Shown here in pieces: positions 1 through 64,000 of a stretch of 64,000 nucleotides of DNA. The position numbers and the translations under genes are program-made. Source of the DNA: Neoechinorhynchus agilis (taxonomy: Eukaryota; Animalia; Acanthocephala); contig CM121342.1 of NCBI GenBank assembly GCA_051530055.1, positions 7,634,691 to 7,698,690 on the forward strand, written 5' to 3'. Within the stretch, counting starts at the first letter, position 1, and every line of letters begins with the position of its first letter. The notes under the pieces were generated by a model that was given only the letters and a program-made list of their open reading frames with translations, ran no database searches and was not told the DNA's origin.

Positions 1-746
1 GGTTCTGTTGAATTGAGGCTTAAAATAATAAGACAATAAAGAATCTTTTAGTTGCAAAAAACAGACATTCAAACACGCCGATGCTCATACCTAATTTTTT
101 TTTGATTCGCCTCAAATGTTCTATTTAGATTTTTTTAGACTTTTAATATTTTAAATAATATCCAAATAAAGGAAACAAATCCCCATAGTAGGAGGATATT
201 TCTCTATTTTTTAAATTATCCTCAAGCAAGAAATAAATCGAGAGAAACGTTGCACAAATAAGCGGACTGATTTTGTTAATACCTGTATTTAAAATAGTGC
301 TCTTTAAAAGAAATCTTTATGTAAATCATAATTACAAGTATACTTTTCAGAATCTTTTTCAAAAAAGAAGAGCTTTCCTGTACTACGTAGTCGAATTCAA
401 GAAATCCAATATCTACAATAAAGTATTTGTTATTATTGATATCCAGAAAAGTAATTCCTTAAAAAAAATCCCGGATTGTAATTTGTTTTCCAGAAAATAC
501 TGCATTTTGCTTGTTCGCACTAAAATTTTATTCGCCTTTAAAAAACTTTTGTGTTAAATTCTAAAAATATCATGTAATATTTGTTAATCCTTTCGCTCAA
601 AGGACCTTTTGCGATTCCTAAATGGTCGATTCAATCCATCCTTACAATCAAGTCTGTGATGATTCGCCTCGACCCTGTGTCCTCTGGCCAAGATAGTCAA
701 TTATTCGTTTAATGCGTTTTTTTTCAACTCATGTCTACGTGTTCGT

Positions 747-1652
747 CTAATAAGTTGACAGTTCTGTGAGTGTACTTTCCAATTCTTCACAGACATTGCG
801 ATATCTTTTCTTTCTATCCCTTATTTGATCTTCTAGTTCATCAATAACATCCTGAAGCTTCACAATTTCCTCTTCGGCCTTATTGGCTCTTTGCTCGGCC
901 ACTTTAAATCTTGCATTAAGATCCTTTATTGTGTCATCAGCCACTTTATCGTTCTTCATTCTTTTTCGATTACTCACTTCCAAAGATTTCACATTATTAC
1001 TAACCACAACGAGTTCTTCTTCTAGTTCCACTAACTTCGCTTCTGCTTCATTCGCCGCTCGTTCCGTAGAATCAAGATCAATATCCATCACCGCCAACGT
1101 ACTCGAAACGTTCTCGAATTTGGTTTCACTTTCCTGTGCACTAGCTGTGACTTCAGCTAGTTGACTTTCTAATAAATTGATTCTGTCAATGTCCTGCTGT
1201 TTCCTTTGCTCCAGAGCTTTACAGTTTCGACTACTTTCATCCGCGACTCCGGACGCTTCATCTAATTTAACTGTAACTTGAGTCAATCTTTGATTTGTAG
1301 CTTCAACTTTATTCTCAAGTTCTCTAAGTTCATTTAAAAGTCGGTGCATTTCTGTGTCCGCTTCTTCTCCTTTTTGATCTTCGGTCTCTAAACGAGCTTC
1401 GGTGTCCGCTAACTGAGTTTTGAGCTGTTCAATCTCAGCTTCAGTGCTGGACATCTTTTTCCGAATATCCGTATTTTCCTGCTCAGCAGCAACAACCTTC
1501 TTTTCAATCTCCTTCACTCGTGCTTCAGCTTCGTCTGCAGCATCAATAGCATCCTCCTTTTCTTGGCGAAGAGCCATCATCTTCTTTCTAATGTTGCCCA
1601 TCACACTTATATCATTTCCACTACTAGATCCTGAAATCGAACCGGTCGACAT
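747..1652 (-). CDS. TPM: Tropomyosin, single exon, possible 17-aa Ser/Gly-rich N-terminal extension
   Basis: 301-aa coiled-coil ORF. From the second Met (ATG at 1601) it is exactly 284 aa and starts MGNIRKKMMALRQEKEDAIDAADEAE, matching the tropomyosin N-terminal pattern; it ends ELESTLTELSTY. Confidence 0.88.
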   Translation of the reverse strand: MSTGSISGSSSGNDISVMGNIRKKMMALRQEKEDAIDAADEAEARVKEIEKKVVAAEQENTDIRKKMSSTEAEIEQLKTQLADTEARLETEDQKGEEADTEMHRLLNELRELENKVEATNQRLTQVTVKLDEASGVADESSRNCKALEQRKQQDIDRINLLESQLAEVTASAQESETKFENVSSTLAVMDIDLDSTERAANEAEAKLVELEEELVVVSNNVKSLEVSNRKRMKNDKVADDTIKDLNARFKVAEQRANKAEEEIVKLQDVIDELEDQIRDRKKRYRNVCEELESTLTELSTY

Positions 1653-2823
1653 TTTGACAAGTACACTGGATTCGGTTGGATGTAAGAGTAGAACTAAAAT
1701 GACGAGAGGGAGTGAGGGATAAATACAACCAAAAAAGACGAGACAAAAGGATCAACAGTGGCGATGATGAAAATATACAAGGAAATAGGACAGGGGCACA
1801 ACAAGGAGGTGAACAAGGTGTCACACACACCCAAGAGAGCAAACGCAATGACACTACCAAACATCATGCGCCTCCTCCTCCTCTTCATCGAGAATAATCG
1901 ACCTGGAATGCATGGAGGCAACGATGAAAAATACATATCCATTGACCTTGCTCAATCATGCGTGCTTAGTCTCGAGTTTTCTAAACGAAATATCCACTAT
2001 ATCTGTTAAGGTAGTCAATTATGTGACAGATTCGGACGTTTTTTGGTCTTGAAGACGAAAGGGTTCAAGTGGAGGTCACTGGTAAGCTTTCGTTTTGTAT
2101 CAGATGTAAAACTTGTGGCGGCCTTGATGTACAACATCTTGAGAAGTCATTAGGTGTCGATATGCTCAGAAATTCTCAGACAAAAGTACGATTGGAATGT
2201 TTTAGTCGTCGGTGAAATCCTTCAATGCGGAAATTATTAACATTTCAATTTGAAAACGCTTAAACACATTCTTATGTTCACTTTCGCGGATCGAGGTTTC
2301 AATGAAAATTCTAACTTTTAGGAAAAGAACACTACTATGCCACACTGAAATCAATTTTCTTTCAAAAACTTGAACTACTCTTTTGACCCATCGAATATCT
2401 GTCAATGAGCAATGAAGAACACCTCGGCATTTTGCTTATATAAATATCAGTCGAATTCCATTTACAAGGGTTGCGTCCAAAATGCCGTATGAAGGTGCCT
2501 TCCAAGAAACTGATCGGGGAGTAGAAAAGGATTCTTGTGCTTCCATTTTTGTTAATTGTACAGAAAAGGTCACATTCTAAAAAGAATATCAATAAATCTT
2601 TATGCTTATTAAAGGTATTAGTAAAATAATTTACAGGATTTAATTCATAACTGAGATAAATTTACTCGTCAACTGCACAGTCTTCACCAAATAAACGAAA
2701 AACGCAGCCAATGATAAATTAGGATAATTTCGCTACCCACTGTTCCTTCTATCTTTTTGACAGGCGGCGCTTCAAAAGATTAATGTGAACGAAAAAATCC
2801 CAACGAAAACTTTTAAATTAAAG

Positions 2824-3630
2824 TTTGAAGATTGAATTATTCATGTTTTTATATGACCGAAAATTGCGAGTAGTAATTTACTAGATCTAATATTTTGGAG
2901 GCATAATCTTGTACGCATTTATCAAGGATGCTTGTAAATTTACTATTTTTTCCATCATATAAAAATTATAGAAAAATTAGAATTTTTTTATGGGTGGCTC
3001 AGCCGGTAGTTTTTTTGATATATATTTTATTGTTCCATACACGGCCGAATGGACTCACAGTCCACCGGCCTCTTGGAGATATCTGAGAATCCGGAAGGAT
3101 TCTTACAAACTGACTGCGGGTGTCCATTCAGCCGTGTATGGAAAGGATGCTTGTAAGTTTACTATTTTTTCCATCATATAAAAATTATAGAAAAATTAGA
3201 ATTTTTTTATGGGTGGCTCAGCCGGTAGTTTTTTTGATATATATTTTATTGTTCCATACACGGCCGAATGGACTCACAGTCCACCGGCCTCTTGGAGATA
3301 TCTGAGAATCCAGAGGGATTCTTACAAACTCATTTACCGTACAGTCTTGGAGCATTGAGCGCAGACCAGCGCTTCCCAGGCCGAAATCGGTGGACTGCGG
3401 GTGTCCATTCAGCCGTGTATGGAATAATAAAATATCTATCAAAAAAGAAAAATTAGAATTTGAAGATTGAATTATTCATGTTTTTATGTGACCGAAAATT
3501 GCGAGTAGTAATTTACTAGATCCAATATTTTGGAGGCATAATCTTGTACGCATTTATCAAGGATGCTTGTAAGTTAACTTTACGATGTAAGCTTACTTCA
3601 ATTTTTCCACCATATAAAAATATAGAAAAA
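2824..3630. repeat. Composite dispersed repeat with local duplications
   Basis: Block TTTGAAGATTGAATTATTCATG...ATCAAGGATGCTTGTAA occurs at about 2824-2938 and 3460-3572. A block of about 165 bp occurs at about 2924-3090 and 3143-3310. Part of the first block recurs at 63737-63825. Confidence 0.85.
3230..3446. mobile_element. MITE-like foldback element with ~55-bp imperfect terminal inverted repeats
   Basis: Left arm ...ATATTTTATTGTTCCATACACGGCCGAATGGACTCACAGTCCACC; right arm GGTGGACTGCGGGTGTCCATTCAGCCGTGTATGGAATAATAAAATAT... An internally deleted copy lies at about 3010-3143. No clear TSD. Confidence 0.6.
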
Positions 3631-3814
3631 GTAGTGTTGAATAATGTCTGTTAATTTAATCTTCTGTTTGAACAAACGTCATTTTGGTTATTATCGGTCG
3701 CTCGTCAAATTATACAAATGATCAAATTATAGTCTGTTTCTCTCGGAACAGGAATCATTCACACCACCGCTCTGGATCGCTCAGCTACCGTCCTCGTGTA
3801 TCGGTCGAAAGGAC

Positions 3815-5975
3815 GGATGCAGCGTTCTCGCCCGTTGCAGAGTTAGACTAATGTTTTGTAGGAGGAATGCTCCTGCCCTCGGATAATGATTTCGACTCAG
3901 GTCCCTGTATTTAATGTTTTTTGCATTCCTCAGCGACGATTGCTGCAAACCTGGTTCAATAATGGCGAATTTTATGGCGTTGGCTGCGAATGGCGTCCCA
4001 GAGAAGACATTTTCCTTCTCGCCAAAGGAATGCTGTGACACCGTCAGGTCTATGGCGGCCATCGAGTCGGCAAAGATTGCTCGGCTCTAGGATGTTGGGT
4101 GCATTCACATTGTTCATGGCACTACTAAGAATTACGTTCACTTCGACGTGTCGTGAGTACCTTCCGCCTGATTGCCGACAGACGAGATCATGGCGTCCCG
4201 ATGGTTCCACGGTCGCTCCGCAGCGGCAGCGATGGGATGCGCACATCGGTAACCCAAGTCTCAGGGGCACTGCTATCCTTACTGTCTCGTCGGAGTGTAC
4301 CCACAGAAGCCATTGGGATAGCGTTGAGCCAAGCACCCGATTGTCTTGTAGAGACTGCCGCCAATCGAATTCAGTTCGCAAGGTAACGAGAGTTTGAAAT
4401 TAAAGAGTAATGAATTTGTTTGCAACCATTGACGGGTACATGCTCGCTACCGGAATCTCCATACCAGACTAAGAACCTCCACGAAATCTTCATCCAAAGT
4501 GTAATTCTCGCTATAAACGGATTTAACTGTTTTGCGGCTTGCTTCATAGGATCCCAAATAAGAGGCTGACAGAGAAATATCGGTTACTTTCCGGATACCC
4601 AAACCGCCGGACGACACAGTCAAGGACGCTTGACGCTAAAATTTTCTCGAGAAAGGCTTTCACCGTCTCGTCTAATTTTGCCAGCTTATCCTTATGTCTA
4701 AAAAAGGTGCTGTGCGTAGCTTATAGAGCAATTTTGGAATGAAGAGGGTGTTTTTGATAAGGAACAGAGCCTCGTATGAAGATAATTCATCAACTCGTTC
4801 GCACAGCACCGAAAGTTTCGGTTGAAGATTGACAATTTTTGCTTCAACATTAGAACCAAAAATGCTACTTCCTAGAAGATTCAATCGGTCTAGAGTGATC
4901 ATTTCTATCTCGTGGGCGTCGCCCCACGTTCATCACTAAAATCTCGCATTTCGCAGCATTCAATTCAATGCACATTTTCGCCGTCTCCTTCACGAGTGTC
5001 TCGAAATCGCGCAGTATAACAAAGGGGTTACCTCCGAGCGTGGCATCTTCCAGGTACCAGCCGTTAAAACTGGACTGGAGAGTGTGCGACGGGATTGACT
5101 GCGAGTGAGAAAACCAATGGGCCCAAAGGATCCCCTTGTTGAACTCCTCTTTCTGACCACAAAACGTGGCTATTGAACAACAAGGGAGTTAGAGTCCCAT
5201 AAGCATTAACGAAATAGCGAAATGCTTCTGGTGCGTGATCTCTAACTACTTCGGGCAAATCTGCTCATTGAACTGTGTTGAATGCATTTTTGAAATAAAA
5301 TTTCAAGATCACGCACGGCTTTGAGTTTTCGGTGATGATCGTGCAGAATGAATGAACAATCGCCTCTGCGCCACAAGGTGTACAGCAGCCCAACTGAGTA
5401 TTATCTATTTTTTTATTTTACAAGCAGATTTCGAGTGTTGAGACCGGAGCCCGTCAAGCTCGTGAGCTGATCCATTAGCAAAAGAGGAGATTGCCATCTT
5501 CAATTCTGATTTCGATGATAAAACATAAGGGATTGTATCGAAGGATTTCACGAAATACTGCTCACCGCCGTCACTGGGATGTTTGGAACGAAGACTTCGT
5601 AAAGTTTCTTCGTAATCTTTGGCTAGACTGTCCATTGATGATAAAAGACGAACTGCTCCTCGGACATCTTCGTCTGTGAGCTTCGAAGAAACGCGTCCAG
5701 CAAGCGACCGATGTGAGTTTCGACGGTGGTCAGGCTCCTGGATATACTCCTTACGTAGCTCGCATGCTGTCCAAAGACATTGAGTAAAATTTTCGCTCTT
5801 TTATTTTTGTTGTTAGAGATCCTTCAGAAACATCACCAGCGGAAAACACTAGTCTAGAAAACGCAAAGATACGCATCCACGACAACTCTGACTTAGTCTC
5901 GATGCAGTCTATCAATAGAGAGGTGAATCTCTTTGCGGTCTGATATCGCGTGCCCTTTGGGGAGGCTTAAAAGGT
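3815..5975 (-). mobile_element. Decayed RLE-type (CRE-clade-like) non-LTR retrotransposon, copy 1
   Basis: Frameshifted fragments in the expected order: PKGTRYQTAKR; DVRGAVRLLSS...LRSKHP; RT motifs QQGDPLGPLVF and WYLED; CRCG...RHDLVC zinc knuckle; RPDG...GKCLLWDA restriction-like endonuclease; KY..L and ISLTLQR tail motifs. Confidence 0.88.
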
Positions 5976-6284
5976 TCCACAAATATCTAGCCGGCAAAGT
6001 TCACGACGTTATGGATTGTGTACGATTGAAGGAGTTCAAACTTTTCAATGAAAAATTTGAGACGCACTTTAGAAGAAGAAGGGAGTAGGGTACAACGAGA
6101 ATATTATCGTTCAAAAACTCATATTCATTTAATATATTAGGCACAAACTTTCGCACCCTCACGCAATGAGGAAAAGGATACAAACAATCCAGTCCATTTT
6201 AGTTAAGAATTCATGTGAGCGTGTGGTGTGAATGGCGGCGAAGGGTGCTTGTGCAGCAAAATTCCGCTCTCTCTCGCTCGCTAA

Positions 6285-7724
6285 TCATTGAAAATGTTTA
6301 ATTTTTGGCTTACGTCTCCTATCAGGAGGAGCCAAGCAACGTCTCGAATGACCATTCCAATGACTTTCGACAATAAGTTTGAATAAATGATAGCTTGGTC
6401 CCAGTTTCAGCATTGCGTTTATACCGAGTGACCGTGCATATTCCTGGACTCTTTTGTCGCCATATAGGAAAAGGTTTAATGCGAATTTAAGTACGTGAGC
6501 GGTTTCGCCCTTGGCTCCATCTTCCCGTGATCGACTTAAAAGTTTCTCTAATTGCGCCCGAGCTTTCTGCTGATCATCTCGAACAGTTTTCGCATTTACA
6601 TTCGGGCTTCGTCTTTCACAGTAGTTGTCCAACATTGTGAGTAGTCCTTTGTTTGTGACATCATCATCATAAGCCAGAGGATCACATTCGTCCGATACAG
6701 CCAAAGAAAGATCATTGATGAGAACGCAGAAAGGTTTCATTGGCGCTTTTTGCTGAGAATCGCCCAAGTCATAATCGCGACCGCTGGAGTGCATGTCCTT
6801 TTCGGTGGAATTTGCGACAGCACAGGCGAATTCTCTGTTGTTGTTGACCTTAACGAATAGTTTCGATTGTTTTTTGACCGAGGCGAAGTTTCTAAGTGCT
6901 GAAAAGACGTTTAAACCGAGCACTTTAAATTTACAAGATCTGGATTCGTCATTTATAGCGACGAAACTGGGCATTTGGGAAGGTGCATGGCGATAGTATC
7001 CGAGATGAATACCCGTGTTAGGAACTCTGGCGATTGTGGTGAATTGTGGAACGTCGTAAAAGTGTCGGCAATGAAGGATCCAGTCCTGTATTTCCATACA
7101 AGCGTAATCATAAGGACCACAAAGGGCGACTCCGATGCTTTTAAAAAGTGCCAGTTTAGGATTACTGGGGCATTGTTTGGCGCAATAGAAGTAAAGTTGG
7201 AAAAAGTCATCGGGTAGAGCGAACGGATACGATTGGTCGATGCGGTTTCGTAGATTTTCCGTCAATGACCACGCATAAACGTCTCGGTTGTTCAATGAAC
7301 AGCACGACGACGGAGAAGCCGAAGAAGAGTCCATCACGTAAGTGTTTGAGCGATTAAGTGGCGATAGAGGAGTCTGAATCGGTGTGGTGGACAATGCAGT
7401 TCCACCGGGTGACATTGACGTTGTGCGTTGAGACGACGAATGGAGATGATGAGTATCGGGGGGAGCAACAGACGAGCTCTTTGATATAACAGCACGTCTT
7501 GTCCGTTTACTTGGCCGTTGCGCTGAAGCAGTGCTCAGAAGAACGGATTTTCGCTTAGGCCGAGTGCTCAGAGTTGGCGATCCGCCGCCGGTGGATAAAG
7601 CCTCGTCCGTCGTCTTCTGATCCGTACTCGTTGTCTTTGAACACTTGAGATCGTCTTCAATCAAAGTCTTCTTGGATCCTCCCGATTCTGGACACTTATC
7701 GCCGCTCAATCCTTTACTTTGCAT
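6285..7724 (-). CDS. HPF1: Histone PARylation factor 1-like (DUF2228), intronless, long Ser/Thr-rich N-terminus
   Basis: Motifs FALPDDFFQLY, IGVALCGPYD, LHCRHFYDVPQFTTI, GIHLGYYRHAP, CKFKVLGLNVFSAL and LNLFLYG match the HPF1 family. First ATG is at 7724; the ORF track start at 7742 is TTG. Confidence 0.8.
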   Translation of the reverse strand: MQSKGLSGDKCPESGGSKKTLIEDDLKCSKTTSTDQKTTDEALSTGGGSPTLSTRPKRKSVLLSTASAQRPSKRTRRAVISKSSSVAPPDTHHLHSSSQRTTSMSPGGTALSTTPIQTPLSPLNRSNTYVMDSSSASPSSCCSLNNRDVYAWSLTENLRNRIDQSYPFALPDDFFQLYFYCAKQCPSNPKLALFKSIGVALCGPYDYACMEIQDWILHCRHFYDVPQFTTIARVPNTGIHLGYYRHAPSQMPSFVAINDESRSCKFKVLGLNVFSALRNFASVKKQSKLFVKVNNNREFACAVANSTEKDMHSSGRDYDLGDSQQKAPMKPFCVLINDLSLAVSDECDPLAYDDDVTNKGLLTMLDNYCERRSPNVNAKTVRDDQQKARAQLEKLLSRSREDGAKGETAHVLKFALNLFLYGDKRVQEYARSLGINAMLKLGPSYHLFKLIVESHWNGHSRRCLAPPDRRRKPKIKHFQ

Positions 7725-9433
7725 CTTAAATGTAGGACGCAAATTAAAAAACTCTTTTTAAATATAAACTTCTTCCGTAAAAAAACCAAACTACAAACGA
7801 AATTAGGGCTCAATTCGACACGCCGCAACGATTCCTCGTAAACGTTTTAGAACAAAAATACTCCTTTTAATAATAAAACAAGTCACTTGAAAAAAACCCA
7901 AATTAAATGATGTTAGTCGTACATTGCTTGAAAAAACCCGTCTAGGAACGCTATTGGTCAATTTCTTTAAATGAAAATGCCCCCTGCCGTCGAACGAGGC
8001 TCTAAAACGATCGCAAGCGTACCCACGAGCGGTAGAGAAAGCCTCGCAAACACAAAAAGGAGAATCTTCTCGTTGAATTGTCGCTAAGGAACGATATGAT
8101 AATAACCACGGAAGAATGCTAGTCCAATTTACGTCATAATTTCGTCACAAATGTACGAATTGCTTGGTAGTGCGCGGGAAAGAGGCGGAAATTCGAACTT
8201 TATACGTTGCTCCATAATTAAAGCATTCCGCACAAGAGAAATTCGAATTTTATTACTGATTTTTTTGGTGCATTTTTCAATAAGAACGCCAGAGACATAT
8301 AATTTTTTGATTTCGAAAAAAATGAATCTCTTAACACTTACCATAGAACCGTTTTATTGGTAATCCGATCACAAAAAAATTAATCGTGTTTATGCTGTAC
8401 ATTGTTAATGGACACGCTTTCTTTCGTCGTAATTATTTTTTAATTATACCAGCCAATCAGAAGAGGCCTTAGATGATATTGATGCCAAGAAATTATTTGC
8501 TGAATGTTTGAGGGTTTTAGTCGGAATTTCGATCGGGAAAATATGCTTTTGTGGTTTTTCCAATTGCTGAAGCATTACTAGGGTTCAACTTTTGTTGTTG
8601 CTAAAATGTTGATTTTTTTAAAATAAACAAAATAATAACAATCCATATTTTAAGTTTTACTGCCAAGCCGGTATTGTTATCATCATTAAATTTTAGTCTA
8701 TTCCTTTCTTGTCCGGCTTATTTTTTAGGCATAATCCATATTGGCGATTTGCCAGCATAAAAAAACCGTGAAACGCAAAGGAGTAGTCGATATTTTTATT
8801 TGATCGAAATTCAAACGCAATTCCAAATTCTATCGATGTCTTTGCCGTTCCAATTACATGAAAATAGTTGACATTTAAACATGAACTTTAGATGCACATT
8901 TTTAGAGAATATTTTGACGGGTTACAATCCATTTTAAGAGATTAGAATGCGATAAATGTCACATTGACGGTAAATCAACATCCATCTTCCTTTGAGGTCA
9001 CCGTAAGGACTTAGTGCTATCATTCCCAATTATGCATTGTTTATCAAAAAGCTCAAAATAATTTTTCGTTAAAAACCCTTATTATCTATTGAGCGAATTG
9101 CATAGCTTCTAAGGTTCTTGAAATCCTATTTCAGTGAAGCCAAAAACGTCGAATTTCTTTATTTCCTGACTTTCAAGCGGGTCATTAAACCCCATTATTA
9201 GCCAAACCGTATTGATCTTTCGAGATATAAAAAATGCAAGTTCAATTTTAAGGTCAACACAAAAATTCATCAGGTTGTTTTGTTGAGAATCTGATTTGTC
9301 CATTGAGCGAATTACGTAACCTCTAAGGTTCTTGAACTCCTATTTCAAAATAATTCCTCAAAACTTGACAAAGACCGCTTTTAATTATTTGACACCAAGT
9401 GTGACTTGTTTCCTCTAGATTTTTGGAATAGAA

Positions 9434-9863
9434 ATGGAAAGCACTAAAAATCCGTCTCTTGAACAAGAGACCCGCCTGGCGAATGCAACGGAGACTCCAA
9501 TTTTCGAATTCATTACAAAAGCTGAGATAGATAAACTTAAGAAGCCAAAGGTACAACGTTGTAAAGCACAGCGGTGGGAAACACACCGCAGGCGAAATAT
9601 TGCAATGCACAGCCAAGGTATTTGCTTTAGTGTCTTAAAATTTCTTCAGAATTAAATGCCATTATTTAGTGGAAATGAGGAGGCGAAATAGGATATCTAC
9701 TGGGATTGCTGCGCTTAGACTAGAGCTTCCGGACGATCAACAGGTTTCACATCGAAGAATGACTAAAACTGAGATCGTTGATAAAAGTTTGGATTATATA
9801 AAAACCTTGAATGAGGAGAATAGTCGATTGGTTGAGGAAGCGCTGTATAGGTTTCATCAATAA
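9434..9863 (+). CDS. Small bHLH transcription factor, two exons
   Basis: A GT-AG intron at 9618-9669 (52 nt) joins the two listed ORFs into HSQVEMRRRNRISTGIAALRLELP...MTKTEIVDKSLDYIKTL. The H-x3-E-x3-R basic region is the class B (CACGTG-binding) type. Subfamily not assignable. Confidence 0.8.
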
Positions 9864-9928
9864 AAGTGCTCACATATCGAACAGAATACAGTATTGGGCC
9901 ATGCTTGCTCAGAGCAGCAACGTTTTTT

Positions 9929-10036
9929 GTATTTCTTCTTTTAGAGTATCAATTTGCAATTTAAATTGTTCTTCTTGAAATATCATCTGCTGTCTTAGCA
10001 TTTCATTCTCACGTTTGAGATTTGGATTTGACCGAC
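9929..10036 (-). pseudogene. Inverted duplicate of a GRIPAP1 exon fragment
   Basis: Essentially exact reverse complement of 17991-18099, which encodes SNPNLKRENEMLRQQMIFQEEQFKLQIDTLKEEI. Confidence 0.85.
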
Positions 10037-10421
10037 TGGCCATTGTCGTTTACTCTAAGCATCGTCATCTACTCTAAGCTTCGTCGCTTACTCTTAAATT
10101 GCAAAAATAGTCAATGAGCAGTAAACGAGAATCGGCCAAGTATTCCACTCTTATTGATGTTGCACTAAAAAGTGCTTCGAACGAGTTACTGAAACTCTAA
10201 AGGACTTATTAAGTGAAGCGGTGAGCAAAGTTAAGTCTTAAAAGTGAATAGTTGGTCGAAGTCAAAAAGTACAAAGGGAAAAACGCTAACGGTTCAAAGG
10301 GGCAGACAAAGGTTTCAAAGGTGAATTCTAAGAAGCAGAATAAAGGTTTACAGAAATCGGATAGCAAAGTGGCCGCACAGGAGAATACGGTTTTAGTAAA
10401 GACTGCGAATATTTCGACAAT

Positions 10422-10474
10422 TACCAAGTCCCTAGTAATTGTCGAATATTTCGACAATTATTAGGGACTTGGTA
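10422..10474. other. Near-perfect 25-bp-stem hairpin
   Basis: TACCAAGTCCCTA-G-TAATTGTCGAA-tat-TTCGACAATTA-T-TAGGGACTTGGTA. The 17-mer at 10444-10460 is also directly repeated at 10407-10423. Confidence 0.85.
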
Positions 10475-10544
10475 CCACCCTCAGGAGGATATTCAGCCTT
10501 GAGTACTTTATGATTCCAATATTACTGTTGAGGAGTATGATATT

Positions 10545-10960
10545 GTGACTGAGAACCATAGGGAAAACGATCCAGCTGAAGTAACTACTAAGAAAGCTAC
10601 GGTCGAACAAAAGGTCGAAGAAATGTCTGAACGAGTAGAAACAAAAGCAAAAGGAGGAACTTCATCAAAGTCGATTTATTTCGGTAATGATACACCTTCT
10701 CCACCCTCATGCACTCCTCCCTCGAGGATATAAATCGCACCATATTTATTTCTGGTATGCCAGAAGTCCCTTCGCCGATGCACACCACCGCCACCAAATC
10801 TTTTCCTTTTCCCCGACATTCACTCTACTATTCCTCCCCATCAACAGTTATGCACATTACCTCCGAAAATCCCTTTAACCCGAGACCACGTCTCCTCAAA
10901 GTAACTTTTATTTCACAACTCGTAGCCTCCCTCTTTCTTAACAGGAGACAGACTCTTTAC
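10545..10960 (+). mobile_element. Possible LINE ORF1 relic (CR1/L2-like)
   Basis: Fragments RTIFISGMPE and PRPRLLKVTFISQ resemble the RRM-like ORF1 motifs of CR1/L2-type LINEs; frameshifted. Confidence 0.4.
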
Positions 10961-11178
10961 TTCTTAATTTTCTGTTAGTATTTATCCACATAAAATCGCA
11001 AGAGATCCCTGATGAGCGCATGCAATGAAATGATTAAGTTTCGTTAACAAAAATGAATATATTTTACAATTATTCATACTTCGTATTGATTTCAACGGCG
11101 ATTCTAATCATCCCTCAAAATTCTGGTCTCCGGTTTCAATCAAATCTGAAATAAGACTCGCACATTACAGTTTCCATC

Positions 11179-11382
11179 AGTTCATACGACCCTTGACGAA
11201 TTTTAAATAAACTGTTTAATCAAAGTGAATGAGCATTATCTCTAAAATAGATTCAAAGACGCATTAGCCGGAAATCTTCTCCCAAAGCTTCCTCACGAAG
11301 TTAAAGTATTGCCTCTTCTTAATGCTCAAGTTTCATTTCTTCAAAAATTAAAAAATATCAACTCAATAAAATAAGTTCGCAT
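11179..11382 (-). repeat. Inverted copy of GRIPAP1 intronic sequence 17627-17828
   Basis: About 200-bp near-identical reverse complement, e.g. GCATTAGCCGGAAATCTTCTCCCAAAGCTTCCTCACGAAG versus its complement at about 17710-17750. Confidence 0.9.
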
Positions 11383-11389
11383 CATAAAA

Positions 11390-13955
11390 TTATGCAGACC
11401 CGCGAAATAATTATTGCAAACAATTAACTTACAAGCAATCGGCATGTTAACGATTCCACTGCCGTCCCCTCGCTCCACTCGGGACTTAGCCATCCCAGCA
11501 AACCACGATTCGCCGCATGTCGCACCGTCCACGCTCGACGCTGCGGACACAGGCGCCCTCAACGCACCACTTGTTAATCACGCGGATCACGAGAGGACCG
11601 ACGCTGCAAATTCACAAAATCAACTTTGATCCGAAGAACCCGTAGATAAGAAGCAACAAACAGAAATTCCAGGTACTCTGGGAGGTGAGGCCAATGCTGC
11701 CCGATATCCGAATGTCTCGACACTTACGAAAGAGGGAGAATTTTGGACTCACGGCCCAAGGGATTCCCGATATGTTGGTTCCGGCCTTTTGCTAGCAAAC
11801 TCTGCTCCTCAGCTCAATGAACCTCTTCAGAGCATCCAAAACATCGTCCATTGCACCCCTTCGTTGCTGCAGATCGTGCGCTGCCCAGAAACATCCTGAA
11901 GCCGATCTCGAAGGGCGCTCGATTTCAGGTAGCGAAGAGGTATTCAGCTGAGCGACTGTCTCGAAACAAATACCGAAATATCTTGGACACGTCTTTTCGC
12001 ATTCCCATCTGACGAGTCCCTTGTTACCCACATCAAAAACCGGGTGTCCTCCTTCGACAATTCGTTTGGAGAGGTTCTACGCAAAGCTCGCGTTTTTAGG
12101 GGAGATTTCTCAAAGCCACCGAATCCGAGCCGAGTTTCAACCCGTTCAATGATCCAGAGAGTGCCTTCTAAATTCGCCGATGGTGAGGCGCAGTTCGCAT
12201 TCTATCATCCACCAACGAATTCGCAAGAGATGATACGAAAACTCACGAACTTCTCAGATTCGGAGATGATCCCTCGTGCACCCCGTTGAAGTTTTCGGTT
12301 GATGTTGCTAAAAAAGCCGTTTCTTCGTTCGCAAATGGGTCAGCCAATGGGCTAGGCGGGCTTCGGACTCAGCACCTAAAGGACATGATGTCCTTCTCCG
12401 TAGGTGATCCATCCCATGTTCTCCTGAAAGCCTTGACTCGGTTAGTCGGCGTTTTCTCTCGAGACAACCTGTTCTCTAAAGCGATCGAATTCTTTTTTGG
12501 CGCTTCCCTCTGCGCTTTAGAAAAGAAGGACGGTGGAATTCGTCCCATCGGGATTGGTTCTACATTGAGACGACCAGCAGGGAAAGTGATTTCTAGGCGA
12601 GTCTCAGAAGGTGTCGCCTAAATTCTTCGTCCAGTTCAACTAGGTTGCTGCATAAATCGCGACTTTGAAAATGTTCCCCCCCAGGATAGAAATGATCGAC
12701 TTTGACCGGCTTAAGCTTTTCGGCAGTTGGGTCTTTGATGGGAATGTAGAAAACGAAATTAACAGCCTTCTAGCGAAATTATCGATGCTTTGCGATAGGG
12801 TCTGTGAGCTTGGATCACACGAGGTTCTGTTCTTGATAAAGAATACCCTCTTTATCCCCAAGTTCCTTTACGCTCTACGCACTGCGCCGTTTTTCAATCA
12901 CAAGGTTCAGCATGGCAAGCGAGATGACGGATTGAAGGACTATCTCGAGCAAGTTTTAAATGTCCAGCTGCCAGAAGAGGCATGGCGACGAGCATCCTTG
13001 CCTGTATCTTCTGGAGGGTTGGGCATCCGGAAAACAGCAGACATATCCCTGCCCGCATTTCTAGGCTCCTGTGAGGGAAGCGCAGTTCAGCGCATTTTGA
13101 AATCTACTTATCGTCTTGATAGGCATTTTGAAGAGGGAATCAGTGAGTGGTGTACACTGACCAATTCCGATCAAATACAGCGACGACGTTGTCCGTGCCA
13201 GGTTGTTGGCAGTCTCCACTAGAGAATCAGGTGCTTGGTTGAACGCAGTCCCGTTTGCATCTGTTGGTATTTTCCCCTTCGACGAGGCAGTACTGCTCGG
13301 AGTTTCAATGAGATTAGGACTACCGATGTGTCGACCCCACCGTTGCCGCTGCGGTGCAAATGTGGATTCGTCGGGACGTCACGGTCTCATCTGTTGAAAA
13401 TCAGCCGGCAGATTAGCAAGACATTCCGAAATTAACATTGTGCTGAGCCGGGCACTTGTTATGCGGTAAATACCCCCAATATTTTGGAACCTGTTAACCT
13501 CTGTAGGGACGAAAGGCGTAGACCTGACGGGGTGACCGCATTTCCGTGGCGGGAGGGTAACTGCCTCCTCTAGGACGCCACTGTGTCGATACACTCGCGG
13601 CCAGCAATCTCAAGTTCTCGGTGGTTCAAGCTGGAGATGTAGCGAGCGCTGCCGAAAGCGGAAAACGACGAAATACCTCGATTTAACCTGGGCCCACTTG
13701 TTTGTGCCTTTTGGGGTTGAGACCTACGGATCTCTTGGTAGCGAGGCTCTTCAACTCCTGAAGGATCTGAAGCGACACCTTCAGGTTGCAACCGGTGATG
13801 TAAGGTCAATACCTGCTTCAAAATATCAGCATCGCCGTGTTGAGAGGCAACACTGCAAGCATTCGGGCGACAATTGAGGACGAGGACGGCTAGGCTTTTT
13901 TGCCGGATAAAGTTTTCCTCCAAGATTTTGATAAATAATGTCGGAGTAAAAAAAA
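11390..13955 (+). mobile_element. Decayed RLE-type (CRE-clade-like) non-LTR retrotransposon, copy 2
   Basis: ISKGARFQVAKR; GLGGLRTQHLKDM; ALEKKDGGIRPIGIGSTLRR; LPVSSGGLGIR; CRCG...RHGLIC; RPDG..FPWREGNCLL.DATCVD; end motif AVLRGNTASI; short A-run at about 13948. The RT core (QQGDPLG to YLDD) is deleted near 12655. Confidence 0.88.
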
Positions 13956-14610
13956 TTATTTATCATTTCATACTCAACCATAGTTTTACCTTTTAAAATC
14001 ACTTCCCAAGTATGTTAAGAACGAATCATATTGGATTTTACGGCCATCAAAAAGATATCATACCCGAATGTTATCCAGTATCATATAATTCGGATAAACG
14101 GCCTCACCGCCCAACTCGCCACCGGTCGACGTCGTGTCCCTTGCCTTTATTTCGGACTTTACTCTTTCTAATAAAGGAATTCAATTGACAATCAATTATC
14201 ATTTATGAGAAATTCAAGCGTTTTGTGTGTACTTTTTCGAGGTATTTTGAAGTGAATGCGGATTTTTAAAGCCTAAGGACCACTGCGGATACCCTATAAT
14301 CGTTTACAACAAAAATCAACGGTAACCTTCTCGTACAAAACTCAAAATTAAGGATTAGTGTTTCCGAACTCGTTGCAGACCTAAAACAAGGATATTGCAA
14401 AAAATCGGAATAACAAATCACGAAAACACGTACTAACGCAATCGGAAGCCTTGAACCCCAACCGAAAACCATTATCGATCTCGATTTTGCGATGAATCGA
14501 ATAATAGATATCGATAGTTTGGGGATTAAAAATTTGAAGAAGGTAGTGGTACGAAGGATGAGGATAATCTCCGTCACCAAGAAATGATTTAGCGACAAGT
14601 CAAAAAAGAA

Positions 14611-15270
14611 CAACAAACCCTCGACATTCTATTTTCCATGAATGGGTTTAAAACAAACATCAACACCACATTCCGTCTTTGGGCGCTTCAAAAGTTATTT
14701 GCTTTTTCTTACAACTCTCTTCCTTGTATATCCTCCCGATCCACAAATTCACTGACTATTAATCGTGGAGATTTCCAGTGATTCAAGTAACCTATTCGAT
14801 ACGTCGATTCTCTTTCCATTTAACCAGGACAAAACTGACGACTACATTGTACAGGCCATTGCGATTGACAGATTTGGAGCATGGCTGCATGAATATTTCT
14901 AGTCAAATCTTTTAGTCGAATATTACACAATTTCAGTTCGAATCGCGATTCTGAAGCAATACCAAAGTGCTCAGGTTCGTATTTTTTTATTGCATTAATG
15001 GATATTCACTTGCGGCTGAGTAGTGAATTTTGTTTACTTCGGTTACGCATTCAAAATCTTATTTTTGACTCCGTGTACCCAAGAAAGAGAATAGCCCGTA
15101 GTCTTCTCGAAATGGCAGTCGGTCTTGCGAAAAGGAAAAAATATTACAAACTAACCTTTCAGTATTATTAACATCTACAGGAGTCAAACGGTTCGTTTAA
15201 GCTCAGAGCAGAATCCAAACTGAAAATCCCTTCATGTTAAAAATTTTACCAGAAAAAGAGTCGGTGATTT
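14611..15270 (+). pseudogene. Left arm of ~660-bp inverted repeat; NAT8/camello-like GNAT acetyltransferase relic
   Basis: Reverse complement of 20685-21345 with few mismatches. Encodes SGSYFFIA...LRIQNLIFDSVYPRKRIARSLLEMAVGLAKRKKYYKLTF, whose last 39 aa align without gaps to NAT8 motif A as I recall it. Stops and frameshifts flank this segment. Confidence 0.6.
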
Positions 15271-16174
15271 CATTAAGGATACAGATCAAACGTATTTTAA
15301 GTTGTTGTCAGTTGCTTTAGAGGGACATTTAGATCTCAATAAATTAATATTTCGCTTAATTATCCATTTTCGAATCCTCGAATTGGATAAGTATTTTCTG
15401 CCAAAATTGATAAGCTTCAAACCATTTGAAAATTTCAACGATTAATTGCGATTTTGTTTAGAAATTCATTGTGCTCGAGTCGAAGACTTTTGGCTCGGAC
15501 AATTTGACAGTATTTTTAAGATCTCGGATAGAACAAATTGTAAAATATTGCTTGATTTTAGGTACGACTAAAGATAACCATAATTTAAGGGGTTTATCTT
15601 TTGGATTTTTTTCAAGTTTTAGTGCTCAAAATGTTGGAAAAGTTACTACAGGAATTAGTGACTTGTGGGGACATCATAAATTAGTAATAAACACGATCTT
15701 GGGGAAATTCCTAAAACTTGAAAATGCCCACTTCAGTCCAGCGAATATTTTTTAATTTGTAAACATAAGGAATATTTTTAGAACATTTTAGGAAGCTAAA
15801 TGAACTGTACTTTTGATTGCAATAATATTTTACACGTTTAAAGCTAAAGAAGAAAGTTTCATGAATACTATAAAAATCAAGCGCTGACTATAAAAATATG
15901 GTGGAGTCTTCAATCCGCATCAAAATTTCTGAATTTAAAATGATTTTACAATTATTTCTTATTTTTGATAACGATTTTCCTGAAATAACAGAACTGTTGC
16001 GAAAAATTCACCTTACTAATCCAGGGAATATCATCGAGAGAAAACCCTTCAAGATTCCCCTAGGAATTATTTCAATTCAATGAATGTCGATATAAGAACA
16101 AAACAAACTGATGAATCCTACGAGATTCGAAACGCCTTAAATAAAAATTCTTTACTGGGTGACGACTATCACCA

Positions 16175-16920
16175 CAACTTCAACGATAAAATATATTTTA
16201 TCCGGTGGATTATAATCTTCAAACTTCAACGACAAAGTATGCTTTATCCGGTGGATTATAATCTTAAAACTCCAACGATAAAATATATTTTTATCCGGTG
16301 GATTATAATCTTCAAACTCCAATGATAAAATATTTTTTTATCCGGTGGATTATAATCTTAAAACTCCAATGATAAAATATGTTTTATCCGGTGGATTATA
16401 ATCTTCAAACTCCAATGATAAAATAAGTTTTATCCGGTGGATTGTAATCTTAAAACTCCAACGATAAAATAAGTTTTATCCGGTGGATTATAATCTTAAA
16501 ACTCCAACGATAAAATATGTTTTATCCGGTGGATTATAATCTTGAAACTCCAATGATAAAATAAGTTTTATCCGGTGGATTATAATCTTAAAACTCCAAC
16601 GATAAAATATATTTTATCCGGTGGATTATAATCTTAAAATTCCAACGATAAAATAAGTTTTATCCGGTGGATTATGATCAACAAAACTCCAATGATAAAA
16701 TATGTTTTATCCGGTGGATTATAATCTTCAAACTCCAACGATAAAATAAGTTTTATCCGGTGGATTATAATCTTCAAACTCCAACGATAAAATAAGTTTT
16801 ATCCGGTGGATTATAATCTTAAAATTCCAACGATAAAATAAGTTTTATCCGGTGGATTATAATCTTAAAACTCCAACGATAAAATAAGTTTTATCCGGTG
16901 GATTATGATCACCGCAACTC
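16175..16920. repeat. Tandem array, 46-bp unit, ~16 copies
   Basis: Unit ACTCCAACGATAAAATAAGTTTTATCCGGTGGATTATAATCTTAAA; ATCCGGTGGATT recurs about every 46 nt from about 16200 to 16895. Confidence 0.95.
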
Positions 16921-17140
16921 CTGCGTCACTGCCGAAATGGACGATCCATTTTTTTTAATGTGCTCATTCATCGCGACCAACAATCACGTATTTAAACTGC
17001 TGACTCACAACTTTTCTTCGTGTTTCAGAGACGTCGCTTTTTCGTACATTTTCACATCACGGCTCTAACGGAGACGAAAATTCGAGCTGCCGCTGTTGAG
17101 CGTAAACGGATACCTTCGGCTGCATTGTTTCTTCAAAAAA

Positions 17141-20100
17141 ATGAGCATAAATGTCAATGACTTCCAAGCTCTACAAGTTGGTATTTTCATCCCAAATTAA
17201 ACTATACTCTTGCGTTTTTTAGGATGAGCTTATTCAACAAAAAACATTGGTTCAGGAATTAGATGAGAAATGCAGGAAATTAAGCAAAGGTATTTATAAC
17301 GTTTATAAACCAAAGTCGATTGATCGTGGAGATTTTTGTATATTCTTAAACCAGCATAAGTCGTTTTTTATCGAAAACTTCAAAGATTCTTAAGTTGTTG
17401 CTTTCGAGAAAAAAATCGACATTGGATTATTTCCAGAATGCTTGAGATATTTAAGTTACATCATTCAATCTTGTATGTTGGTCGTATTTTGTAAAATGTA
17501 AAAAGATGGTTTTCTTATTCTCAGAACCAATGGTTATTCTTAGATCTTACAAAACGTATTAATGATTCGCTGGCGTGTTTTGCCCTGCATGAACTTCAAC
17601 ATGAATCCTTTTGAGATCTTGAAGTCATGCGAACTTATTTTATTGAGTTGATATTTTTTAATTTTTGAAGAAATGAAACTTGAGCATTAAGAAGAGGCAA
17701 TACTTTAACTTCGTGAGGAAGCTTTGGGAGAAGATTTCCGGCTAATGCGTTTTTGAATCTATTTTAGAGATAATGCTCATTCACTTTGATTAGACAGTTT
17801 ATTTAAAATCCGTCAAGGGTCGTATGACTCTTTCTAAGGACCTTTTAAATTTCTCAAGTTGCATATCGGCCTATCATCTTTATAGAACTTGAACAGAAAT
17901 CCGTTGTCCCCAATGAGCCAAACATTACGAAGGTGAGTACTTAGTTGATTTGCTTTAATTATTTGAAACATTAGCTCCGAAGCTTTATAAGTCGGTCAAA
18001 TCCAAATCTCAAACGTGAGAATGAAATGCTAAGACAGCAGATGATATTTCAAGAAGAACAATTTAAATTGCAAATTGATACTCTAAAAGAAGAAATACAG
18101 AAGGTTGCTACTCTGAGCTTTACTGATGAGGTTTTTGCTCTGGTTCCTTAAATTTAATTTTGCCGTTAACATATTTTAAGCGTAATACGAATGAAAACGG
18201 TATTGATGTTCAAAATTCAGATACGGCAAATGAGTTTCATTCATTACAACTTGAAAGATCTGAATTGAGATGCGCAGCACTTCAGAGGGTGCTCCACGAA
18301 AGGTATGATTCTCTTATTCATTAATGTAATATAATATTTAAATCCGTGCTTGAAATTCAGTCGATCGAGAAATCGCGAATTTTCGCAGAAAATAATCGCA
18401 GTGGCTGAGGATAAAATAAAGAATTTTGAACAGACGATTAATTTATTGATGGAAGATCGGATAAAATGTTTCGACGTCGTTGTGAACGAAATTAAGGAAA
18501 AATTAAATTTAACAACTTGCTCGTTTAAGGTATATTTTATTCATCAGTCGCATCCATTCATTGCGGTGAAATTTAGAATTTTTTCGATCGTGATTCAAAT
18601 CGAATCACATTTTCCGAAGAATCGGTAGCATCGGTCGTGCTGGACGATTTGCTCAGCAAGGTCGAGATTTATTTGAAGCTTGACGAGCAGAAGGAAAGAT
18701 CTATTAAATATTTGGTTAGCTTAAGATTGATTTTACGACGAAAAGCTTACTATTAAATTTAAGTAAAGATTATCACGTTTTATAAGCTTCAATTTTTTTC
18801 GACAATAAAAAGTTACTTTTTAGCAGTTCAATTTTCCACCTAAACGCTCTTGATCATAACGGTTATTGTAGCTGGAATGTCTGCTAAAATATTTTTGCAC
18901 CTGATTGAAGACATTTAAAATTTTACCGATAACTTTTTATAATCTTCTGCTGGAATTTTATATATTTTTCGTCGCAATGTTTAAATTGGCACTGTTTGCC
19001 GTCCATTAATGCCGACATAATCGTATTTATTTTCACTAGAAACGGATCTCCGAATTGGAAGTTACCTCAAGACAGAAAATTGAAGAAATTCGATCGGATT
19101 GCGATTATTTAAGGGTAGAAAAAACAAACTTAGAGCAGGTGTGCCAATACTGTTCCTTGCGATTTCCCAATAAACGGGCCATAGCAATGATATTTAGGAT
19201 GTTGAGAAAGTCAAATTCGAGTCAGCCAAGAAAGCCAAGCGAGATAGATCAATGGTAAGATCATCAATCAAATAACATAGTATGATAAAACTCCATCTGT
19301 GATATTTAGATCAAAGATTTGCAAAATGAGCTTCGAACACTTAAGAGACAAACCGATCAGTTGGTACAAATCATTAAAAAAGAGAATCCCGAACGTAGGT
19401 TATATATTCTTCGACCAATCTACAATTATCATTCGCAGTCTCTGATGATGTCGAAGATATATTGGCAACATCACCGAGCGCTATAAGCGATGATTTACGG
19501 TCAGTACATAAATTTCTTATAAAATTAATTGAACATTGTAACATAGACATACTGATTCGTTGGTAAAACTTTATTGAATCACCTATTTTTAAAAATGATA
19601 CAATAGTTTTATTTTTGACTGTAGTGAAATACCTGCTTTTATTTCAAATTATTTCTTAAATAATACAACATTTAAAAAACATATTCTCGTTACAATGTCA
19701 ATTCTTAAAATCGGATGCAAACAACTATAGTTGAACGAATTTGTATTTGATAAATTTGAGAAGATTTGTTTTTAAAACTGTGTATTATTGCTAAATTGCG
19801 AGATAAAAAACTAAAAAATATTTCATCCATCAGACGCTCCTCATTTATCTGTGGATTATTTTAATTTCACTATACTTCACGTCTACACTTCATCAAGTGG
19901 ACGTTTGAATACTAGTAAAAATAATGGAATCGCTGTGGTTCCACGCAAACCCTTCGCCATGAGATATTAAGATTAATTTATACTAATGCTCATCAAATTA
20001 CACAGATCCCAATCTTCCTCAACGACAACAATTGGAGATTTCGCCAACTTGGAAACCTCGTCAAGATTGTATGACTCATTTCCACGATCATCAAGATTCA

Positions 20101-20501
20101 ACGATATTCTCTGTCGATCCGGCAGTTTTACTAAAGACAGAATTGAAACATCGAAATTGGCCGCTGAACGGGAAGTTCTCATTGAAAAAGTGAAGCACCT
20201 TGAGTCTTCAAATACATCAATGGCATCAGACCTGATCACAAAATCAGAATTAATCCATCATTTGGTGAGCCAATTGGAACTCAGAATGCCGAACGTAAAG
20301 AAGGCAGATCTATTAAATTTATCATATTGTACGAAGTGTAGCCGTCAAGCGGGTAAAAGAAGTTCCTATCGGGTAACTGAAGATCCAGTAATCAGAGCAC
20401 TTCAAAATGCCCTTGAAAATGCCCTGACTGAGAATATTCAACTCAAAAAAGATCTGGATTTTCTTTCAAATTCGAACAAGGATTCAACTACAAAGAACTA
20501 A
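17141..20501 (+). CDS. GRIPAP1: GRIP1-associated protein 1 (GRASP-1), multi-exon coiled-coil protein
   Basis: Exon 1 MSINVNDFQALQ (intron 17177-17222, 46 nt). ENEMLRQQMIFQEEQFKLQIDTL, EKVKHLESSNTSMASDLITKSELI and LQNALENALTENIQLKKDLDFLS match conserved GRIPAP1 N- and C-terminal blocks. Internal exons only partly resolved. Confidence 0.82.
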
Positions 20502-20684
20502 AAGTTTCTCAGAGTTTAATCCGGTTAGATGCAAATAAGAATTCTGTTTTCGTTTGTGTTCACAAAAACATCCTGAATGAGTTTTTCTTTATCCATTTCG
20601 AGCATAAAGGAAATTTCGTGATTTGTTTATCTTCCTTAAAAATTATTAACTCCGAAAAAGGGAAACTAGACGACGGTACACTGT

Positions 20685-21345
20685 GAAACGACCGACTCTT
20701 TTTCTGGTAAAATTTTTAACATGAAGGGATTTTCAGTTTGGATTCTGCTCTGAGCTTAAACGAACCGTTTGACTCCTGTAGATGTTAATAATACTGAAAG
20801 GTTAGTTTGTAATATTTTTTCCTTTTCGCAAGACCGACTGCCATTTCGAGAAGACTACGGGCTATTCTCTTTCTTGGGTACACGGAGTCAAAAATAAGAT
20901 TTTGAATGCGTAACCGAAGTAAACAAAATTCACTACTCAGCCGCAAGTGAATATCCATTAATGCAATAAAAAAATACAAACCTGAGCATTTTGGTATTGC
21001 TTCAGAATCGCGATTCGAACTGAAATTGTGTAATATTCGACTAAAAGATTTGACTAGAAATATTCATGCAGCCATGCTCCAAATCTGTCAATCGCAATGG
21101 CCTGTACAATGTAGTCGTCAGTTTTGTCCTGGTTAAATGGAAAGAGAATCGACGTATCGAATAGGTTACTTGAATCACTGGAAATCTCCACGATTAATAG
21201 TCAGTGAATTTGTGGATCGGGAGGATATACAAGGAAGAGAGTTGTAAGAAAAAGCAAATAACTTTTGAAGCGCCCAAAGACGGAATGTGGTGTTGATGTT
21301 TGTTTTAAACCCATTCATGGAAAATAGAATGTCGTGGGTTTGTCG
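20685..21345 (-). pseudogene. Right arm of ~660-bp inverted repeat; second NAT8-like relic
   Basis: Reverse complement of 14611-15270; contains listed ORF 20785-20979. Confidence 0.6.
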
Positions 21346-21676
21346 TTTATCCAGGATTTAACGCAATGTTGTTAACTATAATATAATAACCCATAGCTAT
21401 ATCTAGGCTCATTTATTATACTTCGAATGTAACAAAAAGCTTTGAAAGTATTTTTAAGTGACAATGTTGTCTATATTTTAACCAAAAGATTGCCGATCCT
21501 ATGTATTAAATATTTTTTTCGAATAATTACCCCTCAAAAGTCTCATGTAGTCAAATGTAACAATGAAATCTAACTTTCCATTGAACCTCCAGAATTTATT
21601 GAGCTATAAAGGATATCTTTCACTTGCAAAAACCTTCCAATTTTTCAGATTTAGAGATATTTATTTTATCATACAT

Positions 21677-22021
21677 TCATGAACGATCAGCTAAGAATTC
21701 GTCCATCGCTACGAGTGCACAATTGTTGCAATAGCTTCTCAAACTCATATGACGATCGTATTGAACAATTTGGGCTCGATTACCGCAAGTATGGCACACC
21801 ATAGGAGGACCCCCTCTGTCTTCGTCTTCAACTTCAAATTCGATGTTGTCTTGCTGCGTTTCGTTTAATGCTGCTTGTCGCTGAAGTCCTAGCCAAGTAC
21901 CAGTGTTATTTTGTTGTAGAATCTGCGGCAAATTCTCACAAGTCCAAGCAACGATTACCAAGGCACCAATGAAGTACATGCAATAAATAATGATAATAAT
22001 TATCGATAGAGCATCGAGCAT
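21677..22021 (-). CDS. Orphan 114-aa protein: N-terminal transmembrane helix plus C-terminal CxxC-x18-CxxC
   Basis: ATG at 22021; 23-aa hydrophobic stretch ALSIIIIIIYCMYFIGALVIVAW, acidic linker, then CHTC...CNNC. Confidence 0.5.
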   Translation of the reverse strand: MLDALSIIIIIIYCMYFIGALVIVAWTCENLPQILQQNNTGTWLGLQRQAALNETQQDNIEFEVEDEDRGGPPMVCHTCGNRAQIVQYDRHMSLRSYCNNCALVAMDEFLADRS

Positions 22022-22109
22022 TGTAATGCATTTCTTACATTGCAAATGTTTATAATCGTTGTTGCTAAGGAAACTTCTTAACCGATGCAAACGAACCTTT
22101 TTTTGATTT

Positions 22110-22850
22110 TGCCATCACTAGGATTGGTAATCGCATTAATCTACCCATGATTTCGTAATTTTATAGCACCAATTAACTCGTTTTTTTGGCTTAAAACTTG
22201 ATTAATCTCTTATAGTCGCTAGGCCACGATTAGACATTATACTATTTAATATTGTTTTATGGAATCGCATTAATCGGATCGTGAAAAACCCGAATTTTAC
22301 GGCACTAATTAACGGGTTTTTTGCTTAAAACTTGATTAATTTCTTATAGTCGCTAGGCCATGATTAGACATTATACTATTTAATATTGTTTTATGGAATC
22401 ACGTTAATCGGATCGTGAAAAACCCGAATTTTATAGCACTAATTAACGGGTTTTTTGCTTAAAACTTGATTAATTTCTTATAGTCGCTAGACCATGATAA
22501 GACATTTGTTTTATGGAATCGCATCAATCGGATCGTGAAATTTTACGGCACCAATTAACGGGTTTTTTTGCTTAAAACTTGATTAATATCTTATAGTCGC
22601 TAGGCCACGATTAGGCATTATACTATTTAAAATTGTTTTATGGAATCGCATTAATCGGATCGTGAAAAACCCGAATTTTACGGCACCAATTAACGGGTTT
22701 TTTTGCTTAAAACTTGATTAATTTCTTATAGTCGCTAGGCCATGATTAGACATTTGTTTTATGGAATCGTATCAATCGGATCGTGAAATTTTACGGCACT
22801 AATTGACGGTTTTTGTTTAATACTTGATTAATTTCTTATAGCTTCTAGAC
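22110..22850. repeat. Tandem array with ~134- and ~113-bp unit variants, ~5.5 copies
   Basis: Anchor CTTAAAACTTGATTAAT at 22190, 22324, 22458, 22571, 22706 and a degenerate copy at about 22816. Confidence 0.92.
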
Positions 22851-22990
22851 TATTGAAAATTTTCAATGATTGAAGAGCACATTAAGTTCCAGTAACGTAA
22901 AGTTTTCACTCGGAAAAATCGATACAATAAGGCTTTTATGTTAAAAACTTCGCATTTCGTACGAACAATTTTAATTTTTAAACTCTTTTA

Positions 22991-23863
22991 ATGCGCAAAA
23001 TCTGCCTTGGCAACGGAAAAAACTATACCCGAAATATGTTTCTAATGAAAAACATGAAATCCAATAACAAGGCAATTAATGCTCGGGAGAAGAACTCTGT
23101 TCAAAGCGATTGCTCATTATTGTCGAGCAGTGAATCGCTTTGCTTTGAACCCGATGAAAGTTATCATGACATTTCCAAACACATAGGACTTATTGTCACC
23201 AAGATAAGCTTTTATACTTTGCGCATTCTCTGTAGATTTATAATGGAGAATTCAGAATTTGGTGTATCGGATGTTATTAAGAAATTCGTCGACAATTTAT
23301 TAGGGAATGTTTTTGATAAAAATGGTAGATCGATTGTCATATAGTAACATTCGTGTAAACTTGGAAACTTTTAAATCTAAATGAGCATTATAGAATATGG
23401 TGGTTGCTTAGAATAATTTTTTGATTTTGTTAAAATTTTAATTTGGGGCACTTGTATTTCAAAACGTGTAACTTTCGATCTATCTGACATGAAAAGGAAA
23501 TATTGCAAGTTAACCGGAATAAAGAGCACCAAACAAATGCCTGAGAATCTTCAGATGAAAAGTACAGACCTAATTGCAATTACGCTACCTATGAGAAATG
23601 AAATAGTCGAAACTGTCTATAATACAATATTCTCTGAGCTTGAACGAGGTGTATTTGAGACCGAACAAGATATTAAAACGCTGTTAGAAACAACTAAAAG
23701 TGCGATGGATGCATTCGTCTTTGGATTTGAAGCATACACAAAACAAATGGGCATAAATTTTGATTACAAAAAAATTCTTCGAATTTTAAAAAATAAATTC
23801 ATTATTGGACTTCAAGAATATCGAACAATGTTTGTCGTACGTGACCGAAAAATCTTTAGATGA
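22991..23863 (+). CDS. Two consecutive orphan ORFs (117 and 124 aa), possibly one spliced gene
   Basis: Both start with ATG and have protein-like composition. Possible donor at about 23325, but no convincing acceptor found; no recognisable domain. Confidence 0.3.
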
Positions 23864-26151
23864 GCGAGGCTTATTTGTAAAATAAATTAACATGGTTTAT
23901 TAAAGCTGTTTTCTATTGGTGCAAAATCTAGCGTCTAATTTTCCAATCAGCATATAAAGCCTATTCTATTTTTTATTAAGTTTGCATCAAATTTTTGTAG
24001 CGTAAAAATTAATTTAAATAATATTTCTAATAATCTGACATTATTTCAGGTCCAAAAATATTGGTTATGTTGGTTAGAAATTTCTTAAAAAAAATAATTA
24101 AATAGTGGGTTTGTTGATCACAGCAACACGGTTGAATTACTGTAACTTTTATCGATATTATATATTGACAAGGAGAGCTCTGGGTGCGCATTGTTTAATA
24201 TTAGCTGTTAACTTTCGATTTATAACTTAATTTGCGTAAAAAAACTTCACGGAACTTGGAAATTATGCGTAATCCACTGTACTAAAATTTACACCGCGCT
24301 TCATTTGTATATGTACTTGACAAAAAAAGTGTCACTGGCCCGATGTAAAAGACAAATGGGATTGCGTGCGTACATTTTTTTATTCTTCACTTTAAGCAAA
24401 TTTTTCTGTCATGTTTCGATCCAGATATGCTCGGATAGATTTTCTGTATCAACAAAATGTTTAGTATAAATTTCAAATAATTTCTAAATAAATTGTATTA
24501 ACATAATTGCACCGGCACTCCTTAAATGTTATTTCAAAGATATTCAAAAACTGCAATCTCAAGACGTAAAAATAATGTGAATAAAAAGAAGGCATTCTTT
24601 AAATGTATTAATCATTTTTCCGACTAGTTAAAAAATTAAGATTACGAGGGTTTTGCGAATTAAAATAAGGGCGATATAAACCAATAATTTACTGTTTTGT
24701 TTCATTTCCAAATAGTGCTTTTCACAAATTTCGGGATTGGCGATTAAATCAAGTTTCTCGATCTGCACGGCTGCCACATTCTGGAAATAATTAGACGAAA
24801 TAAAAGGGAAAATGTAAATAAAAGGATACCAACTCGTAACATGCGCCTACACAAGCACCCTGAATTTCTTGTAGAATCCTATACAATTCATTTAATAAAT
24901 CTCTTAATTCTTGCAATATACGAATAAAGTTGTTTTCTATGACGAAAAATTAAAGGAATTAATTAAGTCCGATATTTCAATTCAATAAAATATGTTTTGT
25001 CCAAGAGATTATGATCACCACAATTCAAACTCCATCATCCCTAAGGATTTACTCTGGATGATATAAATAAAGAGAGCCATCAGTGCTATAAATTCTTAAA
25101 TGTTGTGTTTTAAAATTATTTGCTCGCATTCAGAAATTATTCGTGCCTCGAAAAGGTCACGCTTTCAAGCAACATATACGAAATATCATTTAATTTGACT
25201 ACAATAAATCAATTAATTACTGTCCAACTCTTAGGATTATTTAAATTTAGATTATTTTAAATTATTGTGACAAATAAAATGCAATTATATTTTATTTCTA
25301 TAAAGTCATAATTCGTTAAATGGGTGTTGGAAAACTCCATGCTAGAGCATAGTTAGTTGTGCTAAATCATTTAAAGACTAGACAGCCAATAGATTCATCA
25401 AGTTCACAACCAATTGGAAGCCTTTGTAAACAACACGGAAACCTAAGGCGAATCTATTGCACTTGAACTCTTGCTTTCCTCAAAGATCAGACGGGAAGTA
25501 AGCGAATCACTTTTGATCGATTACTTGTGAGGAAAATATGACAGGTCAAATGGTCGGCTTTAAGATAAAATTCTTTTAAGGAGTTGTTTAAAAGGCGAGA
25601 TTTATAACAGTATTAAATAACATTGTTTTTTGGTAGTAAGGAATTTCTTAGTGTAATCTGCGAGCGTTCAATTTCCTTCATGGTGCCTTCTGTTGAGAAT
25701 AAGCTTATCACGCAGAGGTAATAAATAATCTTGATTTCAGGACATGCCCTCTAAGCCGCATCCTCGTTTCCGCCGCACATGATATTTATAAACGGATCGT
25801 CTTATCTCAGACAAGATTAATCAACGTAGAAACTAAAATAGATACACTTTTAACAGAATGTGACATTTGCGCTTTGCATGATGCTACTCTACCATAAGAA
25901 AGAGGGCAGCCAATTATAAAACACGATATTTTCCTAAGCGCGCGAGAGATGAAGCCCAGATTGTCAATCTCGGCGTTAGACAAGAACGACGCTTGTGATT
26001 GGCTGATTTATAGAGAAAGCTTCTTCCATGAAAGCAAGACACGGGTGTGAATATCGAGACGTAGTTTACGCCATTAGTAGACGAGATTCTTTTAAGGCCA
26101 TCTTCGTTCTGGGATTCTAGATTTGTTACCGCTAATCGGAAGTCGACCGAA

Positions 26152-27626
26152 ATGGATACTGGTAGGAAACGTACAAATCGCCGTCCCAAGTCTCGAGACA
26201 ATGATCAGCGCAATGTAAAACAACCGAGAACCGAAGTTTACCCTTGGATGATGGAGTGCCGAGCAAAGGGTAAATCTAGTGGCATTAAGGCTAAGGACGA
26301 CACAACAATTAATAATGCTGGTGAGTTCACTTGTAAAAATAGTATGGGACGGGATCGTTAATCGAAAATTAAAGTAAGAACTTTTACACTTGATTTTTTT
26401 TCAGACTTTCGCGTTTGTGTAATCCGCATAAAATTTAAAAAGTATTTTGATAAAAAGATTGAAACCCTTCACAATCATTTTATATGGATGTTAATTTGTG
26501 GGTTTCGATATGGGTCAAAATATTATCGTCGTTTAAAGTATATTTTCTCCACTAGAATTTTTTAATCCAAAGTATGCACGATCGATATCAGTTGAATCTC
26601 ATTTATTTTTTAGGTATTTATGCATTTCTTGAATACATTGAGCAACTAATTAACTATTTTTCGATGTGCAAATCACATTCCCTCCATTTTAACATCAGCG
26701 AATGCAACTATTTAAATTAGTCAGTTTCAATGTTTTCATTTATCGGTTATCGTAATATTTTTTATCTTGTTGTAAATTTTTTGATTTAAAAATATCACAT
26801 TTTTGATCGAAAAAAATCTATATTATTCTCAGTAAAATGTTATTTTGTTAAATGCTGAGTAAATTCGCTTTCCAGCTTGCTTTTAGCTTACTTTAAATTT
26901 TTTTTAGACAAACCATTTATTGACGAGGGACATTCTGACTCTCAAAAAAGAACTCGGACTGCATACACAACCACACAGCTCCTGGAATTGGAGAAGGAAT
27001 TTCATTACAGTCGATATTTGATAAGATCCCGTCGTGTTGCAATGGCGGAATCTTTGGGACTCACCGAGCGTCAGATTAAGATTTGGTTCCAGAATCGTCG
27101 AATGAAACACAAGCGCGAGCAAAAACTTCGATCAAAAAATCAACAGAGCGCATGCACGTTCAACGAATTGGAGCCTTGTATGATTGATGCAAATAACAAC
27201 GTAGGAGACAGTTCTCAATACCCAACGGACTCTAATCAATACAATCGACAACATGATGAATTGTTCAGATCGTCCCAAGTCGCCAACGCTAATCAATCAT
27301 ATTTGGCTCCTTATATGTGGCCAAGGAACTACTCAAGTCTACCCTGCACACTTGGTTTCATGCCGCCAGCCAATCCTCATACATCTGCAAATACCATAAA
27401 TCACAATCAATGGGCCGTACCAGTAGCAAACACACAACAAGTCAGTGATGCTGGAGGCCACGTGTACCAAGGACCGTCTTCGATATTCGCCATTAACTCC
27501 CCTATTTCAACAATGAATCAACTTTCCGAGAACAGAAACAATAATTTGTTCACTTATCCCATATTCCACGGTGTACAAATGGCACCTCACAACGATAAAT
27601 GTGAAAATGATTTTGTTTATCAATAA
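26152..27626 (+). CDS. Hox gene, most similar to paralogy group 3
   Basis: Exon 1 contains hexapeptide VYPWM; phase-1 intron 26321-26907; homeodomain [60 protein letters not shown]. The long linker and long C-terminal tail are Hox3-like. Confidence 0.85.
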
Positions 27627-28627
27627 ACCTGTAGATTTAATCAGTCAAAAATTCACAATTTTTTGTGTTACTGAAGATTGCATGATTTTAAGCTTTATTT
27701 AATATCTCTACCTCTTTTATAGTTAAATTTTTTGCAATAAAAGAATTTGCGTCTACTTTGTTCAAATACTTGCAAAATTTATTATTAGAAATCTTTACAA
27801 AAAAATACTTTATTGATACAACAGACTCATGTAATTTTTACATTGTATATTTTAATAATTTTACCCTAAAAATCAGACCTAATATTGAAACAATAGCACG
27901 TAGCATACTTGGCCAATAATATAATTCGAACAAAAATTATGAATTCTGACTGGAACTTCGCGACAATCAATTTCGTCAACGATGACTTTTTAAAAATTGT
28001 AAAATTTTAAGAAGCGACGTAAGTTCCACACAAAAATTTTCTCAAATAGTTAAGGGCGTCTTTGAGTCGAGTTCGCTGCTTATAAAACTAATTACGATCT
28101 CCAATTAAAGAATAATAATTTTAGTTCAAAGGCGGTGACTTTGTTGCTAAGAGCAAATAAGATTCAAATTAAAAAACCACTTTGAAATCTGATTTAATTC
28201 GGCTTTACGTTTTTAGAGCTGAACTATTTAGGTCTAAAAACAAAACGTGATAAAGTTTTCAAAGAATCTTTCTCAAATGAGTCATTTCAGCGTTGAGGTA
28301 ACCTCACGGTTAAATCAACGACGTTTCTAAAACGCTTTGAGTGTGTGTGTGAGAGTTGGAGATACAAGACGATGTGAGTTCCTTTCTATCAAAAAAAACT
28401 GTTTTTTACGTTCGGACTTGCCTACACTGTCGTTTTGACAGCATATTTTGTATGAGATCTCGTACGCTGTCGTAGACGACTTTTAGACTACCAAAAACAC
28501 TCTAAAGTGAGCGCGTATAAATGCTCACAATTTTTTGTTCGACTCACTCTCCATAAATCCTACCGTCGTTAAGTCCGCGCTATAAACCTCACTTTGCTTC
28601 GCATTGGAAAAAGTAGTAATGCATTCG

Positions 28628-29733
28628 ATGCGAAATGAACGAGTCCGGAGAATGGTGAGTTTTTTTGCAATTTGATTGGATGATTAATATATTCCAAAAA
28701 ATTATAGTCTAAATGTCATAACAGTGAAAATGAGATTGGGAAAATCAATCGTATGTTTTCAACACGATCGAGAAGTTTTCCCAGATCACAGAAAGAGATA
28801 CGATGCATGAATCCATCTCATAATTATCAGACCAAAATTCAAAAAGATCTCTGTAAGGATTTGGGGATCGATAAACCCGGGCAATCATTAAAGAATCCAT
28901 GGGGAAATATATCTTATGCGCAAATGATATGCTATGCGATTAACACAAGCGTTTGGCGAAGACTCACACTAAGTCAAATTTGTCAATGGATTTCTACCAA
29001 TATTCCTTACTTCAGCACTCGGACCGATCCAAAGAGTAGTTGGGGATGGAAAAACTCCATTCGGCACAATTTATCATTGCATAAGAAGTTCGTTCGAGTT
29101 CCTCTTATAAGTAAGAATTTTTTGAATGGAAAAGGTAATGTTCTTAAAGCAAGTGGTATCAAATATGTTTGGACTGTTCAAGCATGCGAGGAGAAGTCAG
29201 GATCTCCTTATAAGAAATACGCTTCAGCGAGGAAACAAAAACGGAAAAAGTTGGAAACTTCTTATCCATCAAATAACAATATATCACCGACATATCCGTA
29301 CGCGCAAAATGCATCAATGTGTTCAAGAAGTCGTAATGATGATCGCCGCCGAATCGCCGAATCAAGCACAAGTGAAAAACCAAAAGTAGTCCTCAGCAGA
29401 AGTGATATTCGAATTATCTCATTTGTTTGCACTCCACTAAAACCTCCAGTGGAAATCAATCACGAAGTGAGTCAAATTGAAACAAATGTTCACATTCAGA
29501 ATGTAAACTTTAATTCAAACCAAATCAAGGTGGAGCCCTCAGATCATTCAACAATGTCAGATCAATTTATGCTTGTGAATAAGAGGAAGTCTTCAAGCGA
29601 TCTGGTATACACACAGAAAAAAACGAAAGCTTCATCAGGTGCAGTTTCCAACGGTTCGTTGTTGCACTCGTCCATTGAAAATGCTGAGTATCAGTTTGAT
29701 GCAATGATAAGATCGTTTCTCGGTCGTAATTAA
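28628..29733 (+). CDS. FOXO: FoxO-subfamily forkhead transcription factor (divergent)
   Basis: NPWGNISY, LTLSQI, PYF..RTDPKSSWGWKNSIRHNLSLH with the FoxO-specific helix 2-3 insert; C-terminal FDAMIRSFL resembles the FoxO transactivation motif. Probable short first exon 28628-28654 with a phase-0 intron 28655-28707 (53 nt). Confidence 0.82.
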
Positions 29734-30644
29734 GCCAGGACACGACCTTTAGGCAATATTGTCTTGTGTGTGTGATTTTCTAATTGATCATTTCTAAAGG
29801 TTTTTATATTTAAAAAATATCAAATTTGACGCAAGGTATGAAATTTAAGACATTTAATCGTATAAAACGACAGATTAATCGGTGTTAAATGTCAAAAGCA
29901 ATTCTACAAATAATAAGATGTTGGTTTCCAATTAAAAAATCATCTTGCTATGGAAGTTGCGACGCTAGCGATCAATCGGAAACAAGTATTAAAAAAGTAT
30001 TTTTTTGAAACTTATAGGAAGAGATGAAAATCAAAAAATTCTATTTTTAATTAGATTTTTTAAAGAACTGTTTAGATGAAAACGAGACGTTGGAACAGGT
30101 CACAGATGAATGTGATAGGAGATTATAGAATGAAGCAGCACATTTTTGATAAAAAATTTGCTTTAAAAGTCAATTTTTGCTATTAAATCGCAATTTAAAA
30201 AGAAGGCGTTGCTGAACACTGCTTTTTTCTCCATTCGAATACACTTTATCTCAGAAAACATTGGATGCTCCATTTGATGGACAATTTATCGTGGAAGCAC
30301 ACATTGTAAGTAGGAGTCGCAAAATAATTTTAACTTTTTGACATTTTAATCCACATGTTCGCATTCCAACTAACTCGAGTAATAGTCTCTCCTGGACAAA
30401 CTTTCAAATTCATAGTTTTCCGTGTTATCCTCACGGTTTTTAACGAAAAAATTTTATGGTTCGATACAAAGTTTTTCGATTATTTCAAAAAAAGTATTTA
30501 AAAATAGTGCTTCACGGTGTAACGGTAAATCACATCGCAATTGATGAATCCCGATTAATTAGCTTATTTAGATTGTTTGCATTTGAAAAAGTAAATAATC
30601 TTATTATCAACATTGCTTCGATCGGATATTAAAATTCTCAAACG

Positions 30645-32651
30645 ACCAACACGTTTATTGTTTAACAAATACAAAGAATAGGACCAAGCTGTGAAAACAT
30701 TCGGATCGGTTCGTGTGGGAATATCTGGTAGTTGGAAATCCCTTCGGAACGGTCTATCCAGTAGGGGATGTCCGTTCGTTTGAGAATATCCGGTTGGAAG
30801 GTCTCCATTTTGGTGGCAATTGGTGTTTATTGTTTGCAGGAGCGCTTGTAAGGTAAGTCTTTCCTCAGGTTCATTTCAAGTTCTGATATTCGAGAAGATT
30901 GGGCAGTATGGAAAAAGGAGCGTAGGTATAGGGAGGTGCGAGGTTGAGGGAGGGTGAAACGAATTAGGATTACAAGTGTTGTGCTCATGTGAAAAGGGGA
31001 AGATGTGTTGTAGAAATTGTGATGGTAGGATTGAGAGGCGTTTTGATTGTTTTATGAAAATAGCATCAAGGCATTCGGTGAGAGGGGGAAAAATTGTACA
31101 AATTTTAGATGCTATTTTATGAAACATTTCAAGACGACGGACTTGAGATTTGGAATGGTTGCAAAATACGAGAAAACCGTAGGTGAGGGATGGTAAGATA
31201 AAGCAGAAGTAAAATTTGTAGAGATCGGGTGAAGGGATTCCTAAATGTTGGAGGCGTTTGAGGAGATCAATTTTAAAGGCGTTGTGCTTTAGGGAGAGAG
31301 TGATTCGCGAGTCCCATTTCTAATTTGATTGAAATCGGAGACCCACAATTCTTAGGGAGGTGACGCGTAGGATGTCATTTAGAAGCTCATGAGATGATGT
31401 GAAGATGCGCAAGAGAGATGATCATTTTGAAGCATTTGGAGAAATTCAGGTAGAGTTTGTGATTGGTGCAGAAATCTTTTATGCGTTTGATTTCGTTAGA
31501 AGTTAAAGAAAGAGAGAGGTGGGTGGTGATTGAGTGATGAGGGTGCCATCGTCGCCGTATAAGAAGAGTTCAAAGTGAGAGGAGAGATGTCTGAGGTTGT
31601 TTAGGAAAATATTAAAACGAAGTGGTGACAGCAGAGCACCTTGATGGTGGGCTGATCGAGGAGATAGATCGGCCGAAGTGGAAATGTGCGAGTTTTTAAA
31701 CATTTCCGATAATTTTTAAAGAGCAGGTAGAATTGATATTGGACGGAATGATTCGGTGGAAATCGGATGTCCACTTTTGGGCAGAATAATAACTTTAGCA
31801 GTTTCAAGACATGATGGTTTAAATTGAGGTTAAAAAGGTCTATGAGTTCTGGAACAATGCAGCGAAGGGTCCAGTTTGGGATTTCTGAATTCGTGTCAGA
31901 GTTCGCGGGGAGAGGGAGTTTAGAGGCGGATGAGTAGCCGTCGGTACTAGTGAACACTTTGTCGAGGTGAGCGTCAAGACGAGCTGGGAAGTCAATAAGT
32001 TGAAGCAACTCGGAGAAGGGTGGACGAGGAAATAGTTTATTGAAGTCCCCTGCAATTAAGAAATGGTGTGAATTTGTGGAGTTTATGAGCACGAGAGGCC
32101 GGAGGGAGATAGACGTTAGCAATGGTGAATTCTCGAAGACTATTTCTTAGAGGACCTGAGAAATAGAAGCTAGTGTCCGATAAGGTTCGAAACGTCTTTA
32201 ATAAATAATCATTTACCGGATGTAGAGCTAAAAAATAATTCCAAGTTAAAGCCACCTTTGAGTATCATTTTTTAACCTTATTTTGAACTAGCATAATAAT
32301 GCCATCTCAGATTATGTATTTAATTTTAAATCTGGTTCAAAACCTTGATATATGTGCAAATGACTCCTAAATTCCCTTAATTAGGATTTGAACGGCCTTT
32401 GTGCCATCACGCACGGCCTGTGAGAGATAAAGAGTTTAGTCGTGATTTCCATATCCAAATTGAGGCCCCCTCCTGTACGGTCCTCGCGGTATGGAAGTAG
32501 GAGTACCGGGAAGGATTGCTGAATCGCTGATGAATGGGGTTAGCCACGTTTCTGTTAAAATGACTACGTCGGCTTTTGAGGAAGATGAAATGAGTGAAAT
32601 TTCATCTAGTTTAGAAAGGAGGCTACGGGCAAGGAAAATTCGAAGAAACAA
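30645..32651 (-). mobile_element. Decayed APE-type LINE ORF2 (CR1/L2-like)
   Basis: Endonuclease motifs ARSLLSKLDE, DVVILTETWL, VYLPP, IAGDFN, LDKVFT; RT motifs QGALLSPLRFNIFLN and LYGDD; large internal deletion, stops and an AT-rich interruption at about 32165-32430. Confidence 0.85.
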
Positions 32652-33213
32652 TTAACTTTATTTGCTACAAAACCGAAGTCAAAAATTACGAAATGGAATC
32701 AAAGATTTTTGCATTATGATGAAATAACAAATATAAAGCAATGGGTTATAACTACGTTTCGAAAACAGAAATGTTAGATTTGCAAAGCGCATCAGATAGA
32801 TAGTTTGGACAAATTCTTTGTCCATTTTACTTATGCTGTATAGTTTTGCCAATGGCATCTAATTGCAAAAAACGAAAGCGGTAATGGCTTCTAAAAAAGC
32901 AAAGATTTTCTAGCATAAATGCTAAGAAAAATTCGTATTTAAAGCACATCTCGATTAAACGGAATGAAGTTTGTTAATTGATTGGTGTTCGTGTAAACCG
33001 ACCAACTCTCGGATGCCCTGGAAAGCACTTTATATAAGCTGAAGGCATATAACCGTCTTTATCATAATCAAAGACGATTGAACGAGCTCAAACAAGTCCT
33101 TCTGTCATCCTTGCAAGACCGCGTCATATCTCTCTCTCCTTTTTTGAAAGAACTGTAAGCCTAATTACTATGGACTATTGAATATTGTGACGAGTTTGAG
33201 ATGTTAAAATCAT

Positions 33214-33387
33214 TTAACAGCAGCAACACGGACAGCAACAGCAGCAGCAAGGTTTGCAGCAGCAACAGCAGCAGCAAGGCTTGCAACAACAGCAAGTTGT
33301 GTGGCATGTAGTGCAACACTTTTTGCAGCAGCATCCACAGCATGGCTGGCAGCAACAGCAGCAAGGAGAACAACAACAACAAGACAT
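33214..33387 (-). CDS. Ultra-cysteine-rich microprotein 1 (57 aa, 38 Cys)
   Basis: Translated by hand: MSCCCCSPCCCCCQPCCGCCCKKCCTTCHTTCCCCKPCCCCCCCKPCCCCCCPCCCC-stop. Below the ORF-track cutoff. Mixed TGC/TGT codons; paralogue at 52800-52988. Confidence 0.8.
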   Translation of the reverse strand: MSCCCCSPCCCCCQPCCGCCCKKCCTTCHTTCCCCKPCCCCCCCKPCCCCCCPCCCC

Positions 33388-33466
33388 CTTGGATATTATT
33401 GAAAGTTGATTAAAGAGAGAAGGTAACTAGCTGAAGTGTACAAGTTTTCAAGGGCCGTTCATGGAA

Positions 33467-33474
33467 TATTTATG
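33467..33474 (-). promoter_or_regulatory. TATA-like box of Cys-rich gene 1
   Basis: CATAAATA on the minus strand, 80-87 nt upstream of the ATG, nearly the same offset as in the paralogue. Confidence 0.4.
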
Positions 33475-33689
33475 CAAAAATGTGGCATTCATCGAGACAT
33501 GACTAAGGTCAGGATGAGTCTCACTCTCCATTCACTTTGGACTGCACCAGAATGCATTGAAGTTGCAAAGTGAAACAATACTATGGCACAATACGGAAAC
33601 AAACTCATTACGATGACCGGACCAATGACAAAATATTATTGAGTCACCTCACTCATTCTAAAATGGAAAATAAACCAGTCAAATGTAGT

Positions 33690-36298
33690 TAGACGCTTGC
33701 GTTCGGTTTAGTGCTAACTTCATTGAGGCTTTTTAATTTTATAAAGAAGAAGATCAGTTCAGTGCTCCTTTAAATAAATATCGAGTACCTAAAAGTTTAA
33801 TTTGTTCTTAAGTTCAAAATGAAAAATAAATTAGTCGAATTTAATAAGACGCTTACGTTCGGTTTGGTGCTACATTCATTAAGGCTTTTAAACTTTATAA
33901 AGAAAAGATTAGTTCAGTGCTCCTTTAAATAAATATCGAGTATCCAAGAGTTTAATTTGTTCTTAAGTTCAAAATGAAAAATAAATTAGTCGAATTTAAT
34001 AAGATGCTTACGTTCGGTTTGGTGCTACATTCATTGATGCTTTTAAACTTTATAAAGAAAAAGATTAGTTCAGTGCTCCTTTAAATAAATATCGAGTATC
34101 CAAAAGTTTAATTTGTTCTTAAGTTTAAAATGAAAAATAAATTAGTCGAATTTAATAAGACGCTTACGTTCGATTTAGTGCTACATTCATTGATGCTTTT
34201 AAACTTTATAAAGAAAAAGATTAGTTCAGTGCTCCTTTAAATAAATATCGAGTATCCAAAAGTTTAATTTGTTCTTAAGTTTAAAATGAAAAATAAATTA
34301 GTTGAATTTAATAAGACGCATACGTTCGATTTAGTGCTACATTCATTAAGGCTTTTAAACTTTATAAAGAAAAAGATTAGTTCAGTGCTCCTTTAAATAA
34401 ATATCGAGCATCTAAGAGTTTAATTTGTCCTTAAGTTTAAAATGAAAAATAAATTAGTCGAATTTAATAAGACGCTTACGTTCGATTTAGTGCTACATTC
34501 ATTAAGGCTTTTAAACTTTATAAAGAAAAAGATTAGTTCAGTGCTCCTTTAAATAAATATCGAGTACCTAAAAGTTTAATTTGTTCTTAAGTTCAAAATG
34601 AAAAATAAATTAGTCGAATTTAATAAGACGCTTACGTTCGGTTTGATGCTACATTCATTGATGCTTTTAAACTTTATAAAGAAAAAGATTAGTTCAGTGC
34701 TCCTTTAAATAAATATCGAGCATCTAAAAGTTTAAGAAGACGATTAGTTCAGTGCTCCTTTAAATAAATATCGAGCATCTAAGAGTTTAATTTGTCCTTA
34801 AGTTTACCAAGAGTTTAATTTGTTCTTAAGTTCAAAATGAAAAATAAATTAGTTGAATTTAATAAGACGCTTACGTTCGATTTGGTGCTACATTCATTAA
34901 GGCTTTTAAACTTTATAAAGAAAAGATTAGTTCAGTGCTCCTTTAAATAAATATCGAGTATCTAAGAGTTTAATTTGTTCTTAAGTTCAAAATGAAAAAT
35001 AAATTAGTCGAATTTAATAAGACGCTTACGTTCGATTTGGTGCTACTTCATTGATGCTTTTAAACTTTATAAAGAAAAAGATCAGTTCAGTGCTCCTTTA
35101 AATAAATATCGAGTATCCAAAAGTTTAATTTGTTCTTAAGTTTAAAATGAAAAATAAATTAGTCGAATTTAATAAGACGCTTACGTTCGATTTAGTGCTA
35201 CATTCATTGATGCTTTTAAACTTTATAAAGAAAAAGATTAGTTCAGTGCTCCTTTAAATAAATATCGAGTATCCAAGAGTTTAATTTGTTCTTAAGTTTA
35301 AAATGAAAAATAAATTAGTTGAATTTAGTTAGACGCATGCGTTCGATTTAGTGCTACATTCATTAAGGCTTTTAAACTTTATAAAGAAAAAGATTAGTTC
35401 AGTGCTCCTTTAAATAAATATCGAGCATCTAAGAGTTTAATTTGTTCTTAAGTTCAAAATGAAAAATAAATTAGTCGAATTTAATAAGACGCTTACGTTC
35501 GGTTTGGTGCTACATTCATTGACGCTTTTAAACTTTATAAAGAAAAAGATTAGTTCAGTGCTCCTTTAAATAAATATCGAGCATCTAAAAGTTTAATTTG
35601 TTCTTAAGTTCAAAATGAAAAATAAATTAGTCGAATTTAATAAGACGCTTACGTTCGGTTTGGTGCTACATTCATTAAGGCTTTTAAACTTTATAAAGAA
35701 AAGATTAGTTCAGTGCTCCTTTAAATAAATATCGAGCATCCAAGAGTTTAATTTGTCCTTAAGTTTAAAATGAAAAATAAATTAGTCGAATTTAATAAGA
35801 CGCTTACGTTCGGTTTGGTGCTGACTTCATTGACGCTTTTAAACTTTATAAAGAAAAAGATCAGTTCAGTGCTCCTTTAAATAAATATCGAGTACCTAAA
35901 AGTTTAATTTGTTCTTAAGTTCAAAATGAAAAATAAATTAGTTGAATTTAATAAGACGCTTACGTTCGATTTAGTGCTACATTCATTAAGGCTTTTAAAC
36001 TTTATAAAGAAAAAGATTAGTTCAGTGCTCCTTTAAATAAATATCGAGCATCTAAGAGTTTAATTTGTTCTTAAGCTCAAAATGAAAAATAAATTAGTCG
36101 AATTTAATAAGACGCTTACGTTCGGTTTGGTGCTACATTCATTAAGGCTATTAAACTTTATAAAGAAAAAGATTAGTTGGGTGCTCCTTTAAATAAATAT
36201 CGAGTATCCAAGAGTTTAATTTGTTCTTAAGTTTAAAATGAAAAATAAATTAGTTGAATTTAGTTAGACGCATGCGTTCGGTTTGGTGCTACATTCGT
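33690..36298. repeat. Satellite-like tandem array, 155-156-bp unit, ~16-17 copies
   Basis: Anchor CTTAAGTT at 33807, 33962, 34118, 34274 and onward; one irregular junction with partial duplications at about 34735-34815. Confidence 0.97.
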
Positions 36299-36639
36299 TG
36301 AAAAGATTCATAATATTGTTCTAATCTTTTAAAAAGATTCGTTTCGATGTTGGCTTAAAAACTATTGAACGACTAGAAATGTCTCATTTTTAAAACTAAA
36401 GTACATTATCTCGACATACTTAGACTCGTACATTTGGATTAATTCAACATTCTTATAAAAGATTGAGGCTTTATTGAATAGAAGATTCGTTTCTATTTGC
36501 TCTCAAAATGCTATTCATTCACACTTGCTAAAAATCAAATTTTTTATCGCGTCAAAAATGAAACTAAGCCATCGCAATATACTTACACTCGCGTTTTTGG
36601 ATTAATGCAACATTCATTGAAACGGTTGAGCAAATCAAA

Positions 36640-39600
36640 TCATCCGGACTTTTTACGGCTTTTCCGCTTTCTAAAGAATATTCGTTTAAGTGTTCCGGTG
36701 CTTGTGGATGGTGTCAGAGTAGCATCGTGTCCATTAACTTGAGAAATGGACTGACTGTCGCAAATGTTCCCTGTTGTAACCGAAAAGCGGTCTGGATCGA
36801 TCTGATAATCGTTGAGTTCCCTAGGGCCGCCCTCTAGGATCTTCATAGTATACCTGATAAATATTCGAGACCCCGCAGCTCCATGAGTACTCAAGGCAGC
36901 ACCGACGAATCTTAGCTGATGATTGATTTCGAGGCACATATCTGGAGAATTGAACACATCACTTAGATGGGTTCGAATTTGAGATATTAGCGCATCCCCA
37001 GCTCGTTTATCTCTGATTTCCGTAACAACATCATAAATATCGGGATTTCGAATCAGAAATTGTGCAACATAGTTAAAGACAGGGTTCGTGGTTCGAAATA
37101 AGATGTGACTTTTTGCTGTCTGCTCCTCTGCTTTGATAACACAATATGGATTCGGTTCAGAAAAGCCAGCCGGACCTAACCCCGCGAACGTCGTTCGTTT
37201 GCTGTGAGGCAAATTTGACGCTCCACCAATATAAACAGTTAAAACAGCTTTAGGAAGGTGATCCTGTCTATCAGCCCGAAATGAAGATTGCCTCGTACTT
37301 AAAGTGTACCAAAAAGTAGCGAGTTTCAAAGATCCACTTGTCGCATTGTCCAGCACAAATGAGTTACTAATACTTTTAGCTTCTATGTCCGACAATGATC
37401 AACCTTTTGAAGTTTCCATTACCCAAGAAAAAGATTGATCTCGTCAGCGCATATAGCTGCTCTTAAAGATAACTCACAAGATCCGAGAAAATCGTCCTCG
37501 CCCGGATCTTTGTCCCGCACCTCGAAAACCAACTTCCCTTCACTATCCTCATTTTCTTCGACAATTACGTGTAATATTTCATTCCAATGAGGATTAGTTG
37601 AGTTATCAACCGCTCTTGTCTTATAAATCCTGCTTTTTCCCAAATAAACATTAACGTAAGGATCCGACTTACCACGCTTGTTCAACATACTAAAGTCGGC
37701 CCGGGCAATGTCCGTTCCAGAGACAATACAAACTAAAAGAACTCCTTTGAGCTCTGGCTTAAACAGACTAGTTGTCTCAATCTCCGTCGCCAAAGGAATC
37801 AGAAATTTGTTAGGATATACAAGCAATGATTCAAGAATGTTGTATATAACACCTTTAAGTATGGATTTTAGACCGGGAATGTCGAAAACGTTGGCGATGT
37901 CTGTCATTTCGAAATCAATTGCAGGTTGACGAAGAAAGGAAAACGACACTGCTCCAGCAAATGGCACTCGGTTTATCAGTGGCTTCAAAACGGCCCGACA
38001 ATCTCCTACCACTTGAATGTGCTTAATTCCGGCTAATAGTTTGTTTGACGAGAAACGAATCCTAGCATCTCCAAAATAACACATTTCGAAATCCACAATG
38101 AGTTCATCGTACTTTGATGAACCTGTGTCGTACACTTTTATCCCACCGAGCTGAGGAGCCTAAATAGTCGGTTCATGGTAACGCGAAGAAATCAATTCGG
38201 ACTAGTGATTCTCTTTTAGACTTTTTAAAATATTACGTATCAATGGATTTTCGTGAATTTTGGACGGTTTAAATTATTCACGTCGTTTTCATCATTTCTA
38301 AAAAGATACTGCATTGCTAAATATATTTTAAACAAAAGTTTTATCGAGAAAGCTGGTGACTAATTTTTAAAAAATACCAAAACCAATATTTACGAGCTTT
38401 TCTTAATTTTTTGTATTTTTGTATTTCAAAAACATTTAATCGTTTTCTGTATGAACTATGAAAAGTGCTTCCATTCTTAAAACCTGTAAAGGATTCGAAT
38501 CTAAATCAATTAAGGTTCAAATAGAGCCAGAATATTTTCAAGCTTGAGCTGCTCATATCTTCGCATTTATTCTTCAATTAAGAAATTATATGAAACGCAA
38601 TATAAGATTTTTGAAATTCGACAGGATCAACAGTAGTAAAAAAAGAAAGCAAAATTTGGCCTGATATAAGTCGATAGAGTCTAAAACGTTTAAATCTTTG
38701 GACTACTAGGGAAGTGTTTTATGCCATAGAAGACGAAATATCTAAAGAACCAGCGCTATGCATTTTGTTGTTGTCTAAACACTATTAAGGGACCACCAGT
38801 GAAGTTTAATGCTTCATTCTAAAGTTAAAGAACTGCTCGAAATTCTTAAGTCGGTATTTATTGAAGAAGTTATACGAAAGGTTTAATGATTACAATTGCT
38901 GATGTGAAAATGGACAAAAATAAGAGAAAAGTTTTACCATAAACTTTCAATAAGTGCGCGTATTTTACAAAAAATATTTGTTGTTGATAAGAAATGGTGA
39001 AATGTTAAAATACAATTGTATTTTTCGATCATAACAAAAGATCATTTCGTAGATAAATCTTTGTCAAAGACATTTAGAGGTTAAAAAAAGAAAAGTTGAG
39101 AACGCCATCTGATGTTTTTCTCCAGGAAGAGTTCGTTGTTCCGTTTTTTTCTAAAATGTCATTTTGCCAAAAGTACGATGATTTTTTGTTTTTCAAGAGA
39201 GTTGGTCGATGAATTTTCACTTAGTAGCTCAACCGATTCAGGCGAAAGCGGTTGACCAGACTGAAAAGCACTGTGAGGCATTAAAAAAAAAGAGAATCAC
39301 TTATCGTGCTAAATAGAAGAAAAAAGTAGTAAGTCTTACCACATCACCCAAATCAAGCATCACGAATTTGAAATCACTTAATACAGCAGGAGCCGTGCAT
39401 TGAACCATTTTTTCTGCTACATCAACAAAGATCGTCTTCCTGAGATGATCCGCACAAAAAGGCCAGAACTTTTGAATGGATCTATTAAGAAATTCAGCTC
39501 GTTCGAAATCCGGATATGTCTCGTGAGTCCTGATACCATTTTTCGACCTTAGTCGATCTTCAGGACGATTCCAAACCATAAGCAAGATAACAAGAAGTAC

Positions 39601-39696
39601 GAACAAGAAGCTAACTCCATATTTTCCAGATAGGTAAACGAGTAAAGCTACCAATGATGCTCTCACATAATATGGGTAAGTTGAACTCGGTTCCAT
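36640..39696 (-). CDS. ESYT: Extended synaptotagmin (TM-SMP-C2A-C2B)
   Basis: Exon 1 39696-39340 (hydrophobic hairpin, PDFERAEFLN). Exon 2 from 38159 (APQLGGIKVY, SMP domain, C2A with GKSDPYV and DKDPGEDDFLG). Final exon has C2B (AVLTVYI, EPNPYC, TNPVF). The exact junction near 37360-37420 is uncertain. Confidence 0.92.
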
Positions 39697-40130
39697 TTGT
39701 ATATCTAAGAGGACGTGGAGTCTGACGAGGTTAATAAAGAATTTCTTAATATATGCGCAGGAGCGGCGTTGCGGAGAAAAGCGAGAGAGAGAAAGCGACA
39801 GAGTTATCTACCAGGATCGTCCAAAAGACTAGCTATATCGCTAGTGAGAAAAGAAGATTGTGGAAATTGCTTTGTTTGAGGGGAAGTGGTAATAAATGAC
39901 ATTTTTTGGAGAAGTATTCGGCTCGAGAAAACACAGATGGAAGTCAGAGGAACTTGATACGGTTTCTAGACGCGATATCCGTTGATTATCTTGGATACGG
40001 ATGAGCGGATTTATGTACGCAATCGGAGATTATCTTTATGAACAACAGAGACACCAATAAAACAATCCATCGGCGAGACCTTTCTTTGCAGGTTTTGACC
40101 CTCAAATCGCCTTTCCCACTCAAAAACATA

Positions 40131-40277
40131 AGGCGAAATAAAGAAAAATGATTTAATTTTCTAACTAAAAGGACGAAATATTAATAATAAATCAGGCGAA
40201 ATAAAGAAAAATGATTTAATTTTCTAACTAAAAGGACGAAATATTAATAATAAATCATTTTCTTTAATTCGCCTGAC
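40131..40277. repeat. 63-bp tandem duplication followed by an inverted copy of its first ~22 bp
   Basis: AGGCGAAATAAAGAAAAATGAT... at 40131 and 40194; reverse complement ATCATTTTTCTTTAATTCGCCT at about 40254-40275. Confidence 0.85.
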
Positions 40278-40399
40278 CTCTGTAAATAACACATTTACAA
40301 TTCAAAAAATTGTGACTTATATTAACGATTGCGCGGAACAACTGGATTTTGTTACTATCTCCTTAAGTAATAATTTTCGTCCTAAAGATAAACAGCCAG

Positions 40400-41790
40400 A
40401 TGAAACAACTGCAAGAAATTGATAAACACGTAGTTTCCTTTCTAGAAGGTCGTAATTCTTTGAGAAACGTCTTTAAAATATGTAAATCACGAGGAATAAC
40501 GCTTGGTTTTGAGAATCAATTCCGAAACCTCCATGGTTCTTGTGAAGACCCCAAAGAATGAGCACGCCTAATCGCGACCGCAATCAAATGGTCCGGTGGT
40601 TTTCTTAATGCTTCAGGTACTAAAACGGATGACCGCTCCTTTGGTTTGCGGTCCACGGCTGCAAAACGACAGCCAATCGCCACAGCATGATGAATATTCT
40701 AATACTTTGAGCTTTTTCGATAGGTTGATTCAAACAGAGACGATGATCGGAAAAGATCGGACGGAGCATCAACAGTTACTTGGGAAAAAGAGGCAACCTT
40801 CCCGAATACGATTGCGCCTTTTACAGCTCCAGGAACCGTTGAAATTGTGAAAAGGGGAGAAGTACAAATGCCTCAAGCAGTCAATTTACATTTTAAACAA
40901 CCTGGCGCCATTGAGAAAATTGGTGCCGTCGGGCCAAACATCGCTGAATTTTTAACCAAAGTTGGAAAATGGTTGGTATTAAGAAAGGGAACGTGTTTTA
41001 TCAAACACTGATTTTAAAACTTAAATCAAAAAAATTGAAATCAGAGTGCATTATCGTTCGAAAGCTACAATTAATCAACAACTATTCAAGTAATCGGTCG
41101 CCAAACTCGAATCAAATTCATCCCGACGACATTTCTCTATGATATTCAAGAAATGTTTGATTTTGAACTGTGAATAATATGTGAGTTTTTGTTTAGTTTA
41201 TAGTTAAAAAAAATTATTAAACTAATTGAAAATACAAAACATCCATCATGTAAAGAAATCATTTTTGGTTGCATTTTCTAGCCAAAGCCAATTGATAGCA
41301 ATCGATTGACAGAAAATCATTCAGTAAAGGAGGGTGACGAATGCTTTTATTTTGAACGACATGCTTCAGTGTTTTCTGAAAAATAAAAAAGGACTCGTTG
41401 ATACCATTAAACCCAATTAAAAAGGCGATATGAACCTAAGGGAGGATAAATGATTTGCTGAATGCTCATTTGAAGGCAACATAAAGATAGATTTTGACTG
41501 CTGAAGACGGCTTTGGAGAACAACAGGCTTAAATTGTGAAATCTACAAAATCCTTGGATCATTTCGTTCAAACGTAAGTTCATTTTTTAAATGCAAAAAC
41601 TTAACCGAATGCAAATGGGTCGGTTTTTACTCGAAGAGCTGAAATATTTCTCGCTAAGAATTTTTTACAATATGCATATAAGATTTTATTTTCATCGTAA
41701 CCATCTAAGCTAGAATAATTCGATCATAAATTCGAATTAATGGACATTATGCAGAAACTGGTACCCATTTATCATTATTATCTTTGCATT
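40400..41790 (+). CDS. Possible multi-exon gene of unknown product
   Basis: AG/GT-flanked open segment 40724-40971 (VDSNRDD...EFLTKVGKW), further donor-like sites at about 41175, 41575 and 41789, and a hydrophobic segment WYPFIIIIFAFIALL. No coherent model could be built. Confidence 0.3.
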
Positions 41791-42544
41791 TATTGCACTA
41801 TTGCACAGGTAAAGACTTTTCTCTAAATTTTTTTAACGAAGCGAAAAGCCATAAGTCAATTTTTTTAGCGAAAATAATCAAAAGTAGAAGATACATAAAT
41901 TTTAAAAATTAATGGAACATTACTTGATGGTTCATAGTTTTTCGAATCGAACGTAAAAGGCATTTAAGAACAAATTAAAAACTATTCTAAATTTCAAAGA
42001 TCAAGTTACGAATTTCGTCAAATTTTAGTTGTACGCAAACTTCTAAAAAATTTTTATATTTGTTACGATTTAATCACTCTACCAAAACGCATTTGAGAGT
42101 CCCAATGTGGAAAACGTAAAAAATAAATATTTTTTTGCACCTTGTTACATTTCCCTTTCGTTATGAGTGTTTGATTTCTCAAAAATAGTTGAAACAACGT
42201 ACAATTTTAGGAATGACTAAGACAAATAACCGAGCGGATCATGTAATTTTTTTAAGAACAATCCATATATAGTTAGGAAGACAAACCTTTCAATTTACTC
42301 CGCCAGGGAGAACTACAGTTATTTCCCTTAAAATCTAATTAAAGAACAAGTAGCTCAGGGAAATAATTATTCGCTTGCGTACAGAAGTTTTCTATCGAAT
42401 ATTAGTATGCTAAAGCAAGAATTTAATTGTGTTTGAATAAATAGCAGTGGATAACCATTACTGTTTTGCCCTAATGAACTACATAGACGTGTTCCGAAAA
42501 CTCAATACTACGAGGGCTGGTGATTAGTGGTAGGCACCGGGATC

Positions 42545-42955
42545 CATAAGATTATCACATCCTTGTTCTCCGTCAAAACTGACATTCTAAACAAAGCAGC
42601 GTGGTCTTTGTCTCGAATTCTTGTTTAAACAAACAAATTCCACCATTGAAACCTGATTTGCCCATTAAAAATTCGTCTAAATCAGAATACCTTTAGCTGG
42701 CCATGGTAGTCTTTTTTCGGAGAAAAGAACATTGTGTGTATTTTGACACTTGTGCTGACAATCTATACTTGCAGGTTTCCTCACAAGGACATCAAGGACT
42801 TTTCTCCCAAGCCATACAGCTGAGAAAACCGTTAAAGGAGGTGCATAATAACATAAGGGATACTGAATGACCTTGGTGTTAATTTGAAGATAGTGATGAA
42901 AGTTAATCACTATTGCTTTTTCATAACAAGCTTATGAATAATGGATCCTTATTGG
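42545..42955 (-). pseudogene. Possible glycogenin/GT8-like relic
   Basis: One frame with stops reads SKYTQCSFL...DLDEFL...GFNGGICLFKQEFETKTTLLCL, then FDGEQG after a frameshift. These echo glycogenin motifs in order, but the DxD motif is absent. Confidence 0.3.
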
Positions 42956-45719
42956 GAACGGCGTGGGTTGTGCGCACTATGTGGAATTTCGGGAGCTATT
43001 TTTTGTGGATTAGAATAATCTCTAGTTGTCCTTCTGACTGACACTTTGGTAAAGAACGACAAGACAGCATGTCTATTTGTCATGCTCTTACTTTTTGAGG
43101 CCAAATAAATCCCAAACAGAATCTAAAACAGCTTTTGTCTTCTAAAGACAACGCCAGACTTACAGGAATTGCCATTTTTGAAGAATCTATAATTCGTGTT
43201 ATATCTTAATAAAAAAAGGTTCCATTCCCGTGAGCGTTTAAGTGTGATTTTTAAAACGAGTAAAAATCAATTATAAGTAATTAGGAAATACTTTCATTCA
43301 AGACGATTTGTGAGGACATGAGAACGAAGTAACGAGCGTTATTTAGCTGCCAGGAAGTGGTTAAAACGCGAGAAGTGATTAAACGCTTCAAAGAATACAT
43401 GGAATTTCCTGAGTTCTAGGAGTTATGAGAATTGTGTGCCTTCTAACAGGCGTAAAGCATCACGTCTTGTTAGAACGCAAATTTAAGAAACGGACAAATT
43501 TCGATCACGTTTATCGGTTGTTTGTAAGAAGAAAAAAACAATAAATTAACTGTCGATTCAATTTAAGAGCAAATTATTTTTTGAATGGCAACAAAAACAT
43601 TCTAGTTGTTCTATAATAAGTCGGGACGAAAACTGGTGACTTGTTCGCACTAGAAATCTAAATAAGATAAACCTGTAGGAGCCGTACGTTAAGTGCAGAA
43701 TCGGAGATAAAGATCATCTGTCTGTAAAGGAGTACTCACACAATGTCGCACAGCAGACAATTGGAAACCAAAAGGAAACGGAGGTGACAATTGACAAACA
43801 ATTGAGGCAGCCGTGGTGCAAGGCATCCGATTCGAGAAGCAATGTTGATGCTTGGAATTGGACAATTAACGACCTCTAGTCTCCAATAGACGGTCGCTAG
43901 ACTGTTTATTTTTAAACCAGAACAAAATCCCTACATTAAAAAGTCTATCTATTCAATTTTAAGACTTTAAACCCACTTTGAAAGCACTATCATAACGAAT
44001 AAATATTCCTGCAAGTTTAAAATATAATGCGAAATAAATTTAGACTCACCAAATCCTCGTGATAAAAGACAAGTCTATTCCATAAGTGTAATTTTTCCTG
44101 CACAGAATATTCTTCAAAACTCACATCGAGAGTTTGACCCCTCCTATGTTTAATAGAAAAATGTTAAGTCAAATAGAAATCTTAAGAAACTTCATTTCTA
44201 TACTAAAAGACTAAAAATAATCACGCGTACGTTTTGATCCAAATCAGAATCGTTAAAAGATTGAACCGCTTTCAAAATGGCGGAACCCGTTAAGAATTCT
44301 GCTAATTTTTAAAAACAAATACCAAAAAAATGTTATCGATTTCCTAAATTTTCGCAACAAATCTCACTTTCTTTTCCCGGCTCGATCAGGTTTTTCTGCG
44401 TGCTCTCAAAGAACAACTGACGCTAAGCGTTCTGCTGCTGCCTTCATTCTCAAAACGAGCAGTGTTCTCCCAACAAAAGACTGTTATTCGTTACAAAAGA
44501 CAGAAAATGAATGCTATGCATTTTTTTACTGATTTTAATAAGAATTAGTCGAACTTTCTGATGTTTGACGCGCACGAAAAATCGTAAAAAAATTAGTTAT
44601 CGACGTTTTTGATTGACGCTCACGGATTTGAAAGCGAAAACATTAAATTTGGAATGTAGATCTTCTCTCAAAAGAGTGATGTCTAAGAGAAACAATATAA
44701 AGATTGTGTATCAAATTGACTCTTTAAAAAGTACATAAGTGCTTGTAGAAAAAAATTACAGGTTAGCCCGGCGGATGGATTTTTTTTATTAAATCGGCGT
44801 TTTATAGACTCGTGCTAACTATAAATTAAAAAATGATGTAATTGGATGATGTAAACTAAAAATCAAGTCGCTGATGGCAGCCGACAGAGGTTGCATGAAT
44901 CTTTAAAAGCCATTGGTTGCATTTAATGTAAACAAAATACGGTTGTGATTTCCGAGAAAAAAACAAATTCTGATTTGTACAATAAATTTGATCTCAATTG
45001 ACTTTTGTTAAGTGCAATCACACAACTTAATAATTATTCTAAAGACGATTTTCCAATGTCCTCCAATTTGGCTTATTATTTGATCACGACAACAAAGCGC
45101 AGATTCGGTTCGTTAAGAAAGGTACCCAACCAAAATGGACTGAATTACAAATTATGAACAGGCGAAACGCTGAAAATTCATCGATAAAGTCGTTTCTAAA
45201 CAGTATTTCTATCCAATATTTCTTTATACACTGAAAATCCATACATGAGCAGATTTACGATAACTCTGATTTATTTAATCCATATTTATAAATTTCTTTG
45301 GAGTAGAAAATAAGAAACGGATGCACTTGGATGTGACTTGACCGTCTCTGCAAATTCGAGTCTCCTGTAGATTGGAGTATTCATGAGGACACCTCCAGCG
45401 AATTCGAGTGTCCATGAGGACCTAAAGATACATGGGTTTTTCTTTGTTAATTAATAAATAAACGTGTTATTATTATACTCTCGTCAAAGAATCTTAAAAC
45501 AATCCAATTGACAGCGATGTTACAAATAACAATAAACTTTAAAATACGATCATGGGTTTTTTTATGCAGCATTTAATAAAACCCACGGAAAATTCTTTAA
45601 AAATAGCTCACCATCGCAGTACAAGAAAGTAATTATCGAACAAAGGAATGTATTCATGAATGACTTGTATCGATTTTAAAAACTGCGTTTTTTCATACCA
45701 TTGAATTATATTTTAGCAA

Positions 45720-46165
45720 TTGAGGATTGGCAAATTAAATACGAAATCCACAAATATGGACATTTCTTGAATGGACGGTTAAACTGCTTTTCTTTTCAAG
45801 TCTTAATAATATTCAAGGAATTCACGATTGGCAAATTCAATACGAAATCAACAAATATGGACATTTCTTGAATGGACGGTTAAACTGCTTTTCTTTGCAA
45901 GCCTTAATAATATTGAAGGAATTCAGGATTGGCAAGTTCAATACGAAATACACAAATATGGACATTTCTTGAATGGACGGTTAAACTGCTTTTCTTTACA
46001 AGCCTTAATAATATTCAAGGAATTCACGATTGGCAAATTCAATACCAATTCCTCAAATATGGGCATTTCATTAAGGGATGTTTAGACTGCGTTTCTTCGT
46101 ACGCTTTAATAATATTTAAGGACTTCAGGATTGGCAAATTCAATACCAAATCCACAAATATGGAG
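45720..46165. repeat. Tandem array, 101-bp unit, ~4.4 copies
   Basis: Anchor GATTGGCAA at 45725, 45826, 45927, 46028 and 46129. Confidence 0.93.
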
Positions 46166-48201
46166 AATGGGACTAAAGAATTCCTCATTGTGAGTTTTAT
46201 TGTTTTTCTGTATTGTTTTAGAGTTTAAACCAGCACTCCTGTCCATTGTGTCCATGAAAATATTACCAAAATTGTGTTAATTGGCGCACTAGATCTTCGA
46301 TATTGATGTCTTTTCTGTGGCATTTGATGTTTCCAAATCCTAGCATAGATTACTTTTTCATATGATTTGGCATTTAAAAATATCAAAGAAAAGATATAAT
46401 TGATCATTTATTGAATGGAGGTTTTTAAAGATTTCTTCAAAAAAGTCGATACGAAATCCCGAAATATTGGAGAAATTGCCCAAAAACTTCATCTTTCTAT
46501 TGAATTATTGTCAAAAGCTCTCCAATGTTAATTTTCTGTACTTTTCAATAGTGTTAAGTTTCTTTTCCTTCAGGAAAACGGCGCACTTAGAGCTCATTGT
46601 CTTTAAGTTTCCTTATAATAGGAAACTGCACATGACTATACTGCTCGACTTATAGTGCATAGGAAATCGAGTTCGTTAAAGTGTTGCGACTTTGAGAGAA
46701 AGATTTGCGGGTGCTATAATCTTAAAACTCACGAAGAGAACCCTATTCGATGGGCACGATTTTTAATTCTCTATTGGAAATTCGCAATTTTTAACTTGAA
46801 AAAAAGAGTAAGTTAAATCAATGGATTGTGTAGACTTTGTCGTAATGCATCAAAACCAGTCCTTAGAATTCGATGAGTAGTTTTTTAAACTTTTGTTTAA
46901 ATTCTCCTGATTGAGCCCATCTTTTCTTGTTCTCTTACACATGATGAATTCTGCTAGCTTTCGGTCCGATCCCAATTGTGTTAGAAATCTAAATAAATCA
47001 AGTGCACGAATAGCTCAGCGCGATGAAAAATATGATGTATCTAACAGATATGACCCATTAATAGGCCCGTGAATATCGTTTTACTCATTGCAATACGATC
47101 ACAGTTTGTATCTTTAAAGATCGAAATATGCGTCGATTTAGAGGGTACATTCTCGTTTAGTTTGCGCAAAAAACTCAATGCTCTAAGGTAAAAGTAAAAA
47201 ATAATGGAATTAAAGGTTATTCATGATAAGTTCAGATCAATGTAGTCTATTTTTAAATTCCGGTAATTTCCTTAGTACTTTCTAAAATAGGAACTTTTAC
47301 CGGTAACCAAAGAGATGAATGGAGACCGGAGTGCTTCATAGGAAGTGTCTCTAAAATGGATTTTATTGGCATTTCCCATCGGGTTCGTCTGGCCTTTAGC
47401 GCTTAAAGTTATAGTTTGCCACCGACCTTCAATTGAATTTTATTCGTTCTAACCTTTGCGCTCGTTACTGTTGTTCTTACTAATCTCGAACAAAATAATC
47501 GCTTCGAAAACAATTTCCTTAACTCGCAAATTGAGGAATATGAAACATGTTCAAAACTTTCATATGTTAAGCGAGTTAAAGGATGCCTGAAAACATAGAA
47601 TGAACTAACAAATGACTACTCAATCGATCTGCAAAGCTACTATTTCCCATGCGCAAATTTTTGGATTTCAATCACAATTTTTTCTTCGAGCAACCAATAT
47701 AAAACTACTTGGTCGTCTATGTGAGCTACTGCTGCAATATTTGGCCTTTGAATGGAACCTCCTTGACTTTTTTTGAAAAAAGAAACCATTTAACTCCAAC
47801 TCTTGTCTAAATGCGAGTCGGATTCGCTTGAATTGAATGCTCCATGTACCGCTTATACTCTTGGGTTACCAGAGATACCGTTAGTGAGTATGTATACTCC
47901 ATTTAGACTTGCTGAAGAAAATCAAAGATTTTAAACGGTCCGAAGATTTTCTTGTTTTGCGCATTAAGGCACGGAGCGCCTATTTTTCCTAAATAGAAAC
48001 TGACAATCACATCTCCCTGCGGACATTTTAGGCATGATACAGAATTGGATATCGCAATTGTTATGTGTGAGCTGAGACTATGAGTTTTGTCGAACACTCA
48101 GTGTAAGTTTGTCATGACAATCAGGAATAATCGCAGCTTCCTAAAACCAGGATATGTATAAACGAAATCAAAAACACACATAACTTCCATCCACGGAACC
48201 A

Positions 48202-49635
48202 ATGGAATTTATAACTGCCATACCCATAGTATGGGGATGTATCGCCCTTTTTGGCATAATCGGTCGGCATTCTTAACATTTTCTAAAATAATCTAATTGC
48301 TTTATTCCTTCGTAGCAAATTTAGCTGTTATTTTTCTTATTATTAGAAGGAAACTAGTACACAGAGCGGTGAATTGTTACGTCTTGAACTTGGCAATTAC
48401 TGATGTCGTATTTTTGCTCATTTGTCCAGTTATAGCCACAGTCCCAATGATCAATCCTGCTTGGAGTCTTGGACGGTTCGCATGTCAGGCATTAAACTTT
48501 TTAAGTATTGTAAGTATTTTGTTGTTCGTTGCGACCAATATATTCTCTGTGTACCCAATTATTTCAATTTTCATATTTCATTGGGAGCTTTATTACCTTT
48601 ATGCACCAAGTGATTTCTCGGAAATAAAAGCATGCTGCCATAGAAAATATGGATCGTCTGGTGAAATCAGTGGTCTCGTCTTACTTGAGGTCTTGAATAT
48701 GATTTTAATGCTCAATGTTGTTTAAATTTGAGTTTAAACGGTAGTGTTTTGGTTAAAATGATTTTCTTCACTGACTGTCGATGGTCAATATCGATTGGAA
48801 TTTTTAATTAATTAGCCGTTAGAGTATTCTAAAATTTCGTTATTTTTCCAGTGGAGCGTCCATGCCAATTGCTGGACGCTCGTAATAATGACGAGTGATC
48901 GCTGCATTAGAGTAATCTCGGATTCCATCACATCAATACGCCGAAGCAAAACCGAAATCGGAATTCGATTTCTCCTTATCTGGACAGGTACATTCATTTT
49001 CCACTTCTTAAAAAACCTCATCGTTAACGAATAGTATCGTTCCTGCTTGCAGTGCCGACAATCCATCTTTATGATCTTCACTCTGTGTCAACTCAGATCG
49101 CCAATACGACAAATACAAACGATAATCAATCCTTAACTGGAATAACAAAAATGCAATTTTGTGCCCTAAGTACAGTCAAAGTACCGTACATTCGGATCAT
49201 TCTCATATCGAGTGTTATTAATCATTACGTGTTGCCCGTGTTTCTAATCGCAGTCTGCTATATTCTCATTTGCTGCAAACTCAATCAACAACATAAAAGA
49301 TCTGTAAGTCTTTATAGGAATTCGATTTTTTTAGACTCTAAATTTAGCGTGCATCGCTTCAAAAGCATTGCATCGGAGCCAAGAATCGAGCAAATCGACT
49401 GATAAGTGCAATATTCTTTACTTTTGCATTTTGTTGGCTACCGAACTCGCTTTATGTAATCTGCGTTGGCATATTTTACCAACGAACATTTTATCATTAC
49501 AACACTGCCATCTACTTCAAAGTCGTTTCACATACTCTTACCTATCTAAATTCCTGCCTCAATCCCCTATACAATGTTGTTCTAAACAGAAACCTCTGGT
49601 CTGAACTAAAACGAAAACCAAATAAGCAATGCTGA
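48202..49635 (+). CDS. Class A GPCR, neuropeptide-receptor type (galanin/allatostatin-A/somatostatin-like)
   Basis: Five exons give seven TM helices: GIIAN (TM1; intron 48263-48315), LAITD (TM2), TLVIMTSDRC (TM3; exon 48851-48987), WT..VP (TM4), YVLPVFLIAVCY (TM5), CWLP (TM6), NSCLNPLY (TM7). Stop TGA at 49633-49635. Confidence 0.88.
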
Positions 49636-50331
49636 AATACCGCATAAAAATCAAGACAATACAAAATGCACGGTGGAAACTATTAGACTTACCGAAAACA
49701 CTAAAAAAACATCGATAAATTGTTGACCTTTTTTAAACGAATGAGCGGACAGCATTAGGGTGCTCCCTATATCATTTATTAATTAGTGATATGTAATTTT
49801 CAAGACAACTACAAAAGGGTTCTACAAAACTGTGTGATAATATAAATCCGCTTCTATCTTCAAAATCTAAAAAAATCTTTCTGTTGCAAAAGTTTAATTT
49901 TAAATATTTATCCCGCATTCATTCAAATTTATAGATTATTCTGTGTTCATGTTTTAGCTATGAAATAAATTGTTATCGAATTTTACCGTCTGTATTTAAA
50001 ATTAGTTCAACATGCTAATATAACCTATAGTTATGCTCATTGTTAAGATTATCCGTCGAAACGCAAATCTTTTCATTTTGAGCATAAGTCATTGGCCGTA
50101 AAATAAATCATGTAATTAATATTCATTTTTGGAATGGACTGAATTGTTCTAACTAAAAGACATTAAGAATTTAACCTTCTATCTGATTTTATGTCTGAAA
50201 TATAATAATAATAAAATTAAAAAGCCTTGAGATAGGATTAATTTCCAGATGGCTGATTATCGGTGCCAATACCTATGCAACCCTTGATAAATCAAAGGCT
50301 AACACTGGTTTAATTTACTAAAATAAAATTC

Positions 50332-52483
<2,152 letters not shown>

Positions 52484-52799
52484 TTTCAAAAAAAGCACAA
52501 GACAAGCCTTACTTTTGAAGGAATATATTCGATTAGTCACCGCTTGTCAGCAAGTTTTCTGACTAAGTTTCCAGTTATGCCTCAACCGCTAAAAGCACAC
52601 GGCAAAATTCCCTTTACCCGTTATTTTCCCCATATTCCACACCCACTCAGCAAAAAAGGCGTGATGGTTGATTTAATGAGGTTCAAGACGATTTCCCGTC
52701 TTCAACAACGATAAACGAAGACGAAGTAAAACCTCACAACCGTTCAACATGACGGGCCCTTAGTGCCATGCAAGTATGCTACCTTCTCTACTTCTACAT

Positions 52800-52988
52800 T
52801 TAACAGCAGCATGATTTGCAGCAAGTGCAGCAACAGCATGGGCAGCAGCAACAACAGCAAGGCTTGCAGCAACAGCAGCATGGGCAGCAGCAACAGCAAG
52901 GCTTACAGCAACAGCAGCATGGGCAACAGCAGTCACATCCGCAACCGCAACCGCAACCGCATCCTCCTCCGCATCCACAACAGGACAT
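52800..52988 (-). CDS. Ultra-cysteine-rich microprotein 2 (62 aa, 41 Cys)
   Basis: MSCCGCGGGCGCGCGCGCDCCCPCCCCCKPCCCCC...KSCCC; ATG start, TAA stop, upstream TATA box. Confidence 0.82.
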   Translation of the reverse strand: MSCCGCGGGCGCGCGCGCDCCCPCCCCCKPCCCCCPCCCCCKPCCCCCCPCCCCTCCKSCCC

Positions 52989-53070
52989 TTTTGTTGACTT
53001 GTTTAAAATAAAAAGATTGGTGAAAAGGGTAAGTTTCTTGAGATAGTTTCCAAGTATCGAATGTTGCTCC

Positions 53071-53079
53071 TTTTATATA
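53071..53079 (-). promoter_or_regulatory. TATA box of Cys-rich gene 2
   Basis: TATATAAAA on the minus strand, 83-91 nt upstream of the ATG. Confidence 0.6.
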
Positions 53080-53197
53080 GGCTATTACTTCTGTGTTCTT
53101 CTTTTCAATGTATTCAATTGTTTTTTTACAAAAACACTAAATGAACACTGAACTAGGAGCAGCACGCTTTTCGATCGGAAAATAAAAGTATTCATGA

Positions 53198-54859
53198 TCA
53201 CAAAAAACGAACGTGATTCATTTCTTTGAAAAAATCAATCGCACTTGTAGAGTCATCGGCATCCATTGGCATTGGATGATCAAAAGAAATAGCGATTGTT
53301 GGACGATCCGTAGAAACTAAACGGATCACTGGATCATTGCCATCGGAGAGACTTTTGAGCTCTTCAGGACTGAAGAGACAGGAGTAATTAGAGTCGCTGT
53401 CTGTGCCAAAATCAATTAAAACAGGAGAACCGGATTCCATTGAGGGAAAATATATGTCGAACGAAAAGGACGATAATTCGAATTTCGAAATATGTTTTAA
53501 ATAAAACTCCTTTACGGAATTCATCACGTATTCAATGTGGTCCTCTTCAAAGTTTGTAGGAATGTCAATCTTGCGTTGACTTATGGCTATCAGGTTGCGG
53601 TCTCGGACGAAGCATCTAAATCCGGTCATAGATTGAAGAAAAGAGGACATACAAATGACTGAGAAATCGCACTGTATAAAAAAGTTTATGTAAAATTACG
53701 ATGAGAAAAGTTTGAACCATAACTTTTTTGATAGTAAGGCATCTTCTAAAATCTCGAAAGCAAGACAAAAGCTTTTTGTTTGTATCGCACGTAAAAATTA
53801 AGAGAATTTATTGATTCCAATATTTCGGCGTTGTTTAAGTGCTTTATGGGCGCATTCAAGTGGGAAAAAAACACTTAAATAATCTTAAGAAAGGTACAAG
53901 ATTGTGCCTCCGAAATATTGAAAGCAATAAATTCTTTTAATTTTTATGTGAGATACAAACATGATCAATTCAATCTTCAAACACAAGTCCTTATCGTGCG
54001 TGACTTATTGACGACAATAAGTGTGAAAAACTGTAAAATTTTAGATGATTTAATGAATTTCCAGAATTCTACAGCAAAATTGTACTGCTCGGCTTAAAGT
54101 AAAAGTGAATCGGAAAAATATGGCATTTAGAAACGGCAAAAAAGAAAACCATCTCGTATGCGCATTTATGTTCATCAGAATTGTGCGGGTTTTTAAGAAT
54201 GGATATTGAAAATGTGACAGGAAAAACCAAATAAGTGGATACTCTAAAATGTTCAGAAACAAGTTTGAAAATAATTGATGATTTACAAAATTGAATTTAA
54301 CTTACTGATCACCGATTAATCTCTTTAAAGTCTTCTTATTAAAATGATCGAAAGATTGACAAAATGGAGTATCGACCGTCGAGAATAAATCGATGACCGA
54401 ATATAAATTCGAGTTTTGGATCGATGTCTACAAATCGTTTAAGATTGAGTACAGGGCAGATATAATTTTCTTTAGCATACGAATAGTCTGATTGTAAAAA
54501 CTCCGCTTTGAAACCTGTCGAACTTGTAGATATTAAAGCCGAGTTCATACCAAAGTAGAAGCTCTTAAAAGCTCGAGCACTTCAGTTGTACTTTGACAAC
54601 GACAAGTCCGATCAAATGTTGACCACGCCGCATCCTTGGCACTTGACCAATTCGATTTAGGAAATACGCTTCCACCAAGCATGGAAATGGTTTGGCTTAT
54701 TTTTAAAGTCAATTCGGTGACCTCTTTATTGGAATCAGGATGCGTCATCAAAATAGCCAAAAGATGATGATTTGGAATATTGATAGTCACAGTTCGAATT
54801 GTATGCTGTTTAAAGTTTGGATACCATTTATTGGTGGCACAATCGATGCTTTTTGTCAT
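53198..54859 (-). CDS. CDC123: Cell division cycle protein 123 (ATP-grasp, eIF2 assembly factor)
   Basis: KWYPNFKQHTIR, GGSVFPKSNWSSAKDAAW, VLNLKRF, FRCFV..RNLIAISQR and VLIDF motifs. ATG at 54859. Two splice junctions are not cleanly resolved. Confidence 0.85.
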
Positions 54860-55033
54860 ATTTTTCTGAAAAGGAGAATTAAAGGTTTTGGGACGTTTCA
54901 AATCAAAATCGGGGAACAACTGCTAAACTTATCGCTCGCGTAACAACGCTGTACATTTAATTATTTTAGTACGCATTTTTTTGCCCACAAACGAACACAA
55001 AAACCTTTTAATTTATGGTACGAAAAAGATGAA

Positions 55034-55274
55034 GGGGGCCCAGTGGCCGTGTGGTCTGCGCTTCCACGGTTGTGCGAGGCTGCTGGAAGGGTGAGGGTCA
55101 GATTTGAGATCACCCATCGGCCCCAAAGGGGGTTGGCCCTGTCCCTTCGAGTGCGGCTAAGCGCCTCGGTTGTGTGCAAGTCGGCCGAAAGGCTCCCAAA
55201 ATCAAAAGAAGATGTCGTAGGACCAATCAACTTAATCTGAAGGAGAACAACTGTTTGTGATCAAATAAATAAAT
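55034..55274 (+). mobile_element. SINE-like retroposon, 241 bp, with 11-bp TSD
   Basis: AAAAAGATGAA at both 55023-55033 and 55275-55285; GC-rich structured body; A-box-like TGGCCGTGTGG at 55044-55054; (AAAT)3 tail. No clean B-box. Confidence 0.75.
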
Positions 55275-56027
55275 AAAAAGATGAAAATACACTGGCGTTG
55301 TAAGAATTTGGTATGCAATTGGGAACAATTAGAAATATGAATAGCTAAGAATCGTGGTTATATTTTTACTTGATCATTTTTAATACAAAAAAGAGCTCTA
55401 AAAATTATACATTAGAAAGTATTTAATGTCGCAGGTCACAAATTTGGAGCTTTATAGATAAAGAACAGAAATCCAAGAAGAGAACTTCTGGTTTTATTGC
55501 TTCGAAATCTTTTTTCCATTAATTTGCCCTGTTCCAAAATAATATGCATTAATTATGTTTTAAAAACATCAAAAATAACAGAAGTTAAATCAAGAAATTG
55601 TAAACGCGTCGAACTCGTAAATCGGTATGTAAAAAATAGGTGGCTATTAAACTGTTTTAATATTAAAAAAGTTAGAATTATGGTCAAGATACTCTGTCAA
55701 TAAATACTTCTTATCCTGGGGAGCATCTTCACCACAATTCTAACTTTATTATCCCGAAGCATTTTCTCTCGATGATTAAAAAATATTTTTTAGAATAGAC
55801 AATTTTTTTAATTTTTGATCATAAGCAGTCGTTAGAAATCAATTGGGTGTATTCGAACCAATATTAACTTTAATCCTCTAATTTCCTTGGTGTTCAGCGT
55901 CGATTTAATTGTATCTAAAATATGTTTCAAAGCGTTCATTGTGCCTTTACTAACAATTTCGTAAAACTACTCAATTTTTTAAATTTTGTTATAGGGTAAC
56001 TCACGTAAAACTGTAATAAAATGTTTT

Positions 56028-58312
56028 TTAAGCTTGGTCATCAGAAGTCGCATCGCTTAGAAGTGGATGTGTGTCTAATGAGGCCGTTCGACGCTTTTTA
56101 ACTTGGAAAAACACTTCAATAGCAAGCATTAGGATGATAGGAATTCCGAATAGCAGTGCCAAATGTGCCAATAGCACTGATGATAGTTCCTCTGAAAGGA
56201 AGACGTTGTTGCCTTTTTGAACAAATCCAAATGAACACGTCCAAACGAAGTATCCGCTTTGACTTTTACTGCATGGTTGAGCTGTGAAATTAGTTTCGCT
56301 ACTTGTCACGCCTGTGAATGGTAACTCCCAAGTACTGTTCGTCAAAGTCGCATCCACATTGCACCATCTCATCGCCGGCCTTGAATACTCCAGAAAATAC
56401 AGTGGACGCCAGGAAACGACTCGGGCTACATCGTCAACAGTTAAGTCGTCTTCAATGTAAACATTGGACGTGAATACACTTGGCATGTTTTCATCGTTGA
56501 AATATCGATGCTCAACAAGACGAGCATTGGACGAATTTGTGAACCCAATAGAAAAAGAGTTCACTCGTCCTCCAGTAGGAGAAAAAAAGGAAATATCCAG
56601 TAGTAGACATTCGTCAGGAACTGGCAATCGGGGTAACTTTTGGTCTTTTTTGTTATGAGACAAAGCGTCTTTCTTTTCATGAAAAATATCATTTTGTCAT
56701 TCTATAGCGTTCAAAAACCCTGTGGATTTTGATTTGTTGTAGACAAATGATAGCTTGGAATGCATATAAAAGATACCAATCCACGCAAAAAGTCCACATT
56801 AAAACTAAACAAAAAGGCGCACACTGTATAAATTATTTTTAATGCTTTTACTAGACGAGAATATCTGCCATATTTTTGTCTAATTAAACAAAGATTTCGA
56901 CTTGGTTGGGCAACCAAAGAACACAAGGGAGGGCGTGGATTCATTCTGTGAACAACTGCAATTCCCTGTTGAGTTTCCATGTCTGAAACAAATCTAGATA
57001 TCTGCCTTAAGATGAAAGAGATCTTCGACGAAGTCTTCCCTTAGACCGAGGGAAGTGCCTCTTATGGGATGCAACCTGCACCGACAACATTGCCAAGTCC
57101 TTCGCTTATTTAGCCAGTAACGGCCCAGGTACTGTAGCGACTGCAGCGGGGCGAGCTTCCATTTCGTACCATTTGGGGATCGAAACGTTCGGGCCCTCGT
57201 TGAATCCGCACTTTAGCTGGTTTCAGATATAGCCGAGGTCGATGGCGATGAAAAAAAACAAAATATCTCCCTCGCAGTACAACGAGGGAATGCTGCCAGC
57301 GTGAGGAAAACCTTTTTTACATAAAAACACATCCAAAAAGAAGTGAGCTGATTAAAAAAGATAATTGATAAAAAAGGGAGAGGATAAACCGATTTAAATC
57401 GAAGAGCGACGATTTGTTTGATAGTAATAAAATGTCCTCCTCATAAGGTGTAAGAATGTTAATGTATTAGCAATGATTTTAAAATTTGTGGAATCGGGTA
57501 TACGAGTCCAGTTGATAGTTTTTTGCTGTTGTCTTAAACAGCATAAAATGTTTGATTTGAGAAGAAGCGTTACAAATTTTGGGACTATTGAATAATGCTG
57601 AAGATGTGAACGGGAAGAGATAAGTGAAGTGAACAACAAAAATCGACAGGTTTTTATCTCTCGATTGGTGCCAATGCTAAATTTCGTGAGTTGCCCAAAT
57701 AAATGAATTTTTGGGTTTCTATGGTGCTCTAAATCAAAATGCAATGAAAAAATAAAGAAAATGTTAATAAAACGGACTTAGAAAAAGACGCCTTCTTTCA
57801 TTAGACCCATCTCTGAAATACAAACTTAAGATATCACCACTAGCAGTAAGATTTGAACTGAGTCTCAAAACATAATCGTCGTTTTCCGCTGCAATTCCTT
57901 TAGAAATATCCCATTGAGCATCAACCGGTGAAATATTCATCATCCTCGGTAATCCTGAACCATCGTTGAACAAAATGTCGTGAAACTCGAAGGAGAAGTT
58001 TGCGGAGTTTTCACGAGTTTTCAAAGGATTCTTATGCAAAACGTCTTCATTTGAACCGTTAACCATTGTAATCCAGTCGATGATAAGGTTGTGTTCATGC
58101 ATTCGGTATAAATGGACGGATAACGACCGAAAAAAAGTTATAGCGACCACAAGACCTAAAGAATCGGAGCATTGCTTGTCTATAACGATCACTTGTCGGT
58201 CCGACTTAAGAAACTGAAGCAAATCAATCGGACACCCTGGGTTGATTGAAGCGGAAATGTTACAGTGACCGAGAATCGATCCCATATTGGCTAATATGAG
58301 TACAATGATCAT
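56028..58312 (-). CDS. GLMP: Glycosylated lysosomal membrane protein (NCU-G1 family)
   Basis: Signal peptide and SINPGC in ORF 57764-58312. PRL, NDENMPSVF, SWRPLYF, YFVW..FG and TM LSSVLLAHLALLFGIPIILML in ORF 56028-56663 match NCU-G1 blocks. Joined across an intron of about 1.15 kb (junction approximate). Confidence 0.72.
57036..57306 (+). mobile_element. 5'-truncated 3' end of a CRE-like RLE retrotransposon, copy 3, inside the GLMP intron
   Basis: RGKCLLWDATCTD, IETFG and ISLAVQRGNAASV motifs with deletions. Confidence 0.8.
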
Positions 58313-59034
58313 CTTTGAACGAATTGAAAAAATGTTAAGAAATTAAATCGCGTCACCAAACAAAAAATATTGTTGGTTGTTTTACGGAGAAGAAATTAAA
58401 ATCCGATTGATTTCGAAGGCACACAATCTCCTGTGCCTTTTGATCAAAGATTCTTGTAAGTTTTTCGCAATTTAAGCTCGGTTGTAGGAAACTTACAAGA
58501 AACCTTGTGCCTCTGAAATCAGTCGGATTTCTGAAAATGAAATCATTTTAATTTTCCTCCTCGTCATAAAACAACAACTTTATGAACATTGTACGTTGGC
58601 GAATCCAATCTCCGGTGTTATCGATACTCATTTATTTTCGAGCCAAGAGAACGGGCTTGGAGAGTAACAGCGAGGAAAGAAGAACCTGTTGAGCTTATCT
58701 CGAAAATAAATGAGTATCGATAACACTGGGGATAGAATTCGCCAACGTGCAATCAAATTTACCCCGAAGACAACGATATATGACTTTATGAACAGTTTAA
58801 TCTTCAAAAAATATTCACTTAATCGATCAAATCACGCACAAATCGTTAATTCGCATTCTCTAAAACATGACGATTCGTACACGGAAGAATCATTTCATGG
58901 TTTCTCGCTGAAACTGGACTATTTCTAAGGCTGGGTTTTTTTGTTTTCTCGCTGATCGTTTACTTAATCGATAAATACGATTTCTCGCTCTTTCGGATTA
59001 ATTGGAGTTTTCAACGAAATAAATTGCGAGCTTT

Positions 59035-60963
59035 ATGTCTTCATCCGAAGAAGAGATGATTTGGGTGGAAGCCGAAACGTCGAAATCTCCTGTGCGAAAC
59101 CGAATAGGACCAACGATGCCACCGGCTGATTGGAAATCGAAACCTATAGACCGAGATTCGTGGATGACGGGAAATGAACTCGACGACATTTTTTGCAATA
59201 CAAAGGAAAAACGGACAAGGAAAACTGACACAAAACGGGACAATGAAGAGATAATTCGAATATAATGGTTGCCTTTGACATTCTGGATTTATGGCTCCCA
59301 CGTTTTGCCTTCCTCGTTTTAATGTAATTTGAAGTTAATCTTCGAGCTTAATATTCAATTTTACCGATTTTGAGTTTTTTTTAATCGAAAATATTTTATT
59401 TCAATCAATCTTTATTTCTCGACAATTAACACACTCACCACCTCCCGCCGAATTCCAGCTTTTGTCCTTCCTCGACCGTCGCCATCACGCTGGCAGCATT
59501 GCCTCGTTGTACTGCGAGCGAGATATTTTGTCGAAGGAATACGCCTGCTCTTGAGTTTCGCTTTTGAGTGCTTTTTCGGAGAAAATTCTATGTTGAAAGA
59601 ATTATCTTTAAAAAAATTTTTTCTCCGAAGAACACAAGGTTTTTCAACAAAACATTCTTTACTCGGCTTTTTCGTTTTAGGCACGCAGTCAACGCCCGGA
59701 ATCTCAGAGCGGTATTTCGTCCCCTTTGGTCTTAAATCATCGGCAATCTTGGTCCCATTTTTACCCTGAAAAGTGGTCGAAAGGACACTCGGATCGTTTC
59801 CCAATCGGACCAGCCGGCAATCGTGTCCCGATTAATCGTTAAACTCACCGATAAGTATATTTGGAAGTTTAAGGGTGACCATTTGATGCAAACCTGTAAA
59901 TTTATTATACTAATCTTTAACGACAAAGGCAGCTTTTCATGAACGAGCGCGAGTTAAATCCTTCTGTTTCACATTGTACCGAACAAGCAGCTGAATCGTT
60001 CGCAATGATCGTTGGGCAACAACGTAGCCGAAAGCGAACAAGACCGGAAAAATGCTTTACGGGTGACGTAAGTATTTTTTTATATTAAGAGAGAGAGGAC
60101 GGTTAATTAATCGATTTAAACTTAGTTAGTTTCAAAGGAATATCGATTAGGAGTACGAGAGATCGAGCGTCGTACCTGTTCGGACAATATCGATTGGTCA
60201 AGGAAGATATTCGGACCTACAAGAATCGACCGTTGTAAATTCTGCGATGAATTCTCGAGTCAAAGGATGGAAGTCATAGCAATGGGCCCAGATGCGAAAG
60301 TAGCCGCCTTTCCCGTATATGAAAAAGTCTTAGTTCCAACTCATTGCTTTTTAACTTCGTTTTCGCACATTACAAGTTCCGTAAATAGCGATCGTGAAAT
60401 TTTGGACGAGATGTCCGTGTTAATGAGTGCGTACACAAAGTTCTTCAGAAACGACCATGATTGTTTATTTACTGAGATTGTTGGTAAACACATGAGAATT
60501 GACTGTTACGCGGTTCCAAAATCTAGGGAGAGTGCAATGGCATCGGCTTATTTTAAGGTATTGTTGACCGTTGCAATTTCTTTACTTAATCGCATAAGCT
60601 AGAAAGCTTTGAACGACAGTGAAGGTTGGTGGAACGCACAAAACAAGAAATTGATTAAAGTCAAAAGTTTTAAAGAAACTCGCAAAATGGTGAGTGGAAA
60701 CGTTTTGTAATCCTCTCGCTCATTTTGATAAGAAGATCCCACGTGAACTGCCTTATTTCGCCGTTTGGTTCAATAACGGAGAAGGATATGTTCATTTAAT
60801 AGAGTCGCGTCGTGAGTATCCGCGCGATTTTGCCCAATCAATCATGGCAACTATTTTGTGTCTGGAAAATCATGAGTGGAAATCAAAGAATGTTAAATGC
60901 GATGTTGAGTTACTTCGAAAGGGATTAAAATTGTTGCGTTACCCCATAGCCGTCGACGACTAA
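59035..60963 (+). CDS. CWF19L2: CWF19-like protein 2 (spliceosome disassembly factor)
   Basis: N-terminal WVE..RDSWMT and ERELNP; C-terminal CwfJ region (CKFC, LVPTHC, LPYFAVWF, GYVHLIE, YPRDFAQSIM). Multi-exon; internal junctions approximate. Confidence 0.85.
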
Positions 60964-60968
60964 CCTTT

Positions 60969-63638
60969 TTAGCCAAGAAAAATCGTCTCATCTTTTCTCT
61001 TCTTTGTTACCACAGTACCCGGCTTGTGCTGAGCATCCGGATGATTGGCAAGTTCCTGCGGACACGTACTAACTGGACTTTCATTAATTAGCTCCTTTAA
61101 ATCGAAGAAAACAGCACTATCTTCTTGAGTAACTAAAGAGATGGCGCGTCCACTCTTTCCAGCTCGTCCAGTTCGTCCAATTCGATGTGTATAATCCTCT
61201 ATTGTCTTAGCCATATCGTAGTTTATGACATGTGAGACATCTTTTATATCGATTCCACGCCCGGCCACATCCGTCGCCACTAAAATATCCTTCATCCCAA
61301 GTTTTAGGGACGATAAAGCATAATCTCGTTGTTCTTGCCCTTTGCCTCCATGAAGTGTACATGTACTATATCCCATTTTCTCAAGTGATTTTGCCAATAT
61401 ATCAGCAGCCTTTTTCTGGTTCACAAAGATAATAATGGGCGGTTCAAATCCTCGCTCTAAGATCTGACATAATTTCTTCTTTTTCTCATTTTCAGAGCAC
61501 ATTATAACAATTTGCTCAACTCTTTCCGTTGGCTTTCCAATCGCACCGATATAGACGGCAGCTGGACGTCTTAAATAATTTCTAGCTAATCGTTCTACGG
61601 CCGGAGGCATCGTGGCGGTAAACATAACCGTTTGGCGGTACTTGTTCTTGTTTCCAAGACTGTACATCGCACTAATCACTTCCTCGTCCGGCTCTTCAGG
61701 TTTCATGTTTGTAACTGGAAGGAAATCTAGAATTTTCTGTACGTCTGCCTCGAAACCCATATCGATCATACGATCCGCTTCGTCCATCACAACGTACGTA
61801 CACTGATTCAGAACGAGATACCGATTCTCAAGAACGTCAACTAGACGACCAGGAGTACCTATGACAACTTCACATCCCATTCGTAACCGAAATCCTTGAT
61901 CCTCTCTCGATAAACCTCCAATTAAGGAGACAATCTTAATATTCAAAGGGGTACCGAACAGTAAACATTCCGACTCAATCTGTTGAGCCAGTTCTCGAGT
62001 AGGTGCCAGAATGAGAGCATAAGGTCCTTGATCAGCATCTTCTAGTCTCTCAATCTTTGGTAAAGATTGAATCCAAACGAAAAGAGGAATAAGAAATGCA
62101 GCAGTCTTTCCCGATCCCGTTTCAGCTATTCCAATCACGTCTCTATTCTGTAAACCGATTGGAATAGCCTGTCGCTGAATAGGCGTCGGTTCATCATAAC
62201 CAATACTTTTAATCACTTCCAATATATCTGCAGGAAGACCAGCTTCTGACCATTTTCTTACTGGATTAGGAATATTACCTCCTTTTGTACTTATATTGAA
62301 GTCTTCACGGAATATGCGCCAATCCCGCTCGGTCATCTGAGACAATGATTTGTCTGTCCAATGACGTTCGTCATACTTTATTCTAGCTTCTCTATTTGCT
62401 AATCGCTTAAGTCGAACACCTTCCTGATCTTTCTCTGCCTGAGTTCGTCGCTCTTCAAGCAACGATCCGTAGAATTCCGTCTGTGATTTGCGTTGAAGTT
62501 TTAAATCAATCCCTGCAAAATGGCCACGACCATAGAATTGAATCGTGTGTCGGTCTTTGTAAAGTGGGTTGTAGTCCACGCTTGTATCCTCGTTTGTGTC
62601 CCAGTCAAATACGAACTTACGATCGTTCAATCGGCGGCGTTTTCTCCTCTTTCTAATTGTATCCACACCAGAGTCTTAGAAAAAGCTGTTAATGAAATTT
62701 GTCGCAAAATAGAAAGTATTTCTCGAGTTTGAATACAATTCGAATTAAAAATCCCAAAACTTCAGCTTGGTAAATGTTGACAAAATGGCCGTCCCATTTT
62801 TAAAGTGATGTTCTCAATGGCGAATTGTAACGCACTCCAAGGCCTCAGCCTCCTTCTCAAGCACTGATTGTAAGTTTTTAAATATTGGAGTACTCGAAGG
62901 AACAATTGGATAGGAATAAAGTGATATTGAAAATTAAAACAATTTTAGTTATTTTGTTTGGGATCGTCATTTCAGGAAGGGGGAAAGTATCTCCACCACA
63001 ATTCTAACTCTGTATTTTTGATGATGATGATGATGATCAGAATAGTGATTGATTTATTAATTTCCATTATTTCGTCGGACTTCAGGTTTCTTGCAAGTTT
63101 TCTACTATTCAAGCGCTTAAATGGGAATTAATAAATCAATCTCTATTCTTTTCAGTACCAAATATCGAATGATTTTCCCCGATGATTAAATTGAAAATTG
63201 CCTAGACCGAATAGACTTCAGTGCGTTCGCACCCAAGTAACGTTCTCTAATTGCAGCAGATTCCCTTCCTTTGTCTTCATTTGTTTTTAAATCTTCAAGA
63301 GTCGTTCTTTTTCCATCCCGTTTTCCACGACTAAGATCTCGAGCGTCCCCATCGTGCCTTGCCTCATTTAAATACCTTAGATGGCTAGCTCGTGCTTCTT
63401 CGATTTTTCTCCTTTGTTTATCCGCTTCCTCTTGCCGACGCTTCAAAGCTTCAGCCTCGCGTTCCGCTTTACTTAAAAATTTCGGTTTGGATTCCTCTTC
63501 CTCGAGTCGTTTTCTCCTTTCAACCATTTCATCAAGTGATAGAGGAACGCGTTTCTTCTTAGCGACGGGCTGATCATCCTTTTCCGCCGTTTTCATTTCA
63601 TCATCCGATGAATTTAATCCCTTTTTGCTCCGGTGCAT
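60969..63638 (-). CDS. DDX23: DEAD-box helicase DDX23/Prp28
   Basis: [28 protein letters not shown]-motif, [24 protein letters not shown]. Probable single phase-1 intron 63232-62675. First ATG at 63638. Confidence 0.97.
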
Positions 63639-63736
63639 CAATTCATCCAAATGCCTCGGTCTGCTTCACACTGCCACTCCAAAGAGTTTCTTCCGTGTCC
63701 TTCAAAATGACGTCACAATTGTTTACTTTTTATAGT

Positions 63737-63825
63737 GAGGCACAATCTTGTACGCATTTATCAAGGATGCTTATAGGTTTTCTTTACGATGCAAGATTGC
63801 TTCAATTTTTTTTGGTAATATAAAA
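63737..63825 (+). repeat. Dispersed repeat copy matching ~3532-3625
   Basis: GAGGCACAATCTTGTACGCATTTATCAAGGATGCTT is nearly identical to the blocks at about 2897 and 3533. Confidence 0.85.
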
Positions 63826-64000
63826 ATTGTTTGTATCTGGCGTGAAAATTAAAAGAATTTATTGATTTTGATATTCCGACAAACTGTTCTTCACAATGGT
63901 CTTTGGAAGCAGTTCCTTTTGTTGAAAAGATAATTCATTGTTATTTGTTGATAGGAGAGAGATAAATGAAATTAAGATTTTATTGGATATTTCGATCCAC

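Follow-up and report, generated by a model that had tools for sequence, protein, structure and literature searches.

Two short open reading frames (ORFs), hereinafter A and B, both uninterrupted, lie on the minus strand of chromosome CM121342.1 of Neoechinorhynchus agilis, an acanthocephalan that parasitizes the gut of mullets, and are predicted to encode small proteins in which about two thirds of the residues are Cys. The window analyzed in this work is a 64,000-nucleotide stretch of this chromosome (positions 7,634,691 to 7,698,690), and, within the roughly 72 kb covered here, the two ORFs are the only copies of the family. At the level of the sequence, it is established that the ORFs exist, are paralogous, have this composition and show a signature of purifying selection, and we infer the coding strand and translation; A and B are strong candidate genes. 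Among the roles that the products could play, the one that we favor, with a probability of roughly 0.4, is that of disulfide cross-linking, ultra-high-sulfur matrix proteins, by analogy with the mammalian keratin-associated proteins (KAPs).

ORF A: 33387..33214 (CM121342.1:7667904-7668077), minus strand; ATG at 33387, TAA stop ending at 33214; 57 codons plus TAA
ORF B: 52988..52800 (CM121342.1:7687490-7687678), minus strand; 62 codons plus TAA

Composition and detectability of the two ORFs

The predicted product of A is MSCCCCSPCCCCCQPCCGCCCKKCCTTCHTTCCCCKPCCCCCCCKPCCCCCCPCCCC (57 aa, 38 Cys, 66.7%; computed mass 6.0 kDa, 21% sulfur by weight) and that of B is MSCCGCGGGCGCGCGCGCDCCCPCCCCCKPCCCCCPCCCCCKPCCCCCCPCCCCTCCKSCCC (62 aa, 41 Cys, 66.1%; 6.1 kDa, 22% sulfur). 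Both start with MSCC, contain KPCCCCC(C) units and share the C-terminal TGCTGCTGTTAAATG; the hidden minus-strand ORF of 57 aa and 67% Cys, its partner at 52800-52988 and the start, repeats and identical end that the two have in common are all present as and where the initial annotation of this region had described them. The Cys residues form runs of 4-7 adjacent residues, aliphatic and aromatic residues are completely missing after Met1, and the 38 non-Cys residues of the Cys frame include only S, P, Q, G, K, T, H and D. The C-x-C motif occurs twice in A and 10 times in B, the CC-x-P motif five times in each; in addition, A contains a CCTTC/HTTCC stretch, and B an N-terminal (CG)n run. There are 11 (TGY)5 runs in the window, compared with 0.00 expected, every one of them at A or B and every one on the minus strand, and A and B are the only (TGY)5 loci within 72 kb; no other 20-aa stretch with at least 8 Cys was found in any frame of the window. 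We found no precedent among protein families for a Cys content of 66-67%, which is about 16 percentage points above the richest benchmark. If translated, A and B would be the most Cys-dense natural proteins relative to any benchmark found.

The remark in the initial annotation that the ORF track had missed A fits the public record, given that the products of both A and B are absent from a collection of 15 billion proteins. In this exact look-up, all other-frame ORFs at both loci and the reconstructed products of the public gene models (see below) were absent as well, and a 182-aa gene from the window, used as a positive control, was found. A phmmer search with B against 5.8 billion proteins yielded 92 word-sharing candidates, none of them at E<=10; neither A nor B had a match in Pfam at E<=0.1 (Keratin_B2 included) or in the PDB, all these searches being blind to sequences of such composition. 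In a local control, phmmer compared B with A at E=1.1e6 by default and at 3e-42 with --nonull2, and blastp paired A with B only when composition statistics were turned off. Given that the default composition correction of HMMER misses even the paralogue, the failure to detect homologues is uninformative, and domain-based or HMM-based screens would miss proteins of this type.

The default minimum ORF length in TransDecoder is 100 aa, so an annotation made with this program would drop both A and B. For the N. agilis transcriptome, TransDecoder was the annotation program (PMC12690905); the paper that describes this transcriptome makes no mention of cysteine or metallothionein (PMC12690905), and sequences similar to A and B were not found in the text supplementary files of the N. 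agilis and D. truttae papers. The Cys frame of A and B is absent from the annotation, standard tools cannot search for it, and the case carries a methodological warning: a gene predictor on the wrong-looking strand, the TransDecoder length cut-off and the HMMER correction hide the family. RNA-seq data for 74 N. agilis worms exist and could be used to test the expression of the two genes and its possible sex bias.

Candidate roles of the predicted proteins

In the scenario that we favor, a single-exon minus-strand gene would have given rise long ago to the paralogues A and B; the product of each would be cytosolic, with a mass of about 6 kDa, would lack both a signal peptide and hydrophobic residues, and would consist of a two-thirds-Cys chain punctuated by K, P, G, T and S. 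Given the absence of a signal peptide and of a hydrophobic core, together with the two-thirds Cys content, such proteins could act only via thiol chemistry, that is, purely through the density of their thiols. The extracellular location considered in the initial annotation finds no support in the predicted products, which contain neither a signal peptide nor any hydrophobic residue at all. We propose that A and B may be ultra-high-sulfur matrix proteins that are laid down in a hardening structure, where intra- and intermolecular disulfides would lock the matrix as they do in the mammalian ultra-high-sulfur KAPs. The first candidate site would be the sulfur-rich cortex of the proboscis hooks, and the others would be egg envelopes and sperm.

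The disulfide matrix is favored, on circumstantial grounds, because the hooks in the N. agilis species complex are rich in sulfur, which reaches up to 12.8 wt% in intact hooks and 36 wt% at spots, with the maximum at the outer edge (PMC7377084). Hook sulfur is a taxonomic character whose protein basis is unidentified (PMC7377084, PMC12651140), and it has been attributed to cysteine/cystine disulfides of the respective proteins (PMC12651140). Acanthocephalans are also known to accumulate Cd and Pb up to 2,700 times the level in host muscle (PMC5294906), and the mechanisms of metal binding in this phylum have been called unclear in recent transcriptome work (PMC12274423). Given that the organism is an acanthocephalan, both proposed roles, the structural one and the metal-binding one, gain a concrete biological home (PMC7377084, PMC5294906), and a 6-kDa protein that is two-thirds Cys is a directly testable candidate for metal binding or for the hook sulfur. 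A separate KAP-like Cys-rich protein, GJ496_008100, is expressed in other acanthocephalans.

The CC-x-P motif, the CCTTC/HTTCC stretch and the N-terminal (CG)n run resemble the punctuation of the mammalian ultra-high-sulfur KAPs. Like the members of the ultra-high-sulfur KRTAP4/5/9/17/28/30 group, A and B are small, would have a single coding exon, given that both ORFs are uninterrupted, are present in more than one copy and lack a signal peptide; they are also similarly dominated by Cys, with CC-x-P and CC-T-T-C punctuation and N-terminal Gly/Cys runs, and the dense disulfide cross-linking of a hardened structure that is characteristic of KRTAP is what we propose for them. The KRTAP family is unique to mammals, its ultra-high-sulfur class contains more than 30% Cys, and the richest subfamily reaches 50.1% (PMC2528016). 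With 66.7% and 66.1%, A and B lie well within the class bound of >30 mol% Cys and above the 50.1% maximum; they are much shorter than the KRTAP proteins and have almost no Ser or Gln spacers, and, whereas the KRTAP genes form dense tandem clusters, A and B are separated by 19.6 kb with unrelated genes in between, two copies in 72 kb. No homology between A/B and KRTAP is detectable, and the likeness is an analogy only. The same holds for Drosophila Mst84D/Mst87F and the avian EDCRP/EDDM, which are likewise lineage-specific, repetitive and Cys-rich and form disulfide-linked structures of the kind proposed here for A and B: the repeat units differ (C-G-P in Mst, DPCC in EDDM), the Cys content of A and B is far higher, and there is no homology. 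EDCRP, the richest protein of the chicken epidermal differentiation complex, contains 36% Cys (PMC6713690). In functional terms, A and B would be an extreme variant of the ultra-Cys-rich small proteins, and we claim no family membership for them.

Another possible function, which ranks second by a small margin and about which we are doubtful, is that of a metallothionein-like, soluble cytosolic thiolate sponge of 6 kDa for Cd, Pb, Cu, Zn and Ag, in which metal-thiolate clusters or networks would contribute to the extreme metal accumulation in acanthocephalans noted above. A Cys-rich, aromatic-free protein of 6 kDa fits such a role about as well as the structural one. The length of 57-62 aa matches the size of metallothioneins, aromatic and hydrophobic residues are absent, the Cys residues are spaced by K, S, T, G, P, D and Q, C-x-C motifs are present (10 in B), and proteins of this kind would be overlooked by domain-based screens; in Pomphorhynchus laevis, no Pfam metallothionein was found (PMC12274423). 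The arrangement and the density of the Cys residues are harder to reconcile with this function. Runs of 5-7 adjacent Cys and an overall content of 67% are far beyond known metallothioneins, with their Cys content of about 30%, adjacent thiols cannot all reach the same ion, and the punctuation by CC-x-P at regular intervals recalls the KAPs more than the metallothioneins. Furthermore, no core of the metal-responsive element (MRE; TGCRCNC) is present within 800 nt upstream of A or B, even if the MRE consensus and its use may not extend to this phylum.

Metallothioneins typically contain roughly 15-35% Cys, mainly in C-x-C, C-C and C-x-x-C arrangements. Like these proteins, A and B have about 60 residues, a mass under 10 kDa, a high Cys content with K/S/T/G/P/D spacers, no aromatic residues and no signal peptide; the worm is, moreover, a metal hyper-accumulator that lacks a clear canonical metallothionein. 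Unlike metallothioneins, they depart from the C-x-C-type arrangement and from the 15-35% range, with about twice the Cys fraction, unbroken Cys runs of up to 7 and no upstream MRE cores, and they have no Pfam match, although HMMER is blind to this composition. The structural role is slightly favored over the metal role because stretches of 5-7 Cys in a row and regularly spaced Pro are better suited to cross-linking than to discrete metal clusters, and the two roles are not mutually exclusive. A broader version of the metal scenario, in which A and B are the founders of a near-poly-Cys 'thiol sponge' class that represents the missing sink in the thousand-fold accumulation of Cd/Pb and possibly supplies the sulfur of the hook cortex, appears rather unlikely.

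Selection, neutral repeats and the coding strand

The structural and metal-binding roles both presuppose that A and B are translated genes. The two loci could instead represent an interrupted CAG/CAA-type low-complexity repeat that was copied once, the frames being open by virtue of composition, and that is either untranscribed or gives no translated product; we consider this distinctly unlikely. Some observations are compatible with a repeat of this kind, namely the absence of the A and B products from all protein collections checked, the location of A between a satellite array and retroelement debris, and internal duplications of 27 and 39 nt, which are a form of repeat dynamics. The comparison of the two copies points in the opposite direction. 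The homology block begins exactly at the ATG and stops at TAA(ATG), and the flanks are unalignable, with the upstream score below the shuffle mean and the downstream score within the shuffle range; despite this divergence, the ATG, the stop, the KP units and the 66-67% Cys content are retained in both copies. Given that A and B have no exact 18-mer in common, recent gene conversion between them is unlikely. The longest perfect trinucleotide run consists of 4 units in A and 3 units in B, and with runs this short slippage could not keep the repeat uniform.

The wobble base differs in 9 of the 34 aligned Cys-Cys codon pairs (26%, compared with 45% under full randomization), yet neither TGA nor TGG is found among the 79 Cys codons of A and B, and the internal duplications, as well as all length differences, are in frame. 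When neutral decay from B was simulated with 0.25 hits per site, an intact ORF was retained in 2% of the copies, and an intact ORF with at least 60% Cys in 0 of 5000 copies. Given that neutral decay would destroy the ORFs, A and B do not appear to be a drifting microsatellite. The initial annotation had set a neutral CAG/CAA microsatellite against its own proposal; the unalignable flanks, the synonymous divergence, the shortness of the perfect runs and the loss of the ORFs in the simulation all argue against it. A and B are apparently under selection, that is, something has preserved these sequences.

The strand on which this selection acts is a different matter. In the public BRAKER2 annotation (PMC12690905), a gene is present at both loci, on the plus strand, antisense to the Cys ORFs.

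Gene model at locus A: 32085..33409, plus strand; 72-aa product, 2 exons, first exon of 10 aa, first intron of 1106 nt at 32115-33220
Gene model at locus B: 52768..53140, plus strand; 90-aa product, 3 exons, first exon of 2 aa, first intron of 48 nt at 52774-52821, second intron at 53029-53080

The products of these models, as reconstructed here, would be Q-rich peptides (e.g., ...QQQQGLQQQQHG...); the reconstructions had no exact look-up match. Given that the third codon positions of the Cys frame (TGC/TGT) fall on those of the antisense Gln frame (CAG/CAA), substitution patterns and synonymous sites cannot separate the two readings, and the plus-strand, Q-rich reading is the main and a serious rival of the Cys reading. 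Under this rival, the loci are short terminal exons of Q-rich peptides, and the poly-Cys frames are antisense by-products; on balance, we give it little credence. In its favor, both loci have a plus-strand gene model and an open Q frame. The conserved CATTTAACAG looks like a 3' splice site; at B, a perfect splice donor, AAGG|GTAAGT, comes after the Q run, together with an intron of 52 nt, which is a typical size. The plus strand carries AATAAA/ATTAAA 24-25 nt past the shared GACAT, and motifs such as QQQQGLQQQQ are ordinary in real Q-rich proteins.

Several features of the loci are difficult to accommodate on the plus strand. At both loci, the Q frame lacks an ATG and the Q run comes directly after an in-frame TAA, so that a bracket from ATG to stop exists at both loci in the Cys frame only. 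In A, a TGA precedes the donor-like GGTAAC. The homology stops at GACAT, beyond which the Q ORFs include a further 7 and 18 codons that are unrelated to each other. Of the frames, that of Cys has the highest homogeneity, 68% and 67% at the two loci, compared with 60% and 57% in the antisense Q frame; hydrophobic residues occupy none of the 38 non-Cys positions of the Cys frame and 14 of the 48 non-Q positions (L, V, W, F) of the Q frame, where the non-Q strings look random (e.g., VVWHVVQHFL). The GGA/GGT variation in the (CG)n run of B is silent in the Cys frame and exchanges His and Gln in the Q frame. Furthermore, the architecture of A and B is identical, and an adenine is present at position -3 of the ATG at both loci.

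The plus-strand models themselves are weak as opposing evidence, given that they are mutually inconsistent, differing in their first exons, first introns, acceptors and exon counts, and that the same pipeline produces artefacts of this type. At locus A, the first exon of the model lies 1.1 kb away, inside retroelement debris. The DDX23 ORF at 60969-62666, which is 100% identical to an N. agilis protein and 80% identical to a P. laevis protein, is represented in the BRAKER annotation by a model that begins with a 2-codon exon and a 47-nt 'intron' cut out of the continuous ORF, in which the excised and upstream part carries the conserved DDX23 domain; this mini-intron was demonstrably invented by the annotation. 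A gene finder trained on ordinary codon usage (AUGUSTUS) can be expected to prefer CAA/CAG and to penalize a frame with 67% TGY.

As negative controls, we used the matches to a CCCC-KP-CCCCC coding pattern in metagenomes, of which there were 3 in 241 million records. None of these three is a bracketed, hydrophobic-free poly-Cys ORF like A and B. In one (L004), the opposite strand contains a 278-aa Q-rich ORF that extends far beyond the repeat, and the antisense by-product ORF, which has an ATG, combines a Cys content of about 40% with many V, Y, A, L, I and W residues; in another (L005), a 136-aa ORF faces the pattern with a short Q run, and the third (L003) is a CAG-type stretch. Judging from the two loci themselves, the minus-strand Cys frame is probably the coding one, and we do not put this more strongly because, as L004 demonstrates, a Cys ORF that has an ATG may also come about as a by-product.

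Genomic setting and flanking elements

The surroundings of the two loci differ. Upstream of A, there is a 2.6-kb array of 156-bp satellites, and downstream there are decayed retroelement ORFs. ORF B is located in a 714-bp gap; the gene on one side encodes D123 (stop at 53198), and that on the other side encodes a protein kinase (ATG near 52483). Like B, these two genes are on the minus strand, and the kinase gene starts 316 nt downstream of B. No Cys-rich stretch is present in the 38 kb around the DDX23 gene of P. laevis, where the neighbor genes differ and there is little synteny. The window contains no tRNA genes, and an Rfam scan of it returned nothing at the gathering score and, in the E-value mode, sub-threshold low-complexity noise only. 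In P. laevis, tRNA-Cys is the most numerous class of tRNA genes: a single contig carries 57 copies, and the GCA anticodon accounts for about 71 rows of the table (PMC7310846); this large complement would fit a heavy demand for Cys decoding, as circumstantial evidence.

Two further modes of action for translated A and B were considered. Cysteine strings are substrates of palmitoylation, and A and B resemble the cysteine-string protein (DNAJC5) and CYSTM in having runs of adjacent Cys; unlike these proteins, in which short Cys modules are accompanied by a J domain or set in a hydrophobic transmembrane region, A and B are wholly string, with no Pfam domain and no hydrophobic residue. It is very unlikely that the products are S-acylated 'cysteine-string' membrane anchors, which could be palmitoylated but would lack a J domain or any other module, as well as hydrophobic residues for the first membrane contact, or that B is a Cys-sensing uORF of the kinase gene, even if polycysteine leader ORFs are Cys-responsive attenuators in mycobacteria (bioRxiv 10.1101/834739) and B is on the same strand as, and between, the D123 and kinase genes, with short spacers. 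The kinase uORF was rejected: A is followed by retroelement debris only, so the idea fails for one of the two conserved copies, which has no downstream gene.

The regions upstream of A and B contain similar motifs, in the same order, that could correspond to a core promoter and 5' UTR; in both cases, the motifs are present and have no statistical support.

Putative core promoter/5' UTR of A: 33420..33473, minus strand
ATAAATA of A: 33473..33467, minus strand; TATA-like, at -86
CTTGAAAACT of A: 33452..33443, minus strand; at -65, about 25-30 nt after the box, where the start site would fall
TTACCTT of A: 33426..33420, minus strand; at -39
Putative core promoter/5' UTR of B: 53026..53079, minus strand
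TATATAAAAGG of B: 53079..53069, minus strand; TATA-like, at -91
CTTGGAAACT of B: 53054..53045, minus strand; at -66
TTACCCT of B: 53032..53026, minus strand; at -44

The TATA-like box and the TTACCYT motif that the initial annotation placed 80-90 nt and 30-45 nt upstream of the ATG are indeed there, at -86/-91 and -39/-44, and, together with CTTGRAAACT, they form a collinear trio at both loci. This trio is real, yet it is indistinguishable from chance in AT-rich DNA: 5 upstream 5-mers are found at similar offsets in A and B, compared with 3.2 expected (P=0.26), there are no common 6-mers, and the score of the upstream local alignment is below the shuffle mean. The suggestion that the two genes are co-regulated finds no support, with the sharing of promoter motifs being within chance and no MRE cores near A or B. 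The TATATAAAAGG of B is one of only 29 TATAWAAR sites on both strands of the window; given its position 119 nt after the D123 stop, this element might rather serve the upstream D123 gene as a poly(A) signal. TTACCYT is the reverse complement of the donor-like ARGGTAA.

Downstream of the two stop codons, a palindrome is followed, after a gap of 19 nt in both cases, by a hexamer similar to a poly(A) signal.

3' palindrome of A, CGTCTTT-N9-AAAGACG: 33076..33054, minus strand; 138 nt after the stop
TATAAA of A: 33034..33029, minus strand; poly(A)-signal-like, 19-nt gap after the palindrome, at +180 after the stop
3' palindrome of B, CGTCTTC-N13-GAAGACG: 52723..52697, minus strand; 77 nt after the stop
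ATTAAA of B: 52677..52672, minus strand; poly(A)-signal-like, 19-nt gap after the palindrome, at +123 after the stop

The folding z-scores of the two palindromes are weak. Palindromes of the form CGTCTT-N(5-25)-AAGACG occur exactly twice in the window, compared with 0.07 expected; in a fairer test, about 2% of random real pairs of 250-nt segments share some 6+6 hairpin arm. The 3' layout that A and B have in common, namely the palindrome, the 19 nt and the poly(A)-like hexamer, is a suggestive post hoc observation.

Antisense gene models, a metagenomic control and a shared palindrome

Each of the two Cys-rich minus-strand ORFs, ORF A (33387..33214, 57 aa, 38 Cys) and ORF B (52988..52800, 62 aa, 41 Cys), lies antisense to a model of the public N. 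agilis annotation (BRAKER pipeline):

32085-33409, plus strand: BRAKER model, 72 aa, antisense to ORF A
52768-53140, plus strand: BRAKER model, 90 aa, antisense to ORF B

Both products, as reconstructed in this analysis, are Q-rich peptides, and neither was matched by exact look-up in the protein collection; the exon structures of the two models are inconsistent with each other. By-product Cys ORFs do occur opposite a Q-rich gene, given that the antisense strand of such a gene in L004, a metagenomic locus from a scan for the CCCC-KP-CCCCC coding pattern, yields an ATG-started Cys-rich ORF, which makes this locus a useful control:

L004 2078-2914, plus strand: Q-rich metagenomic gene, 278-aa ORF
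L004 2164-2343, minus strand: antisense ORF, 59 aa, ATG start, ~40% Cys

Downstream of the N. agilis Cys ORFs, the palindrome CGTCTT...AAGACG is found at only two sites in the 64 kb (33054-33076 and 52697-52723), and at both a 19-nt gap separates it from a downstream poly(A)-like hexamer. Being palindromic, this sequence could equally serve as a transcription-factor site.

Cysteine decoding and high-sulfur proteins in other acanthocephalans

In Pomphorhynchus laevis, the other sequenced acanthocephalan, tRNA-Cys(GCA) outnumbers all other tRNA gene classes, with 57 copies on one contig (PMC7310846, S6 Table); the N. agilis window contains no tRNA genes. Two acanthocephalans have a longer Cys-rich protein with CCxSPxCC-type repeats, resembling keratin-associated proteins: D. 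truttae transcribes it, and the P. laevis annotation includes it as GJ496_008100, to which the transcript cluster of D. truttae matches (PMC12274423 supplement). This protein is unrelated to the products of ORFs A and B; its transcription and annotation in these species show that acanthocephalans do produce high-sulfur repeat proteins.

Other genes, tandem repeats and probable retroelement relics

The public DDX23 model looks mis-built. Its 505-aa product (P0001) begins in an exon of two codons, after which the model removes 47 nt as an 'intron' from a continuous 565-aa ORF, and consequently lacks the DDX23 domain PF25430 (residues 18-102 of the 565-aa ORF). The DDX23 N-terminus that is absent from the public model appears to be what a separate upstream gene of 150 aa (ORF 63186-63650) encodes.

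60969-63650 (L002, the public locus, 8896-11565), minus strand: DDX23 region
747-1652, minus strand: complete tropomyosin, 301 aa, single ORF (Pfam E=5e-50)
26877-27626, plus strand: Hox-type homeodomain exon
28753-29733, plus strand: forkhead-domain gene

The tropomyosin carries an N-terminal extension rich in Ser/Gly, and its exact 301-aa product is absent from the protein collection. The homeodomain exon and the forkhead-domain gene are on the same strand, ~1.1 kb apart.

Tandem repeats comprise the following arrays, the satellite starting ~270 bp upstream of ORF A:

33659-36296: 156-bp satellite, two adjoining arrays (6.9 and 9.6 copies, 94% identity; higher-order period 467)
16176-16910: 46 bp, 15.9 copies
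22157-22841: ~134 bp, 4.6 copies
45704-46164: 101 bp, 4.6 copies
2924-3330: 219 bp, 1.9 copies

Decayed ORFs in which endonuclease or reverse-transcriptase-like motifs (e.g., ...ILTETWL... and ...IAGDFN...) were spotted by eye are probably non-LTR retroelement relics:

31503-32651, minus strand
12286-13222, plus strand
3956-4397

GC skew is strong (+0.34) in the stretch at 30-32 kb of the window.
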